Shown one piece after another: positions 1-64,000 of a stretch of 64,000 nucleotides of DNA. Position 1 is the stretch's first letter. Each line of letters starts with the position of its first letter. Under the pieces are notes generated by a model, which ran no database searches, was not told the origin of the DNA, and saw only the letters and a list, made by a program, of their open reading frames with translations. Where the stretch lies: assembly GCA_963836075.1 (NCBI GenBank), contig CAWIIB010000009.1, positions 3,008,001-3,072,000 on the forward strand, given 5' to 3'. This DNA comes from an uncultured Acidobacteriota bacterium (GTDB taxonomy: Bacteria > Acidobacteriota > JAQAZP01). The position numbers and the translations under genes are program-made.

Positions 1-1896
1 ATGGAGCCGGTGCTCGATGACTTCATGGCCGTGCCCATCTGGGCCAAGATCCTCATCCCGGCAGCCGGCGGACTGATCATCGGACCGCTGGTCTACATGT
101 TTGCCCGCGAGGCCAAGGGCCACGGTGTGCCCGAAGTGATGGAGGCGGTGGCCCGCAAGGGGGGCGTCATGCGGCCCCGGGTGGTGATGGCCAAGTTCAT
201 CGGCTCGGCGATCACCATCGGCACCGGAGGTTCGGCAGGCCGTGAAGGCCCCATCGTCCAGATCGGTGCGGCCATCGGTTCGGTGGTGGGGCAGTTTCTC
301 CGGGTCTCGGCCGGCCGGATGAAGACCTATGTCGGCTGCGGAGCGGCGGCGGGGATCGCCGCCACTTTCAACGCCCCGCTGGCCGGAGCTCTGTTTGCCG
401 TTGAAGTGATCCTCGGTGATTTCGCCATCCACCAGTTCAGCCCCATCGTCATCTCTTCGGTGATTGCCACCGTGGTCTCCCGACACTTCCTCGGCGACTT
501 TCCCGCGTTCCGGCCGCCGGACTATGCCCTGGTCAGCCCCTGGGAGTTTTTCAGCTACCTGGCCCTGGGCATCGCCGCGGCGGTGGCCGGGCTGATCTTC
601 ATGAAGACCCTCTACTGGTTCGAGGACCGCTTCGAAGATGCGAAGTTCATCCCCGGCCCCCTGCGCCCGGCCATCGGCGGATTACTGGTGGGCTGTATCG
701 CCATCTTCTATCCCCAGATCTACGGCTCGGGATACGGCAGCGTGGATCTGGCCCTGTCCGGCAACCTGGGCTGGATGCTGCTGGGCGCCCTGCTGGTGGC
801 CAAGACCCTCGGCACCTCGCTGACCCTCGGCTCGGGCGGGTCAGGCGGTGTTTTTGCCCCCTCGCTTTTCCTCGGGGCGATGACCGGCGGCCTGGTGGGT
901 ACCGGCGCGCACCGCCTGTTCCCCGACCACACCGCCGAACCCGGAGCGTATGCCCTGGTGGGCATGGGAGCGGTGGTGGCGGCCACCACCCGGGCGCCGA
1001 TCACCGCCATCCTGATCATCTTCGAGATGACCAGCGAGTATTCGATCATTCTGCCGCTGATGACCGCCTGCATCATCAGCACCCTGGCCAACAAGTGGAT
1101 GAGCAAGGAGTCGATCTACACCATGAAACTCGCCCGGCGGGGTGTGGACATCTACCAGGGCCAGGAATTGAACGTGCTCAAGCCGCTCAGTGTCCGCGAC
1201 GTGATGGAAGAGGACGTGGATATTTTCGAAAAGCACCTCCGCCTGCCGGCGATGATCGATCGCCTGACCCGCTCGCCGCACACCCGGTTCTACGTGGTGG
1301 ACGACAAGCAGCGGCTCTGCGGCGCCATCTCTTCCCGTGACCTGCGGCAACTGGTGCGGGACGAGACCAGCCTCTCCGACCTCATCGTGGCCCAGGATCT
1401 AGCCAACCCCGATGTCCGCCCGGTGACCCCTGACGACAACCTCGACCTGGTGATGCGCCATTTCGGCCGGGCCTATGTCGATGAACTGCCGGTGGTGGAG
1501 TCGGCGGAATCGATGAGAATCATCGGCACGGTGCACCGGGCCCACGTGATCGAAATCTACAACCGGGCGATCTTCAAACGGGACCTGGCCGGCACTCTGA
1601 GCACCAACGTCGACTCCCTGGCCGCCGGTTCGGTGAAAATGGTGGAACTGGCCGAGGGCTATGCCCTGGCCGAGGTGGAGGCCCCGGGGGCTTTCGACGG
1701 CAAGACCATCGCCGAACTGAACGTGCGGGCCGCCTTCGGGGTGGAGATCCTGGTGATCAAGGCCCACGCATCGGGCCGGTCCGGCCGCGGGGCCCTGCTG
1801 AAGAAGGTCCCCAGCCCCAACATCCGCATCCACCGCGGCGACATCCTGCTGGTGGCTGGGGACCCCGGCCGTATCGACCGGCTGAGACGGCTCTAG
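1..1896 (+). CDS. ClC chloride channel/antiporter family protein with tandem CBS domains and C-terminal TrkA-C (RCK_C) domain; probably 5'-partial
   Basis: GHGVPEV, GREGP and GGVFAP ClC signatures; many TM segments; CBS pair (LSVRDVM..., PVTPDDNL...LPVV); GKTIAELNVRAAFGVEILVI...GDILLVAG RCK_C motif. Confidence 0.92.
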   Translation: MEPVLDDFMAVPIWAKILIPAAGGLIIGPLVYMFAREAKGHGVPEVMEAVARKGGVMRPRVVMAKFIGSAITIGTGGSAGREGPIVQIGAAIGSVVGQFLRVSAGRMKTYVGCGAAAGIAATFNAPLAGALFAVEVILGDFAIHQFSPIVISSVIATVVSRHFLGDFPAFRPPDYALVSPWEFFSYLALGIAAAVAGLIFMKTLYWFEDRFEDAKFIPGPLRPAIGGLLVGCIAIFYPQIYGSGYGSVDLALSGNLGWMLLGALLVAKTLGTSLTLGSGGSGGVFAPSLFLGAMTGGLVGTGAHRLFPDHTAEPGAYALVGMGAVVAATTRAPITAILIIFEMTSEYSIILPLMTACIISTLANKWMSKESIYTMKLARRGVDIYQGQELNVLKPLSVRDVMEEDVDIFEKHLRLPAMIDRLTRSPHTRFYVVDDKQRLCGAISSRDLRQLVRDETSLSDLIVAQDLANPDVRPVTPDDNLDLVMRHFGRAYVDELPVVESAESMRIIGTVHRAHVIEIYNRAIFKRDLAGTLSTNVDSLAAGSVKMVELAEGYALAEVEAPGAFDGKTIAELNVRAAFGVEILVIKAHASGRSGRGALLKKVPSPNIRIHRGDILLVAGDPGRIDRLRRL

Positions 1897-1908
1897 CCGG
1901 AATCAGGG

Positions 1909-2718
1909 TCACTCCTCGATCAGCACCTGGATCTCGGTGAGGTAGTTCTTCGGGTTGCCTTTGAAGATCATGCCCGGGCCCTTGAGGTAGACCTCCCGGG
2001 AGGGCAGCTTCGTCCTGTAGCCCTTTTCGTTGATGTAGCCGAAGACCGTCTTGTAGGAATCACGCAGGGTCTCGTAGGGCCCCTTGTGGATCAGCGAGAC
2101 ACAGCGGCCGCCGGGCAGCTCGCGCACCGAGACCCCCTCGGCGTCCTTGCCCTTGCGCACCGGGATGCAGGGCTCGAAATCGGCGCCTTCTTCCTTGTAT
2201 TCGCTGTCGTGGTAGAGGGTCATCGGCTTGCCGTTGGCGTTGCGGCCCATTTTGCGGCAGACCAGGCCCAGGCCCCGGCCCACTTCCTCGTATCGCCCGG
2301 TCATCCGGTGGCCGGCGATGAGGATCGTGTCCAGCTGCTTTTCCTCGATCTCGAACCCGTTCTGCTGGTCCATGACATTCTCCTTCTCTGACTCGATGAT
2401 CGTGGCAATGGAGCTGGAGATCCCCTTGTAGCGCCGGATGGTCTGCTCAACCTCTTTCATCTTCCGTTCCAGCTCGAGGAGCATGTCCTGGGTGCTGCCG
2501 CACTCCTCGAACAGGGCGCGGATCTCGGCGATGGAGAAGTCGAACTCCCGCAGCGTTTTTATCCCCCGGGCCCGGTGGTAGTTCTCCTCGTCGTAGTAGC
2601 GGTAGCCCGAGGAGGGGTCCACCTGGGCCGGGACCAGGATGCCCTTCTCGTGGTAGAGCCGCAGCGTCTTCACCGAAAGGGCCGTGATCCTGGAAAACTC
2701 GCCGATGCTGAATCTCAT
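1909..2718 (-). CDS. MerR-family transcriptional regulator with C-terminal GyrI-like ligand-binding domain (BmrR/EcmrR-like)
   Basis: N-terminal SIGEFSRITALSVKTLRLYHEKGIL...GYRYY MerR HTH; C-terminal HKGPYETL...SREVYLKGPG...YLTEIQ GyrI-like domain. Confidence 0.92.
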   Translation of the reverse strand: MRFSIGEFSRITALSVKTLRLYHEKGILVPAQVDPSSGYRYYDEENYHRARGIKTLREFDFSIAEIRALFEECGSTQDMLLELERKMKEVEQTIRRYKGISSSIATIIESEKENVMDQQNGFEIEEKQLDTILIAGHRMTGRYEEVGRGLGLVCRKMGRNANGKPMTLYHDSEYKEEGADFEPCIPVRKGKDAEGVSVRELPGGRCVSLIHKGPYETLRDSYKTVFGYINEKGYRTKLPSREVYLKGPGMIFKGNPKNYLTEIQVLIEE

Positions 2719-2769
2719 AACTTGCTCTCACTGAGTAACATAGTTGAGGTTGGCCAACCTTCGAGGAAA

Positions 2770-2800
2770 AGTATAGGGTCTCCCCCTGGGGGAGAGTCAA
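2770..2800 (-). promoter_or_regulatory. MerR-type sigma70 promoter with 19-bp spacer and operator dyad
   Basis: Minus strand reads TTGACT (-35), 19 nt, TATACT (-10); dyad TCTCCCCC-A-GGGGGAGA spans the spacer; points at the merR gene. Confidence 0.85.
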
Positions 2801-2961
2801 GGCCGGAATCATAAAAATATGAACCGACCGGGAACAGTTTTTGAACTGCACTCATCTGTTGCCTTATACAGTGCCCGATCCTTATACTGTAAACAGAAGT
2901 GAGTCCGGCCAATCATCCGCAAGGATGTTCAGGTACTGCTGCCGGCTTCCCGGGGAGTGCC

Positions 2962-5571
2962 ATGACGATCCATCCTCTGCTGCGGCATCCTGCCACCCGC
3001 ATCATCCTTGTCCTCTATTTTGCCGCGGTTTCGGGCTTGTTGTCCTTCGCCGCCCAGAGCCCTGTTGCTTTGCATGGCGGTGAGCTCGCCCGGGAATCAC
3101 TGGAGCGGACCGCCGTATTCTTTGCCGGGCACGAAGAACTGCAGCAACCTCGGGGTTCGATGTGGAAGCACTTCGTCAGCATCCGGGATTTCCTCGACCG
3201 GCGGACGGTGAACGGTGTTCTGCCCACCGCCGCCGACCGGGTGCGGGCCTGGAAGGAGAAAAATCTTCGGCAGGCCCTCTCGGCGGACAATCGGGGCTGG
3301 TTCTGCATCGGGCCGCGAAACATCTCGGGCCGGATCGTCGACCTCGATTTTCATCCGTCCAACCCGCAAAAGGTCTATGCGGCCTCTGCCGGGGGTGGAT
3401 TGTGGATATCGAACGACGGTGGCGGCACCTGGCACACGACCACCGACGGTTTGCCCTCCCTGGCCATCGGTGCGGTGTGTGTCGTCCCCAGCAATCCCGA
3501 CGTGGTGCTGGCAGCCACCGGCGAGGGGCTGCACTGGCGATACGTTATCTACGGTGCGGGGATCTGGAAGTCCACGGACAGCGGCAAGACCTGGGGGCCC
3601 ACGAACCTGACGTACGAGGCCACCGACAATCACGGTTTCCATGTCATGGAGGCCAACCCGATCACCGGGACCGTGCTCGCCGGTGCCAATGACGGGCTGT
3701 GGCGTTCCACCGACGAGGGGGACACCTGGACCCGGGTCCTGTCCCAGTTCGACTGTTACGATGTGAAGTGGAAACCGGGCAGCGCGAATCGGGTGTACGC
3801 GACACGGGGCAACGCTGCATCGTCCAACGGTGTCATCGTTTCCACCGATGATGGTGTCGGCTGGACTCCTGCCGGAAGCGGTCAACCGCTGAGCTCCCGA
3901 GTCAGCAAGACGCGGATCGCGGTCACCCCGGCCGATCCTGACGTGATCTATGCCCACTACGGTGACAGCCAGACTTACGGCACTCTCGGGATCTACCGCA
4001 GTACTGACAGCGGTCTTAGCTGGTCGCCGCGAAACACCACCCTCAATATCTGCGGCGGGCAGGGCGGGTATGCGGTCACCATTGCGGTTGACCCCGACGA
4101 CGTGAACCGGGTGATCGCCGGCGGTATCAATCTATATCAATCGTCGAGCGGCGGGACTGTCTTTGCCGAGACCGGTGGCGGAAACCCGCTGGGGGATGAG
4201 GACTCGGTGCACGTGGACCACCACGCCATTGCCTGGGAACCGGGCTCCATAAGTACCCTCTGGGTGGGCACGGACGGCGGCCCCTGGCGCTCGACGGACA
4301 ACGGTGAAACGTGGAGCCCCCGGCGTGACGGCCTGGTTACGACGCAACATTACGACCTCTGCCTCGATCCGGGTGATCCGGGGTTCGCCATGGGCGGAGC
4401 TCAGGACAACGGCCTGCCCTGGACCGAGGAGGCAGACCGGTCCTGGTTCCCGTCCACCCTGGAGGCCGATGGTTGTGTCTGCATCGTCGAACCGCTCGAT
4501 CCGGACACGATCTATTCCGAGTGGCAGTTCGGGGGACATATCCGGAGCACCGACCGGGGCTGGAGCTGGCAGCCGACGATGAGCGGGCTCAGCGGCAATT
4601 CAGTGCCCATCGCCCCGCTGGCCCTCGACCCGAACCAGCCCGGGCGCCTGTTTACCGCCACCAGCAATGGGATCTTCCGCACAACCAATGGCCAGGATTA
4701 CTGGGTGCGCGTCGCCTCTCACCAGGCTTCCTGGATATCGATCAGCCCGGTGGACGGGGATGTGATCTGGACCGTGGACACCAACACCGCAGGGCCAGCT
4801 GTCCGAGTGACCTCTGACGGCGGCAGCAACTGGACGCCGGCAGCCCCTTACGGCTTCACGGTGGGAAATGAGACAAAGGTTCTTGCCCACCCCACCGATC
4901 CAGCCACGGCTTTCGTCATCTTTGCCGGGTATTCGGGAATCGTCCATGTGCTCCGCACCACCGATTTCGGTGCCACCTGGAAGGATGTGAGCGGTGATTT
5001 CCCCCCTGATCCGGCAAACACCATGGTGGTGGACCCGGAGGATCCCGATCACTGGTTTGTCGGGACCGACACCGGCGTCTGGTATTCGGTGAACAACGGC
5101 CTCAACTGGGTCCCGTTGGGATCGCGATTTCCAAATGTGGTGGTGTACGACCTCGAGATCCAGCCCCGGTCGCGAAAACTGGTGGCCATCACCTATGGCC
5201 GCGGCGCCTGGGAGACCAGTCTGCTTGAACCGGGCAGCCATGGTGAACGGACATCAGCCCGTCACGATCAGCTGATGCTTGATCCGCCAATTCTTGATCC
5301 ATCCGGCGACAGGGTGAGGTTCCGTTTCGCCTCCCGGGCGGCAGGAAGAGTGACCCTCCATGTCTACGACAGCCGGGGCCGGCTGGTCGAACAAATTGCT
5401 GATCTCTCCAGCGCTGATGGAATTATCCGGACCGCGCAGTGGGACAGCAGTGAAATCCCCTCGGGGACGTACTTTGTCCTGCTGCGCAGCGGTTTCGGAT
5501 GCCTGTCACGCCATGTGGCGGTGAGGCACGGTCGGACAGGTCTTGTGCTGCAACCCCGGATCTCCCACTAA
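2962..5571 (+). CDS. Secreted BNR/Asp-box (VPS10/sortilin-like, GH74-like) beta-propeller protein with C-terminal T9SS-CTD/FlgD-like Ig domain
   Basis: Repeated SxDxGxTW Asp-boxes; GRIVDLDFHP; HVDHH; GGAQDNG; TYGRGAW; C-terminal VTLHVYDSRGRLV...WD...PSGTYFVLL. Confidence 0.8.
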   Translation: MTIHPLLRHPATRIILVLYFAAVSGLLSFAAQSPVALHGGELARESLERTAVFFAGHEELQQPRGSMWKHFVSIRDFLDRRTVNGVLPTAADRVRAWKEKNLRQALSADNRGWFCIGPRNISGRIVDLDFHPSNPQKVYAASAGGGLWISNDGGGTWHTTTDGLPSLAIGAVCVVPSNPDVVLAATGEGLHWRYVIYGAGIWKSTDSGKTWGPTNLTYEATDNHGFHVMEANPITGTVLAGANDGLWRSTDEGDTWTRVLSQFDCYDVKWKPGSANRVYATRGNAASSNGVIVSTDDGVGWTPAGSGQPLSSRVSKTRIAVTPADPDVIYAHYGDSQTYGTLGIYRSTDSGLSWSPRNTTLNICGGQGGYAVTIAVDPDDVNRVIAGGINLYQSSSGGTVFAETGGGNPLGDEDSVHVDHHAIAWEPGSISTLWVGTDGGPWRSTDNGETWSPRRDGLVTTQHYDLCLDPGDPGFAMGGAQDNGLPWTEEADRSWFPSTLEADGCVCIVEPLDPDTIYSEWQFGGHIRSTDRGWSWQPTMSGLSGNSVPIAPLALDPNQPGRLFTATSNGIFRTTNGQDYWVRVASHQASWISISPVDGDVIWTVDTNTAGPAVRVTSDGGSNWTPAAPYGFTVGNETKVLAHPTDPATAFVIFAGYSGIVHVLRTTDFGATWKDVSGDFPPDPANTMVVDPEDPDHWFVGTDTGVWYSVNNGLNWVPLGSRFPNVVVYDLEIQPRSRKLVAITYGRGAWETSLLEPGSHGERTSARHDQLMLDPPILDPSGDRVRFRFASRAAGRVTLHVYDSRGRLVEQIADLSSADGIIRTAQWDSSEIPSGTYFVLLRSGFGCLSRHVAVRHGRTGLVLQPRISH

Positions 5572-5580
5572 AAAGTAAAA

Positions 5581-5600
5581 CGGCCGCCCGAAGGCGGCCG
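5581..5600 (-). terminator. Intrinsic terminator hairpin between convergent genes
   Basis: CGGCCGCC-CGAA-GGCGGCCG preceded by an A-run, which is a U-tract on the minus strand. Confidence 0.65.
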
Positions 5601-5744
5601 GATCAAGGAGTCATTCTTCCAGTTCAGGGCACTGTGGTTACAGTGGGATTCGGTTGGAGGGATTTGGGTTTTACGGTCCTGAACGTTTGTCGGGACCGCG
5701 CTGGCCGGGGCGGCGATGGAGTCTGCCGCCCCGGCCTCACAGGG

Positions 5745-6440
5745 TCAGTTGGCGCGTTCGATGGTGATCAGGGCCACCGGATTGTTCCAGTCCTTGGCCG
5801 AGGCTTCCAGGTCGGCGATGCCGTGGATGCCGCTGTGCACCAGCACGAAACCTTCAGAGCCTTCGGTCACACGGACACCGGGGCTGCCGCAGGGCGGACC
5901 GGGAATGTGCTCGCAGGACTCGGTGTTCGCCTCGCTGCCGGCGTCATAGGCCCGGGCCGTGGTGGTCATGCGGTAGGGGCGATGGCCCCGAATTTCCACA
6001 CTGGCGCCGTCCACGCCGAGGAAGGCGTCGTTGGTGCTGACCAGCATACCGACCACGCTGATCAGACTCTGCTGGTGGGAAATGCTGACTTCCACGGTGA
6101 TCGATTCGCCGGGAAAGACCATACCGTCGGCGGCCATCACGTCCCGGACGCCGGTGGTGCCTTCCAGCAGATCGGCCAGCGGTCCAAACATGCCGTCTTC
6201 GGCCAGCATGGCCAGCTCATCGCTGGCCGGCTCGCCCAGCGTGAACACGGAAGCGCGCTTGTCGTGCGAGACCACCAGCGGCGGGCTGAAGATCTGATCG
6301 CTGGTGATGTTGGTGATGGTCACCGCAGCACGGAAAGCGGGGCTGATCTGCGCCGAAACGTCGACGGACGTGCCGAGGCTGAAAATGAGGGCCGCAGCGG
6401 CCAGGCCGAAAACCATTTTGCTCTTGAGGGTGCTCTTCAT
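5745..6440 (-). CDS. Secreted spondin_N domain protein
   Basis: Signal peptide; ITNIT..QIFSPPLVVSH; LAMLAEDG; MLVSTNDAFLG; AYDAGSEANTE. Confidence 0.88.
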   Translation of the reverse strand: MKSTLKSKMVFGLAAAALIFSLGTSVDVSAQISPAFRAAVTITNITSDQIFSPPLVVSHDKRASVFTLGEPASDELAMLAEDGMFGPLADLLEGTTGVRDVMAADGMVFPGESITVEVSISHQQSLISVVGMLVSTNDAFLGVDGASVEIRGHRPYRMTTTARAYDAGSEANTESCEHIPGPPCGSPGVRVTEGSEGFVLVHSGIHGIADLEASAKDWNNPVALITIERAN

Positions 6441-6679
6441 TGTTCCTTCTCCTTGTCACTGTTGCTGTTGTTGAAGCGGTTCGTTCTTGTGTTCGTATCC
6501 TCGGCGTCCCTGTCGCTCCGCCGGTGTCGCTATCTCTATGCACTTGCAATGGAATCTGTGACAGAGTATGCTCAAAAAAATCGTAACTGCTTTGTTTTCT
6601 TGATCCATGCTCGGGATATGGCTGGACGGCGTGTCACATATCCGGGGCAAACCGTCTATATACAGGTGAGGATCGAAGG

Positions 6680-7306
6680 ATGGTGGCTGTGCCCACCACA
6701 GAGAGTCCGGCTGGAGCCAGCGGCGGAAGCGCCCCCGGTGGGGGAGGGCTGTCTGCGGCGGTGCTCGAGGCTGTACGGCGGCGGGAACCCGACGCCCTGG
6801 GTGAGCTTTACGATGCCTGCTTCGGGCGGGTCTATTCGCTGGCCCAGCGGCTCACCGGATCCCGGGAGCAGGCCGAGGACGTGACCCAGGAGGTGTTCCT
6901 CAAGGTGTACAACGCCGCCGAACAGCTCGACCCGTCCCGCGACCCGGCGCCCTGGCTGGCCACCATCACCTGGAACGCCTGCCGGGAGCACTGGCGCTCA
7001 CGGGGCCACAAGCAGGAGCGGCAGACCGCCACCATCAACGGCGATGACGGGATGCGCGATAAGCTGGTCAACGGCAAGCGCTCTCCGGAGCGGCGGGTGA
7101 TGAACGGTGAACGGAAGGCGCTGGTTGAGCAAGCCCTCCGCCGGCTGCCGGAGGAGATGCGGGCAGTGGTGCTGCTCCACGATTTCGAGGGGCTGAGTCA
7201 CGCCGAGGTGGCCGAAACCACCGGCGAGAGCCACGCCGCGGTGAGAAAGCGTTATTCCCGGGCCCTGTCCCGGCTGCACGATGAACTGAAGGATCAGTTG
7301 GAATGA
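6680..7306 (+). CDS. ECF RNA polymerase sigma factor
   Basis: AEDVTQEVFLKV, WLATITWNACR (region 2); LLHDFEGLSHAEVAE...RALSRL (region 4). Confidence 0.92.
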   Translation: MVAVPTTESPAGASGGSAPGGGGLSAAVLEAVRRREPDALGELYDACFGRVYSLAQRLTGSREQAEDVTQEVFLKVYNAAEQLDPSRDPAPWLATITWNACREHWRSRGHKQERQTATINGDDGMRDKLVNGKRSPERRVMNGERKALVEQALRRLPEEMRAVVLLHDFEGLSHAEVAETTGESHAAVRKRYSRALSRLHDELKDQLE

Positions 7307-8118
7307 TCGACGAACCGATGATTTTGACGCCTGAACAGGAGCGCGTGCGGGAAGTCCTGCGCGGCCTGGGTCAGGTCCCGGCCGACCCCGCTTTCCGTGA
7401 GCGGCTGAAGCGGGAGTTCGTCTCCGGGGAGATCGCCGGTCAAAAGGTGCTCCAGCTGGACACCCGCCCCGGCGTCCTCGGCTGGTTCGGCCGGGCCTTC
7501 CTGCCCCTGGCTGCGGCGGTGGCGGCAGTGGTGGTCTTTTTCCTCCTGACCCCTGGCCCGGTGTGGAAGTTCAAGGCCATCACCGGACAGGGCCTGGTGG
7601 CGGTGAACGGGGTCAAGGCGGACGCTTCCGACATTGAAACCCTGGCCCGGCTGATCAAGCCCGGGGCGCGGATCAGCGTCCCCGAGGGCGTGACCCTCGA
7701 CCTGATTGCCGGCGACATCCTGCTGCTGGAAGTGAACGGCGGCGAGGCCACGGTGCCGCAGAATCCGGGCCGGAGGCACCGCGGGGAACTGACCAGCGAG
7801 GTGTCCATCGGCGAACTGCGCTTCAAGACCGGTCCGGGGTTCACCGGCCGACGGTTCAACGTGCGCACTCCGGACGGGCTGGTGGAGATCACCGGCACCG
7901 TAATCTCCGTCGTGCGTATGCCCGACCTGACCTGTGTCTGCGTCTACGAGGGCCAGGCGAACATCGGGCGGGACGCCGAGCACATGGATCTTATTCCCGC
8001 CGGGCAGCGCAAGGTGATGTTCTCCGATGGCCGGCCCCCGATGATCTCCCCGTCGATGCCTGAGCACATCCAGGGTCTCGAAGACTTTCTCGAGCGCAAC
8101 CAGGACGCCTTCCAGTAA
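7303..8118 (+). CDS. FecR-like anti-sigma/transmembrane sensor
   Basis: Overlaps the sigma stop (ATGA); single TM; FNVRTPDGLVEITGT...VCVYEGQ FecR motif. Confidence 0.75.
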   Translation: MIDEPMILTPEQERVREVLRGLGQVPADPAFRERLKREFVSGEIAGQKVLQLDTRPGVLGWFGRAFLPLAAAVAAVVVFFLLTPGPVWKFKAITGQGLVAVNGVKADASDIETLARLIKPGARISVPEGVTLDLIAGDILLLEVNGGEATVPQNPGRRHRGELTSEVSIGELRFKTGPGFTGRRFNVRTPDGLVEITGTVISVVRMPDLTCVCVYEGQANIGRDAEHMDLIPAGQRKVMFSDGRPPMISPSMPEHIQGLEDFLERNQDAFQ

Positions 8119-8139
8119 CGATCCCCTGAAAGCCAGGGC

Positions 8140-10527
8140 CTAGGGCAGAGCGACGGTCAGCGTACAACTGGCTGTTGCCGCGTCACCCGAGGGCGGGTAG
8201 GGCGGCTGATTCCAGGGGGCCGGCGTCACGTCCATGGCCGAGAGAGTGAAGATGTTGACCCCGTCGAGAGTACCCAGCGCCGGGATGTTCTGCTCCCAGC
8301 CGGCCTGGAAGTGGCCGCCGGCGGCGATGTTGGTCCAGCCGGCGCGCCAGTTGGCGTATGACGCTCCGCCGGCCAGCACCACGTCGATGCGGGCGGCGGC
8401 CCGGCGGGTCTGCTCCACGTAGAAGTTGTCGATTCGTGCGGCCATGGTTGCGACAAAGGGCGCTGTGCCCGCCGGCGGCGTGCAGGTCAGCTGGGCGCCC
8501 AGCGTCTCCACCGTGGGGTCGATGCCGGTGTGGACCAGTGTGGGGTCGCCGTAGAGGTTGAAGTTGTACATGTTCTGGAATTCGTAGTAGTGGTCCCAGC
8601 CCACGGTGGTGTGGCAGAGGAACTTCGAGTCGTAGAGCGCGTTGCCCACCCGGTTCGGGTCGCTGGGCCCGGCGTGGAGCAGCCGGTTGAACTCGCAGAT
8701 CAGCGACTCTGACCCGCCGCCGTAGGTCAGCCAGTTCAGGCTCACCGCCGCGCCCCGGGTGGCGCTGATCACGCCGGCGGAACCGCCGAACCCCGGCTTG
8801 CAGAGCAGGTGGATGCCCAGGTTGCCCAGGCCGGTGACCTCAGGGTAGCCCACGCTGCAGGAGACGGCGTAGACGATGGCCGGGTGGTCGTCGTCGATGT
8901 TCGAGTCGTCGAGAAAAAAGGCCACGCTGTCCAGTTCGTCCGGGTCACTGCTTTCAGGCACGCCGTCCCCGTCGTCCGAACTCCAGACGGTGCGGGAGAC
9001 TCCGGAAACCCACCCGTGGCAGGCCCAGTTCACCACCGAGAATTCTCCCTCCCGCCAGGCATCGGATACCGCTGCTTCGCTGATCGCCGGCCAGGGGTAG
9101 CGGGACGGCGCCAGCCCAGCCTGTTCGCTCATATGGGTGCAATTCCAGCCGCTCATTGCCTGGTCTTCGATGATGGTCATGCAGTCGCCGCCATCGGAGA
9201 CCGGCTCACCGGAGTGGTCCTCGTTACCGTAGAACATGATCGTGGCCAGGTTCAGTGCGTTGCGCTTCCAGTCACCGGTGTCCTGCTCGAAGGCCACCAG
9301 CTTGTCCAGGGCGTAGGTGATCCAGAAATTGTAGTTGTGGGGAATGCGGCCCACGATCACATCAGCCAGAAAGTCTGGCATGTCCTGGGTGTATTCGCCG
9401 TGGTAGCCGTCACCGTCCGAGTCCCAGGACACATCGTCGTCCCAGGACAGGTCGGCGTAGTAATAGTCGGTGGGCACCGCACCGCCCGGGTTGCCGGGGT
9501 CGGGCCAGTTGTTGGTGTGGTTGTTCGGGTTGGGGAAGCAGTAGCGCATGGGCACGGTGACCACATCGCCAACCAGCAGTACATAGCGGATCCCCAGCGG
9601 TCCGTAGCTGTCGCGGAGATAGTTGCGGATCTGTTCGGCCAGGTCCACCCCGGGCTGGCCGGTGATCGCCGGGTCGGTGATCAACACGATTTTCACCTCG
9701 AAACCCAGCGAGCGCTTCCAGTCCAGGTAGTTCGAGTTGGTGATCCCGTTGACATTGCCTGCGTCGGTAATGATCAGGACGTCGCAACCGGGGAGGGTGA
9801 TGTCGCGGTCTCCCCCGGTTACCGAGTAGAGCGGCGCCATCTGGTTGTAGTTGACGAACAGCCGCCGAGCCTGCTGGTCAGCCGCGGTATCCGCGAGCAG
9901 CGATTCCGTGTGCCGCTGTTCCGCGCTGTCCGGCGCGGGCAGCCGGTAGCGGACGGTGACCCGGGCCGATTCACAGAACGTCAGCCGCCCGGATTGGGGA
10001 TGCCAGGTAAAGGGGTGGAAGGCCACGCTGGCATAGGCGTATTTGCGCAGGGTGCCGGAGCCGGCCAGCTGCGCCGTCGCGGCGGGAAACGGACGGTTCG
10101 ACGAGTAGGCGGCGTCACGGGTGGCCTGCCACTCGGCCTGTAATTCCCTGGCTTGAGGGGAGCGACCGAAAGACCCGTCGAGCAGCCGGATGGGCGGCGC
10201 GGGCGCGATATGCCGGGCCCCGGGGATCTCACGGGTTCCGAGGGGTTGCGCTTCCACGGAGATGGCCCGGGCCCCCGGCGGCAGGGCCACCAGCAGGCTG
10301 CGCACCGGCAGCGCCGGCTCCCCGGGTTTGGCCCGGTACCCGCAGTTTGCCATGGTGACCTTCGTACCGTGGGCTGTTTCCGCCAGTTCGTAATCGTCGG
10401 AGCGAACCTCGAAAGTCAATTCGCCCAGTGATGCGAACCCGCCTTCGGCGGCCATGGTCGATACCGCCGGGGGTGCCAACAGGGCCAGAATCGCTAGAGC
10501 CAGGGGAATTCGGTAGAGATGACGCAT
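8140..10527 (-). CDS. C25 (gingipain-like) cysteine peptidase with propeptide and an unrecognised C-terminal domain
   Basis: Signal peptide; GEPALPV propeptide; YVLLVGD, PTDYYY, VGRIP; catalytic WACHG (His) and AVSC (Cys); NLYGDP. Confidence 0.88.
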   Translation of the reverse strand: MRHLYRIPLALAILALLAPPAVSTMAAEGGFASLGELTFEVRSDDYELAETAHGTKVTMANCGYRAKPGEPALPVRSLLVALPPGARAISVEAQPLGTREIPGARHIAPAPPIRLLDGSFGRSPQARELQAEWQATRDAAYSSNRPFPAATAQLAGSGTLRKYAYASVAFHPFTWHPQSGRLTFCESARVTVRYRLPAPDSAEQRHTESLLADTAADQQARRLFVNYNQMAPLYSVTGGDRDITLPGCDVLIITDAGNVNGITNSNYLDWKRSLGFEVKIVLITDPAITGQPGVDLAEQIRNYLRDSYGPLGIRYVLLVGDVVTVPMRYCFPNPNNHTNNWPDPGNPGGAVPTDYYYADLSWDDDVSWDSDGDGYHGEYTQDMPDFLADVIVGRIPHNYNFWITYALDKLVAFEQDTGDWKRNALNLATIMFYGNEDHSGEPVSDGGDCMTIIEDQAMSGWNCTHMSEQAGLAPSRYPWPAISEAAVSDAWREGEFSVVNWACHGWVSGVSRTVWSSDDGDGVPESSDPDELDSVAFFLDDSNIDDDHPAIVYAVSCSVGYPEVTGLGNLGIHLLCKPGFGGSAGVISATRGAAVSLNWLTYGGGSESLICEFNRLLHAGPSDPNRVGNALYDSKFLCHTTVGWDHYYEFQNMYNFNLYGDPTLVHTGIDPTVETLGAQLTCTPPAGTAPFVATMAARIDNFYVEQTRRAAARIDVVLAGGASYANWRAGWTNIAAGGHFQAGWEQNIPALGTLDGVNIFTLSAMDVTPAPWNQPPYPPSGDAATASCTLTVALP

Positions 10528-10637
10528 GGCGAGGCACTCCTGGTGTTGGGACGTGCAGAATCGGGAATCCGGGCATCCGTGGGAGGTGCACTCCGGCCGA
10601 TCCGGAAACTCCGCATTTTAAACATAGTCAACGAGAC

Positions 10638-11891
10638 TCACCGCGTCAATGCCGGGGGGCCGTTGAGCAGGTTACGGGCTTCGAGATACTTCCACAGCTG
10701 GTGGGCCACCACCATGTTGCCCAGTGGCGAATAGTGCCCGCCGGGCCCCAGGAAATCTCGCGGCGGGTGGGTCCGGCCGGCGCGGGCGAAGGCGTCCATC
10801 ACGTCGATGTACTCGATCTCCTGACGATCAAGATGTTCCATCAGGGGGGTGTAGGATTTGCTCTGGTCCGTGCGGTAATTTCTGATGTCGTCGCCATGGG
10901 GGAAGATGACGGCGACCGGTTTCGATCCGTTGTTGATGACGGCCGTGGAAAATCGTTCGAACAGCCTGGCCGTGACCTGGAACGCCTCTGAACGGGGATT
11001 GAACCGGTCGTCCAGCATGACCGAGTCGGCTGCCCGGTTCTCCCGCAGGTTCCGGCGCAGGATTTTGAGCAGCCGAACCGAGGGCAACACGTCGAAGCGG
11101 CCTTCGCGGTAGTCCATCAGGTAGTGCTGGTCGTGCTTCCCCAGGAGTGCGATGACCTCGCTTTCCCGGTCCAGCAACTGACGGTAGTGGTCTGGTGTGG
11201 GCAGGGGATTGGGCAGGAGTTCCAGCGAACCCCCGGCAAGCAGAAATCTCGGTTTTGCCGCCGGAAGTCCATCCCGGTAGAGAAAGGGACGGTAGACGTT
11301 GACGTGTCTTCTCAGGTTTTCCGTCATGAACCCCATCAGGACGATCCGTGGATTGAAATGCTTTCCCTCCTCCTCGTAGCGCAGCAGTGCCTGGTCGAGG
11401 GCGAACCCCGGCACGCCAAAGTTGAGTACTTCCACTTGCGGGGCAAAACGGCTCAAACTCTCCGTCCAGCTGTCCTTCCCGTTCACTTCGGCCCCGAAAG
11501 TGAACGAATCGCCGAAGGCCAGGATGCGAACCCTGTCCCGGTCAGGGTTCAGGGGGTAGGTCCGCGCGCCCCGCAGCCCCTGCTCGTTGATGGTGATGGT
11601 GTATGAAAACCTGGCAGGATCAACGTCGATCTTTTTCCTCGTTCCCGGTTTGTTGGTCCAACCCAGCGTGGAGCTCAGGGTCCGCTGACCGGCCTTGTCG
11701 TCGATCAGCCTCTGGACCAGGCGGCGGTTCCTCTCGGTGAGCTCGAAACGCACCGGTTCGTAGCGGATGCCCTTCAGCTTGTCCAGCAGTTCCAACCCCG
11801 AGAAGGCGACCAGTTCAACCGCGAACCAGACCAGTGAGCAGAGTGCCAGCCAGAAAACAGCCCGGCGGAAGTTGATGCCCAGTGTGCCCAT
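10638..11891 (-). CDS. Membrane-anchored SGNH/GDSL hydrolase-family protein
   Basis: N-terminal TM; INEQGLRG; AFGDSFTFG; VLNFGVPGF; GHYSPLGN. Confidence 0.8.
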   Translation of the reverse strand: MGTLGINFRRAVFWLALCSLVWFAVELVAFSGLELLDKLKGIRYEPVRFELTERNRRLVQRLIDDKAGQRTLSSTLGWTNKPGTRKKIDVDPARFSYTITINEQGLRGARTYPLNPDRDRVRILAFGDSFTFGAEVNGKDSWTESLSRFAPQVEVLNFGVPGFALDQALLRYEEEGKHFNPRIVLMGFMTENLRRHVNVYRPFLYRDGLPAAKPRFLLAGGSLELLPNPLPTPDHYRQLLDRESEVIALLGKHDQHYLMDYREGRFDVLPSVRLLKILRRNLRENRAADSVMLDDRFNPRSEAFQVTARLFERFSTAVINNGSKPVAVIFPHGDDIRNYRTDQSKSYTPLMEHLDRQEIEYIDVMDAFARAGRTHPPRDFLGPGGHYSPLGNMVVAHQLWKYLEARNLLNGPPALTR

Positions 11892-11892
11892 A

Positions 11893-13353
11893 TCAACCGC
11901 GGTCCATCGGCCGGCGGTGGGATGAACGGAGCCGCTTGACGTGGCGCCAGTGCGCGCCGTCCTTATCGAAGCGGCGGGCCAGCTCAAAGAGCTGCGGCGA
12001 GTAGTTGATCCCCAGGCCGGGTACGATCCAGTGGGGCCGGCTGCTCACCCGTTGGAGGATCCCCTCTTCGAAGCCGTCGCGCACGGCCGGTGAGATGTAG
12101 TGGGTGGGGGAGAGCAGGTCGTTCCCGGGGTCGATGGCCCCATCGGCGATGGCCCGGCGCTGCAGCTCGGTGCCGGGCAGCACCCGCATGGCCAGCGCGG
12201 CCAGCACGGCGGTGGGGTCCAGACGGTCGGCCAGGGCAAAGGTTTCTTCCACGGTTTCCCAGGTTTCCCCGGGGCCGCCGAAGATGAAGTTGAAGCAGAA
12301 GGGCAGGCCCATCCGGTGGCAGAGTTCGGCTGCCTTTTCCAGGTGCTGCAGCTCCATGTCCTTGCCGTACGATTCCAGCATCGACGCCGAGCCGGCGTCG
12401 GGGGTGAACTCCAGCCCCAGCACCCCGGAGTCGATCATCAGCCCCAGCAGTTCCTCGTCCACGGCCAGGGGGTTGAGATAGGTCTCCCAGCGGACGTTCA
12501 ACTTGCGACGGACCATCTCGCGGCAGACCTCCTTGGCATGGTCCAGGGGCAGGTTGAAGATGTTGTCCACAAAGGTGAAGCGCTCGGCGCCCCAGCGGCC
12601 CCTGGCCTGCTCCATCTCGTCAACCACCGAGGCCGGCGAACGGAGCCGGAACGACCGCCCTTCCAGCAGGGGGTAGACGCAGTAGGTGCAATGGAGCGGG
12701 CAGCCGCGCTTGGTCTGGATGTTGAAACTGGCCCCGGCTTTGAGATAGCCGGGAATGTCCAGCAGGTCCCGGGCCTCTGGGGAGACCTGGCCCGGCCAGC
12801 CCTGCTCGGGCCACCCGGCGGGGGCCGAAATGATTTCCGAAGGCACCCGGTTGATGGCGCCGCCGGGATCACGGAAGACCGCGCCGGGTATGGATTCCGG
12901 TGAGCGGCCCCCCAGCAGCACCTCCTCCACCAGCCGCACCGCGGAGGCCTCGCCCTCGCCGGCCAGGCCGAGATCCAGCCCCAGGTAGTCCAGTGCCGGT
13001 TCGGGGCAGACGGTGAAGCCGGACCCGCCGATGAACAGCCGGGCATCACTCTGCTCTCTCAGGGCGTGAATGAAGTCGCCGATCTCCGGCAGATAGCAGA
13101 CCGGGCCGGGCCAGCTGGTATTGTCCAGGTTGCGCATGGAGAGGCCGACGATGGCGGGGCGGAGGCCGGCCACCAGCCCTGCCGCTTCGTGCCGGTCAGC
13201 GGTACCGCACATGGCGAGGTCCACCACCTTGACCTGGTGCCCGGCGCGGAGCAGGGCGGTGGCGGCGCAGGCCAGCCCGATGGGGATCACCGGGCTGGGC
13301 AGCCGCTCCCGGTTGAGCGAGACAAGGACGATATCGGCCTTTCCCCCGCTCAC
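11893..13353 (-). CDS. B12-binding radical SAM enzyme resembling the lipid-biosynthesis-associated TIGR04072 type
   Basis: N-terminal cobalamin-binding region (PIGLA...GLSMRNLDN...GGSGF..GEGE); QTKRGCPLHCTYC motif. Confidence 0.85.
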   Translation of the reverse strand: MSGGKADIVLVSLNRERLPSPVIPIGLACAATALLRAGHQVKVVDLAMCGTADRHEAAGLVAGLRPAIVGLSMRNLDNTSWPGPVCYLPEIGDFIHALREQSDARLFIGGSGFTVCPEPALDYLGLDLGLAGEGEASAVRLVEEVLLGGRSPESIPGAVFRDPGGAINRVPSEIISAPAGWPEQGWPGQVSPEARDLLDIPGYLKAGASFNIQTKRGCPLHCTYCVYPLLEGRSFRLRSPASVVDEMEQARGRWGAERFTFVDNIFNLPLDHAKEVCREMVRRKLNVRWETYLNPLAVDEELLGLMIDSGVLGLEFTPDAGSASMLESYGKDMELQHLEKAAELCHRMGLPFCFNFIFGGPGETWETVEETFALADRLDPTAVLAALAMRVLPGTELQRRAIADGAIDPGNDLLSPTHYISPAVRDGFEEGILQRVSSRPHWIVPGLGINYSPQLFELARRFDKDGAHWRHVKRLRSSHRRPMDRG

Positions 13354-14666
13354 GATTCACTCCTTTCGGCGATGAACGCTTGGTGGATCGCTTTGCTGAA
13401 GGAGATGTTCTGGCTCAGGTAGTAGGTGAAGTTGAGTTTCGAATCCTTGAGCCGCTGACGTATCTTCTCCTCGCTGTGAACCTCCAGCATGGTCCGCTGG
13501 TAACCTTCCAGCAGCGCCTCGGGTGTCATCCCCTCCGGCTTGTAGACCACGTGCTGGGTGTCGAACTCCTCCCAGCGGTGGTGCAGGACACGGCCCTGCT
13601 CCTCCATCCGCTGCGCCAGCCGGGTGCCGGGGAAGGGGGTGAGGATGCCGCAGAGCACGGCGTCCAGCTGCGCGGCCATGGCGAACTCGAGGAAACGATC
13701 GAAGCAGCCCTCACCCTCACCGTCGAGGCCGAAGATGAACGACCCCTGGACGCCGAGGCCGGCGTCGTGGATTTTTCTCACCACCTCAAGATACTCCTCC
13801 ACGCGGTTGAAGCGCTTTGACGAGTCGTTGAGCAGTTGCTGGTCCAGCGACTCGAAGCCGAGGAAAAGGCCCAGGCAGCCGCTGCCGGCACAGGCCTCAA
13901 GCAGGTCCGGGCGGTTGGCGATGGCCAGCGAGGACTGCCCCCACCAGCGGATGTCGAACTCCTTGAGCAGGCCGAACACGTCGAAGGCGTGGCTGCGGTG
14001 CCCGATGATGTTGTCGTCCACCACGAAGAGGTAGCTGCGGCTGAAGGCCTGCAGTTCGGTGCGCAGGGTATCCAGCGGCCGGCGGCGAAAGGTGTTGCCG
14101 TAGTAGGCGGTGACCGTGCAGAACTCGCAGTCGTGGGGGCAGCCGCGGGTGGTCTGCAGCAGGCTTTTCATAAAGTAGGGTTTTTGCTCCACCAGTTCCT
14201 GGCGCAGGGGCGGGACCACGCGCAGGTCCACCAGCTCCGGGTGGCGGTAGACCCCCCTCATCTCGCCCTGCTTGAAGTCGCGCAGCACGCGGGGCAGGAT
14301 CCCCTCCGCCTCGCCCACCACCACCGCGTCGGCGTGCTCCAGCGCCTCCCCGGGCAGGGCCGAGGCATGGATGCCGCCCAGCAGCACCGGGACTCCCCGC
14401 TGCCGGTAGCGGTCGGCGATGGCATAGGCCCGCGGGGCCAGCGGGGTGAGGGTGGTGATGCAGACCAGGTCGGGATTGTCGTCGAGGTCCAGCGGCTCCA
14501 CCGCCTCGTCGGTCACCGAGACCTCCCAGCCGTCCTCCCCGGTGGGGAAGAGCGAGGCCAGGGTGTAGATGCCGAGCACCGGAAACTTCAGGCGCAGCCG
14601 GTCCTGGAGGCTGCCCTCCGGCCAGCAGGGATTGATCAGTTTGGCCCGGCGCCGCGCTCCGCTCAT
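13350..14666 (-). CDS. B12-binding radical SAM enzyme
   Basis: GGIHAS..GEAE B12 domain; TTRGCPHDCEFC; overlaps both neighbours (ATGA/GTGA). Confidence 0.88.
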   Translation of the reverse strand: MSGARRRAKLINPCWPEGSLQDRLRLKFPVLGIYTLASLFPTGEDGWEVSVTDEAVEPLDLDDNPDLVCITTLTPLAPRAYAIADRYRQRGVPVLLGGIHASALPGEALEHADAVVVGEAEGILPRVLRDFKQGEMRGVYRHPELVDLRVVPPLRQELVEQKPYFMKSLLQTTRGCPHDCEFCTVTAYYGNTFRRRPLDTLRTELQAFSRSYLFVVDDNIIGHRSHAFDVFGLLKEFDIRWWGQSSLAIANRPDLLEACAGSGCLGLFLGFESLDQQLLNDSSKRFNRVEEYLEVVRKIHDAGLGVQGSFIFGLDGEGEGCFDRFLEFAMAAQLDAVLCGILTPFPGTRLAQRMEEQGRVLHHRWEEFDTQHVVYKPEGMTPEALLEGYQRTMLEVHSEEKIRQRLKDSKLNFTYYLSQNISFSKAIHQAFIAERSES

Positions 14667-15583
14667 TCCCGGTCCCCGTTTCCCCAGTAGGGATAGAAGT
14701 TGAACCACTGGTCAGGGTACTCGCCGATCCATCCCTCGAACACCCGGGCCAGCGCCTGAATGGTCTGCCGGGCGCACTCCTCGTCATTGATCCGCCCGGG
14801 GAGCGGCATCAGCGGGTCGGAAGTCACCGATTCGTAGCGGCCCTCGCCGTCCATCATGATCGCGCAGGGGACGATGGGCGTATTGGTGAAGCGGGAGACC
14901 AGGGCCGGGGAGCGCATCATCGGAGTCCGGCGGCCGAAGAACTCCACTTCGATGCGGTCGCGGCCGTGACAGCGGTCGGCCAGCAGGGCCACCACCTCGT
15001 TCCGGGCCAAAACGTCGCGGACCTTGAACAGGGTGCCCAGGTCCTGTCCCACGTAGAGTGTCCGCACCCCGCGGTGGGTCCGCTTGCTCAACCGCATCTC
15101 CTCCACCTCGGGATCATCCTCGGCTATGGCCAGCGCATTGATCGGGTAGCCGTAGCGGCTGAAGGTGATGCCCCCCAGCTCCCAGTTGCCCAGGTGGGCG
15201 GCGGCCAGGATCAGCCCTTTGCCATCGTCCAGCAGCTCGAGGCACTGCTCCAGGCCCGAAATCCGGGAGAAGAGGAAGTCCATGGGCACTTCGGGCCGGT
15301 TGCTGTAGCGCAGGTAATCGGCCACACAGCGGCCATAGTTGCGGAAGGTCTGCCGGGCCAAGCGGTTCCGCTCCCGCCGGCCGATGCCCGGCTTGACCAC
15401 CTCCAGGTTGGCGCGGATGGCCTCCCGCGGCCCTTTCAAGCTGTACGCGGCCCAGAGCATCACCAGGTCCACGCAACGGTAGAGCAGGGCGCGGGGAGCC
15501 ACGCTGCAGATCCACTCGGCAACGGTGAAAACCTTGCCGGTATTCAGTGAGTGGTCCACCCACCCGGTTTTTGCTTCGTCCAT
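14663..15583 (-). CDS. LpxL/HtrB-family lipid acyltransferase
   Basis: GLILAAAHLGNWELGG; ALLADR; VEFFGR; YPDQWFNFY. Confidence 0.88.
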   Translation of the reverse strand: MDEAKTGWVDHSLNTGKVFTVAEWICSVAPRALLYRCVDLVMLWAAYSLKGPREAIRANLEVVKPGIGRRERNRLARQTFRNYGRCVADYLRYSNRPEVPMDFLFSRISGLEQCLELLDDGKGLILAAAHLGNWELGGITFSRYGYPINALAIAEDDPEVEEMRLSKRTHRGVRTLYVGQDLGTLFKVRDVLARNEVVALLADRCHGRDRIEVEFFGRRTPMMRSPALVSRFTNTPIVPCAIMMDGEGRYESVTSDPLMPLPGRINDEECARQTIQALARVFEGWIGEYPDQWFNFYPYWGNGDRE

Positions 15584-15706
15584 CTACTCACCTCGGCAGT
15601 CCGCTACTGTCCTGGCAAACGGCCGGACCCGGCGCCCGATGGAAAACCATCGGGGCAGACTCTTCTTACGGACGTCTATTATATATGGATTCGGTGGTGA
15701 GATGGA

Positions 15707-17984
15707 TCAGCCGTCGGCTTCCAGCAGGATGGTGAACTCGGTGCCGTCCAACACCTCGCTGTTGATGCTGATCCGGCCTCCGTGGTCCTCGACGATCTTG
15801 CGGGTGATGGGCAGCCCCATCCCCATCCCCTGGGGCTTTGAGGTGAGCAGGTTGCCACCTTGCTCGAAACGCTGGAACAGGCGTTCGTGGTCCGCCGGCG
15901 GAATGCCCGGTCCCCGGTCGCGGATGGTGATGCGCACCACCGGGTAGCGCATGTCGTGGTTGCCCTGGTGGATGGTCTCAGCCGCCAGCTGGATATCGGT
16001 GTCCGTGGGGGAGAACCTGGAGGCATTTTCCAGCAGGTTGGTGAACACCGTGAACAACCGCTGGGAATCGCCCAGTACCGGCAGCACCGGCTTGCGCAGG
16101 CGGATGATGAGTTTCTGGCTCTTGGCCCGCAGCCGGGCCTTCAGCTCCCGGGCCACCTTGACCACCAGCTCGCCCAGCTCGACCTTCTCCTGCTTCGGCC
16201 TCTGCGTCTCCGATTCCAGCTCGGTGTAGTAGAGCACCCGGGTGGTCATCTGGTGCAGTTTCTCCGCCTCGCTCTTGATGATATCGAGGAACTCCTGCCG
16301 GGTTTCCGCCGGCTCGTCGGCGAAGGAGCGCAGTAACTCGGTGTAGGAGACGATGGAGGTCAGCGGCGTTTTCATCTCGTGGGAGACCGAGGAGAGGAAG
16401 CGGTCCTTGGCGGTGTCCGCCTCCTTGAGCATGCTCAGCGCGTCGCTCAGCTCCCGGGTCCGCTCAGACACCTTGCGGGCCAGCGAGGCCCTTTCGGTTT
16501 TCAGCTCCTCGTAGAGAAAGGCGTTTTCGATGCCCGCCGCCGCCTGGTGGGTCAGCACGGTGAGAAACCGCAGGTGCTGGCTGTCGAAGGTCACTGAAGG
16601 GTCGGTGCTGTAAACGCAGATCATCCCCCGCGGTTTCTTTCCCGATACCAGGGGAGCGCTCATCATCGAGACGATGTCGCGGCACGATTCCTGGACTTCG
16701 CCGAGAAAGAGGTCCTGGTGGATGTCGGAAAAGACCAGCGGCTCCCGGCGCATGGCCAGCTGATAGGCCGCACTGCCGGTGCCGGGAATGAAGATGGAGT
16801 TGAGCGGGTCGCGCTCCAACCCGTGGAGCGATTGTTCTTCCAACTTTGTCGACGAACTGTCGAACAGCAGCAGCGAGCCCTGGCTGCCGCCGGAGCTGTT
16901 TACCGCCTGCTTCAGCATCTCCTTCAGCATCTCGTCAAGGTCGAGCGATGAATTGATGATACCGCCGATGTCGCTGAGCGTCACCAGCTCGTTGACCCGC
17001 TGGGCCAGCAGGCTCTGGGTCTCCACCAGGACGTGGTACTTGTTCGGAGAGCACGATGTTCGAGCGGACCGATTCCTGGAGCTGTTCCTCTATCTTCAGG
17101 CCGCTCCGCCGGGTTTCGGCGCGGGTGACCAGGTTCTCCGTGGACTCCAGGTCATCGGTGTTGTAGATGTCGCCGGTGAGGCTCATCGAGGCGGTCTGGT
17201 CGCTGTCCTCATTGTTCTCGCCCAGCCGCGGCAGCGGTTTCAAACTGGTGGCGGCCGCCGGGGGCGTGTCGTCAGCCTGGTCGTCGCCGGTCTCCGCCCC
17301 CCGCCGGGGCGCGGTGGCCGGATCGACAACGTAGCGCGAGAGCTGGCGCTCGATGTCCCCGGCAATCCGGTCGGTGTTGAATGCGTCGCCCATCGAGCCG
17401 AAGCGCTCCCTGAAAGAGAGGAGCATCGCCTTGATCACCTCGACGAAACTCTCCATCACGCCCACGCCGGTGGTGGCCACGGTGAGCTGGTGGGGTGCGC
17501 CCCGCTGGTTGAGTGCCTCCTCCATCTCTTGGGGGGTGGAGAGGGGATGGAGATCCTGCTTGTTGAACTGCAGCACCAGGGGCATGGTCATGTAGCTCAG
17601 GCCGTTGGCCTCCAGGTTCTCCTTGAGGTCCTTGATGCTCTTACGGTTCTCTTTGGCCATTTTCTTTTGGGAATCGGCCACGAAAACCACGGCATCGGCA
17701 CCGGCCAGCACCACCCGCCGGGTGGCGCTGTACTGCACCTGGCCGGGAACGGTGTAGAGCTTCACCTTCAGGGTATGACCGAGAACGTTGGCCACGGTGA
17801 GGGGCAACAGGTCGAAGAACAGTGTCCGGTCCTGGGCCGTGTTCATCGAGATCATCGGCTGGGAATTGTTCGGATCGGTGAGCCGGTGGATGGTCTGCAG
17901 TGACGTGGTTTTTCCACCCAGCGGGGGGCCATAATAGACCACCTTGGCATTGATGATTTTTTCGGAATGGTTGATCTGGACCAT
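15707..17984 (-). CDS. MglA-like small GTPase-GAF-histidine kinase fusion, split by a +1 frameshift near 17040-17045
   Basis: ORF 16935-17984 has KVVYYGPPLGGKTT, DRTLFFD, LYTVPGQ and NKQD. ORF 15707-17026 has GAF, SHEMKTPL H-box, NLLENA, DRGPGI and GMGMGL. Removing one base joins them (..SNIVLS.KYHVLVETQSLL..). Confidence 0.75.
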
Positions 17985-18063
17985 GATTCCGTCGGTATCC
18001 CTTTATGGCACAATGGGTTGTTCCGGTTTCACATTGGGTCAACCGTCATATCGGCAAGACCGG

Positions 18064-19002
18064 TCAGACACTGAACAGCTTTCCCTGCCAGCTGTCCCTG
18101 TTTTCCATGGTGCGGTTGATGTCGTTGAGGATGGATGACTTGCGATTGATCCAGGCCGGCGCCACCAACAGGGCCTCGGGGCAGTCGGCCTGCAGGCGGT
18201 GGATCACCGTTGCCGGAGGGAGGATCTCCAGCAGGTCACAGACCTGCTCCACGTACTGGCGGGGGCCCATCAGCGGCACCCGTCCCTGGTAGTAGCGCCG
18301 TTCCAGCACGGTATCCCGCACCACATGGAGCAGGTGCAGTTTCACTCCCTGCACCTTCAGCCGGGTGAGGAAGCGGGCACTGGCCATCATTTCACGCGGC
18401 CCTTCCCCGGGAAGTCCGAGAATCAGGTGGGCCACCACCTCGATGCCGGCCGCGCGGCAACGGGTGACCGCCTCTTCGAACTCGGCGGCGCTGTGGCCGC
18501 GGTTGATCGCCGACAGGGTCCGGTCGCTGGCCGTCTGCAGCCCCAGTTCGAGCCACAGGGGGTGCCGCCGGCTGAGGTCGGCCAGGCAGTCGAGCACCGG
18601 GCCGGGCAGGCAGTCGGGCCGGGTTCCGATGGCCAGCCCCACCACGCCGGGGCAGGCGAGCGCCTCCTCGTAGAGCGCCCGCAACTGGTCGGGGAGGCCG
18701 TGGGTGTTGCTGAACGACTGGAAGTAGGCGATATACCGCTCGGCCTTGCGGCGTCCGGCGGCGATCCCCTCGGCGATCTGCCGGCGCACCGGAAGGCGCG
18801 CCCGGCCGGGGCTGAAACTCGAGTTGTTGCAGTAGATGCAGCCGCCAGTGCCGGTGGTGCCGTCACGGTTGGGACAGCTGAACCCGGCGTCCACCGGCAC
18901 CTTGAAAACCGGGCCGCCGAAACGTTGGCGCAGATATGGGCCGAGGGCGCGGTAGCGCCGGTCGCCGGGGAAGGGCAGCATAGCCGGGATTGGTTTTGCC
19001 AT
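18064..19002 (-). CDS. TIGR01212/YhcC-family radical SAM protein
   Basis: DAGFSCPNRDG..GGCIYC; YFQSFSNT; IGTRPDC; ELGLQT; INRGH; GVKLH. Start codon uncertain. Confidence 0.9.
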   Translation of the reverse strand: MAKPIPAMLPFPGDRRYRALGPYLRQRFGGPVFKVPVDAGFSCPNRDGTTGTGGCIYCNNSSFSPGRARLPVRRQIAEGIAAGRRKAERYIAYFQSFSNTHGLPDQLRALYEEALACPGVVGLAIGTRPDCLPGPVLDCLADLSRRHPLWLELGLQTASDRTLSAINRGHSAAEFEEAVTRCRAAGIEVVAHLILGLPGEGPREMMASARFLTRLKVQGVKLHLLHVVRDTVLERRYYQGRVPLMGPRQYVEQVCDLLEILPPATVIHRLQADCPEALLVAPAWINRKSSILNDINRTMENRDSWQGKLFSV

Positions 19003-19161
19003 CCGTGGTGGTCCGGGTTCGGCCGCCGGGGCGGCCAGATTGAAGCGCAGCAAGATGGTCCCCTGGAGGGTAACGGCGGCTCGCCCGGCCCGTCAACCCG
19101 CAGGGGGTCATGCAGCGGCTCGATGTGGTATATTCTCTTGATTTTTCCGGAGGGTAATGTC

Positions 19162-19863
19162 ATGCCGGCCAAACCTGAGGCGTTCACCCGCGGCGGACAG
19201 CGCTGGACGAGGATGCGCTTCAAAGGCAACAAGGTTTACGTCCAGGTGGACGACCAGGGCCGCCCGCAGGAGGAGAACGGGCGGGTCAGGATCTGCTACC
19301 GCCATGATGACGGCCGCGAATACCAGGCCTCGGCGTCGAAGATCCGGGACCTGGACGACGAGACCGTCGATGACGGTGACCAGCGCCGGGCATCTGCCGC
19401 AGTCCCGGTGGAGGCCTCCGCGCCGGCCGCCGACCCGGTCCTGGAGGATCTCGAGGCGATCGTGGTTTATACTGACGGCGCCTGCAGCGGCAACCCGGGG
19501 CCGGCGGGCATCGGCGCCCTGCTCCGCTTCCAGGGCCGCGAACGGGAGATTTCGGAGAGCATCGGCCAGGCCACCAACAACATTGCCGAGCTGAAAGCGG
19601 TTCAGGCGGCGCTCCGGGCGATCCGCAACCGGGACCTTCCGGTCATCCTCTACACCGACAGCGAGTATGTCCGCGGGCTGCTGGCCCACGGCTGGAAGGC
19701 GAAGAAGAACACCGAGCTGGTGAACGAGATCCGGGCTCTGGCCCGCCACTTCCGGCAGCTGACCATCCGCTGGGTGGAGGGCCACGCCGGCAACGAGGAC
19801 AACGAGCGGGTGGACCGGCTGGCCCGCCAGGGGTTGCGCAAGGCCAGGGGGGGAGGCCGCTGA
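19162..19863 (+). CDS. rnhA: Ribonuclease HI with N-terminal extension domain
   Basis: YTDGACSGNPGPAG, TNNIAEL, TDSEY, WV.GHAG...NERVDRLA. Confidence 0.9.
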   Translation: MPAKPEAFTRGGQRWTRMRFKGNKVYVQVDDQGRPQEENGRVRICYRHDDGREYQASASKIRDLDDETVDDGDQRRASAAVPVEASAPAADPVLEDLEAIVVYTDGACSGNPGPAGIGALLRFQGREREISESIGQATNNIAELKAVQAALRAIRNRDLPVILYTDSEYVRGLLAHGWKAKKNTELVNEIRALARHFRQLTIRWVEGHAGNEDNERVDRLARQGLRKARGGGR

Positions 19864-20918
19864 ATGGAGAACCGGTCTTCAGCGCCGGGTCCGGCTTTTC
19901 TCCGGCTGGCCGGCACCGCTGATGCCAAGGTCCGGCTGGAAGCGGCCCGGGCCATGTCCCGCAACTGTGTGCTCTGCCCGCGGCGTTGCGAGGTGGACCG
20001 CAGCGCCGGGTCGCGGGGGTTCTGCAACGTCGGTCCGCTGGCGGTGGTGGCCCGCAGCCTGCCCCACTTCGGCGAGGAGCCGCCGATCAGCGGCAGTTCC
20101 GGGGCGGGGATCATCTTTCTCGAAGGCTGTACCCTGCGCTGCGGCTACTGCCAGAATCACCAGATCAGCCGTGGCGGGTCGGGCCCCGGGCTGGAGCCGG
20201 ACCAGCTGGCGGGGGTGATGCTCGACCTGCAGGCCGCCGGGTGCCACAATATCGAATGGGCGTCACCCACCCAGTCGGTGCCGGCGTTGGTGGAGGCCCT
20301 GCTGCTGGCTGCCGCCCGGGGGCTGCACCTGCCGGTGGTCTACAATAGTGGCGGCTTTGATTCACCGGAGGCGCTGGCCCTCCTCGACGGCCTGGTGGAT
20401 GTCTACCTGCCGGACATGAAGTACTCCACGGCAGAGACGGCCCTGCGGCTCTCCGGACGCAGCGATTACGTGGAGGCCAACCGCCTGGCCGTGGCCGAGA
20501 TGTTCCGCCAGACGGGACCGCCGATGATGGACCGGCGGGGACTGATCAGCCGGGGGACCATTGTCCGCCACCTGGTGCTGCCCGGGCTGCTGGACGAAAC
20601 CTACGACGTGCTGGCCTGGCTGGCCGAGGAGGTATCGCTGGCGGCGGGATTGAGTATCATGTCCCAGTACGTCCCGCTGGGTGGGCGGGACGGCAGCGCG
20701 GGGGGGAGGGTACGGGCAACGGCTCGGCCGGGCCGGACCGGAGGTTGACCCCCGACGAATACAGGACATGTCTGCAGTGGGCGGAGCGTCTCGGTTTCGA
20801 GATGATCTGGGCCCAGTCGATGCCCGACCCCGGCGAGATGGATCACTACCTGCCGGATTTCAGCCGGGAGGAACCCTTCGGGTTTTTCCCCGAGGAGTCA
20901 ATATCAGGGAGAGAATGA
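19864..20918 (+). CDS. PflX-like radical SAM protein, frameshifted in the G-run at ~20700-20706
   Basis: CVLCPRRC, HFGEEPPISG, GCTLRCGYCQN, YLPDMKY, RHLVLPG; typical C-terminus (RRLTPDEY...YLPDF) continues in the -1 frame to TGA 20916-20918. Confidence 0.8.
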
Positions 20919-20922
20919 CGGG

Positions 20923-22164
20923 ATGAACCAAACAGAGATCAGGTCAACGAGACGTTGGGGCAGGTATGGCGGGGTGCGGATGCTGTTCACCGTATCCCTG
21001 ATCACATGGGCGCTGAGCATCGGCGCCGTGACGGCCCAGGAAACCCCCTTTGAATCGCAAAATCCCTTCGAGACATCAGGAGAGCGCCCGATCCGCCTTT
21101 TTGGTGAAAACGGACCTCCTGCCCCGTACCCCCCGGCGGGAGCCGGCGACACCGTTCTCTGGAGCGGGGTGGCGGAGAACCGGGAGAGTCCCGTTGACGG
21201 CCTCGACGCCGGTGACTTCACCTGTGAGGTGGACGGAAAAAAGCGGGAGATCTCCTGGTTTTCCCGGCGCCCGGCGGGAGGAACCGCCGAGGGGACCGCC
21301 GGCAAGGAGGAAGGTTTTTCCGCCCCGGGCTGGTATGTGGCGCTCTTCGACCTGACCATCGCCGATCCCCTGATGATGAAAGAGGCCGGGGATAAGCTGA
21401 TGGAGGCCATCGGGGCCCGTCTGGACCAGGACGAGCAGGTGGCGGTGGTCTTCTTCGACGGGCGGGTCAATGTTGTCGCGCCGTTCACCCGCGACCCGGC
21501 CGTGATTCGGGCCGCCCTGGAACAGCTCCCCGATCACTCGGTCTACAGCGTCCACGATTTTTTCGGCAGGCGGGTCAAGGTCTCTGCCCGGGGCGATACC
21601 AAAATCACCTCCACCCTCGACAAGTCGGATGACACGGCCCAGCACAACTTTGCCGCCTACCGCTTTTTCACCGAGCTCCGCCGTCTGGCCCTGGAACTGG
21701 GCAAGGCTCCGGGACGAAAACAGGTGATGCTGTTTTCCGGCGGGTTCAACCGCAAGTGGCTGGCCAAGGAAGACGTGGCCTACCTGAGGATGGTGGATGC
21801 CATGTGCCGGGCCACGGCCGTTGTCTACACCTACAACGCGGTGAGTGAGGCCTACCTCGACCGTATCCTCGAGGAGGAGGGGATCCGCCGCAAGAAGGTG
21901 GAAAAGGCCGGCGGCACTGAATTGAGATACGCCGACAAGTTCCTGGTGGAGCTGGCAGAATCCACCGGCGCGCTCTCCTGGGCCGCGGATGAGAAAGATG
22001 GAACGGAGGAGATCGTCCAGACCCTGTTCCGTGACGGGCGGCACCACTACCTGCTCGGCTTTACGCGGGGGACCGGGACGCGGACCGGTGGCTTTCTCCC
22101 CTGCCAGGCGCGGGCTGACGGGGCGGCGGAGGTTCGCGGCCCGCTCGGTTTCTACGACAACTGA
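20923..22164 (+). CDS. Secreted acidobacterial-type VWA-domain protein
   Basis: PVDGLDAGDF...DGK; VAVVFF; FTRDP; GRKQVMLFSGG; LAESTGA; YLLGF. Confidence 0.72.
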   Translation: MNQTEIRSTRRWGRYGGVRMLFTVSLITWALSIGAVTAQETPFESQNPFETSGERPIRLFGENGPPAPYPPAGAGDTVLWSGVAENRESPVDGLDAGDFTCEVDGKKREISWFSRRPAGGTAEGTAGKEEGFSAPGWYVALFDLTIADPLMMKEAGDKLMEAIGARLDQDEQVAVVFFDGRVNVVAPFTRDPAVIRAALEQLPDHSVYSVHDFFGRRVKVSARGDTKITSTLDKSDDTAQHNFAAYRFFTELRRLALELGKAPGRKQVMLFSGGFNRKWLAKEDVAYLRMVDAMCRATAVVYTYNAVSEAYLDRILEEEGIRRKKVEKAGGTELRYADKFLVELAESTGALSWAADEKDGTEEIVQTLFRDGRHHYLLGFTRGTGTRTGGFLPCQARADGAAEVRGPLGFYDN

Positions 22165-22188
22165 CGATCCGTCGGATGGTCCTTTCCC

Positions 22189-24330
22189 ATGGCTTCTGAC
22201 CGCGGACAGCCCCTGCTCTTTATCGTTGCCACCGTCCTGGTGGCGATCTGTCTGGGGGCGGCGGTGCGGGTGGTCTCCGCGGACGGTGCGCACCAAACGC
22301 CGGAACCCGCCGTCACCGGGGACGACCTGCTGCTCGACTTCACCGGCCGGGCTGTTTCGGCCGCGGTTCCCTGGCACGTGGCGGGGAGCACGGACAGTGT
22401 GCGGCACACCGCCCGGGGGTTGCTGGTCGTTTCCAGCACCGCCGACGACCCGCCACGGCTGGTCCTCGAGCTGGGTGCCCCAAAGGAGAGCTTCAGTACC
22501 CTGGAAGTGACCATGGCGCTGAACAAGGGGGCCAGCGGAAGCGTCTGGGGCAGCCGCTATGCCGGCGAAAGACCGCCCGCGGACCAGCACTGGAGTTTTC
22601 CGCTGGAACCGGGCCAGGGCGTCCGGACCTACAGGGTGAACCTCGAGGCCGGGCAGCTCCGGGGCGCGCCACTCCACTCGTTGAACATCCAGTTGACCGA
22701 CGCACCGGTGCGGGCGGTGGTGCGTCAGGTCCGGCTGCTGCGGACCGCCGGCTGGAGGAGTTACATCAGGTGCCGATCGGGCCTGGAGAGCACGGTGGTG
22801 CTGGGCGGCATCGGGGTGTCCGCGGTAGTGGCCCCGGAATCCGGAGGGCTGACCCTGGACGTCGACCTGCCGGCCCACCGTCCGCTCCTGCAGTTGGCAA
22901 CCGCCATTCACCCGATGCAGAAGATGCTCGGGCGGCCGGGTACCGGGTTCCGGGCCCGGCTGGTGCCGCTGGACGGGCCGGATGCCGGTGAGGAGCACGC
23001 CGAGGTGGTATTCCAGCGGCAGGTGGATCCCACCGACCCGGATCAGCGGCGATGGTTCTTTGACCAGGCCGACCTCTCGGCGTGGGCCGGCCGCCGGGTG
23101 CGGCTCGTCCTGGACGCTTTGACCTGGCGCCGTGAGGGCGAGGGCCCTGAACGCCTGCTCCCCGGTCGTCCGCAGTGGGCCATGCCGCTCTGGGGGCCGG
23201 TGATGATTTCGGGTGGCGCCGCGGACGGCGCTCCACCGTCCACCGGGATGGTGCTGGTGCTGCTGGACGGGGTGGGGCAGAGCGAACTGGGGTGCTATGG
23301 CGACCCCGGAGGGTTCCCCGCGGTGAGCCGCTACCTAGGCGGGGCGGCCAATCTGCGATCCGCCTACCTCGTGGAATATGGCCGCCACCGTTTCTTCCAG
23401 ACTCTGTTCGGGGCCGATTATTTCACCCCGGGCCAGAGCCTGGTGACGCAGCTCCGCGGCCGGGGGGTCCGGACGGCGGCTTTTTACAGCGGCGGCACGG
23501 CCGAGCAACTGCTGCGCGACGAGCGCCTGCAGGCGGGGTTCCAGCTGATCGGCCGCAGTGAATTCGAACTCGGTCTGCCGCCCGCCGCGGGAGATGAGTG
23601 GTCAGCGTCGAACCCGCTGTTTGCTCTTCCCGGACCTCTCAGCTGGCTGCGGCAGTTGGGCCGCGAACCATTCTTCCTGGTGGTCCACCTCGGTGCCGGC
23701 GGGTCGAAGGTCTCGGCCCGGGCGGATCGCCTGGCCGCCATCGACGGTGCCATCGGCCGGCTGGCCGCCCTGTTGGACGCCCAGGGCCGCCTCCACGACA
23801 CGGTGATCTGTCTGGCCGGCCTCCGCGGTCCGGTGCGGGAGGCGCGGGTCGACCGGGGCTGCCGGTTGTGGGATGAATCGGCGCTGATTCCGTTGCTGGT
23901 CAGTGCACCCGGCGGTCTGCCCGGGGCGCCGGGCCGGGACCGGATCTTCCGTTCCATCGACATCCTGCCCACCCTGTGCGGTCTGGCCGGGTTGGAGATG
24001 GATACCGGCAACGGGGCCGGCCTTTCCCTTGCCCCCTGGTTGCGCGGCGAGGAGGCCGGAGCGTGGCCCGTGGATGAGGTCTATATCTCTCAGCGCCGGG
24101 AGGGCCGCCGCTACCTCGGGCTGCGGCGCGGGCCGATCAAACTGATCTGGCGAGTGGAGCCGCTGGCCCAGGCGGCCTGCTACGATCTGGACGCCGACCC
24201 CGGTGAACGGGTGGACATCTCGCCGTCCGGCCTGTTCAATCAGCCGCTGTTCAGCGCTGACCCGCTGGGGCCGCAGCTCTACACCCAGATGGTCCGCCGG
24301 CTGGAAGCGCACTTCGGCCCCAGACCATGA
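22189..24330 (+). CDS. Sulfatase-fold protein, apparently degenerate
   Basis: C-terminal PFFLVVHL, IDGAIG, IPLLV, IDILPTL, YDLDADPGE; no CxPxR formylglycine motif. Confidence 0.6.
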   Translation: MASDRGQPLLFIVATVLVAICLGAAVRVVSADGAHQTPEPAVTGDDLLLDFTGRAVSAAVPWHVAGSTDSVRHTARGLLVVSSTADDPPRLVLELGAPKESFSTLEVTMALNKGASGSVWGSRYAGERPPADQHWSFPLEPGQGVRTYRVNLEAGQLRGAPLHSLNIQLTDAPVRAVVRQVRLLRTAGWRSYIRCRSGLESTVVLGGIGVSAVVAPESGGLTLDVDLPAHRPLLQLATAIHPMQKMLGRPGTGFRARLVPLDGPDAGEEHAEVVFQRQVDPTDPDQRRWFFDQADLSAWAGRRVRLVLDALTWRREGEGPERLLPGRPQWAMPLWGPVMISGGAADGAPPSTGMVLVLLDGVGQSELGCYGDPGGFPAVSRYLGGAANLRSAYLVEYGRHRFFQTLFGADYFTPGQSLVTQLRGRGVRTAAFYSGGTAEQLLRDERLQAGFQLIGRSEFELGLPPAAGDEWSASNPLFALPGPLSWLRQLGREPFFLVVHLGAGGSKVSARADRLAAIDGAIGRLAALLDAQGRLHDTVICLAGLRGPVREARVDRGCRLWDESALIPLLVSAPGGLPGAPGRDRIFRSIDILPTLCGLAGLEMDTGNGAGLSLAPWLRGEEAGAWPVDEVYISQRREGRRYLGLRRGPIKLIWRVEPLAQAACYDLDADPGERVDISPSGLFNQPLFSADPLGPQLYTQMVRRLEAHFGPRP

Positions 24331-25361
24331 ACGATTCCGGGAAACAGCCCGGCGATGGGACAGGCGGCAGGCAGACGCGGCTGGCCGTGAGCCGGGAGAA
24401 GGTCCGCCGGGACCTGGCCCGTCTGCTGGGAGACCAGCGGGCCGATCGACTGCTGGAGCACCGGAACCTCCCCCCCGGTGATGCACCGGAGTTGCTGGGT
24501 GACCGCCGCCTCTCGGACGAAACGCTCCGCTTCCTCTTCAGCCTGCCGGGCTGGAACACCGACTATCCGGTGAAGGCGGCCATGTCCCTGCATCCGCGCT
24601 GCCCGCTGTCTCTGCTGCGGATCCTGATCAACTCGCTGCGGCTGGCCGACCTGGTCCAGGTGATGACCAGCCGGGATATCCCCCGTGCCGGGAGCCGGAT
24701 GGCCGCGGACCTGTTTGGCAAACGGCTACCCGAAACGGCCCTGGGCCGCAAGATTCAGCTTTCGCGCACCGGCGGCCGTCTGGTGCATGAGCAACTGCTG
24801 CGGGACCCCGACCCCCGGGTGCTGGCGTTTCTGCTGGACGGGCCGCTGCTCACCGAGGGGGACCTGGTGAAACTGCTCCGCGACCCGAAAACCACCGCGG
24901 AAAAAGTCGGGCTGGTGGCCGGGTCGGAACGCTGGAGACCCCGCTACCAGATACGTCTGGAACTGGCCCGGCACCGGTTCACCGGGGAGGAGGAGCGGAG
25001 CGGGGCGGCTTCGGGTCTCCTGATCCAGGACCTTCAGGCTCTGCTGGACGACCGAAACCTCTCCCCTGAGACCCAACGATTGCTATATACTATTTTGCGC
25101 GACCGAATCGAGGACCAGTCCGACGAGGAGCAATTGGCCCTGGCCCGCAGCAGGCCGGGGCGGCATACGGTGAATCTGCTGCTGGGTGGTTGCCGGGAGG
25201 CGGTGATTCTGGAACTGCTGCAGCGCAGGCAGCTGGAGCCGGCCCAGTGTCAGGCGCTGGCCAACGACCCGCACTGTCCGGCTGCTGTTCTCGAAACACT
25301 GGCCCGCATGGAGGATATCCCTGGGGTGGTCAAGAGGATTCCTGACAATTCCGATAAGTAA
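24327..25361 (+). CDS. Hypothetical helical-repeat (leucine-rich-repeat variant-like) protein
   Basis: Repeated Y.[VI]..L..[HN]P..P-like units; codon usage fits the genome; overlaps the upstream gene. Confidence 0.5.
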   Translation: MNDSGKQPGDGTGGRQTRLAVSREKVRRDLARLLGDQRADRLLEHRNLPPGDAPELLGDRRLSDETLRFLFSLPGWNTDYPVKAAMSLHPRCPLSLLRILINSLRLADLVQVMTSRDIPRAGSRMAADLFGKRLPETALGRKIQLSRTGGRLVHEQLLRDPDPRVLAFLLDGPLLTEGDLVKLLRDPKTTAEKVGLVAGSERWRPRYQIRLELARHRFTGEEERSGAASGLLIQDLQALLDDRNLSPETQRLLYTILRDRIEDQSDEEQLALARSRPGRHTVNLLLGGCREAVILELLQRRQLEPAQCQALANDPHCPAAVLETLARMEDIPGVVKRIPDNSDK

Positions 25362-25421
25362 GCACAGTGATCATAACGTACATCGGGAACGGCGACACCG
25401 GTCAATGGAGGATCTGCTTCG

Positions 25422-25809
25422 ATGAGTGGGAATGAAACGAACTACAGCGAACGCCGCAAGCACCCCCGCGTGGAGATGATGCATAGCGTGGGCGGCGAAG
25501 TTCAGGCCGTGGTTGCCTCCTCGATCATCAATCTCAGTGTCAGCGGCACGTTGGTGGAGCTGCCCTGCCGCCTCAATCCCGGTGGCCTGTATGAGATCAA
25601 TGTGAGTTTTGCCGACCGTGTGATCAGTACCGGTGGCCCAGGTGATCCGCAGCTACGTGCACTCGGTGGGTCATACCGAGAGCGGTACGTCCACTCTGCT
25701 CTACCGGGCCGGCCTGGTCTTCAACAAGCTGGACGACGAGGACCGGGACTTTCTCGAAAAATTCATCGCCCAGAACCTGGAGGGTGAGGAAGGTTTCGAG
25801 ATCCCCTGA
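25422..25809 (+). CDS. PilZ-domain (c-di-GMP-binding) protein with +1 frameshift near 25630
   Basis: ERRKHPR and NLSVSG motifs; shifted frame gives VAQVIRS...YRAGLVF..LDDEDRDFLEKFI, ending TGA 25807-25809. Confidence 0.78.
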
Positions 25810-25845
25810 TTATTCGGGCGAGCCTTTCAGCTCAGGACCCCGTTC

Positions 25846-28440
25846 ATGCAGCGCCTGCTCAAGCGGATCTCTCATCTTTGCTGGACCCGCCCTGCCGCGG
25901 TGCTCTGCGGTGTCGCCCTGACCACTCTTGTCCTGGCCGTGGCCGCCCTGGTTTCCCTGCGGCTGGACACCGACATCGCCCAGCTGATGCCCGAGCGTTC
26001 CCGGGCCTCCCTCGACCTCCAGGCCTGCCTCGATGCCTTCGGGGCCGATGACCGGCTGCTCATCGCCCTCGGTCCGGTAAGCGACCAGGTGTCGGGCGAT
26101 TCTTCCGAGCTGCTCTATGCCCTGGCCGACGAGGTGGTGGCGGAGCTGTCCGGGTCCGGCTGCTTTCACCAGGTGGATTGCGGTCCGGGTCCCGACTTCA
26201 CCACCCAGTTCGCCGGCCACTTCCTGCCCCACGTCTTCCAGATTCTGCCGCCGGAGAGTTCCCGTCACCTGCTTCCCGGGCTGGCCCCCGGGGAAGTCAG
26301 GCGGGCGGTGCACCGGGCCCGGCTCAGGCTGACGGGCGGGTCACCGGAGATGCTCAAGCAACTGGTGCGGGTGGACCCGCTGGACTTCGCCTCCCGGCTG
26401 GATGACCTGCGCCGGGAGCAGCCCCGGGAGCGGGCCGAGCTGGGCCCGGGCAGCATGGATCTGGAGTCGGGGGACGGCTACCTGCTCTCCGGGGACCGCC
26501 GCCGGGTGCTGATCGTCGGCTATCCCACGGGCCGGGCACTGGACACGGGCTTTGCCCGCCGGCTGCTGGATACCACGAAAGCGGCCGTGGAACGCTGCCG
26601 CACTGAGCTGGCCGCCGAGGAAGAGATTCCCGCGCTGGCGCAGCTCCCCGCGGAATACGGCGGCGGGTATCTCTTTGCTCTCGAGGATGAGGCGAACACC
26701 AAAAAGGACGTCAAGATCACCCTGGTGGGATCGCTTCTCGCCCTGCTGATCCTGATGTCCTACGCCTACCGGCGGCCCCGGCTGGTGCTGATCATCGGCC
26801 TGCCGCTGTTCACCGGCGGCGTCTGGACCCTCGGGCTCACCGGTCTGTTCCTCGGACGGCTGAACATGATCTCCCTCGGCTTCGGGGCGATCCTCTTCGG
26901 CCTGGGCATGGACTTCAGCATCCACCTGCTGAACCGGCTCCTCGATCTCCTCGAGGAGGGGAAAGCACCGGCCGAGGCCCTGGACTGCGGTCTGGCCGAG
27001 ACCGGGACGGCGATCCTCGGCAGCGGCCTGACCACCTCGGCGGCCTTCTTCTCCCTGGTGGTCTGCGGCCTGCCCGGCCTCAAGGAACTGGGCATCATCA
27101 CCGGTCTCGGCGTGCTGGCCACCATGATCGCCGTGCTCTTTACCCTGCCCGCAGTGATCGCCCTGGTCTGCCGCCGGCACGGCGGCAGCAGTCTGCCCGA
27201 CAGCTGGTTCCCCCGCCGCCGGCCGACCTTTGGCGCCCCGCTGCTGGCCCGGCTGGTCACCGGCCACCCTGGAAAAACCCTCGTCGTTGCGTCGGCCCTG
27301 ACCGTCCTGCTCTTCCTGCTCCCCGGCGGCCCGCTCCGCTTCGACCTCGACCTGCACAACCTTCGGCCCGCCGGCTCCGAGGCAGCGGCTGGCCAGGAGC
27401 ATTTCGAGCAGTCATTCGGCCGGGGCCTGGGCGAGCCGCTGATGGTGATGCTGGAAGGGCCGGATGCCGATTCCCTCCTCGCCACCGCGGAGGACGTGAT
27501 CACCGTGCTGGGGAACATCGAGGGAACGCTGCGCCCCAGCATGGTGGAGAGCGCCACCGACTGGCTGCCCTCGCTGCGCAGGCAGGATCAGAATCTCAAG
27601 ATACTGGAGGGCATCGATCTCGCGGCCACGGCAACAGCACTGGCCGCTGCCGGCGAAACCCACGGGTTCGCCCCGGATGCTTTTGCCCCGTTCCAGCGCT
27701 CTCTGGACCACCTGATCCGGGGGGATCCGGAGTGGCTCAGGCCCGGACTGTTGGCGCCGGCGCTGGAGGAGATGCTGGCCCTGCGCTACCTGCGGCCGGC
27801 AGCGGAAGGGCAGGGGCTGGCCCTGGCCTTCTACCTCTTCCCCGGCGAGCACCGCTGGAACGACGATGAGCTGCTGCAGCTGCGCCGCACGGTGGACCTG
27901 GCCGCCGTGGGAGTGAAGGTACCGCGTCTCGCTTCGCTCTCCCTGCTGATGGCCGAGTTCAAGACCACCGTGGGGCAGCGATTCACCGAGGCCCTGGGGC
28001 TCTCGCTGCTGCTGGTGGTGGTCATTCTCCTGCTGCAGTTCCGCCGGCCGCTGCGCGTGCTGCTCACCCTGGTGCCGCTCGGTGCGGCCCTGCTCTGGAC
28101 CGCTGGCCTGCTCCGTCTCGGCGGCGCGCCGGTGCAGTTCATCGGCGCCATGGCCATCCCGCTGATTGTCGGTATCGGCATCGACGACGGCATCCACATG
28201 GTCAACCGTCTGCGCTCCCTGGTCCCCGGTGAAGACCTCGCCCCGGCGGTGGCCGCCATGGGCCGCTCGGTGATCCTCACCACCCTGACCACCGTGGCCG
28301 GTTTCGGCTCGCTGGCCCTGGCCGAGATGCCGGGACTGGCCGGCCTGGGCCGTATCGCCGTCATCGGCGTCCTGTTCTGCCTCGCCGCCACCCTGCTTCT
28401 GCTGCCGGCCCTGGTGGCGCTCAAGCGGAAGTTTTCCTGA
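25846..28440 (+). CDS. MMPL/RND-family lipid exporter
   Basis: Two repeats with GLGMDFSIHL and GIGIDDGIHM; about 12 TM segments. Confidence 0.85.
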   Translation: MQRLLKRISHLCWTRPAAVLCGVALTTLVLAVAALVSLRLDTDIAQLMPERSRASLDLQACLDAFGADDRLLIALGPVSDQVSGDSSELLYALADEVVAELSGSGCFHQVDCGPGPDFTTQFAGHFLPHVFQILPPESSRHLLPGLAPGEVRRAVHRARLRLTGGSPEMLKQLVRVDPLDFASRLDDLRREQPRERAELGPGSMDLESGDGYLLSGDRRRVLIVGYPTGRALDTGFARRLLDTTKAAVERCRTELAAEEEIPALAQLPAEYGGGYLFALEDEANTKKDVKITLVGSLLALLILMSYAYRRPRLVLIIGLPLFTGGVWTLGLTGLFLGRLNMISLGFGAILFGLGMDFSIHLLNRLLDLLEEGKAPAEALDCGLAETGTAILGSGLTTSAAFFSLVVCGLPGLKELGIITGLGVLATMIAVLFTLPAVIALVCRRHGGSSLPDSWFPRRRPTFGAPLLARLVTGHPGKTLVVASALTVLLFLLPGGPLRFDLDLHNLRPAGSEAAAGQEHFEQSFGRGLGEPLMVMLEGPDADSLLATAEDVITVLGNIEGTLRPSMVESATDWLPSLRRQDQNLKILEGIDLAATATALAAAGETHGFAPDAFAPFQRSLDHLIRGDPEWLRPGLLAPALEEMLALRYLRPAAEGQGLALAFYLFPGEHRWNDDELLQLRRTVDLAAVGVKVPRLASLSLLMAEFKTTVGQRFTEALGLSLLLVVVILLLQFRRPLRVLLTLVPLGAALLWTAGLLRLGGAPVQFIGAMAIPLIVGIGIDDGIHMVNRLRSLVPGEDLAPAVAAMGRSVILTTLTTVAGFGSLALAEMPGLAGLGRIAVIGVLFCLAATLLLLPALVALKRKFS

Positions 28441-28575
28441 TCATCGCGCTGAACGTCCCTCCCTTTTGCTCATGAATTTTCCGGTTTTTGCCGATTACTA
28501 AAAATAATGCAGTAAGAACGCGGCACGACTGTTGTTGTCAGGCTGGATCGGAGCACCGGGGAGGAATTGGCTGGT

Positions 28576-29802
28576 ATGAGCTGGGACGGCACATGTTGGT
28601 CGGGTTCGCTGGGCGATGGCCTGTACCCGCCGATGATCATCAGCCGAATCTACCTCGATCAGATGACCGGCGATCTGCGTTTGAGCACACTCTCTTCCTA
28701 CTACATCCTTCACTTCGAACAGGGAAGCCTGGTGGACTGCACCTCGGGCAATCCGGCGGCGGACACCCCCCCCCGGCAGGCGGTCAGCGATCTGTTCAAC
28801 TGGGACGATGGCTGGTATTCATTCACGGAGTCCCCTGCGGGCCAGACGGCTGAGACGTCAAACTGTCGTGCCACGGCGGAGATAATCCTCGACGGGGTGA
28901 GGGAGATAGAAAACCTCACACTGGTGGAGCAGGCGTTGGGACATGCCGCAGGTCTGGTCTCGCCGGTGGAGACACCGCCGGATATCACCATCTTTGATTT
29001 TTCCATGGTGGAGGGCTTTCTGCTCTCGCGGCTGGAGGGTTCCAGTTCGGTGCAGGATCTCTGCCTGGTCAGTCCGGTCACCAGGCCGGAGACCCTCCTT
29101 GGCCTCTACGTCCTGCTCTGTACCGGAATGGTGGAAACCACGGCTCTTCCGCCTCCGCAGGATGGGGCGGCAATCCCCGGTCCCTCGGAGGAGCGGTCCC
29201 CGGAACCGATCGCTCCCCAGTTGTTGATGCCGTCCGCTCCCGCAATTGAGATGAAGAGCATCCCTGAAAAGCAGACGCTGGGCGTTCCCTCAAACAGAAA
29301 CTGGCGGGATGAAGCTGCCGCGGTTTACGGGAAAGCGCTGCCCGAGAGGGAATCGAGTGGCGTCCTGAAAGGAAGTGAGCCGGAGGGACCAGAGGACATG
29401 GCCCGGTATCACTTCGAACAAGGGCTCGAACATTTCACCAGAGAGGATTTCCACAGTGCGGTCCAGCTGTTCCGGCTGGCGGTCAAGATCGACGACCAGA
29501 AGGCCGAGTATCACCGGCACCTGGCGCTGGCCCTTTCCCGCAATCCGCTGTGGAGCCGGCGGGCCGAAGAGGCATTGCGGCGGGCGGTGGAACTGGAGCC
29601 GAAACATGCCGAGACCCACTACTTCCTCGGGCGGATCTACCTCGACTCGGGGATGCCGGCACGGGCGGTCGAACACTTTGAGAGGTCACTGCAGATCGAC
29701 CCTGAACTGGAACCGGCGCGGCTGGAGCTGCTGGTGATGAAAGATCCGGCTCCGGAAAAGAAGAGGGAGCCGGTGCCCGTTTCCCTGTTCGACGGGAAGT
29801 AG
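28576..29802 (+). CDS. DUF4388 (PATAN-like) plus TPR protein
   Basis: TGDLRL...HFEQG...LFNWDDGWYSF...IILDGVR; three C-terminal TPRs. Confidence 0.72.
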   Translation: MSWDGTCWSGSLGDGLYPPMIISRIYLDQMTGDLRLSTLSSYYILHFEQGSLVDCTSGNPAADTPPRQAVSDLFNWDDGWYSFTESPAGQTAETSNCRATAEIILDGVREIENLTLVEQALGHAAGLVSPVETPPDITIFDFSMVEGFLLSRLEGSSSVQDLCLVSPVTRPETLLGLYVLLCTGMVETTALPPPQDGAAIPGPSEERSPEPIAPQLLMPSAPAIEMKSIPEKQTLGVPSNRNWRDEAAAVYGKALPERESSGVLKGSEPEGPEDMARYHFEQGLEHFTREDFHSAVQLFRLAVKIDDQKAEYHRHLALALSRNPLWSRRAEEALRRAVELEPKHAETHYFLGRIYLDSGMPARAVEHFERSLQIDPELEPARLELLVMKDPAPEKKREPVPVSLFDGK

Positions 29803-29810
29803 AAGGAAAA

Positions 29811-29843
29811 AAGGGGCCGGCCGCTGTTCACGGCACGGCCCCT
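29811..29843. terminator. Probable terminator between convergent genes
   Basis: AGGGGCCG...CGGCCCCT imperfect stem with an upstream A-run. Confidence 0.55.
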
Positions 29844-29857
29844 GGACTGTTTGACGA

Positions 29858-30649
29858 CTACTCTTCTGCTTCCTGGTCGGCGGTGACGCTGACCATGATC
29901 TCGCGCTGTTCGCCGTCCTCGCTTTCGATCACCTGGACATCAACCCCTTCGGCGCCCTGTTCCACCAGCGACTGCCGGATCATCTGCTCGATCTCGGCCG
30001 CGCTCATCCCTTCGCAGTCGATACGCACTTCCAGCTCGCCGGTGAGGCGATTGAAAATGGTCCCGGAACTGCTCTCGGTCACCGGGGTGATGGTGGTCTC
30101 GGCGGCGGCTAAAACCGGGTATTCCGCGGTGAGAGCGGACAGCACCGCGCCCGGCGCGCCCGGGTCTTCGGTGAACAGCAGGAGATCGATCAACAGCGGG
30201 CCCCCATCAGGACTCATGCGGATGCTGTTGTTCCAGCTCTCGATCCCGTAGGACGGATCGTTGAGGATGGCGGCAAAATCGAGTGTCTGCAGTTCCCCGG
30301 CGGGCTCGGTCAGTTCAAAGGTCAGCCGGGCGCCGATCTCGGCGGTCTGCGAGAAGGGGACGGCAAAGAAGGCGATGAGAATGATGAAGCTGCAGGCACC
30401 GATCAGTGCCGGTTTCCTGGTCCACCCGGCGGTGGTCTTGTGGTTCTGTCTCATGTCGTGCTCCCGTTGGTGTCCGGTGAGAATCATGCGTTCCGTTTCG
30501 TCCCAGCCGGGAACGGTGGTCTGCGCGGCGCGGAAGGCCTCCACGGCCCTGCCGTAGCGCTGTCCTGCCTCGCCCGCCCGCTGCTGCCGGTTCGTCTCCG
30601 GATCAGCGGTGTGCTTTTTCAGCGGCTTCCAGTCTCGTTCTGTAGTCAT
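29858..30649 (-). CDS. Single-TM hypothetical protein, likely anti-sigma partner
   Basis: One hydrophobic segment; directly downstream of and overlapping the ECF sigma gene. Confidence 0.5.
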   Translation of the reverse strand: MTTERDWKPLKKHTADPETNRQQRAGEAGQRYGRAVEAFRAAQTTVPGWDETERMILTGHQREHDMRQNHKTTAGWTRKPALIGACSFIILIAFFAVPFSQTAEIGARLTFELTEPAGELQTLDFAAILNDPSYGIESWNNSIRMSPDGGPLLIDLLLFTEDPGAPGAVLSALTAEYPVLAAAETTITPVTESSSGTIFNRLTGELEVRIDCEGMSAAEIEQMIRQSLVEQGAEGVDVQVIESEDGEQREIMVSVTADQEAEE

Positions 30650-31226
30650 GGCCGTTCACCTGTCTGGCGCGGGGAGCCCCCGGCCGGGGCCGGTCTCCCG
30701 AATAGAGGGTCTGGAGTTCCCTTCGGGCTCTGGAAACGCGTGTCTTGGCGGCGGTGACGGAGATCCGCTGGATCTCGGCGATCTCTCCGATGGAGTATCC
30801 CTCCACCTCGAAGAGCACCACCGCTTCCCGTTTGGCGGGCGTCAGCCGCTGGAGACACTGGCGCAGGCGGATGGCCCGGTCCGGGTCGGGTGGATCCACG
30901 GCGGATTCACCTGCGGAGGGGCTGTTTGTCGATCGTCCGGGCCGGGGGGACAGGCCGATCAGCTGCCGCAGCCGCTGGCGCCGGCACTGGCTTCGATGCT
31001 CGTTGACGACGATCGACGAGAGCCATTGCCGGAAGCGGCGGCGGTTCCTGAGGCTGTCCAGCTTCACCAGCGCCTTGAGAATCGCCTGCTGGTAGAGGTC
31101 CTGCCCGTCGTCGTCGGAACGGCAGAGACGGTTGCAGAACCGTGCCAGATACTCGTGGTGCGGCTTCAGCAGTTCTGCGAAAGCCGCCCGCTGTTCAGTT
31201 GTCAGTTGCCTGGTCATGCGTCGCAT
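30603..31226 (-). CDS. ECF RNA polymerase sigma factor
   Basis: DLYQQAILKA, FRQWLSSIVVN, LFEVEGYSIGEIA...KTRVSRAR. Confidence 0.9.
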   Translation of the reverse strand: MRRMTRQLTTEQRAAFAELLKPHHEYLARFCNRLCRSDDDGQDLYQQAILKALVKLDSLRNRRRFRQWLSSIVVNEHRSQCRRQRLRQLIGLSPRPGRSTNSPSAGESAVDPPDPDRAIRLRQCLQRLTPAKREAVVLFEVEGYSIGEIAEIQRISVTAAKTRVSRARRELQTLYSGDRPRPGAPRARQVNGHDYRTRLEAAEKAHR

Positions 31227-31302
31227 CCGGATTCCAAATGAACATATCCGCGGTGTTCACCCTTATAAGACGAACGGGGGACCTGTTTGGTGGCACACTA
31301 TT

Positions 31303-32661
31303 TTACCGGGAATCGAACCACTGGGGCACGTCGGCGTGCCGCGGGCGGCGGCCGTAGAAAAGGTTGTCCAGCCGGTGGGCCAGCCGGCGGGCCAGGGGGT
31401 TGGCGGCGCAGGCCTGGCGGACCAGGTTGTGGTAGAGGGTGGCCGGCTTGGCATAGGGGCAGACAGCGATACAGAGTCCGCAGTCGGTGCCCGCCCGGAG
31501 CCAGTAGCGGTAGCACTCCTCCTGGCTCGACTGCCACTTCAGCAGGCCGCGAACCTCCACGCGGTCGCCGTGGGGGATGGCCCGGCCCGGGCAGCAGTCA
31601 GCGCATTTGAGGCAGATGCGGCAGAAATCCTGTGCTCCAAAGGGCCGCGGTTCGTCGGGCACCAGCGGCAGGTCGGTGGTCACCGCGGCCAGGCGGACCC
31701 GCGGGCCGTGGGTCGGGGTGAGCAGCAGCCCCAGCCGCCCGATCTCGCCCAGGCCGGCATCCACCGCCGCCGCGGTGGCCAGCACCCGGTAGTTGCCGTC
31801 CACGTGGGCCCGGGCCGGATAGCCCAGACGGGAGCAGTATCCGGCCAGCGTGGCGGCGATCATGGTGCCGCGGAGATACTGGGTGGCGCTCTCGGCGATG
31901 GCCGGCATCATCGGGGCGTTGCGGATCAGCTCCGGATCCATCTCCACGGTGAAGACGATGACGAAGCGGTGGTGCAGGGTCACCGGTTCGCCCCAGGCGC
32001 CCTGGCCGCGGCCCACGTGGGAGTAAAGGTGGTGCTCCTTGAGTGGGGTGATCCCCACCTCCAGTGCGCCGAGGTGGCGGGCAAAGGCCTTGATCCGCCG
32101 GGTGGCTTCCGCGGCGGCGATCTCCAGCGGTTCGGCCCGGCGGGGGGTGGTGATGTCACCCAGGTGGTTAATCTCCTCGATATAGTCGAAGAGCGCTTCG
32201 AAATATGCGCCGTCTTTTTCGGTGTAGAAGCGGCCTCCCGGCTCCCCCAGCCTGGGTAACTGGCGCAGTTCCCCGTCCACTTCGGCCAGGTCGGGCCGCA
32301 GCCTTTGGTAGAACTCCTCGAACTGGGGTGTGCCCTGCTTCAGCCGGGCCCTGGCGAACATGATTTCCCGCTCGTCCAGGCGGCGGGCTTTCTGTGCGTC
32401 CACCTCGGGGATGGTGTTCTCGCCCATGGGGTAGAGCATCAGCAGCGCGGCCAGGGCCGCCGCGGCCATCAGGCCCACCGCCGCGGGAATGGACCACTGG
32501 GGATAGCGCAGGCCCAGACCGAACCAGGCGGCGAGGAAGACCAGGCCGCAGGTGATGGCCACCGCGGCCGCCCGGTTTTCCCGCTCGCGGACGCTGACCA
32601 GACCGAAGCCGAGAAGAAACAGGCCGGTGAGGCTTCCGGTGATGATGAACAGCGTGGACAT
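31303..32661 (-). CDS. Reductive dehalogenase-like (RdhA/QueG superfamily) protein with N-terminal TM helices
   Basis: Three N-terminal TMs and no Tat motif; AGLGEIGRLGLLLTP.HGPRVRL..VTTDLPL; CRICLKCADCCP and C..CGLCIAVCP ferredoxin motifs. Confidence 0.8.
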   Translation of the reverse strand: MSTLFIITGSLTGLFLLGFGLVSVRERENRAAAVAITCGLVFLAAWFGLGLRYPQWSIPAAVGLMAAAALAALLMLYPMGENTIPEVDAQKARRLDEREIMFARARLKQGTPQFEEFYQRLRPDLAEVDGELRQLPRLGEPGGRFYTEKDGAYFEALFDYIEEINHLGDITTPRRAEPLEIAAAEATRRIKAFARHLGALEVGITPLKEHHLYSHVGRGQGAWGEPVTLHHRFVIVFTVEMDPELIRNAPMMPAIAESATQYLRGTMIAATLAGYCSRLGYPARAHVDGNYRVLATAAAVDAGLGEIGRLGLLLTPTHGPRVRLAAVTTDLPLVPDEPRPFGAQDFCRICLKCADCCPGRAIPHGDRVEVRGLLKWQSSQEECYRYWLRAGTDCGLCIAVCPYAKPATLYHNLVRQACAANPLARRLAHRLDNLFYGRRPRHADVPQWFDSR

Positions 32662-32726
32662 GGGCCAAGCGTAATCCCTCACCCCGCGGTGCGCAAGTGG
32701 CGTGTGTCGAGGTGACCGTCACCTGA

Positions 32727-33599
32727 TTATGCGCCGGCCAGTTGCCGCAGCAGCGCGAGGTTCCGGCGGTCCTCCTCCAGCTCCGGGCCCTTGCGGGTCT
32801 CCAGCACCTTGGGGATATCCTTCAGCCGCTGGTCCCGCATCAGGCTGCGGAAGGCCTCCCGCCCCAGGGCCCCGTCGCCGATCTGGTCATGGCGGTCCAC
32901 CCGGGAGCCGAGGTCCTTCTTGCTGTCGTTGACGTGGATCGCGTGCAAACGGTCAAACCCCACCAGCTGCTCAAACTCGCCCATGGTCTTTTCGTAGGCC
33001 TCGGGGGTGCGCAGGTCATACCCGGCGGCAAAGATGTGGCAGGTGTCGAGACAGACCCCGAGGCGCTCCGGCTGCTCCACCTGCTCGAGGATCGCGGCCA
33101 GGTGCTCGAAACGGAAACCGAGGCTGGTGCCCTGGCCGGCGGTGGTCTCGATGAGGATCTTCGCTTCCATGTCCGGGTGCCGGCGGTGGACGGCATCCAG
33201 GGATTCGGCAACCCGGGCCAGGCCGGCGGCCTCGCCGTCCCCCTTGTGCGCCCCGGGGTGGGACACCAGGAAGGGCAGGCCCAGCTGTTCGGCGCGCTCC
33301 AGCTCGTCGCCCATGGCGGCGATGGATTTCTCCAGCAGGCGCGGGTCGGGAGAGGCGAGGTTGATCAGGTAGCTGTCGTGGGCCAGGACCACCCCCAGGC
33401 CGCTCTCCTCCCGGGCGGTGCGGAACTGCTCCACCGCCTCGTCGGCCAGCGGTTTCGCTTTCCACTGGCTGGCGTTCTTGGTGAAGATCTGCAGGGCGCG
33501 GCAGTCCACCTGGAGGGCCCGCTGGATGGCGAGGTGCAGGCCGCCGCTGATCGACATGTGGGCGCCCAGATAGGGCTGCTGCTGGTTGTCGGCGGTCAT
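32727..33599 (-). CDS. nfo: Endonuclease IV
   Basis: GAHMSISGG, QIFTKN, HDSYLINL, ETTAGQG, CLDTCH, HVNDSK..RVDRH. Confidence 0.95.
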   Translation of the reverse strand: MTADNQQQPYLGAHMSISGGLHLAIQRALQVDCRALQIFTKNASQWKAKPLADEAVEQFRTAREESGLGVVLAHDSYLINLASPDPRLLEKSIAAMGDELERAEQLGLPFLVSHPGAHKGDGEAAGLARVAESLDAVHRRHPDMEAKILIETTAGQGTSLGFRFEHLAAILEQVEQPERLGVCLDTCHIFAAGYDLRTPEAYEKTMGEFEQLVGFDRLHAIHVNDSKKDLGSRVDRHDQIGDGALGREAFRSLMRDQRLKDIPKVLETRKGPELEEDRRNLALLRQLAGA

Positions 33600-33742
33600 C
33601 GGGATCCCCTGGAAAAGTGAACGGTGAACACCGATTATATGCCCCCGCCGGCTTGCTGTCACCGGAGTTTCATTGTCCGCATCCGGGCCGCGTGTTAAAA
33701 TTTGTACAGGTGAGATGAGACCAGCCCCCAGGAGAAGACCCG

Positions 33743-35101
33743 ATGACGCCACGCCCCTCCCATCTGCGGCAGACGGCCGTGCTGCTCCTGCTGGTGATCT
33801 TCTTCCTCGTTCCCGCCCTGGTCCGCGCATCGCCTCCCCCTGACGAGTTCCCCCCCGGCAAGGACAAGGGCCCGGTGTATGGCCACCCGGACGACGGGCC
33901 GGTGCCCGGCGCTCCCATGGTGGTGGTGCGGCGGATCGAGAAGGTGGTGATCACCGGCAACAAGCGCACCGTGGAACGGGTGATCCGCCGGGAACTGCTG
34001 CTGGAGGAGGGGGATGTCTTCGACGAGGTGCCGGCGAACATCTCGCGGCTCAAACTGTTGCGCCTCGGCTTTTTCCGCCGGGTGCGGATGTCGCTGAGCA
34101 GGGGCGCCGACAGGGATTGGGTCATCTGGCACATCAGGGTGGAGGAACGGCCAACGCTGCTGCTCACCGCCGGCTCCCGGGGGTTCGTGGGCCTCAGCGG
34201 CGCCGATCTCGGTTTTGGCGTGGGAGACATCAACTTTGGCGGCCGCGGGCAGACGGCCCTGGCCGGGTTCAAGCTGCGGCGGGACCACCAGGTGGCCTCC
34301 CTGGGCTGGAGCGACCCCCACTTCCTGGGGTCGGACGTCATTGCCGGGATCCGGTCGGACTTCTTTCACACGGAGGAGAGGGTCAATGGACCGGACGGAG
34401 ACGGATCGGTTCTAGAGGCCGAGGGATTCTCGGTTGCGCCCTTTGTCGGGATGCGCACCCGCTGGTATTCGCAGCTGGTGGCCGGTCTCAAATATTCCAG
34501 TGTGGACCAGGAATACCTGGCGGATGGCCTGCCGGCTTACCAGCCGCCGCCTTTCGAGCCGGACGCCCGGATTTTCGCCTTCGGCCTGGTCTACAACTGG
34601 AGCCGCAAGAATGACCTTTTCCTGCCCAGCGAGGGGATGGAACTGACCGTCTCCTTCGAGAACGCGTTCCAGGCCCTGGGCGGCAACTACGCCTACCGCA
34701 AACTGACCCTCGACGGCAGCGGCGTTTTCCCGGTGGCGCCGCGGCAACTGGCCCAGGTTCGCCTGTTCGGCGGGGTCATTGGCGGTGATGCGCCGTTCTT
34801 CGAGCAGTTCAACGTGGCCGACCTGGTGCGCGGCATCCACAACCACCATGACCAGTGGCAGGACTCGGGCCTGGCCTTCCAGCTGGAGTACAAGTTCATT
34901 TTCCCCCGCAGCCGGTTCTCCTTCATCGACCAGTGGGAACTGCTGGGATTCGTTGACGGGGGGAACGCCTTTCCCAGGGACGACGTGCGTCTGGGGGACC
35001 TGGTGTACTCCTGCGGTCTGGGAGCGCGTTTCGACACCGGAATCGGCATCGTCAGCCTGGTGGGGGCGGTTTACACCACCCACGACCACAACCACTGGTA
35101 A
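33743..35101 (+). CDS. Omp85/BamA-TamA family outer-membrane protein with a single POTRA domain
   Basis: ITGNKRT..VIRREL...LGFF POTRA; NFGGRGQ; FVDGGNAF; GLGARF. Confidence 0.8.
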   Translation: MTPRPSHLRQTAVLLLLVIFFLVPALVRASPPPDEFPPGKDKGPVYGHPDDGPVPGAPMVVVRRIEKVVITGNKRTVERVIRRELLLEEGDVFDEVPANISRLKLLRLGFFRRVRMSLSRGADRDWVIWHIRVEERPTLLLTAGSRGFVGLSGADLGFGVGDINFGGRGQTALAGFKLRRDHQVASLGWSDPHFLGSDVIAGIRSDFFHTEERVNGPDGDGSVLEAEGFSVAPFVGMRTRWYSQLVAGLKYSSVDQEYLADGLPAYQPPPFEPDARIFAFGLVYNWSRKNDLFLPSEGMELTVSFENAFQALGGNYAYRKLTLDGSGVFPVAPRQLAQVRLFGGVIGGDAPFFEQFNVADLVRGIHNHHDQWQDSGLAFQLEYKFIFPRSRFSFIDQWELLGFVDGGNAFPRDDVRLGDLVYSCGLGARFDTGIGIVSLVGAVYTTHDHNHW

Positions 35102-35148
35102 TCGGCAACTGGAGCGGGCCGGGGTGGGTGCCCCGGCCCGGGTAACTG

Positions 35149-35889
35149 ATGACTCAGCGCAGACAGCAACAGCGAGCCGTTCCGCCGTCCGGATGCCGCG
35201 GACTGTTCTGCCTGCTGGTCTTTCTCCTGCTCCAGGGCGCTGTGGGCGCACCGGCACTGCTGGCCGGCGACCCGCCGCCGGGGGAGGCGATCTGCCGCCC
35301 CTATGCCGAAGAGGATCTGCTGATGCTGGACCTGGAGGTGGTCACCCTGTTCAGCGACGAGGTTCGCGAAACCCTGGTCAGCGGGTTCACCAGCACCGTG
35401 GCCACCCGCCTGATGCTGGTTGAGGCGGAGAGCGGGCGGCTGGTGGCTGAGAATCGTTTCAGCCGGGAGATCCGTTTCGACGTCTGGGACGAGACCTACC
35501 TGATCACCACCTACTCCGACCAGGGCACCGGCCGGCACCTGGCCGGCACGCTGGACGAGGTGGAGGAATACTGTCGCCGGCTCACCGAGTTTCGCTTCTG
35601 CCCGCTGGAGCGGCTGGAGCAGGACACGTCGTACCTGATCACCATGGAGGTGCTGCTGGTCCCCATCTCCCAGGACCAGCTGGAACAGACCAAGCGCTGG
35701 GTGGAGGAGTCCGGTTCGGCCGGGGAGAACGACCGGCAGGGCGGGCGGAGCATCTTTTTCGGTTCGATGATGAACATCTTCATCGGACGCTCCACCGGGG
35801 TGGACGAGGACCGTTTCACCTTTGTCACCGCGCCCTTCCGGGCGGCCGACGTGGAGTGGACCGGGGAGGAGGTGGACGGCGATGAGTAA
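35149..35889 (+). CDS. DUF4390-like periplasmic protein
   Basis: Signal peptide; LVSGF...IRFDVWDETY; lies just upstream of an NtrY/NtrX-like pair. Confidence 0.6.
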   Translation: MTQRRQQQRAVPPSGCRGLFCLLVFLLLQGAVGAPALLAGDPPPGEAICRPYAEEDLLMLDLEVVTLFSDEVRETLVSGFTSTVATRLMLVEAESGRLVAENRFSREIRFDVWDETYLITTYSDQGTGRHLAGTLDEVEEYCRRLTEFRFCPLERLEQDTSYLITMEVLLVPISQDQLEQTKRWVEESGSAGENDRQGGRSIFFGSMMNIFIGRSTGVDEDRFTFVTAPFRAADVEWTGEEVDGDE

Positions 35890-37468
35890 GATCGGCCTGC
35901 GTATCGTCAGCGCCCTGCTGGTGGTCTCGGTGATCCCGCTGGTCTTTGCCGTGCTGACCTTCCGCTGGACGGTGGCGCAGACGCTGGAACTGGGCCTGAG
36001 CCCCGAGGTGGAAGCGGTGCTGGAGACCGCCACCGCCTTTCCCCGGAGGATTTACGAGGCGCAGTCGGCGCGGCTGGCGCTGCTCAACAGGCTGCTGGAA
36101 CAGCACCTCGCCGGGCTGCCCGCGCCGCCGGCGGAGGGGCAGGCGGCGGACGACCTGAGCAGCCTGATCCGCGGTCTCGATGTCCGGCCCGCACCGGCCC
36201 TGGTGGGTCTGCGGCAGGGCAGCAGCTGGCAGGTTGCCGGCGGGGAGGCGGAGGCACCGCCGGTGGTCTGCGACACGTTCCGCCGCAAGCTGGAGCAGGC
36301 CGAACCGGGCGAACCGTTTCTGTTCAGCGTGGGGCCCGGCGTTTCATTCATGGGGCTTATCGGACCGGAAGGGGGGGAGCGGGGCCGGGTGGCGGCAGCC
36401 ATATCGGTGCGGGCCGACCTGCGGCTGGAGGCTGAGACGCTGCAGGGCACGCTGATCACCTACCGCCACCTCAACTACCTGGTGACCCGTCTGAAATCGC
36501 GCATCACCCTCTTTTTCGTGGTGGTGATGTCGCTGGTGATCCTGGGCAGCCTGGCTGCCGGCATCGCCATCTCCCGCGGGATCACCCGGCGGCTGGCCGC
36601 CCTGGCCGGCGCCACCCGCCAGGTGGCGGTGGGGGACTACGATCTTCACCTGCCCCCCGGGGGGCATGACGAACTGGGGCGGCTGATCGACTCCTTCCGC
36701 GGGATGGCCGGCGAGCTGCAACAGAGCCGGGAACGGATCATATATCTGGAGAAGATGGCGCTGTGGAAAGACATGGCCCGCAAGCTGGCCCACGAGATCA
36801 AGAACCCCCTCTCGCCGATCCAGATGGGTATCCAGGAGCTGCGTGACCGCTACGCCGCGGTGGCCGCCGGCGAGGCGGGGGAGGGCGGACAGGCCGAGTT
36901 CGCCGCCCTGCTGGAGGAGAGCGCGGAGATGGTGCTGGAAGAGACCGGGAGGCTGAAGCGGATGGTCCAGGCCTTCTCCTCTTTTGCCCGGCTTCCGGAC
37001 CCGGTCCCCGAGGCCCTGGACCTCAACGAAGCGGTGCACCGCTTCTTCGAGCGTCACCCCGAGTACGGAGAGCAGCTGGAGATCTCCTTCGGCCTGGCCC
37101 AGGGGCTGCCACCGGCCTGGTTCGACCCGGACCAGCTGGTGGGCATCCTGCGCAACCTGGCCGACAATGCGGTGCAGCTGGAACGGCCCGGCCTGGGCCT
37201 GCGGGTGGAAAGCTCCAGCCCCGGTGCGGGATGGCTGCAGCTGACCGTCGCCGACAACGGGCCCGGTATCCGCCAGGGGGAGAAACAGCGGGTTTTTGAA
37301 CCATCGTTCAGCGGCCGTCCCGACGGTATGGGCCTCGGCCTGGCCATCGTCAAGAAAAGCGTCCTCGACCAGGGCGGCTGGATCAGCGTCGAGGACGCCC
37401 AGCCGCAGGGCGCGCGGTTCGTGATCCGGATCCCTGCCGCGAAGGCAACAAAGGAGAGGGACGTCTGA
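35882..37468 (+). CDS. NtrY-like HAMP sensor histidine kinase
   Basis: Two TMs; HAMP; WKDMARKLAHEIKNPLSPI; DNGPGI; GMGLGL. Confidence 0.9.
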   Translation: MSKIGLRIVSALLVVSVIPLVFAVLTFRWTVAQTLELGLSPEVEAVLETATAFPRRIYEAQSARLALLNRLLEQHLAGLPAPPAEGQAADDLSSLIRGLDVRPAPALVGLRQGSSWQVAGGEAEAPPVVCDTFRRKLEQAEPGEPFLFSVGPGVSFMGLIGPEGGERGRVAAAISVRADLRLEAETLQGTLITYRHLNYLVTRLKSRITLFFVVVMSLVILGSLAAGIAISRGITRRLAALAGATRQVAVGDYDLHLPPGGHDELGRLIDSFRGMAGELQQSRERIIYLEKMALWKDMARKLAHEIKNPLSPIQMGIQELRDRYAAVAAGEAGEGGQAEFAALLEESAEMVLEETGRLKRMVQAFSSFARLPDPVPEALDLNEAVHRFFERHPEYGEQLEISFGLAQGLPPAWFDPDQLVGILRNLADNAVQLERPGLGLRVESSSPGAGWLQLTVADNGPGIRQGEKQRVFEPSFSGRPDGMGLGLAIVKKSVLDQGGWISVEDAQPQGARFVIRIPAAKATKERDV

Positions 37469-38862
37469 TGGGCGACAAGGAAGTGAACGGCGTTATCCTG
37501 GTGGCCGATGACGAGCGGAACATCCGCCGGACCCTCTCCCTGGTGCTGGGCGGGGCGGGATACCAGGTGCTGGAGGCGGAGAACGGGCAGGAGGCGGTGG
37601 AGCAGGCCGCCGGCCGGGCCTGCGACCTGGTGCTCCTCGACCTGAAGATGCCGGTGCTCACCGGTCTGGAGGCGCTGGAACTGCTGAAGAAGGACGAGCC
37701 GCAGTTGCCGGTGGTGGTCATCTCCGGCCAGGCCACCTTCTCCGACGCGGTGCGGGCCACCCGGATGGGGGCCTACGACTTCATTGAAAAGCCGCTGGAA
37801 AAGGAGCGGGTGCTGCACTCGGTCCGCCTGGCCCTGGAGTCGAGCCGGCTGCGCCGGGAGAACATCGACCTGCGGGCCCAGCTGGGCGAGCCGGCGCGGA
37901 TGGTGGGCAGTTCGCCGGTGATCGAGGCGCTGCGCGAGGCCATCGGACGGGCCGCGCCGAGCCGCGGACGGATCCTCATCGTCGGGGAGAGCGGCACCGG
38001 CAAGGAACTGGTGGCCCGGGCGATCCACGAACAGAGCCCGCTCCGCGACGGCCCCTTCATCAAGGTCAACTGCGCGGCCATTCCCACCGAGCTGATCGAG
38101 AGCGAACTGTTCGGCGCGGAGAGGGGCGCCTTCACCGGGGCCGAGCGTCTCAAGCTGGGCAAGTTCGAACTGGCCCACGGCGGCACGCTCTTTCTCGACG
38201 AGATCGGCGACATGGGCCTCTCGGCCCAGGCCAAGGTGCTGCGCATCCTGCAGACCGGCGAGCTGACCCGCCTGGGCAGCAATGACCCGGTGAGCGTCGA
38301 GGTGCGGGTGGTGGCGGCGACGAACAAGAACCTCGAGGAGGAAATTCGCACCGGCGGCTTTCGCGAGGACCTCTTCTACCGCATCAACGTGGTGCCGCTG
38401 GTGGTGCCGCCGCTGCGGCAGCGCAAGGAGGACATCCCCGAGCTGACCGAACACTTCATCGGCATCTTCTGCCGCGAGAACGGTTTTCCCACCATGACCC
38501 TGCAGCCCGAGGCCCTGGAGCTGCTCCTCGACTATCACTGGCCGGGAAACGTGCGCGAGCTGCGCAACGTGATCGAACGGCTGGTGATCATGGTCCGTGA
38601 GCCGCTGATCAGGGCCTTCCACGTCCGGCGGCACCTCACCGCCCTGTTCAGCGGACGCCCCGGCGATGACAGCGACTCGCGCCGGCTCTCGTCCCTGCTG
38701 GGCAAGATGAGCCTCAAGGAATTCCGCGAGGAGCAGGAGCGGGCATTCATCATCGCCGCCCTGGACGAGACCGGCTGGAACGTCTCCCGCGCCGCCGCCC
38801 TCCTGGGTCTCGAACGCACCAACCTGCACAAAAAGATCTCCGGTTACGGCTTAAAAAAGTAG
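37468..38862 (+). CDS. NtrX/NtrC-like sigma54-dependent response regulator
   Basis: Receiver (LLDLKMP); GESGTGKE; GAFTGA; WPGNVREL; Fis-type HTH. Confidence 0.93.
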   Translation: MGDKEVNGVILVADDERNIRRTLSLVLGGAGYQVLEAENGQEAVEQAAGRACDLVLLDLKMPVLTGLEALELLKKDEPQLPVVVISGQATFSDAVRATRMGAYDFIEKPLEKERVLHSVRLALESSRLRRENIDLRAQLGEPARMVGSSPVIEALREAIGRAAPSRGRILIVGESGTGKELVARAIHEQSPLRDGPFIKVNCAAIPTELIESELFGAERGAFTGAERLKLGKFELAHGGTLFLDEIGDMGLSAQAKVLRILQTGELTRLGSNDPVSVEVRVVAATNKNLEEEIRTGGFREDLFYRINVVPLVVPPLRQRKEDIPELTEHFIGIFCRENGFPTMTLQPEALELLLDYHWPGNVRELRNVIERLVIMVREPLIRAFHVRRHLTALFSGRPGDDSDSRRLSSLLGKMSLKEFREEQERAFIIAALDETGWNVSRAAALLGLERTNLHKKISGYGLKK

Positions 38863-39181
38863 GCCATTTTGACACCGGGGACGTACATGAATTTATGACT
38901 AACTGAGAAGTCATTGAGGGGGGCTGAGTTACGCTTTCCGGTTTGAGGGCGTGACTCACAAATATTTCTCCATGCCGGCACGCATTTCGTTGTATTAGTT
39001 ATGTTTTTTACATTTGTCCCCGGATTTTTTGAAGAATGTGTGGTGCCGGGGGTAGTAACAGATGAGGAACGACATCGAAAACCCAAACCACTTGATCGGG
39101 GAGGAGCGAGGATGAGGAAGAGGTACAGACGGCACATCGAGAAACCGGCCGGGACCGGCACTGAAACAGACTCCACGAGCA

Positions 39182-39922
39182 GTGCTTTTCACGCTCGCTC
39201 TGCTGGCCGCTCTCCTGGTAATTCTTTTGCCGACCAGCGGTTGCAGCTATGCAGAGGACAAGGTCGAACAGGATGGCGATGAACTGGTCCTGCGATCCTA
39301 CAAGGTTGATCCGCAATACGGAGAGGAACTGAAAAGCATCCTCACCGATATGCTGAAACGGGGAGGGGACACCCCATCCATGGGGTCGGTGAGGGTACCA
39401 CGGGACGGTCTGGTGGTGGTCACCGCCCCGGCATCGATCCATGCGGGTATCGAGGAGATCATCTCCGCCCTGGGCAGCACATCTCCGACACCTCCTCCAA
39501 CTATTCGTATCACCTACTGGGCGGTGCAGGGCAAAGTGGCCGCCGAGATGGCCTGGCCGGCCAGCCTTGACCAACTGCAGGAGGCGCTCGAAGCCATCGC
39601 CCAGGTTGATGGCCCGTTGACCTTCACGCTCCAGGAAAAAATTGCACTCAATTCGCTCAGCGGCTCCCACGCCAGCACCGATGGGCCGTATTTTGGTATT
39701 CAGCAGAAGGCCACATCGCGAAACGGGGTGGTCCACGCTGATCTGAATATCGAGAAAGGTCCGGCAATGCGGGTCAGGACCAGCGTTAGGCTCGAGCCAG
39801 GCCAGCTGATGGTTCTGGAGCAGGCCGGCTTCACCACCATGGTACAGGGGGCCCCCGAAATGGCCCGGAGCAGCACCTATATCATCTTGCAGGCCGAGGT
39901 GGTTTCCTCTGACGGCCGCTAG
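39182..39922 (+). CDS. Putative lipoprotein with secretin-N-like domain
   Basis: Hydrophobic leader ending TSGC; LVVVTAPASIHAGIEEIISAL resembles secretin N3; start uncertain. Confidence 0.5.
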   Translation: MLFTLALLAALLVILLPTSGCSYAEDKVEQDGDELVLRSYKVDPQYGEELKSILTDMLKRGGDTPSMGSVRVPRDGLVVVTAPASIHAGIEEIISALGSTSPTPPPTIRITYWAVQGKVAAEMAWPASLDQLQEALEAIAQVDGPLTFTLQEKIALNSLSGSHASTDGPYFGIQQKATSRNGVVHADLNIEKGPAMRVRTSVRLEPGQLMVLEQAGFTTMVQGAPEMARSSTYIILQAEVVSSDGR

Positions 39923-39924
39923 AG

Positions 39925-40473
39925 ATGGGAGAACCGGCGCAGACACCACTGGGCAGGGAGGCGCTCGAGCGGCTTTATTGCCGTCTCGAGAAGCCCCTGT
40001 ACAACGTGGTGTATCGCTGGGTCTGGAACGAGGAGGACGCCAGGGATCTGGTGCAGGAAGCCTTTGTCCGCCTGTGGCGGATGAGGCGGCGGGTGCGGGT
40101 GGAGACGGTGGAGCCGCTGGTCTACCGCATCGCGATCAATCTGGCCGCGAACCGGCGCCGTTCGCGAAAACTGTGGCGTTGGGCCTCGCTGAAAGCGGTC
40201 AGCGCCCGTGCCGCCGGGACGGTGGATGGCCTGCGGGCGCTGGAGTCCGCTGAACGCGAGGACGTCGTGCGCGGGGCGGTGAATGCCCTGCCCGAGCGGC
40301 TCAAGCGCGTCGTGCTGATGAGCGAGTTCAGCGGGATGACCTACGAACAGATCGGCCGGGCGCTGGGGATTCCGGCGGGCACCGTGGGGTCGCGCCGCCA
40401 CCAGGCCCTGAAGCAGCTGCGCCAGGCGCTCGGCCCGCTGATCGATAAAGGGGCACTGGAGAGAGGTAAATAA
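39925..40473 (+). CDS. ECF RNA polymerase sigma factor
   Basis: ARDLVQEAFVRLW, YRIAINLA, GMTYEQIG..LGIPAGTVGSR. Confidence 0.92.
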   Translation: MGEPAQTPLGREALERLYCRLEKPLYNVVYRWVWNEEDARDLVQEAFVRLWRMRRRVRVETVEPLVYRIAINLAANRRRSRKLWRWASLKAVSARAAGTVDGLRALESAEREDVVRGAVNALPERLKRVVLMSEFSGMTYEQIGRALGIPAGTVGSRRHQALKQLRQALGPLIDKGALERGK

Positions 40474-40862
40474 TGAACGGAAGGGCCAGTGGACTTTTTC
40501 CTGAGCTGACGCCGGCCCCGGGGGGCCTGCAGGCGCTGAGGCGGCGCCTGGACGAGGAGCCGGCCCGCCGGCACCGCCGGGTGCGCCGGCACGTCCTGGC
40601 CGCCTCGTTGGCCACGACGACGGTTGCCTGTGTGGTGGTCCTCCTGCTGGCCATGCCCGTCCCGGGGACCGTTTCCAGCGTCGCGGCCCTGCGCATCGAC
40701 GCCGACCTCAACCCCGCTCTGATCCGGCTGGGTGTGGCCGAACCGGCGGCTGAGCCGGTGACCGTCCCCCGGGATCACCGGACCAGTGTGGCCGTGGAGC
40801 GGGTGGATGTGGACAACCCGAAGGTCGTTTTCTACCGGGTCTCCGTCCTGCCGGCATCCTAG
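40473..40862 (+). CDS. Small single-TM protein, putative anti-sigma factor
   Basis: Overlaps the sigma stop codon; one TM. Confidence 0.55.
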   Translation: MNGRASGLFPELTPAPGGLQALRRRLDEEPARRHRRVRRHVLAASLATTTVACVVVLLLAMPVPGTVSSVAALRIDADLNPALIRLGVAEPAAEPVTVPRDHRTSVAVERVDVDNPKVVFYRVSVLPAS

Positions 40863-40881
40863 AGTCAATACGGACCACGAA

Positions 40882-40913
40882 ACAAAGGGACCGGCGAGAG
40901 CCGGTCCCTTTGT
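40882..40913. terminator. Bidirectional intrinsic terminator
   Basis: Perfect 14-bp stem ACAAAGGGACCGGC-GAGA-GCCGGTCCCTTTGT between convergent genes. Confidence 0.85.
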
Positions 40914-40937
40914 AGTGTTGTCTCACTTGCGGGAGGT

Positions 40938-43082
40938 TTATTCCCCCTTCTCGAAGATGGCCATGTCCACATCGCCGTCAAGGACATATTCGCTGAAGGT
41001 GACGCTCATGTAGTCCTCACCCTCGAGGCTGATGGTGACCAGCGCCGGGCCCGGGATGCCGTCATAGTCGGCCCACTCCCGCACCACCTCGGTCAGCTCG
41101 CCGGGCCCTGACATGGTCTCGCCCACAAAGCGGCGGCCAATGACCCGGCCGTTCTCCGCGGAGAGGTAGACTGTGGTGCTGCGCTCGAAGCGGTCACCGA
41201 TCACCACCCGGTGGGCGGCGGTCCCTTCGAAATCCACGTCGTCGACGTACTGGAAGGTCCAGTCCCCGCTGTCCACCCCGCGCAGGATGTGGTCCATGTC
41301 ACGGGCAAACTCCTTGGTGAAGTCCTCTGCCGCCGCCGGCTGTTTCTGGCCCCCCATCTCCTGCCAGCCCTCGGTGCCGTCGAATACGCGGATCATCGAC
41401 CCGAAGGGCAGGGTCAGCTTGGACCAGCTCTTGTCAGGGAACACGGTCCAGGACTCGGCGGAGATGCCCATCTCGCCCTGGGGCGTGGAGACGGTGATGT
41501 CCGATTTGGAGAAGACGTTCTTCGCCGCCAGCATCTTTTCGCCGCCGTGGGCCTGCGCCGCCGCCTTCATCAGTTCGGTGCCCCGGGCCAGCGACTCGGG
41601 GGTCGCCTCGGGGATCTCCTCGGAGGCCGGCGGGTCGGGGATGGTGATGTCCACCACCTGCACTTCGCCGTACCCGGAGAGCGGTTTGTCGAATTTCTCC
41701 GGGTCGCCCACCACCATCAGCACCATCTTCTCGGGGTGCCAGTATTCCCGGGCCACGCGGTTGACGTCGGCCACGGTCACGCCCTCGATGCTGGTTTTGT
41801 ACTTCATCAGGAAGTCGGACGGGTAGCCGTAGTAGTCGTAGGTCAGCAGGCGGTTGATCACCTCACCGGTGGAGTCGAAGTTGAAGACAAAGGAATTGAG
41901 GATGGCCTGCCGGGCCTGGTTCACCTCGTCCTGGGTCACGCCGCCCTCGATCAGCTTGGCCAGCTCGCTCTTCAGCAGGTCGATGGTGTAGCCGGTGTTC
42001 TCCAGGCTGGTGAAAGTGTAGATCTGCGCGTCGCCGGGATAGCCGTAGTTGGCGCTCACCCCGCCGCTGACCCCGTAGGTCAACCCTTCGGCGGTGCGCA
42101 CGGCGCGCATCAGCCGGCTGGTGAACCCCGAGGTGCCGAAGATCTCGTTCATCACCTGGATGGCGAAATAGTCGGGGTTGTCCCGGGTGGTGCCCAGGTG
42201 ACCCATGGCGATGTAGCTCTGGTTGAGGTCGGTCTTCTCCACCAGGTTCACCGACGCCGTCACTTCGGGGATCGCGGGGTAGGCGGGGAACTCCGGCGCG
42301 CCGGCTTCCCAGCCGGCAAAGGCCTGCTCCACCTGGGCGGTGATGGTCTCCGGGTCGATGTCGCCCCAGACGGCGAGGATGCAGTTCTCGGGGTGGAACC
42401 AGGTGCCGTGGAACGCCACCATGTCATCCCGGGTGATGCCGGCCAGGTGCTCGTATTCCATGTTCCGGGCGTAGACGCTGTCCGGCCCGTAAATCTTGCG
42501 GTAAAACTCGCGGTTGAGGATGCCATTGGGATCGTCGTTGCGCCGCGAGATGCCGCTCTTGGCCTCGATCATCGTCAGGTCGATCTTGTCCTGGGGGAAG
42601 GCCGGGTTGCGGATCACGTCGGCGAAGATCCCCAGCACCTGCTCGAAGTTCTCGGTGAGGCAGTTCAGGGTGGCGAAACCCGAATCGTCGCCGATGCCGA
42701 TTTCCACCCGTGCGGCGATCCCTTCCAGCAGGTCGTCCAGCTCGTCTCCGGGATGGTCCGCGGTGCCGCCGGTGCGCATCACGCTGCCGGTGATCCCGGC
42801 CAGGCCCACCTTGTCCGCCGGGTCGAGGAAACCGCCGGTGCGGATGATCATCCGCGCGTTGACCAGCGGCAGGTCGTTGTCCGGCAGGTAGTAGAGTTTC
42901 ATCCCGTTGGCCAGCACGGTCTGCTGCACCTCGGGGACCGTCAGTTCGCGCAGATCGGGATAGGTCAGTTTTTCATGCGGGCGTTTCTTGTCGCAGAACG
43001 CCGGCCCGGCCAGCACCGCGGATATGACGAATGCCGCGGCCAGGACGAGCGTAAGCAAGCTCGTGGCGTGATTTCTTCTCAT
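40938..43082 (-). CDS. M16 peptidase, non-catalytic subunit with C-terminal extension
   Basis: LANGMK; no HxxEH; SRL..VRT.EGLTY R/Y motif; extra ~230-aa C-terminal domain. Confidence 0.85.
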   Translation of the reverse strand: MRRNHATSLLTLVLAAAFVISAVLAGPAFCDKKRPHEKLTYPDLRELTVPEVQQTVLANGMKLYYLPDNDLPLVNARMIIRTGGFLDPADKVGLAGITGSVMRTGGTADHPGDELDDLLEGIAARVEIGIGDDSGFATLNCLTENFEQVLGIFADVIRNPAFPQDKIDLTMIEAKSGISRRNDDPNGILNREFYRKIYGPDSVYARNMEYEHLAGITRDDMVAFHGTWFHPENCILAVWGDIDPETITAQVEQAFAGWEAGAPEFPAYPAIPEVTASVNLVEKTDLNQSYIAMGHLGTTRDNPDYFAIQVMNEIFGTSGFTSRLMRAVRTAEGLTYGVSGGVSANYGYPGDAQIYTFTSLENTGYTIDLLKSELAKLIEGGVTQDEVNQARQAILNSFVFNFDSTGEVINRLLTYDYYGYPSDFLMKYKTSIEGVTVADVNRVAREYWHPEKMVLMVVGDPEKFDKPLSGYGEVQVVDITIPDPPASEEIPEATPESLARGTELMKAAAQAHGGEKMLAAKNVFSKSDITVSTPQGEMGISAESWTVFPDKSWSKLTLPFGSMIRVFDGTEGWQEMGGQKQPAAAEDFTKEFARDMDHILRGVDSGDWTFQYVDDVDFEGTAAHRVVIGDRFERSTTVYLSAENGRVIGRRFVGETMSGPGELTEVVREWADYDGIPGPALVTISLEGEDYMSVTFSEYVLDGDVDMAIFEKGE

Positions 43083-43140
43083 CTGGAGTTCCTCTCTTGT
43101 CTTCTTCATGGCCATGCTGTTGCCCTACAGTCACCAGTGC

Positions 43141-44655
43141 CTACTGCTCGAGGTCGGCCAGCGATTCCTGCGCTCCCACCGAGAGATTGGTGCGGGTGAA
43201 GACCTCATTGGCCACCCGCTGGATGTCCGCGCCGGTCACCGCCTCGATCCTCTCCACCTCCTGGAACATGGTGCGCCAGTCGCCGGTCATGGTGTGGTAG
43301 AAGGCCAACTGGTTGGCCATGCCGGTGTTCGAGTCCAGACCGCGGATGAAATCGGCCTTGGCCCTGGTCTTCAGCTTGGTCAGCTCCTGTTCGGAGACCG
43401 GTTCGTTCTTCAGCTTGTCGATCTCTTCCCAGATGGCCTGCTCCACTTCGGCGTTGGTATGGCCCTTGGAGGGAACGCCGATGAAGAGGAAGAGCCCGGG
43501 ATACTTGGACCCCGGCAGGCCGGTGAGGGTCATCGCGGCGATGGCGATCTGCTTTTCCTTGACCAGGCTCTTGTGCAGCCGTGAGCTGCGGCCTGCGCCC
43601 ATGACGTCGGAAATGGCGTCATACACCGCCCGTTCGGGGTGGTTGAACCCCGGCTTGTGGAAGCCCATGATCAGCAGCGGCTGGGCTTCCTCGTAGGTTA
43701 CCACCCGCCGCTCGGCGTTCTGCTGCGGTTCCACGGTGGTCACCGGCGAGGGCTTGGGCCCCCGGGGGATGGCGCCAAAATACTTCTCGATCACCGGGAA
43801 GGCTTCGTCAGGGTAGACGTCCCCGGCCACCGCCACAACCATGTTGCTCGGGTTGTAGTATTTGCGGAAGAAATTCTCGCACTTTGTCCGGTCCATGTTC
43901 TGGACATCGGACATGTGGCCCACCACCGGCACGCCGTAGGGGTGAGCCTTGTAAGCCACCGCCAGGTATTCTTCCAGCAGCCGGCCGATGGGGTTCGAGT
44001 CGGTGCGCATCCGCCGCTCTTCGGCCACCACCTGGACCTCGGCGTAAAACTCACGGAACACCGGATCGATGAAGCGGTCCGACTCGAGCACCGCCCAGAG
44101 CTCCAGGCGGTTCGACGGCAGGCTGTAGTAGTAGGTCGTGGTGTCGTAGCCGGTCCCGGCGTTGAGCCCCTGCACCCCTTCGCGGTTCAGGATCTCGTCC
44201 ATCTCGTTGCTGATCACGTATTGCCGGGCTTCGTCCTTGGCCTCCTCCAGCACCTTCTCCAGTTCGGCCAGTTTTTCGGGCGACGCCAGTTCACCCTTCA
44301 TGCGCTCGGCCATGATCGCGGCAAAGGCCTGGTCCTCGGCGGCCATGGCCTCGGCCTCCGCCTTGCGGTCCCGGCCCCCCACGGTGCCGGTGCCCTTGAA
44401 GGCCATGTGCTCCAGGATGTGGGCCAGGCCGGTGATGCCGTGGACCTCGTCCGAGGCGCCCACGTTGGCCTGGGTGACGAAGGAGATCACCGGTGCGTCG
44501 TGGTTCTCATAGATGATCACCTTCAGGCCGTTGGACAGCGTTTTCTCGTGGATCCGGGTCTGCACATCCTCGAACCCGTCACCGGCGAATACGGCCGGCG
44601 CGACGAGGATCGCAAGGGCTGCCAGCAGCGGCAGCAGCTTTCCTGCTCTTTTCAT
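43141..44655 (-). CDS. M16 zinc peptidase, catalytic subunit
   Basis: GLAHILEHMAFKG (HxxEH); VAEERRMR; YYNPSN. Confidence 0.92.
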   Translation of the reverse strand: MKRAGKLLPLLAALAILVAPAVFAGDGFEDVQTRIHEKTLSNGLKVIIYENHDAPVISFVTQANVGASDEVHGITGLAHILEHMAFKGTGTVGGRDRKAEAEAMAAEDQAFAAIMAERMKGELASPEKLAELEKVLEEAKDEARQYVISNEMDEILNREGVQGLNAGTGYDTTTYYYSLPSNRLELWAVLESDRFIDPVFREFYAEVQVVAEERRMRTDSNPIGRLLEEYLAVAYKAHPYGVPVVGHMSDVQNMDRTKCENFFRKYYNPSNMVVAVAGDVYPDEAFPVIEKYFGAIPRGPKPSPVTTVEPQQNAERRVVTYEEAQPLLIMGFHKPGFNHPERAVYDAISDVMGAGRSSRLHKSLVKEKQIAIAAMTLTGLPGSKYPGLFLFIGVPSKGHTNAEVEQAIWEEIDKLKNEPVSEQELTKLKTRAKADFIRGLDSNTGMANQLAFYHTMTGDWRTMFQEVERIEAVTGADIQRVANEVFTRTNLSVGAQESLADLEQ

Positions 44656-44718
44656 TTGACTCCTCCAGTTGATGGCTGGGCCGGGGACCGGCGGTCTCCG
44701 GCAAAATAAAACTGTGTT

Positions 44719-45216
44719 TCACTCTTCCATGGATATCTCGTCGGGCAGCTCGTTGACGTCGTCTTCCTGCCAGGGGAAGAACGCGGCAAGCTTTTCGCCC
44801 GCGCTGGCGATCCCGGCCACAATGCCGCCGGCAAAGTCGTTGCGGCAAAAATACCCGGCCATTTCCCGGGAGGTCTCCTCCCAGAAGCCATCGGGCACTT
44901 TCTCGTTTATGCCCTGGTCGCCGATGATGGCGAACCGCTTCTTTTTCAGGCCGAGAAAAATGAGCACCCCGTTCCGTGCCTCGGTCCGGTGCATCCCCAG
45001 TCGCCTGAAAACCACCACCGCCGCCCGGTAGGGGTTGCGTCCGGCCTTCCGCGCCAGGTGAACCCGGATCTCGCCGGAGGTGATCTTTTCCGCGGCGGCC
45101 ACGGCATCGACGATCCGGCGTTGTTCCTCGACGGTGAGGAAGGTCATCGGATCATTGCCCCGCTTCACCGGCGCTTGCGGCTCTCTCTGCTCTTCCCCCA
45201 TACTATCTTTTTCCAT
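44719..45216 (-). CDS. TPM-domain protein
   Basis: AEKITSGEIRVH, RNGVLIF, IIGDQGI, NELPDEI. Confidence 0.85.
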   Translation of the reverse strand: MEKDSMGEEQREPQAPVKRGNDPMTFLTVEEQRRIVDAVAAAEKITSGEIRVHLARKAGRNPYRAAVVVFRRLGMHRTEARNGVLIFLGLKKKRFAIIGDQGINEKVPDGFWEETSREMAGYFCRNDFAGGIVAGIASAGEKLAAFFPWQEDDVNELPDEISMEE

Positions 45217-45237
45217 TTCGATCCAGTCCTATGATTC

Positions 45238-46026
45238 CTACCAGCTTCCCGTGGCCCCGCCCCCGCCAAAACTGCCGCCGCCTGGCGAGAACCCTCCTCC
45301 TCCGCCACCTCCGCCGGACCATCCGCCCCCGCTGCCGGTGTAGCTGCCGCGGCCGCCGCCGAGAATGAGAAACCACATCAGGGCCGACCGGCCGCGCCGG
45401 CCGCCGAAGATGAAAATGAGGATGAAGATCAGCGGGATGATCAGCCCGCCGAATCCCTTCTTGCTGCGTTGGCTTTGGCTGTTGCCACCGGCCGGGGCGC
45501 TGTATTCACCCTCGATGGCCCGCATGGCCGCCGACATCCCCGCCGCGATCCCGCCGGGAAAATCACCCTGGCGGAAGCGCGGGGTGACCTCGTTGTTGAT
45601 GATCCGGATGGCCAGCGCATCGGGCAGGGCGCCTTCCAGCCCATAGCCCACCTCGAAGCGGACTTTCCGCTCCTTGACGAAGACCACCAGGATCAGCCCG
45701 TTGTCATTGTTCCGGCTGCCCACCTTCCATTTTTCGGCCAGACGGATGGAGACGTCCTCAGGCACGCCGCCCTCGGTGCTCTCGAACGTCGCCACCAGCA
45801 ACTGGTTGGTGGTGCGCCGCTCGAAATCGGCCAGGGTCCGCTCCAACTCGGCCCGCTGGGCCGGAGTGAGCAGGCCGGCGTAGTCGTTGACCCGCGCCGC
45901 CGGGCGGTCGGGATAGACGAGGTCGGCGGTCAGCAGCGGCGCCGGAGCTGCCAGGGACAGCAGGAGCGTCAGCACCGCCACCGCCCTGAACAGCCCCCAA
46001 CCTGCACCGCTGATTGCGGAGTTCAT
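45238..46026 (-). CDS. TPM-domain protein (YgcG-like) with Gly-rich tail
   Basis: VNDYAGLL, DNGLIL, EVGYGLEG.LPD, GGGSFGGGGATGSW. Confidence 0.9.
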   Translation of the reverse strand: MNSAISGAGWGLFRAVAVLTLLLSLAAPAPLLTADLVYPDRPAARVNDYAGLLTPAQRAELERTLADFERRTTNQLLVATFESTEGGVPEDVSIRLAEKWKVGSRNNDNGLILVVFVKERKVRFEVGYGLEGALPDALAIRIINNEVTPRFRQGDFPGGIAAGMSAAMRAIEGEYSAPAGGNSQSQRSKKGFGGLIIPLIFILIFIFGGRRGRSALMWFLILGGGRGSYTGSGGGWSGGGGGGGGFSPGGGSFGGGGATGSW

Positions 46027-46634
46027 CAGAACTGGACCTCCGGAGCCTGGTCAGCGCCGGCCGCCGCCTCAAAGTAGGGGATCTGGCTGAAACCGGACAT
46101 GGAGGCCACCACCGATGCCGGGAACTTGCGAATCGTGGTGTTGTAGGACTGGGCCACCTCGTTGAACCGGCGGCGCTCCTGGGTGATCCGGTTCTCCGTC
46201 CCTTCCAGCTGCACCTGGAGTTCGAGGAAATTCTGGTTGGCCTTCAGTTCGGGATACCTCTCCACCACCACCATCAGCCGGCCCAGCGCGGCGCCCAGGC
46301 CGTCCTGTGCCGACTGGAACTGGGCCAGCGCGGCCGGATTGCCCATCAGTTTCGACGGGTCCACCTGGATCGACGAGGCCTTGGACCGCGCTTCGGTCAC
46401 CTCGGTGAAGGTCTCCTGTTCGTGCTCGGCGTAGCCCTTCACCGTGGCCACCAGGTTGGGGATCAGGTCGAGACGCCGCTGGTAGACGTTCTCCACCTGG
46501 GACCACTGGGACTTTACCGACTCTTCGGATTCCACCAGACCGTTGCGGACGCCGACAAACCACATGAAGACGGCGCCGACGATGGCCAGCAGAACCAGCA
46601 CCACGACACCGCACCCGATCATTCCCTTACTCAT
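46026..46634 (-). CDS. lemA: LemA-family protein
   Basis: YQRRLDLIPNLV, ERYPELKAN, LEGTENRI. Confidence 0.93.
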   Translation of the reverse strand: MSKGMIGCGVVVLVLLAIVGAVFMWFVGVRNGLVESEESVKSQWSQVENVYQRRLDLIPNLVATVKGYAEHEQETFTEVTEARSKASSIQVDPSKLMGNPAALAQFQSAQDGLGAALGRLMVVVERYPELKANQNFLELQVQLEGTENRITQERRRFNEVAQSYNTTIRKFPASVVASMSGFSQIPYFEAAAGADQAPEVQF

Positions 46635-46821
46635 CGATAGTATTCCTTTCATCTGTGCCGCCAACCCTGGCGGCGCCGCCACGGCGGCCGGTGATCATAA
46701 TGGACGTGGTATTCGGACCCGGTGCTAGCCGGGAACAAGGCTGTCATTGTAATATTACGAGCCTGTGGTGGGCAATTGTTTCACCGGGGTTTTTATCATA
46801 TCGGAACCGGCGGAGGATATC

Positions 46822-48042
46822 ATGGAACTGAATATCCCGGGAGTGGACCGGAAAGGGAACGCTCCCCGGGTGGTGGGCGGCCTGGAAAGCCTGTTCGGCG
46901 ATGCGGGACTGCTCTCGTCCCTGGAGGGCAAGGCCCTGGGCCTGCTGGCCAACCAGGCCTCGGTGGACCGCCGGCTCAACGGCGCCGCCGCGCTGTTCAT
47001 TGCCGACCGCGGCCTGGACCTCCAGGCCCTGTTCGGGCCCCAGCACGGAGCCCGGGGCGAGAAACAGGACAACATGGTGGAGTCCGACGACTACATCGAC
47101 CCGGCGTGCGGTCTCACCGTGTACAGCCTCTACGGGGAGCACCGCAAACCCACCGCGGAGATGCTGGCCGGCCTCGATGTCCTGGTGGTGGACCTGCAGG
47201 ACGTGGGCACCCGGGTCTACACCTTCATGAGCACCCTGGCCCTGGCCATGCAGGCCTGCCGGGAGACCGGCACCAGGGTGGTGGTGCTGGACCGCCCGAA
47301 CCCGGTGGGCGGCGAGGTGGTGGAGGGGCCGATGCTCGACCCCGGGTTCGTCTCCTTTGTGGGGCTCTGCCCGGTGCCGCTGCGCCACGGCCTGACCATC
47401 GGCGAGCTGGCCCGGCTCTACAACGACCACTTCGGCATCGGCTGTGCCCTGGATGTGATCGCTGCCGAGGGCTGGCGGCGGGAGATGCTTTTCCCCGACA
47501 CCGGCCTGCCCTGGGTCATGCCCTCTCCGAACATGCCCGCCTGGGATACCGCCCTGGTCTACCCGGGCACGGTGCTGGTGGAGGGGACCACGCTCTCCGA
47601 GGGGCGGGGCACCACGAGGCCGTTCCACCTGGTGGGCGCTCCGCTGCTGGACCCGGTGAAACTGGCCGGTGCGCTGGCGGAGGAGGGGCTGGAGGGCGTG
47701 ATCTTCAGGCCGGCCAGCTTTGAGCCCACCTTCCAGAAATGGGCCGGTCAGATGTGCGGCGGTGTGGAACTGCACGTCACCGACCCCTGGGCCTTCCGGC
47801 CGGTATCCGCTGCGGTGGCCCTGCTGGCTGCCGTCCGGGACCAGCGGGCCGACCAGCTGGGCTGGCGGGAGCCGCCCTACGAGTACGAGACGGAGAAGAT
47901 GCCCATCGACATCCTTTACGGTTCACCGGAACTGCGCCGGCACCTGGGGGAGGGGGGCGGCTGGCGGGACCTGGCCGCCGGCTGGCAGGAGGGCGAGGAC
48001 GCCTTTCGCGAACTTCGCCGGTCATATCTGCTGTATCACTGA
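46822..48042 (+). CDS. Exo-beta-N-acetylmuramidase NamZ (DUF1343) family
   Basis: LFGPQHG, DLQDVGTRVYT, LDRPNP, RHGLTIGE, PSPNMP, SEGRGTTRPF. Confidence 0.9.
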   Translation: MELNIPGVDRKGNAPRVVGGLESLFGDAGLLSSLEGKALGLLANQASVDRRLNGAAALFIADRGLDLQALFGPQHGARGEKQDNMVESDDYIDPACGLTVYSLYGEHRKPTAEMLAGLDVLVVDLQDVGTRVYTFMSTLALAMQACRETGTRVVVLDRPNPVGGEVVEGPMLDPGFVSFVGLCPVPLRHGLTIGELARLYNDHFGIGCALDVIAAEGWRREMLFPDTGLPWVMPSPNMPAWDTALVYPGTVLVEGTTLSEGRGTTRPFHLVGAPLLDPVKLAGALAEEGLEGVIFRPASFEPTFQKWAGQMCGGVELHVTDPWAFRPVSAAVALLAAVRDQRADQLGWREPPYEYETEKMPIDILYGSPELRRHLGEGGGWRDLAAGWQEGEDAFRELRRSYLLYH

Positions 48043-48055
48043 ATGAGGTAAGACC

Positions 48056-49057
48056 TTGACCCACCAGTTGACCCGGCGCGCCGTCGATGCCGCCCGCAGC
48101 GCCTGCGGTAATGCCCGGCCCTCCATCTGGTTTTCCGGCGGGGCGGATCCGGCCCTGCTGGACGCCCTGCCCGGCCTGGTGTCGGAACTTCCCGTCCGCC
48201 CGGTGCTGGTTGGCCGGACGGAACGGATCCGGGGCCTGGCCCGCCAGCGGGGCGTCGACCTGGACCTGGTGCAGATCGACGGCCCGGAGATGTCGGAGGA
48301 CCTGCCGGTCTTCGCCACCCGTCTGTTGGAGATGCGGCGCCGCAAGGGGCTCACCCCGCCGGCGGCGCAGCGCCTGGTGGGCGACCCCCTCGGCTTTTCG
48401 CTGATGGCCCTGCGCACCGGGCGGGCCGACGGTCTGCTCTGCACGGCGGGGATCGAACTGCCGGCCACTCTGCGGACCATCCTCCGGGTGATCGGCACTG
48501 CGGGGGCGGCGGAGCGCGCCTGCGGGCTGACCCTGGTCTCCGGCGGCGGTCGCCTGCTGCTGGCCGCCGACACCGTGCTGCACACCGAACCGGACGCCGA
48601 ACAGCTGGTGCGGATCGCGCTGCTGGCCGCCGGGGCCGCGCCGGCCCTCGGTGTGGAGCCGCGGGTGGCGCTGCTTTCGGCCTCGGACTACGGGAGCCTT
48701 CCCGGGCCGGGGGCGGAGCGGGTCAGGCAGGCGGCGGAAATGCTGAAGACCAGGCGGCCCGACTTGGAGACCGATGGTGAGATGCTGCCGGCCAGCGCCC
48801 TCGACCCCGCCCGGGTAGAGGCCCTGCACCCCCACTCCCGGACCCGCGGTGCGGCTGCCGTGCTGGTGTTTCCCGACCTGCAGTCGGCCCGGCTCTCTGT
48901 CCAGCTGGCCCGCCACGCCGGCGGCGCCGAGACCTCCGCATCCTTCCTCGCCGGGCTGGAGAAGCCGGTGAACTTTCTGCCCCTGCGGCCCTCCGCCGAC
49001 GACGTACTCTTCCTCACCGCCATGACTATCCTTGCCGCAATGTCGTGGAATAGGTGA
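48056..49057 (+). CDS. Phosphate acetyl/butyryltransferase-fold protein, divergent
   Basis: PRVALLS.S.YGS, DGEM...AL, VLVFPDLQSA, GLEKPV. Confidence 0.7.
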   Translation: MTHQLTRRAVDAARSACGNARPSIWFSGGADPALLDALPGLVSELPVRPVLVGRTERIRGLARQRGVDLDLVQIDGPEMSEDLPVFATRLLEMRRRKGLTPPAAQRLVGDPLGFSLMALRTGRADGLLCTAGIELPATLRTILRVIGTAGAAERACGLTLVSGGGRLLLAADTVLHTEPDAEQLVRIALLAAGAAPALGVEPRVALLSASDYGSLPGPGAERVRQAAEMLKTRRPDLETDGEMLPASALDPARVEALHPHSRTRGAAAVLVFPDLQSARLSVQLARHAGGAETSASFLAGLEKPVNFLPLRPSADDVLFLTAMTILAAMSWNR

Positions 49058-49060
49058 CTG

Positions 49061-50601
49061 TCACCTCTTCGGGTGGGAATCCAGTAGGGGGCCGAAGCGC
49101 TGGTGGCTCGATTTGCGGTCCCGGCGGGCCTTGTAGGCCCAGTAGGGGCGGTTGCCCAGGGCGAAGAGGCGGCGGAAGGGCCATGATTCCATCAGCATCA
49201 CCAGCGGTTTCCAGGCCAGGGCGGCGATGATCGGCCGCGGTACGCCCTGGTTGACCATCAGGAAGAGCATGTTGACCCAGCTCAGGCCGCGGTGGTGGTC
49301 CTCCTTGTGGTAGGAGTCCTCGCCGCCCCCGATGATGCCGTCGGCCAGGGCCTTGCGGTAGAGCTCGGTGCCGGGGAAGAAGGTCAGCGAGAAGAGCTGG
49401 AGCACGAAGGGCCGGGGCATCCGCAGTACGGCGCGGAGGGTCTCCAGCACCGCCGGTGTCTCCTCGTAGGGGTTTTCCAGGATCACGTCGTAGGCCGGAA
49501 TAACGTCCTCCGGGAGGTGCCGGTGGATCAGGGTCGCGCAGTGCACCAGTTTGTCGGCGGAGAAATACTTCCGCCGGTAGAGCTCGTTGGTCGAGCCGGC
49601 CGCCGACTGGATCCCCACTTCAACCCGCCGCAGGCCGGCATCCACCAGCAGTTTCAGCTTCTCCTCCTTCACCGACTGGACGCTGAGCAGGCAGAAGAAA
49701 GGGAAGTTGACGGCGTCCTTGTAACGCCGGCTGAACTCGGCCAGTTCCTCCAGGGAACCGTAGATGAAACAGTCGTCGGCGAAATTGATCCGGTTGAATT
49801 GCGGGAACCGCCGGCGCATCCACTCCAGCTCCCCCATCAGGTGGTCCACGCTGCGGCGGCGCACCGACTTCTGCTTCGAGTAGAGCTCCAGCAGCGCGTT
49901 GTTGATGCAGAAAGAGCAGTGGTAGGGGCAGCCGCGGGTCCACATGGTTTCATAGACCACGTGGTCCGGGCCGATGAAATTAACCCGGCCGCGGGACATC
50001 TCGGTGAGCAGTTCCTCACTCAACGGCACCACGCTGTCGCCAACCAGCACGAACTGGTCCGGCAGGTGGTAATCGGGGTAGGGGAGCGTGTCCAGGTCCT
50101 GGATCAGCGGCCGGGGCGGGTTGCTGACCAGGCTGCCGTTAGCTGTATACGCTATGTTCGGCATGCCGGCAATGTCCGTTCCTGCGTTCAGGGCATCGGC
50201 CAACTCGAGGACCGCACCCTCGCCTTCTCCCACGCAGACGAAATCGGCCACCCCGGCGCACTCGCCGGGGGCGATGGTGGGGTGCACCCCGCCCCAGACC
50301 GCCGGTATCCGGTTTTTTCTCGCACGGCGCGGGTCAGTTCGGAGATCTTGGGGAAGTAGTTGGTCATCAGCGAGTAGCCCACCAGCCGGCTGTCGCCGCA
50401 CAGCTCGGCCACCTGGTCCACCACCCGCTCGTTGTAGGTGCCGGCGAAATCGACGCCCTGTTCCATCACGGCGGCCAGGTCGGGCAGGAAGATCAGGCGG
50501 ACCTGGTGGCCCCCTTGCCGCAGATAGGCCGAGATGCTGCGGATGGAGAGGGCTGTGATGTCGAGATAGGGCGCGATCAGGGTGATATTCATCAGGGGCA
50601 T
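49061..50601 (-). CDS. B12-binding radical SAM enzyme, frameshifted near 50310
   Basis: N-terminal B12 domain (ORF 50188-50601) continues as IPAVWGGVHPT..GEGE, TRGCPYHCSFC in the other frame. Confidence 0.8.
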
Positions 50602-51030
50602 CCCCGGGCTGTTGCTGGCAACTGGTTGCCGCCCGTTGGCGGCACACGATTATAGGGGTATGGGTGAAAGGGGATCAACAGGGTAGAGAGGCAAAAAAAG
50701 TGGGGAGGTTGCCCTCCCCGAATATCTAATCAGAAGGTTTGGTAATCCTGGGCCCGCCGCCGGGATCGCAGTTTCCTTACCCGTCTCCCTAAAAAACGGT
50801 TCGGAATGCCGCCACTCGCGAAATGCACGGCCAACGAAACCACGGTAAGCCCGCCCGAAAATATACGCAATAATCCTGCCACAGGCAACCCCCTTGCTTC
50901 GTTCAGCCTAATCCGTTTAAATTGTATGGTTTTCTGAATGGTCTGCCACATACACGAATGACGCCATAAATCCAAAAAGTTGAATTTTCTTCATGATTTT
51001 GGAGTTTTGAGCTCCAGGGAGGAACCCGTG

Positions 51031-52509
51031 ATGAACAGCGAAAAGATGGTCCGCAGCCGGATCCTGATGGTTGCCATATGCTGCTCTGCCGTCCTGATCA
51101 CTGATCCCGCTGCGGTCTGGCCGGCCGACGATCCGGCGCTGGTCACCTCCACCGCGGAGCAGCGGGAGGAGTTGGCCCTCACCGTGTACAACCAGGGCTT
51201 CGGGCTGGTGAGCGACGTTCGCCGGGTGGACCTTCCCCGAGGTTCGTTCCAGATGCGCTGGGCCGACGTAGCGCAGCAGCTGGACCCGGACTCGGTGGCC
51301 CTGGTCCAGCCGGGAGGGGCGGAGGGGCTGACCGTGTTGGAGCAGTTCTACGACGACGACCTTGTGGCGCCGGCCCGCCTGATGGAGTTTTACGTCGGCC
51401 GGGAGATCACCCTGGTGCAGGAGGACCGGGACCTGCGGGAGAAACGGATCACGGCGCGGCTGCTCAGCACGTCCGGCCCCACCGTGGAGGTGGACGGCGC
51501 GGTGGTGCTGGGACATCCGGGCCGGGTGGAGCTGCCGGAACTGCCGCCGGGACTGCTGCTCCGGCCGGCCCTGGGCTGGCTGGCCCACAGCGGGGAAGCG
51601 GCCGGTCCGACGCTGCTGGAGGCCCGCTATCTCACCGGGGGGATCGGTTGGACCGCCGTCTACCGGTTGGGGCTGAACCGGGACGAGGATGCGGCCGATC
51701 TTGCCGGCTGGGTGTCGGTGGAGAACCGCAGCGGCACCGACTTCCCGGGTGCCCTCCTGCGGCTGGTGGCCGGCGACGTGAACCGCATTGCCCCCGCGGC
51801 CCGGCACGACTCCCGGGCAAAGATACTTCGGGCCCCGGCGGCGGAGATGGACTATGCCGCTGAAGCGGGCGCCGGTTTCGGCGAGGAGGCGCTCTCGGGG
51901 TATCATCTGTACACTCTGGAGCGGCCGGCCGCTGTGCTGGACAACCGGACCACCCGTATCGCCCTTGCCGAGGCGTCCGGTGTGCCGGTGACTCGGCAGC
52001 TGGTGTTGCGCGGGAATCCCGCCCACTCACGCAACCGGTACGGGGAGCCGCAGCAGGAGCCGGTGGCCGTGGTGTTGCGACTGGGCAACAGCGAGAAAAA
52101 CGGGCTGGGGCGGCCCCTGCCCGCCGGGGTCTGGCAGGTGTTCAAGGAGGACGCCTCCGGCACGCAGCTCTTTATCGGTGAGAATCGCATCGGCCACTCG
52201 GCGCGGGGAACCGAAGTGGTGATCGGAGTGGGCCACAGCTTCGACGTCACCGCCGAGCGGGTGCAGACCGACTACCGCAAGCTGAGCAATGTGCGCTGGG
52301 ACGTGGAGACGGCCTGGCGGATCACCCTGCGCAACGGCAGCGCCCGCGGCGTGGAGGTGCTGGTGCGCGAACCGGTGCAGGGTCAGTGGGAGCTCCGCAG
52401 CGCCAGCCAGGAGCACACCCGGGTGGACGCGACCACGCTGGGGTTCGAGGTGCCGGTGGCCGCCGGGTCTTCCACGGTGCTGGAATACCGCGTGGCGATC
52501 GACTGGTAG
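51031..52509 (+). CDS. DUF4139-domain secreted protein
   Basis: LTVYNQGFGLV, YLTGGIGW..Y, LVAGDVN, YHLYTL, LG.PLPAG. Confidence 0.82.
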   Translation: MNSEKMVRSRILMVAICCSAVLITDPAAVWPADDPALVTSTAEQREELALTVYNQGFGLVSDVRRVDLPRGSFQMRWADVAQQLDPDSVALVQPGGAEGLTVLEQFYDDDLVAPARLMEFYVGREITLVQEDRDLREKRITARLLSTSGPTVEVDGAVVLGHPGRVELPELPPGLLLRPALGWLAHSGEAAGPTLLEARYLTGGIGWTAVYRLGLNRDEDAADLAGWVSVENRSGTDFPGALLRLVAGDVNRIAPAARHDSRAKILRAPAAEMDYAAEAGAGFGEEALSGYHLYTLERPAAVLDNRTTRIALAEASGVPVTRQLVLRGNPAHSRNRYGEPQQEPVAVVLRLGNSEKNGLGRPLPAGVWQVFKEDASGTQLFIGENRIGHSARGTEVVIGVGHSFDVTAERVQTDYRKLSNVRWDVETAWRITLRNGSARGVEVLVREPVQGQWELRSASQEHTRVDATTLGFEVPVAAGSSTVLEYRVAIDW

Positions 52510-52556
52510 GAATCCTCGCCACAGGTCAGGGGGCCGGCGGGGCAAGGGGAGACGCG

Positions 52557-54302
52557 ATGGAAGCGAAGTCCGGATACGTGCTCGGGGTCAACTTCAGCCA
52601 CGACCGCTCGGCCTGTCTGCTGCGGGACGGCGAGATCGTCACCGCGGTGGCCGAGGAGCGCCTGGACCGCATCAAGCGTTCCGAGGGGTGCCTCTACGTG
52701 CGGGGCCGCAAGGGCGGCCGGACCATGCCCAACTTCGCCATCGCGTACTGCCTCGATGCCGCCGGCATCGGCATTGACGACCTCGACCTGCTGGTCATCG
52801 ACCACGCCCTGACCCCGGTGGACCTTCCGTTCCTGCGGCGGATGATCCCGATGAAGGACAAGCAGCGCATCCGTGCGCTGCCCCACCCCTCGCACCACCT
52901 GGCCCACGCGGCCACCGTCTACCACACCTCGGGCTTTGACGAAGCGGCGGTGCTGGTGGCCGACGCCTTCGGCAGCACCACCCGGGCCGGAGTGGAGTGC
53001 GAGACCGGGTTCAGCGCCCGGGGACCGGTGATCGAGCCGGTGTTCCGGAACTTCCAGACCAACCAGCGGGCGCAGTTCCTCTGCCTCACCGGCATGTACC
53101 GGCTGGTGACCCAGATCCTCGGCTTTGTGGTCCCGGATCAGCCCGACCAGCGGGCGCTGGCCCTGGACGATGCGGGCAAGACCATGGGGCTGGCAGCCCA
53201 CGGGGCGGCCCGTGATGACTGGCCGCCCTTTATCAGGTTTCCCAACCGGGGGAAGGCCGACGGCTCTCCGGTGATGATGGACTTTTCCGGTGTGCTGGAC
53301 TGGCTGGAGCAGCAGGAACTGATCTCCTTCAACCGGGACCAGCGGACGGGGCGGATGATCCTCGACATCGCCATCCGCGAACACGATGAACCACTCACCG
53401 GCCTGCACCGCGACCTGGCCACCCGGGTGCAGGAGGAGTTCACCACGGCGATGATCGCCATCGTCCGGGAACTGCACCGGATCACCGGCCAGCCCCGGCT
53501 CTGCCTCTCCGGCGGAGCGGCGCTGAACTCGGTGGCCAACACCCGGATCGTCGATGAGACACCCTTTGAAGAGGTGTTCATCTTTCCCGCCGGCACCGAC
53601 GACGGCAACGCCTTGGGCTGCGCCTACCAGGGCCACTACCAGATGCTGGACCAGCCCTGGTCGCCGCGGCCGCTGGCCTCGCCGTTCCTCGGGATCGAAT
53701 ACGGCGAGGAGCAGTGCCGCCAGGCCGCCGCCGGTCTCGGACTGCTGCCGAAGAAAGCGGGCAGCGACGAGGAGATCGTGGAGTGGGCCGCCGGGGCGCT
53801 GGACGCGGGAAAGGTGGTGGGCTGGTTCCAGGGCGGCAGCGAGATCGGCCCGCGGGCACTGGGCCACCGCAGCCTGCTGGCCGACCCGCGACGGCCGGAA
53901 TCGGTGGAGTCGCTGAACAGGGCGATCAAGTTCCGCGAGCCGTTCCGTCCCTACGCCCCCAGCGTGATCGAGGAACGGCAGGCCGAGTTCTTCCAGCTGG
54001 ACCGGCCCAGCCCCTACATGTTGCTGGTGGCGCCGGTTCGCCCTGAAAAGCGGGCGGCCATTCCGGCGGTGACCCATGTGGACGGGACAGCCCGGGTTCA
54101 GACGGTGAGCCGCGCCGGCGACCCGCTCTACCACCGCCTCATCGAGCGTTTCGGGGAGCTGAGCGGCATACCGCTGCTGCTAAACACCTCGATGAACCGT
54201 GCGGGTGAGCCGATGGTGGAGTCGCCGGTGGACGCGGCGCGCCTGTTCAGGGGCACCAAGCTGGATGCGATGGTGCTGGGCCGATTCTATTTCGAGAAAT
54301 GA
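52557..54302 (+). CDS. NodU/CmcH-family carbamoyltransferase
   Basis: HDRSACL, EERLDRIK, HHLAHA, GKTMGLA, GPRALGHRS, KFREPFRP, HVDGTARVQ, LNTS. Confidence 0.93.
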   Translation: MEAKSGYVLGVNFSHDRSACLLRDGEIVTAVAEERLDRIKRSEGCLYVRGRKGGRTMPNFAIAYCLDAAGIGIDDLDLLVIDHALTPVDLPFLRRMIPMKDKQRIRALPHPSHHLAHAATVYHTSGFDEAAVLVADAFGSTTRAGVECETGFSARGPVIEPVFRNFQTNQRAQFLCLTGMYRLVTQILGFVVPDQPDQRALALDDAGKTMGLAAHGAARDDWPPFIRFPNRGKADGSPVMMDFSGVLDWLEQQELISFNRDQRTGRMILDIAIREHDEPLTGLHRDLATRVQEEFTTAMIAIVRELHRITGQPRLCLSGGAALNSVANTRIVDETPFEEVFIFPAGTDDGNALGCAYQGHYQMLDQPWSPRPLASPFLGIEYGEEQCRQAAAGLGLLPKKAGSDEEIVEWAAGALDAGKVVGWFQGGSEIGPRALGHRSLLADPRRPESVESLNRAIKFREPFRPYAPSVIEERQAEFFQLDRPSPYMLLVAPVRPEKRAAIPAVTHVDGTARVQTVSRAGDPLYHRLIERFGELSGIPLLLNTSMNRAGEPMVESPVDAARLFRGTKLDAMVLGRFYFEK

Positions 54303-54333
54303 ACCGCAGATTTCACAATAATTCCAGGAGAGG

Positions 54334-54597
54334 GTGAGCCGCAGAATGTCCGACATACAGAAAATCATCGTGGCCCTGAACAGCATCAAGGTGGGGGATC
54401 TTGACCTGATCAAGGAAAAACTGACCGAGATCCGTGGCGACCTCCTGACCGCCGGCCTTGATGACCAGGCCGGAATCCTCGAAATGGCCCTCGACGCCCT
54501 GGCCGGCGGGCGCATACCGGAGTTTCGCAAGTTGATGGCCCGGGCCACCGCTGAACTGGGGCACTGCAAGGGGCGGCGCGGTCCCAGGGGCGATTGA
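54334..54597 (+). CDS. Small hypothetical helical protein
   Basis: AGGAG RBS upstream; codon usage typical of the genome. Confidence 0.5.
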   Translation: MSRRMSDIQKIIVALNSIKVGDLDLIKEKLTEIRGDLLTAGLDDQAGILEMALDALAGGRIPEFRKLMARATAELGHCKGRRGPRGD

Positions 54598-54777
54598 GTG
54601 GACAGTTCAAGTCCCGAATCTCACGAATGTAAACCCCCTTGGTAGGCAATCAAGTGCCGACAGTGGGAAAAGATATTCTCCTCCCATTGGACTCTCCTGA
54701 AAGCTGCCATTTCTTAACACTGTTAACTCTTTGAGGCTCTATTAAATCTCATTATTTCTCCCCTTGGGGTTTTACGC

Positions 54778-54821
54778 TTGCAGTGGCACAGCAATTGCTT
54801 TATAAAATCAACAAGTTGTTG
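54778..54821 (+). promoter_or_regulatory. Candidate promoter of operon copy 1: sigma54-like -24/-12 overlapping a sigma70-like element, plus a palindromic operator
   Basis: TGGCAC-AGCAA-TTGCT (54784-54799); TTGCAG-N17-TATAAA (54778-54806); CAACAA-G-TTGTTG (54809-54821). Confidence 0.6.
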
Positions 54822-54974
54822 TGTTTTTGCGCTTTCTGAGGAATGAGCCCGAGTTTCTTTAATGGCTTCATTTCACGGCCTCCCGTGGCCCCCGGCCCTT
54901 GAGAACCCCGGTTTAGACCATTCACCTGATCTGCGCGCTTGTTTTACTAACTCCAAACCAAAGGAGAACCAGCC

Positions 54975-55862
54975 ATGGGAATTCATCGGTCACTCCGGAT
55001 GGTCGCCGTCGCCTGCATCGTCATGCTGGCCTGGGCGCCACTGGGAGCCTGGCAGGGTGTTGCCCGGGAGGGTACGCCCCTGCCGTCGAACACCACGCAT
55101 CTGGCGGTTCAGCTGACCACGCAGCAGCCGGTCAGCCCCACCCCGGGGATTCCCGAACGGGTCTACCCGGTGGACGCCTACAACCAGGGGAGCGACATCT
55201 GGCTCGCCATCCCGTCATCGGTTGCCGGCACGGACTTCGCCGGAGCCACGGTGCGGGTCTGCATCACGCCCCACCGGACCGTGCTGGACGGCTGGACGGA
55301 CGGCGCCGGGATCAAGGACTGCAGCGGCGGTTTCGAGACGGTGATGCTGCAGGCGGGGAGTTCGGCGGACAACTACGTGCTGGGCTGGAGCGGAGCCTGC
55401 ACCCTCGGCCGCTACGATGTGATCGTCGACTTCGAACCCTTTGGTGTCTACAACCTCGGCCGGGACATGATCGACCACGCCGGAATCGGCGGCTTCCAGG
55501 TGCTGGACAGCCGGGCCATCGACTACGTGCTGATCAGCCCCGATCGTGGGTGCGCCCGGATCATCGGCAACCAGTCCTACGTGGGCGGGCTCTACGAGCC
55601 GACCGAGGAGTTCGTACTCAACAGCTGGAACAACGGGATCAACGGGATTCCCGAGTACGGCGGCGGCGACGACGTGTTCGAGGGCATCCTTGCCGCCACC
55701 TGGTCCACCACGGTGGGCGGCAGCGTGGGCCGCATCGATTCGAGCACCGGTCTTTACGTGGCCGGGGGCTTCACCGGTGAAGGCGACGTCACGGCCTTCG
55801 CTTTCGGCGGCTGGACCGACACGGCATATGTCATGAGCACCACCCCCTCCTGGGTGCCGTAA
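54975..55862 (+). CDS. Secreted protein with QHNDH alpha-subunit C-terminal (domain IV)-like region, no heme motifs (copy 1)
   Basis: Signal peptide; VLISP..GCARIIGN...F...WNNG.NG.....DD...G...ATW...G.ID..TGLY..G...TPSW resembles the QhpA C-terminus; no CxxCH; next to the qhpC-like gene. Confidence 0.65.
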   Translation: MGIHRSLRMVAVACIVMLAWAPLGAWQGVAREGTPLPSNTTHLAVQLTTQQPVSPTPGIPERVYPVDAYNQGSDIWLAIPSSVAGTDFAGATVRVCITPHRTVLDGWTDGAGIKDCSGGFETVMLQAGSSADNYVLGWSGACTLGRYDVIVDFEPFGVYNLGRDMIDHAGIGGFQVLDSRAIDYVLISPDRGCARIIGNQSYVGGLYEPTEEFVLNSWNNGINGIPEYGGGDDVFEGILAATWSTTVGGSVGRIDSSTGLYVAGGFTGEGDVTAFAFGGWTDTAYVMSTTPSWVP

Positions 55863-55903
55863 AAAATCGTCCCTCCGGGCTTTGCTTCAAGGAGAGAAAC
55901 ACG

Positions 55904-56200
55904 ATGAAACATCTCAAGCCCCTGAACAAGCGGGCGATGAAACTGAGCGGCGACGAGGATCGCCCCGACGTCTTCGGCTACGCCTGCAGCATCTGCTGCA
56001 CGGCCTGGGCCCCGGGCTGGGAGGTGGGCGACGATCCGTATCCCGTCGACCCCTGCCCCTGGATGAGCGACCTGTCGCTCTGCTGGGTCACCTGCTACTG
56101 GACCGGCCAGGTGGCCGACGACACGGCGGAACCCAACTGGCTCGACGACTGTTCCCTGGTCTCCGAAGACTGGGTCCGTATCTGCGTGGTCCCCGACTGA
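55904..56200 (+). CDS. QHNDH gamma-subunit (QhpC)-like Cys-rich precursor peptide (copy 1)
   Basis: MKHLKPLNK leader; C-x5-PGWEV; C-x4-DL-x2-C-x3-C-YW-x2-QV-x-D; EDW; strong AAGGAG RBS. Confidence 0.88.
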   Translation: MKHLKPLNKRAMKLSGDEDRPDVFGYACSICCTAWAPGWEVGDDPYPVDPCPWMSDLSLCWVTCYWTGQVADDTAEPNWLDDCSLVSEDWVRICVVPD

Positions 56201-56228
56201 TCACAGCGGCATATCCTGGAGGAAATCG

Positions 56229-57287
56229 ATGCAATCACGAAAAAGTTTCAGGATCCCGCGGGTCAGGGGACGATTCCCCGCCGTGTGGCTCTGCGCGTGC
56301 CTGCTGCTCACCCTGGCGGCGGCACCCGCTCTTGCGGGACAGCGCACCATCTTCGCCGGGGGCAACCACATCATGGTCATCGACGAGGCGACCATGAACG
56401 TGTTGGGCCAGATCCCGGTGCAGAAACATATCCACCAGCTGGTGGTGGACCAGGCCCGCGAACGGCTTTACGCCGCGCACAGCGGCGGGGTGGAGATCTT
56501 CAACGCCCGGTCTTACGCCTCGCTGGGCTTCTTTGCTGAGGACCCGGCCCGGCGGCTGGAGCTGAGCGCCGACGGCAATACGCTCTACGCCCTGACCCAC
56601 CCGATCCTGGTCAACGCCGACGGGCAGAAGCACGCCGGTGAATACGCGATCCAGATCATCGACCTGGTGCAGAGCAAGGTCAGCGGCTCGGTGAACCTGG
56701 GCTACGATATCTTTGACGCGGTGGTGGACCCGGTCAACGGCAAGGTGTTCGCCATGAAACGGTTCGACCGTTCGCTTTCCGTGCACAGCCTGGCCGAGGG
56801 CAAGCGGGTGGCCACGGTGAACGTGGCTTCGAACTTCGACCCGATGAAGGTCAACCTGCTGCACTTCATGTCCTCGAGCCCCGACGGGCAGCACCTCTAC
56901 GTGCCGCAGCACGGGGCATCGGCCTGTGTCTTCGACGTGGATACCCAGTCCGGCGCGTCGCGGCCCATCGACCTCGGCGGCGAGTATTTCATCCGCGACT
57001 CCCAGGTCTCGCCCGACGGGCGGAGCCTCTTCCTGCTCACTGCCGACCAGGTGATGGTGGTGGACACGGTGGGTCGGAGGGTGGCGGCCTCCGCGCCGCT
57101 GGAGGAGGTCTACATCGGCCTCGACCTCAGTGCCGACGGCTCCCGGGCCTACCTCAGCAACCCGCTGCACGGGGACGGCAGCGCCGGCAACCTGCTGGTG
57201 CTCGACGCCCGCTCACTCAAGGAGAGGGGGATGGTGGCGACCCCCGGCTTGTCCCTGTTCACGGCAGCTGCCTTCGAGCGTGACTGA
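56229..57287 (+). CDS. Secreted YVTN/YncE beta-propeller, QHNDH beta-subunit-like (copy 1)
   Basis: Signal peptide; repeated S[AP]DG..LY blades; follows the qhpC-like gene as qhpB does. Confidence 0.72.
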   Translation: MQSRKSFRIPRVRGRFPAVWLCACLLLTLAAAPALAGQRTIFAGGNHIMVIDEATMNVLGQIPVQKHIHQLVVDQARERLYAAHSGGVEIFNARSYASLGFFAEDPARRLELSADGNTLYALTHPILVNADGQKHAGEYAIQIIDLVQSKVSGSVNLGYDIFDAVVDPVNGKVFAMKRFDRSLSVHSLAEGKRVATVNVASNFDPMKVNLLHFMSSSPDGQHLYVPQHGASACVFDVDTQSGASRPIDLGGEYFIRDSQVSPDGRSLFLLTADQVMVVDTVGRRVAASAPLEEVYIGLDLSADGSRAYLSNPLHGDGSAGNLLVLDARSLKERGMVATPGLSLFTAAAFERD

Positions 57288-57308
57288 AGTTAGGAAGGAA
57301 AGAAGATC

Positions 57309-59690
57309 ATGAGCACTTGTTCCAAACGATTTCTGACCGTCCTGCTCACGCTGTGGGCGGTGGGGGCGCTCTGCGTCGTCCCGGCCCAGGCCGGGTTCGA
57401 AAAGATCGTTCTCGACGGCGGCGTGAACGGACCGAAGTCCATCCAGGTGGTGGACCTTGACGGGGTCAACGGCCTCGACATACTGGCGGTCCACGCCTTT
57501 GACGACCGGGTGGTGTGGTATGAGAACCTCGGCAACGAGGTCTACTCCATGCACAGCATCGGCACGATGAGCAACCCCTCGTCGGTGGCCGCGGGCGACC
57601 TGAACAACGACGGGTCTCTCGACCTGGTGGTGACCAGTTTCTCCGTCGGTCCCGAAAACTGGTATGTCTCCTACTACCTCAACGACGGCAGCGAGAACTT
57701 CACCCAGCACACCGTAGACAGCACCATGATGGGCGCCGAGGAAGTGGTGCTGGCCCATCTCGACAGCGGCACCAGTCTCGATATCGCGGTGGTGGGCTAC
57801 GAGTCGGACACCGTTGCCTGGTACAAGAACGACGGCGCGGCAACGCCGAGTTTCACCCGGCAGATCATCGCCAGCGACAAGGTCCAGTCCGAGTCGATCG
57901 ACGCTGCGGACCTCGACGGCGACGGTGACATCGACCTGGTGACCTCCGCCTTCCTGGACAACGAGATCCTCTGGTGGGAAAACTCCGGCGGCGCTTCGCC
58001 GACCTTCACCGAGCACGTGGCCTCGGGCCTGGTCAACGGCCCCAAGGACGTGGGTTTCGCCAATGTCGACGGCGACGGCGACCTGGACATCGTGGCCGTC
58101 TCCTTTTTCGATGACGAGGTGGTCTGGCTGGAGAACAACGGCCTCGAAACCTTCACCACCATCGTGGCCGGCGCCACGGCGCTCGGCCCGGTGGCCGTGG
58201 ACGCCGCCGACCGCAACGGCGACACCTTCGTCGACCTGGTGGTGTGCTGTTTCGACGGCGACGAGGTTGATTCATTCACCAACGACGGCCTGGAGAACTT
58301 CACCATGACCGTCGTCGACCCCGCCCTGGGCGGCGCCGAGTCACCGGTGGTGGTGGACCTGGACCAGGACGGCGAGGCCGACCTGGTGGCCGCAGGCTTC
58401 TTCGACGACAACATCGTCTGGTATGTCAACCAGGCGATCTTCTACGACGGGTTCACACTGGACGACACCGCCGGCGGCAACGGCGACGGCAACCCCGACC
58501 CGGGCGAGACCATCACCCTGGTGGTGGATATCCGCAACGAGGGGGATGGCACCCTCACCGGCGTCTCTGGCCAGCTGGACTCCAACCAGCCCGGCTACCT
58601 GACCTGGATCGACGACACCGCCAGCTATCCCGACATCCCGCCGGCAAGCAGCGCCTCGAGCAACTCACCGCACTTCAAGTTCACCCTGTCCCAGTCCACC
58701 CCCTGTGGCCAGGCCATCAGCTTCTCCTTTGACATGTTCTCCGACCAGGACAACGGCGGTGACGGCTTTGGCATGGGTATCGGCGGGATCGTCGATGACA
58801 TGGAGAGCGGCGAAGGCGCCTGGACCCATTACGCCGACATCGGCGTCGACGATTGGGCCATTGTGACCGTGGCCGAGGCGCACAGCCCGACCAGTGCCTG
58901 GTATGCCAGCGATGCCCCCGTCGACACCGACAAGAGCCTGATCTCCCCACCGGTGAACATCGCCGGCACCGGGGAATTCCGCTTCTGGCATACCTACAGC
59001 TACGAGAACTACTACGACGGCTGCATTATCGAGATCTCCACCGACGGCGGCTCCAGCTGGGCCGATATCGGCGGTCTGATCACTTCGGGCAACGGTTACA
59101 ACAACACACTGAGTGGCGGTAATCCGCTGGGTGCCGTTGAGGCGTGGTCTGGTGGCAACATCGGTGCCATGGAAGAAGTTGTTGTGGACCTCTCAAGCTA
59201 CAATGGAGAGACGGTGAACATCCGCTTCCACATGGGGTGCGACTACTCCATTGGCAGCACGGGCTGGTATATCGACGATGTGACCCTCGATGACTGCCAG
59301 GTCTACCAGGGCTCCACCATGGACTGCGACTACACCATCACCCCGCTGAGCGGCACCGTGCCGTTCCTGACGGTGCACCGCATCACCCTGTTCAACAACC
59401 TGGCCGGCGGCGCGGTCTACACGCGGCGGATCTCCGGGCGGATCGCGGTGACCATCGCCAACGGCACCACCTACAACCCCTGGCGTGCCGGTTACACCAA
59501 TATCGCGCCGTCCAGCACTTACTACAACCAGTTCCCGGTGAACTTCCCCGGGCTGCCCACGGTGCTGGGGGACAACACCTTCGTCCTCAATGCCATGGAC
59601 GTCACACCGGTGCCCTACAACCAGCCGCCCTATCCGCCGTCCGGCGATACGTGCACCACCACCAACGTGGTCAATGCGCACGCGCCCTAG
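57309..59690 (+). CDS. Secreted FG-GAP/VCBS propeller protein with PGE-type Ig domain, jelly-roll (InhA/MAM-like) domain and unrecognised C-terminal domain (copy 1)
   Basis: About 7 DxDxDGxxD..WYEN repeats; GNGDGNPDPGETITL; DDMESG..FWH..YDG..EISTDGG..GWYIDDV; C-terminal NQPPYPPSGD. Confidence 0.82.
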   Translation: MSTCSKRFLTVLLTLWAVGALCVVPAQAGFEKIVLDGGVNGPKSIQVVDLDGVNGLDILAVHAFDDRVVWYENLGNEVYSMHSIGTMSNPSSVAAGDLNNDGSLDLVVTSFSVGPENWYVSYYLNDGSENFTQHTVDSTMMGAEEVVLAHLDSGTSLDIAVVGYESDTVAWYKNDGAATPSFTRQIIASDKVQSESIDAADLDGDGDIDLVTSAFLDNEILWWENSGGASPTFTEHVASGLVNGPKDVGFANVDGDGDLDIVAVSFFDDEVVWLENNGLETFTTIVAGATALGPVAVDAADRNGDTFVDLVVCCFDGDEVDSFTNDGLENFTMTVVDPALGGAESPVVVDLDQDGEADLVAAGFFDDNIVWYVNQAIFYDGFTLDDTAGGNGDGNPDPGETITLVVDIRNEGDGTLTGVSGQLDSNQPGYLTWIDDTASYPDIPPASSASSNSPHFKFTLSQSTPCGQAISFSFDMFSDQDNGGDGFGMGIGGIVDDMESGEGAWTHYADIGVDDWAIVTVAEAHSPTSAWYASDAPVDTDKSLISPPVNIAGTGEFRFWHTYSYENYYDGCIIEISTDGGSSWADIGGLITSGNGYNNTLSGGNPLGAVEAWSGGNIGAMEEVVVDLSSYNGETVNIRFHMGCDYSIGSTGWYIDDVTLDDCQVYQGSTMDCDYTITPLSGTVPFLTVHRITLFNNLAGGAVYTRRISGRIAVTIANGTTYNPWRAGYTNIAPSSTYYNQFPVNFPGLPTVLGDNTFVLNAMDVTPVPYNQPPYPPSGDTCTTTNVVNAHAP

Positions 59691-59717
59691 AAGCCGGCGG
59701 TAACTTCGGTACACACC

Positions 59718-59749
59718 AGGCCCCCGGGAGCGATCCCGGGGGCCTTTTT
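59718..59749 (+). terminator. Intrinsic terminator ending operon copy 1
   Basis: AGGCCCCCGGGA-GCGA-TCCCGGGGGCCT followed by a T-run. Confidence 0.9.
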
Positions 59750-59880
59750 ACATGCGTTCAATCCCAGTGGCAGAGCATGGAATGAGCGATAGGGCACCAC
59801 CGCCTGGCCGGACGCATTGGCGATGTTATGTAAAGCTTTGAAAAAAATAGGACTATTTTTACTGTTGATACGACTCCGAC

Positions 59881-59926
59881 TTGCACAAGAACGACAATTG
59901 CTTTATATATAATCAACAAGTTGTTG
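59881..59926 (+). promoter_or_regulatory. Candidate promoter of operon copy 2 with the same palindrome
   Basis: TTGCAC-N17-TATATA; CAACAA-G-TTGTTG at 59914-59926; the sigma54 -24 GG is absent (AAGAAC). Confidence 0.5.
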
Positions 59927-60080
59927 GTTTTTTGGCGCTTTTTGAGGAATGAGCCCGAGTTTCTTTAATGGCTTCATTTCACGGCCTCCCGCGGCCCCCG
60001 GCCTTTGAGACTCAAGGTATTCACCATTCACCTGATCTGCGCACCTGTTCTGCTAACTCCAAACCAAAGGAGAACCAGCC

Positions 60081-60968
60081 ATGGGAATTCATCGGTCACT
60101 CCGGATGGTCGCCGTCGCCTGCATCGTCATGCTGGCCTGGGCGCCACTGGGAGCCTGGCAGGGTGTTGCCCGGGAGGGTACGCCCCTGCCGTCGAACACC
60201 ACGCATCTGGCGGTTCAGCTGACCACGCAGCAGCCGGTCAGCCCCACCCCGGGGATTCCCGAACGGGTCTACCCGGTGGACGCCTACAACCAGGGGAGCG
60301 ACATCTGGCTCGCCATCCCGTCATCGGTTGCCGGCACGGACTTCGCCGGAGCCACGGTGCGGGTCTGCATCACGCCCCACCGGACCGTGCTGGACGGCTG
60401 GACGGACGGCGCCGGGATCAAGGACTGCAGCGACGGTTTCGAGACGGTGATGCTGCAGGCGGGGAGTTCGGCGGACAACTACGTGCTGGGCTGGAGCGGA
60501 GCCTGCACCCTCGGCCGCTACGATGTGATCGTCGACTTCGAACCCTTTGGTGTCTACAACCTCGGCCGGGACATGATCGACCACGCCGGAATCGGCGGCT
60601 TCCAGGTGCTGGACAGCCGGGCCATCGACTACGTGCTGATCAGCCCCGATCGTGGGTGCGCCCGGATCATCGGCAACCAGTCTTACGTGGGCGGGCTCTA
60701 CGAGCCGACCGAAGAGTTGGTACTCAACAGCTGGAACAACGGGATCAACGGGATTCCCGAGTACGGCGGCGGCGACGACGTGTTCGAGGGCATCCTTGCC
60801 GCCACCTGGTCCACCACGGTGGGCGGCAGCGTGGGCCGCATCGATTCGAGCACCGGTCTGTACGTGGCCGGGGGCTTCACCGGTGAAGGCGACGTCACGG
60901 CCTTCGCTTTCGGCGGCTGGACCGACACGGCATATGTCATGAGCACCACCCCCTCCTGGGTGCCGTAA
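60081..60968 (+). CDS. Heme-less QHNDH alpha-like secreted protein (copy 2)
   Basis: Identical to copy 1 except G>D (CSDG) and F>L (EELVL). Confidence 0.65.
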   Translation: MGIHRSLRMVAVACIVMLAWAPLGAWQGVAREGTPLPSNTTHLAVQLTTQQPVSPTPGIPERVYPVDAYNQGSDIWLAIPSSVAGTDFAGATVRVCITPHRTVLDGWTDGAGIKDCSDGFETVMLQAGSSADNYVLGWSGACTLGRYDVIVDFEPFGVYNLGRDMIDHAGIGGFQVLDSRAIDYVLISPDRGCARIIGNQSYVGGLYEPTEELVLNSWNNGINGIPEYGGGDDVFEGILAATWSTTVGGSVGRIDSSTGLYVAGGFTGEGDVTAFAFGGWTDTAYVMSTTPSWVP

Positions 60969-61009
60969 AAAATCGTCCCTCCGGGCTTTGCTTCAAGGAG
61001 AGAAACACG

Positions 61010-61303
61010 ATGAAACATCTCAAGCCCCTGAACAAGCGGGCGATGAAACTGAGCGGCGACGAGGATCGCCCCGACGTCTTCGGCTACGCCTGCAGCATCT
61101 GCTGCACGGCCTGGGCCCCGGGCTGGGAGGTCGGGGAGTCGGGGAACGTGGACCCCTGCCCCTGGATGAGCGACCTGTCGCTCTGCTGGGTCACCTGCTA
61201 CTGGACCGGCCAGGTGGCCGACGACACGGCGGAACCCGACTGGCTCGACGACTGTTCCCTGGTCTCCGAAGACTGGGTCCGTATCTGCGTGGTCCCCGAC
61301 TGA
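61010..61303 (+). CDS. QhpC/gamma-like Cys-rich precursor peptide (copy 2)
   Basis: As copy 1 but with loop GESGNVDP instead of GDDPYPVDP, and PDW instead of PNW. Confidence 0.88.
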   Translation: MKHLKPLNKRAMKLSGDEDRPDVFGYACSICCTAWAPGWEVGESGNVDPCPWMSDLSLCWVTCYWTGQVADDTAEPDWLDDCSLVSEDWVRICVVPD

Positions 61304-61331
61304 TCACAGCGGCATATCCTGGAGGAAATCG

Positions 61332-62390
61332 ATGCAATCACGAAAAAGTTTCAGGATCCCGCGGGTCAGGGGACGATTCCCCGCCGTGTGGCTCTGCGCG
61401 TGCCTGCTGCTCACCCTGGCGGCGGCACCCGCTCTTGCGGGACAGCGCACCATCTTCGCCGGGGGCAACCACATCATGGTCATCGACGAGGCAACCATGA
61501 ACGTGTTGGGCCAGATCCCGGTGCAGAAACATATCCACCAGCTGGTGGTGGACCAGGCCCGCGAACGGCTTTACGCCGCGCACAGCGGCGGGGTGGAGAT
61601 CTTCAACGCCCGGTCTTACGCCTCGCTGGGCTTCTTTGCCGAGGACCCGGCCCGGCGGCTGGAGCTGAGCGCCGACGGCAATACGCTCTACGCCCTGACC
61701 CACCCGATCCTGGTCAACGCCGACGGGCAGAAGCACGCCGGTGAATACGCGATCCAGATCATCGACCTGGTGCAGAGCAAGGTCAGCGGCTCGGTGAACC
61801 TGGGCTACGATATCTTTGACGCGGTGGTGGACCCGGTCAACGGCAAGGTGTTCGCCATGAAACGGTTCGACCGTTCGCTTTCCGTGCACAGCCTGGCCGA
61901 GGGCAAGCGGGTGGCCACGGTGAACGTGGCTTCGAACTTCGACCCGATGAAGGTCAACCTGCTGCACTTCATGTCCTCGAGCCCCGACGGGCAGCACCTC
62001 TACGTGCCGCAGCACGGGGCATCGGCCTGTGTCTTCGACGTGGATACCCAGTCCGGCGCGTCGCGGCCCATCGACCTCGGCGGCGAGTATTTCATCCGCG
62101 ACTCCCAGGTCTCGCCCGACGGGCGGAGCCTCTTCCTGCTCACTGCCGACCAGGTGATGGTGGTGGACACGGTGGGTCGGAGGGTGGCGGCCTCCGCGCC
62201 GCTGGAGGAGGTCTACATCGGCCTCGACCTCAGTGCCGACGGCTCCCGGGCCTACCTCAGCAACCCGCTGCACGGGGACGGCAGCGCCGGCAACCTGCTG
62301 GTGCTCGACGCCCGCTCACTCAAGGAGAGGGGGATGGTGGCGACCCCCGGCTTGTCCCTGTTCACGGCAGCTGCCTTCGAGCGTGACTGA
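61332..62390 (+). CDS. QHNDH beta-like beta-propeller (copy 2)
   Basis: Protein identical to copy 1; only synonymous changes seen. Confidence 0.72.
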   Translation: MQSRKSFRIPRVRGRFPAVWLCACLLLTLAAAPALAGQRTIFAGGNHIMVIDEATMNVLGQIPVQKHIHQLVVDQARERLYAAHSGGVEIFNARSYASLGFFAEDPARRLELSADGNTLYALTHPILVNADGQKHAGEYAIQIIDLVQSKVSGSVNLGYDIFDAVVDPVNGKVFAMKRFDRSLSVHSLAEGKRVATVNVASNFDPMKVNLLHFMSSSPDGQHLYVPQHGASACVFDVDTQSGASRPIDLGGEYFIRDSQVSPDGRSLFLLTADQVMVVDTVGRRVAASAPLEEVYIGLDLSADGSRAYLSNPLHGDGSAGNLLVLDARSLKERGMVATPGLSLFTAAAFERD

Positions 62391-62411
62391 AGTTAGGAAG
62401 GAAAGAAGATC

Positions 62412-64000
62412 ATGAGCACTTGTTCCAAACGATTTCTGACCGTCCTGCTCACGCTGTGGGCGGTGGGGGCGCTCTGCGTCGTCCCGGCCCAGGCCGGGTT
62501 CGAAAAGATCGTTCTCGACGGCGGCGTGAACGGACCGAAGTCCATCCAGGTGGTGGACCTTGACGGGGTCAACGGCCTCGACATGGTGGCGGTCCACACC
62601 TTTGACGACCGGGTGGTGTGGTACGAGAATAGCGGAACCGAGTTTTTTACCATGCATGTGATCGGCACGATGAGCAACCCCTCGTCGGTGGCCGTGGGTG
62701 ACCTGAACAACGACGGGTCTCTCGACCTGGTGGTGACCAGTTTCTACGCCGGTTCCGAAAACTGGTATATCTCCTACTACCTCAACGACGGCAGCGAGAA
62801 CTTCACCCAGCACACTATCGACACCATCCTCGACGGCGCGGAAGAAGTGGTGCTGGCCCATCTCGACAGCGGCACCAGCCTCGATATCGCGGTGGTGGGC
62901 TACGAAGCGGATGCCGTGGCCTGGTATGAGAGCGACGGTGCGGCAACGCCGAACTTCACCCGCCAGATCATCGCCACCGACAAGGTGCACTCCGAGTCCA
63001 TCGACGCCGCGGACCTCGACGGCGACGGTGACATCGACCTGGTGACTTCCGCTTTCTACGACAACGAGATCCTCTGGTGGGAAAACTCCGGCGGCGCTTC
63101 GCCGACCTTCACCGAACACGTGGCCTCGGGCCTGGTCAGCGGCCCCAAGGACGTGGGTTTCGCCAATGTCGACGGCGACGGCGACCTGGACATCGTGGCC
63201 GTCTCCTTTTTCGATGACGAGGTGGTCTGGTTGGAGAACAACGGCCTCGAAACCTTCACCACCATCGTGGCCGGCGCCACGGCGCGCGGCCCGGTGGCCG
63301 TGCACGCCGCCGACCGCAACGGCGACACCTTCATCGACCTGGTGGTGGGCTGCTTCGACGGCGACGAGGTAGATTCATTCACCAACGACGGCCTGGAGAA
63401 CTTCACCATGGCCGTCGTCGACCCCGCCCTGGGCGGTGCCGAGTCGCCGGTGGTGGTGGACCTGGACCAGGACGGCGAGACCGACCTGGTGGCCGCCGGC
63501 TTCTATGACGACAACATCGTCTGGTATGTCAACAAGTCCATCTTCTTTGACGGCTACACCTTCGACGACACCGCCGGCGGCAACGGCGACGGCAACCCCG
63601 ACCCGGGCGAGACCATCACCCTGGTGCTGGACATCCGCAACGAGGGGGATGGCACCCTCACCGGCGTCTCTGGCCAGCTGGACTCCAACCTGCCCGGCTA
63701 CCTGACCTGGATCCACGACACCGCCAGCTATCCCGACATCCCGGCGGCGAGCAGCGCCTCGAGCAACTCACCGCACTTCAAGTTCAGCCTGGCCCAGGAC
63801 ACCCCCTGTGGCCAGGGGATCACCTTCACCTTTGACATGTTCTCCGACCAGGACAACGGCGGCTCCGGTTTCGGCATGACCGTGGGCGGGATCATCGACG
63901 ACATGGAAAGCGGCGAAGGCGACTGGACCCACTATGCGTACGCCGGAACCGACGACTGGGCCATCGTGACCCTGGCCCAGGCCCACAGTCCGACCCAGGC
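62412..64000 (+). CDS. FG-GAP surface protein (copy 2), 3'-truncated by the window edge
   Basis: ATG at 62412; open frame to the end of the window; missing from the ORF track because no stop is reached; diverged paralog of 57309-59690. Confidence 0.9.
   Translation, partial: MSTCSKRFLTVLLTLWAVGALCVVPAQAGFEKIVLDGGVNGPKSIQVVDLDGVNGLDMVAVHTFDDRVVWYENSGTEFFTMHVIGTMSNPSSVAVGDLNNDGSLDLVVTSFYAGSENWYISYYLNDGSENFTQHTIDTILDGAEEVVLAHLDSGTSLDIAVVGYEADAVAWYESDGAATPNFTRQIIATDKVHSESIDAADLDGDGDIDLVTSAFYDNEILWWENSGGASPTFTEHVASGLVSGPKDVGFANVDGDGDLDIVAVSFFDDEVVWLENNGLETFTTIVAGATARGPVAVHAADRNGDTFIDLVVGCFDGDEVDSFTNDGLENFTMAVVDPALGGAESPVVVDLDQDGETDLVAAGFYDDNIVWYVNKSIFFDGYTFDDTAGGNGDGNPDPGETITLVLDIRNEGDGTLTGVSGQLDSNLPGYLTWIHDTASYPDIPAASSASSNSPHFKFSLAQDTPCGQGITFTFDMFSDQDNGGSGFGMTVGGIIDDMESGEGDWTHYAYAGTDDWAIVTLAQAHSPTQ

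Follow-up and report, generated by a model that had tools for sequence, protein, structure and literature searches.

The 64,000-nucleotide stretch of DNA analysed here (the window), from an uncultured Acidobacteriota bacterium, probably carries two structural cassettes of a heme-less CTQ enzyme that would be matured in trans, with a U32 protein pair hydroxylating the precursor tryptophan. We assign this reading, which draws on sequence homology and gene context, a probability of about 60%. The cassettes encode homologs of the QHNDH gamma and beta subunits and of domain IV of its alpha subunit, while homologs of the maturation enzymes QhpD and QhpE are found in a third cluster just beyond the window. 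Literature searches gave no prior description of this heme-less architecture, consistent with the claim of the first-pass annotation that the system is undescribed.

Two tandem cassettes related to QHNDH

ORF and repeat comparison divides the span 54975-64000 into two tandem four-gene cassettes in the order alpha'-gamma-beta-FG-GAP (Table 1). The first-pass annotation had described a single four-gene operon; its four genes and their coordinates stand, but the span holds two tandem copies. All four genes of cassette 1 lie on the + strand with short gaps between them, and AAGGAGAG is located just 5' of gamma 1 and GGAGGAA just 5' of beta 1. The repeat units (54792-59786 and 59895-64895) are 94.5% identical over 5010 columns. 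From position 54792 onward, the spacer of cassette 1 recurs ahead of cassette 2, with 95% identity between segments 54821-55120 and 59927-60226. Does the operon have its own promoter and terminator, as had been claimed? A strong terminator-like hairpin follows cassette 1, but no sigma-70-like site was detected in the upstream spacer; two such sites were found in total, both within FG-GAP genes, with 1.5 expected by chance. A promoter region upstream of cassette 1 is therefore plausible, and presumed only.

Table 1. Features of the two cassettes and the QhpD-like gene beyond the window (window coordinates unless indicated).
Feature	Coordinates	Strand	Basis or remark
Upstream spacer, cassette 1; presumed promoter region	54598..54974	+	lower G+C, GC 0.57-0.60
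Alpha' copy 1, 295 aa	54975..55862	+	PF09100 below cut-off; hhalign; fold comparison
Gamma 1, QhpC-like precursor, 98 aa, leader, 8 Cys	55904..56200	+	NF037958 (QH_gamma model) 50.1 bits, cut-off 50; 1jju_C alignment
Beta 1, secreted propeller, QhpB homologue, 352 aa	56229..57287	+	TIGR03907 E 1.1e-6; hhalign
FG-GAP protein 1, 793 aa	57309..59690	+	PF13517 94.5 bits; PF20773 34.7; NF038128 30.9
Intrinsic-terminator-like hairpin after cassette 1	59718..59745	+	12-pair stem, 10 G-C, then T run
Alpha' copy 2, 295 aa	60081..60968	+	99.3% identical to copy 1
Gamma 2, 97 aa	61010..61303	+	NF037958 52.3 bits; 93.9% identical to gamma 1
Beta copy 2, 352 aa	61332..62390	+	protein 100% identical to copy 1
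FG-GAP protein 2, 795 aa full length	62412..64000 (window edge; real end 64799 window-equivalent)	+	86.2% identity to copy 1
QhpD-like gene	G000:C9:3076610-3078013		TIGR03906; 4.6 kb past window end

The gamma subunit keeps every cross-link and CTQ residue of QHNDH, which suggests that CTQ is formed. When aligned to the solved QHNDH gamma chain, 1jju_C (E 1.2e-5), gamma 1 matches at every key residue: C60 and W66 correspond to the CTQ pair Cys37 and Trp43, and the cross-link pairs C31/E40, C51/D56 and C64/D72 correspond to Cys7/Glu16, Cys27/Asp33 and Cys41/Asp49. The roles of Cys37, Trp43 and Cys41-Asp49 in QHNDH are set out in PMC7876137. Residues C31, W39, C51, D56, C60, C64 and W66 are invariant in all 36 aligned, diverse members of the gamma family. 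Differences between gamma 1 and gamma 2 are concentrated in the loop E40-C51.

Beta is a full-length QhpB homologue, matched to the canonical QhpB profile by hhalign over 296 columns (probability 99.6%, E 9.8e-25). Alpha', by comparison, shares only domain IV with QhpA. It consists of a signal-peptide-like N-terminus, an N-domain (about residues 40-176) for which no Pfam match was found, and an Ig domain resembling domain IV of QhpA (about 176-293). This C-terminal domain matches the canonical QhpA profile (hhalign 95.8%, E 6.9e-9), and a fold search of 48,161 chains placed residues 347-483 of 1pby_A first (Z 10.4; next 8.3), from a predicted alpha model that is poor overall (pLDDT 46.3); the score of alpha1 against PF09100, 18.2 bits, lies under the cut-off of 25. 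The CxxCH motif is absent from all 17 proteins of the three clusters. HMM, profile-profile and fold comparisons thus agree with the proposals of the first-pass annotation that the A-C-B trio is related to QHNDH, and that alpha lacks the heme motif while keeping a domain IV-like part.

The FG-GAP protein combines a signal peptide, an FG-GAP propeller, a MAM or choice-of-anchor-J-like middle domain and a C-terminal domain; identity between its two copies falls to 66-79% over alignment columns 501-700. Its gene, correctly seen earlier as an addition to A-C-B, recurs at related loci as the conserved fourth gene of the cassette. We can only guess that this lineage-specific fourth partner has a role in substrate or surface binding. 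The search for the same synteny in related genomes, proposed with the first-pass annotation, found the layout of cassette plus third cluster conserved in L012/G007, L013, L080 and L081.

The master cluster and the P313-U32 pair

A third paralogous cluster, here termed the master cluster (L011), begins approximately 4.4 kb past the window end and contains alpha, QhpD, gamma, beta, a second propeller (P378, a beta paralogue), an ABC exporter, a QhpE-like protease and two FG-GAP genes. The QhpD-like protein scores 390.6 bits with TIGR03906, the best among 62 matching families and below the equivalog cut-off of 453; the QhpE-like protein reaches 154.6 bits with NF049966 (cut-off 165), and the third gamma 41.4 bits, under the NCBI equivalog cut-off of 50. 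A B12-type radical SAM gene is conserved beside the cluster, and the genes scanned include no AraC-type QhpR. The apparent loss of qhpD reported earlier is thus an effect of the window edge, and the notion of a scaffold repurposed after loss of its maturase is not supported: QhpD, the QhpE-like protease and the ABC exporter are all encoded in the third cluster. All three gammas start with similar leaders (MKHL[KR]P[LM]N..A), so that one QhpD could serve all three.

What occupies the position in which QhpG is expected? In the genome itself (94.7% complete), a Paracoccus QhpG query gave at best E 0.002 over 53 residues, and an acidobacterial query found no match at E<=0.001. A profile of 15 canonical QhpA proteins, used to look for a di-heme QhpA, found only domain IV of alpha3. 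The expected QhpG slot is taken by a conserved pair, a UbiU-like U32 protein and P313, a 313-aa TIM-barrel partner. The U32 protein matches PF01136 (119 bits) and the UbiU model (E 1.4e-29), and its C190, C197, C210 and C248 align to all four Fe-S cysteines of E. coli UbiU, C169, C176, C193 and C232 (PMC6747719). P313 is more distant. It is predicted to fold as a TIM barrel (pLDDT 84.7) and ranks the U32 peptidase 5d88 joint first in fold comparison (Z 11.7), but many TIM barrels exceed Z 10 and 5d88 is only 29th in Foldseek, so that P313 is not separable by fold. By sequence its link to U32/UbiV is weak (hhalign 48.9%); an HMM comparison with E. coli UbiV was not significant, and no membership in Pfam U32 was detectable. 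Its invariant cysteines, CXnCX18CX3C with one cysteine far upstream, nevertheless come near the CXnCX12CX3C of UbiV. The genome has two U32 genes, each with a P313 homologue as its partner. PMC10990095 presents U32 proteins as proposed O2-independent, prephenate-dependent hydroxylases of aromatic rings. Two heme-copper oxidase genes in the genome show that the organism is no strict anaerobe, so an O2-independent route is not something it requires.

Proposed pathway and known relatives

From homology and gene context we propose the following pathway. Gamma precursors, which have no signal peptide, would be matured in the cytoplasm by the enzymes of the master cluster: the QhpD-like radical SAM/SPASM enzyme would form three Cys-to-Asp/Glu thioethers, and the UbiU/UbiV-like pair of U32 Fe-S protein and P313 would hydroxylate the CTQ-precursor tryptophan in place of the O2-dependent flavoprotein QhpG. 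The QhpE-like subtilase would then cleave off the leader and the QhpF-like ABC exporter carry gamma to the periplasm, where it may join the Sec-exported beta propeller and alpha', the latter contributing only its QhpA domain IV-like Ig domain and new N-domain. In a complex of this kind, presumably oxidising amines but devoid of heme, the electrons of the reduced quinone would have to reach an external acceptor. Methylamine and aromatic amine dehydrogenases are TTQ enzymes without built-in heme that pass electrons to a separate small redox protein; their subunits and biogenesis, which involves the di-heme enzyme MauG, are unrelated, and they lack thioether staples. By analogy, a TTQ-type electron hand-over is a plausible working model for the heme-less alpha'-gamma-beta unit.

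The closest known system is QHNDH of Paracoccus denitrificans and Pseudomonas putida (qhpADCBEFGR; PDB 1jju, 1pby, 1jmx). Shared with it are a gamma with leader, CTQ Cys/Trp pair and three Cys-Asp/Glu cross-link pairs, the beta propeller, alpha domain IV, the A-(D)-C-B gene order, a QhpD radical SAM gene adjoining gamma in the master cluster, the QhpE-like subtilase and the ABC exporter. Unlike QHNDH, the system has an alpha' without di-heme cytochrome domain or recognisable domains II-III (295 aa, against 518 aa for alpha in a Paracoccus sanguinis plasmid record), U32 and P313 where QhpG is expected, no QhpG found in the genome, 8 rather than 4-5 cysteines in gamma, the beta paralogue P378, FG-GAP genes, and extra structural cassettes without maturases of their own. 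A related arrangement occurs in genome G220 (L048), where a P313-U32-ABC-S8 string like that of the master cluster follows A-D-C-B and no QhpG orthologue was found. Its alpha is nevertheless a complete di-heme QhpA that has 2 CxxCH and scores 879 bits with the QhpA profile. Its gamma is of the canonical 5-Cys type, a quick tree places its QhpD in the canonical clade, and no FG-GAP match lies within +/-10 kb of the operon.

UbiU-UbiV (E. coli YhbU/YhbV), O2-independent ubiquinone hydroxylases of the peptidase U32 family with the relatives TrhP and RlhA, resemble the new pair in being two adjacent genes, one of them encoding a clear U32 protein with the Fe-S cysteines aligned. The U32 protein differs in being only 29% identical to UbiU (194 residues aligned) and, at 103 bits, it falls far short of the UbiU equivalog cut-off of 440; no UbiT-like gene was seen within the cluster. 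The substrate proposed for the pair is a protein tryptophan, neither an RNA base nor a prenylphenol, which would be a novelty in this family.

Alternative readings

Could the enzyme be a heme-less CTQ enzyme whose P313-U32 pair plays no part in cofactor formation, serving instead another modification, another substrate or as a protease, with the tryptophan oxidised by a different oxygenase or, once the complex has assembled, autocatalytically? We consider this rather unlikely. The pair keeps to one slot, behind beta and ahead of the exporter: in 15 of the 30 metagenome loci P313 comes after beta, and U32 follows P313 in at least 7 of these 15, a lower bound since in L080 and L081 U32 lies outside the matches listed. 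The full D-C-B-P313-U32-ABC-S8 string is present in five loci (L085, L089, L091, L092, L095), with U32 but no S8 match in L094 and a locus that ends after U32 in L093; the G220 operon has the same slot. None of the 30 loci gave a match to QhpG or di-heme QhpA. Of 401 genomes sampled from the phylum, 5 carry P313, all five together with gamma, which itself is present in 30. All four genomes with the pair inside the qhp cluster (G000, G007, G026, G220) lack a QhpG orthologue, whereas QhpG adjoins qhp in 10 of the 12 other qhp genomes tested. A dedicated S8 leader protease in the cluster and the four retained Fe-S cysteines likewise argue against a protease or unrelated role. On the other side, P313-U32 pairs also stand next to a sulfatase in G000 and next to an ASST-like propeller in G156, which keeps QhpG; the pair is thus not dedicated to qhp by nature. 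Moreover, G278 and G359 carry canonical qhp with neither QhpG nor P313 found, and P313 is absent from L083, L097 and L100 despite room downstream, so that a third route must exist or formation independent of QhpG must be possible. The four extra cysteines of the new-type gamma would need some other chemistry, and the conserved B12-type radical SAM gene adjoins the cluster.

The first-pass annotation had also offered a non-redox display, in which a thioether-stapled peptide on the alpha/beta scaffold would form a RiPP-like module, structural or adhesive in nature, presented by the FG-GAP protein without any quinone. Neither heme nor QhpG was found, the extra gamma cysteines could add staples, FG-GAP/MAM domains are typical of binding proteins, and the Asp49 equivalent is lost in a Gemmatimonadota locus, so the chemistry is not rigidly conserved. 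This reading is distinctly unlikely, however, because the CTQ cysteine and tryptophan are invariant in 36/36 family members, as is Asp56 (Asp33, near the cofactor), which is unexpected for a mere scaffold; the operon also conserves a hydroxylase-type module, and beta is conserved with QhpB over its full length. Highly improbable, finally, is that mis-assembly created the second cassette or that the cassettes are decaying duplicates without function of their own. Repeats 94.5% identical can be mis-assembled, and only one cassette accompanies the master cluster in the two further genomes of this genus. Yet all eight ORFs are intact, the contig spans 3.5 Mb, and the patterned divergence (beta 100%, alpha 99.3%, gamma 93.9%, FG-GAP 86.2%) is not what collapse or duplication during assembly would give. 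The order B-FGGAP-A-C-B is found on an independent contig from a metagenome (L078), and Logan contigs from two other samples link an FG-GAP 3' end or spacer to a cassette 5' region, weak evidence because these contigs are short.

We therefore favor a heme-less CTQ enzyme matured in trans, in which the U32 pair in place of QhpG points to a new, possibly oxygen-independent route to a protein quinone cofactor.

Tandem cassettes and the third cluster

The four closely spaced, same-direction genes that the first-pass annotation described at the end of the window were borne out by the ORF listing (table below). Shine-Dalgarno-like sequences precede gamma and beta, and 3' of the FG-GAP gene lies a strong terminator-like hairpin; a sigma-70 scan found no sigma-70-like site in the spacer upstream of the cassette. 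That annotation had also read the whole span as one operon. The cassette itself stands, but not as a single copy, since a second tandem cassette lies within the same span. The repeat unit 54792-59786 matches 59895-64895 at 94.5% identity over 5010 columns, and the copies diverge as a mosaic, with protein identities of 100% for beta, 99.3% for alpha, 93.9% for gamma and 86.2% for the FG-GAP protein. Differences between the gammas are concentrated in the loop from E40 to C51 (VGDDPYPVDPC versus VGESG-NVDPC), and identity between the FG-GAP proteins drops to 66-79% across alignment columns 501-700, a MAM/choice-of-anchor-J-like part. Gene conversion of alpha and beta could explain such a pattern, as could diversification of gamma and the FG-GAP protein. 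We conjecture that the MAM-like part and the gamma loop, as the diverging parts of otherwise near-identical copies, fit a diversification of specificity. We also considered whether the cassettes are pseudogenes and rejected this, the ORFs being intact.

Does the tandem arrangement reflect the genome? Short public Logan contigs corroborate the junction weakly: none runs across both cassettes, and the many bins without cover carry no weight. One metagenome locus (L078) reads B-FGGAP-A-C-B, which shows that tandem cassettes exist elsewhere too. Directly upstream of cassette 1 stands a NodU/CmcH-type carbamoyltransferase, syntenic and 86% identical in loci L012 and L079, and ahead of it a DUF4139 protein.

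Location of the genes and other features discussed in the text (positions without a prefix are those of the window, G000:C9:3008001-3072000)
Feature	Position	Size	Source or remark
DUF4139 protein	50980-52509		ahead of carbamoyltransferase
NodU/CmcH-type carbamoyltransferase	52386-54302		upstream of cassette 1
Cassette 1, alpha-like	54975-55862	295 aa	ORF listing
Alpha N-domain	55092-55502	~residues 40-176	no Pfam family
Cassette 1, gamma, Cys-rich peptide	55904-56200	98 aa	ORF listing
Cassette 1, beta, propeller	56229-57287	352 aa	ORF listing
Cassette 1, FG-GAP protein	57309-59690	793 aa	ORF listing
Strong terminator-like hairpin	59718-59745		3' of FG-GAP gene
Cassette 2, alpha-like	60081-60968
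Cassette 2, gamma	61010-61303
Cassette 2, beta	61332-62390
Cassette 2, FG-GAP protein	62412 onward		cut by window end
Fetched locus L011	C9:3071001-3090000		third cluster
B12 radical SAM ORF	L011:2493-4193 (-)	566 aa	window-equivalent ~65.5-67.2 kb
Third gamma and QhpD-like gene	C9:3076610-3078403		genome search
P378, secreted propeller	L011:8602-9738		3' of beta3
Second P313-U32 pair	G000:C9:2802921-2804686		L074
Tandem gammas, Gemmatimonadota MAG	L014:4418-5804		fragment at 5187-5342
Annotated QhpA, Paracoccus sanguinis	L015:5274-6830		one CxxCH by simple pattern

The annotation further held that qhpD was missing from its slot. This proved to be an effect of the window edge, as a genome search located a third gamma together with a QhpD-like gene just beyond it. 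In locus L011 the genes 3' of FG-GAP copy 2 are a (-)-strand B12-type radical SAM gene, alpha3, the QhpD-like gene, gamma3 and beta3, followed by P378, P313 (a 313-aa protein), a peptidase-U32 protein, an ABC exporter, a QhpE-like S8 protease and two FG-GAP proteins. The QhpD-like protein, encoded directly upstream of gamma3, has TIGR03906 as its best family, at 390.6 bits under an equivalog cut-off of 453; the S8 protease scores 154.6 bits on NF049966 (cut-off 165), and the exporter, in the position expected for QhpF, matches generic exporter models only. A predicted QhpD maturase is encoded with the structural genes in this third cluster and not in the two window cassettes, which we regard as satellite structural-gene sets beside a maturase-bearing master cluster. 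Because the leaders of gammas 1, 2 and 3 are alike, it is reasonable to expect that the gammas would be matured in trans.

Two further genes of this region deserve mention. P378, a second beta paralogue, matches the beta family at 98.6% (hhalign), recurs in L013, L080, L081 and L014, and is possibly an extra subunit. The 566-aa ORF that separates the cassettes from the master cluster has weak Radical_SAM and B12-binding matches; it is 74-87% identical in L012, L013, L080 and L081, and the distant locus L083 has a homologue at 38% identity on the 5' side of QhpD. Its product may add a further modification to the eight-cysteine gamma.

Conserved gamma and beta, divergent alpha

How closely do these subunits resemble those of quinohemoprotein amine dehydrogenase (QHNDH)? 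Gammas 1 and 2 score 50.1 and 52.3 bits on the QH_gamma equivalog NF037958 (cut-off 50), and gamma aligns to the solved Paracoccus chain 1jju_C with an E value of 1.2e-5. In this alignment C31/E40, C51/D56, C60 with W66, and C64/D72 fall on Cys7/Glu16, Cys27/Asp33, Cys37 with Trp43, and Cys41/Asp49. Two of the QHNDH gamma pairings we take to be Cys7-Glu16 and Cys27-Asp33. At the level of residues, gamma therefore carries the putative Cys/Trp pair of cysteine tryptophylquinone (CTQ) and three candidate Cys-Asp/Glu thioether pairs. Passages of PMC7876137 describe Cys37 and Trp43 as forming CTQ, Cys41-Asp49 as a thioether ring, Asp33 as near the cofactor and the QHNDH gamma leader as 28 residues long, and the links in the QhpD product are one Cys-Glu and two Cys-Asp (PMC13692751). 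C31, W39, C51, D56, C60, C64 and W66 are invariant in all 36 aligned members of the new-type gamma family, whose members group into ~42 clusters at 90% identity in a set of 5.8 billion proteins. One NCBI record names a member 'quinohemoprotein amine dehydrogenase subunit gamma', a label that is misleading where no heme subunit exists. In a Gemmatimonadota MAG (L014), three full tandem gammas and a fragment stand 3' of QhpD, a 173-aa alpha consisting of domain IV only, beta and a propeller resembling P378; these gammas carry 10 Cys, and the Asp49-equivalent acceptor is gone (ASVPG in place of QVADD).

Compared with a profile built from 14 canonical QhpB proteins, beta gives a 99.6% match (hhalign, E 9.8e-25, 296 columns, spanning columns 30-341 against 14-342). 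On the NCBIfam QhpB equivalog it reaches 28 bits against a cut-off of 223, which marks it as a distant member; by profile similarity, it is a predicted QhpB-type propeller. The window FG-GAP protein has multiple FG-GAP repeats, with five stretches matching PF13517 (94.5 bits) and a PF01839 score of 22.0 bits, just under the cut-off of 22.1.

Alpha is the subunit that differs. Unlike canonical QhpA, which has an N-terminal di-heme cytochrome c domain, the alpha-like protein (alpha') lacks one: no CxxCH occurs in alpha1, alpha3 or any of the 17 proteins of the three clusters, while two are present in all 14 canonical acidobacterial QhpA proteins that we extracted. Over its last 120-130 residues it matches domain IV of QhpA at 95.8% (hhalign, E 6.9e-9), and on PF09100, the Pfam family of that domain (cut-off 25), alpha1 scores 18.2 bits and falls under, alpha3 26.8 bits and passes. 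Among 48,161 chains, the best fold match to the alpha' model is residues 347-483 of 1pby_A, the QHNDH alpha subunit (Z 10.4, rmsd 3.6, 103 residues aligned; runner-up Z 8.3). The AlphaFold2 model was built from 14 close sequences, has a mean pLDDT of 46.3 and is usable for ~residues 210-288 only. Alpha' carries QHNDH domain IV. A di-heme alpha elsewhere in the genome was sought and rejected, as a profile of 15 canonical QhpA proteins finds just the domain IV of alpha3. In the Paracoccus sanguinis reference, the annotated QhpA shows one CxxCH by simple pattern, with AACH at the acidobacterial first-motif position.

The N-domain of alpha' has no Pfam family and may be an undescribed beta-rich module. 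An alpha profile search of 1.84 billion representatives gave 278 matches at E<=0.001, most of them to the N-domain within large proteins of 500-2500 aa; the full two-domain architecture of ~300 aa occurs in three clusters only. When ten of these matches were scanned against Pfam, the seven that match through the N-domain gave no family, and the whole scan returned just PF09100 (P0019) and FlgD_ig (P0037). The best score of an ESM Atlas search with alpha residues 31-180 was 0.76, under the meaningful level, with one Big_1 lead, and phmmer of alpha' against PDB sequences gave nothing meaningful. The N-domain is often repeated within one large metagenomic protein and occurs nowhere else in this genome. 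A complex prediction with alpha' 31-295, gamma 25-98 and beta 37-352 scored 0.02 against a mark of 0.32; run with separate alignments, alpha as partner and no controls, it speaks neither for nor against binding.

A U32 pair in the place of QhpG

Passages of PMC7876137 state that CTQ biogenesis in QHNDH needs the O2-dependent flavoprotein QhpG. The canonical reference operon, on a Paracoccus sanguinis plasmid (L015), reads G / A-D-C-B-E-F / R. In QHNDH this FAD-dependent monooxygenase dihydroxylates the CTQ Trp. The present genome yields no clear match to it: the best hit to the Paracoccus QhpG query is a 53-residue Rossmann match (E 0.002), and an acidobacterial QhpG query found nothing at E<=0.001. 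The same acidobacterial query detects clear orthologues beside qhp in 10 of 15 other genomes tested. QhpG is likely absent from this genome, which is 94.7% complete.

Its place in the qhp cluster is occupied by P313 and the neighbouring U32 protein, P0005. The latter matches PF01136 (119.1 bits), the UbiU model (E 1.4e-29) and the TrhP model (E 8e-22). Against E. coli UbiU itself (E 4.7e-18), C190, C197, C210 and C248 align to C169, C176, C193 and C232, the four [4Fe-4S] cysteines of that protein (PMC6747719), so P0005 has a U32 domain with the four-cysteine cluster motif. P313 is harder to place. It has no Pfam match, its HMM comparison with E. coli UbiV falls short of significance, and its profile gives just a chance-level short-chain dehydrogenase match among PDB sequences; one of its 368 relatives at E<=0.001 bears the JGI name 'Collagenase and related proteases'. 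With the U32 neighbour, hhalign gives 48.9%. The P313 model is a confident TIM barrel (pLDDT 84.7) for which the U32 peptidase 5d88 ties for the best fold match (Z 11.7), many TIM barrels having Z>10; in Foldseek, generic TIM barrels lead and 5d88 ranks 29. Its invariant cysteines C65, C229, C248 and C252 form the pattern CXnCX18CX3C, against CXnCX12CX3C for UbiV, whose first Cys is far upstream (PMC6747719).

The genome has only two U32 genes, each adjoining a P313 homologue. The second pair lies beside an 801-aa protein with a sulfatase domain and an FG-GAP protein of 727 aa, and in another genome (G156) the pair stands beside an arylsulfotransferase-like propeller and a DoxX/MauE-like membrane protein.

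Could such a pair replace QhpG? According to passages of PMC10990095, U32 proteins are proposed to hydroxylate aromatic rings in a prephenate-dependent, O2-independent manner, and for the majority of U32 subfamilies no substrate is known. We propose, at a probability of about 0.45 and hence tentatively, that the UbiU/UbiV-like Fe-S pair and not QhpG dihydroxylates the gamma Trp on the way to CTQ without O2, with prephenate perhaps as the oxygen donor. From homology and gene context we infer the hydroxylase role of the pair, and likewise CTQ formation, complex formation, amine oxidation and the electron acceptor. Two heme-copper oxidases are encoded in the genome, which would make O2 independence an option for the organism and not a necessity.

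Distribution bears on this proposal. Of 401 genomes in the phylum sample, 30 have gamma-like genes and 5 have P313, all 5 with gamma. The pair lies inside the qhp cluster in this genome, G007, G026 and G220, the last a canonical di-heme operon reading A-D-C-B-P313-U32-ABC-S8 in a genome where the QhpG search found just 27%-identical FAD-enzyme paralogues on other contigs. In G156 the pair is away from qhp and QhpG is kept beside qhp; the pair may serve several secreted proteins. Two genomes that are 99% complete (G278 and G359) have canonical di-heme operons (L047 and L049), but the searches found no QhpG orthologue and no P313 homologue in them, which suggests a third route to CTQ or a very divergent QhpG.

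Spread and implications of the heme-less type

The same heme-less synteny that the first-pass annotation proposed to look for in relatives was found: cassette, B12 radical SAM gene on the (-) strand and master cluster recur in L012 (from G007), L013, L080 and L081. The close-type gamma occurs only in two same-genus genomes of the phylum sample, with two gamma genes each, and 20 other gamma loci that we fetched are all canonical A-D-C-B-F-E operons. A metagenome scan with the gamma alignment added 30 loci, of which 15 have a P313 homologue 3' of beta and at least 7 of these a U32 gene 3' of P313, the U32 genes of L080 and L081 lying outside this count. Five loci (L085, L089, L091, L092 and L095) show the full string D-C-B-P313-U32-ABC-S8; L094 has no S8 match and L093 ends after U32. 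Neither the two QhpG queries nor a di-heme QhpA query matched any of the 30 at E<=1e-5. P313 was not found in three loci with downstream room (L083, L097 and L100).

A QhpD tree (quick search, SH-aLRT support, midpoint root) separates 19 rows of new-type loci, all without QhpG, from 20 canonical rows. Within the canonical group, G220, G278 and G359 make up a subclade, a placement indicating that accessory enzyme and alpha type vary partly independently. The alpha-like genes vary across metagenome loci as well: L091 and L014 have domain-IV-only forms, L101 and L104 have ~650-aa proteins whose domain IV is weak, and none was detected in the marine loci within the stretch covered. An FG-GAP protein is part of the cassette at all four other loci that reach past beta (L012, L013, L077 and L078). 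Its absence from marine and Gemmatimonadota loci points to a lineage-specific partner.

In the open-access PMC and bioRxiv texts searched, we found no paper on a heme-less QHNDH or on U32 proteins linked to tryptophylquinone. What is most interesting is found just beyond the span of the first-pass annotation, where a candidate UbiU/UbiV-like pair takes the slot of QhpG. A type of operon that retains the CTQ residues, a QhpD-like maturase, a QhpE-like protease and an exporter, yet has the U32 pair in QhpG's stead, is a concrete, testable candidate for making a protein-derived quinone independently of O2, and it would give an orphan U32 subfamily its substrate; if the proposal is true, the gamma Trp is the first protein-residue substrate of U32 hydroxylases. 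The heme-less alpha suggests that the QHNDH catalytic core of gamma and beta can work with quite different partners, and raises the question of electron acceptor and substrate. Were the U32 proposal true, heme-less quinoprotein dehydrogenases without QhpG would form an entire clade in bacteria of sediment and seawater. Their alpha-like subunits would be variable, and in this lineage FG-GAP/MAM partners that diversify and cassettes that multiply would widen the substrate range.
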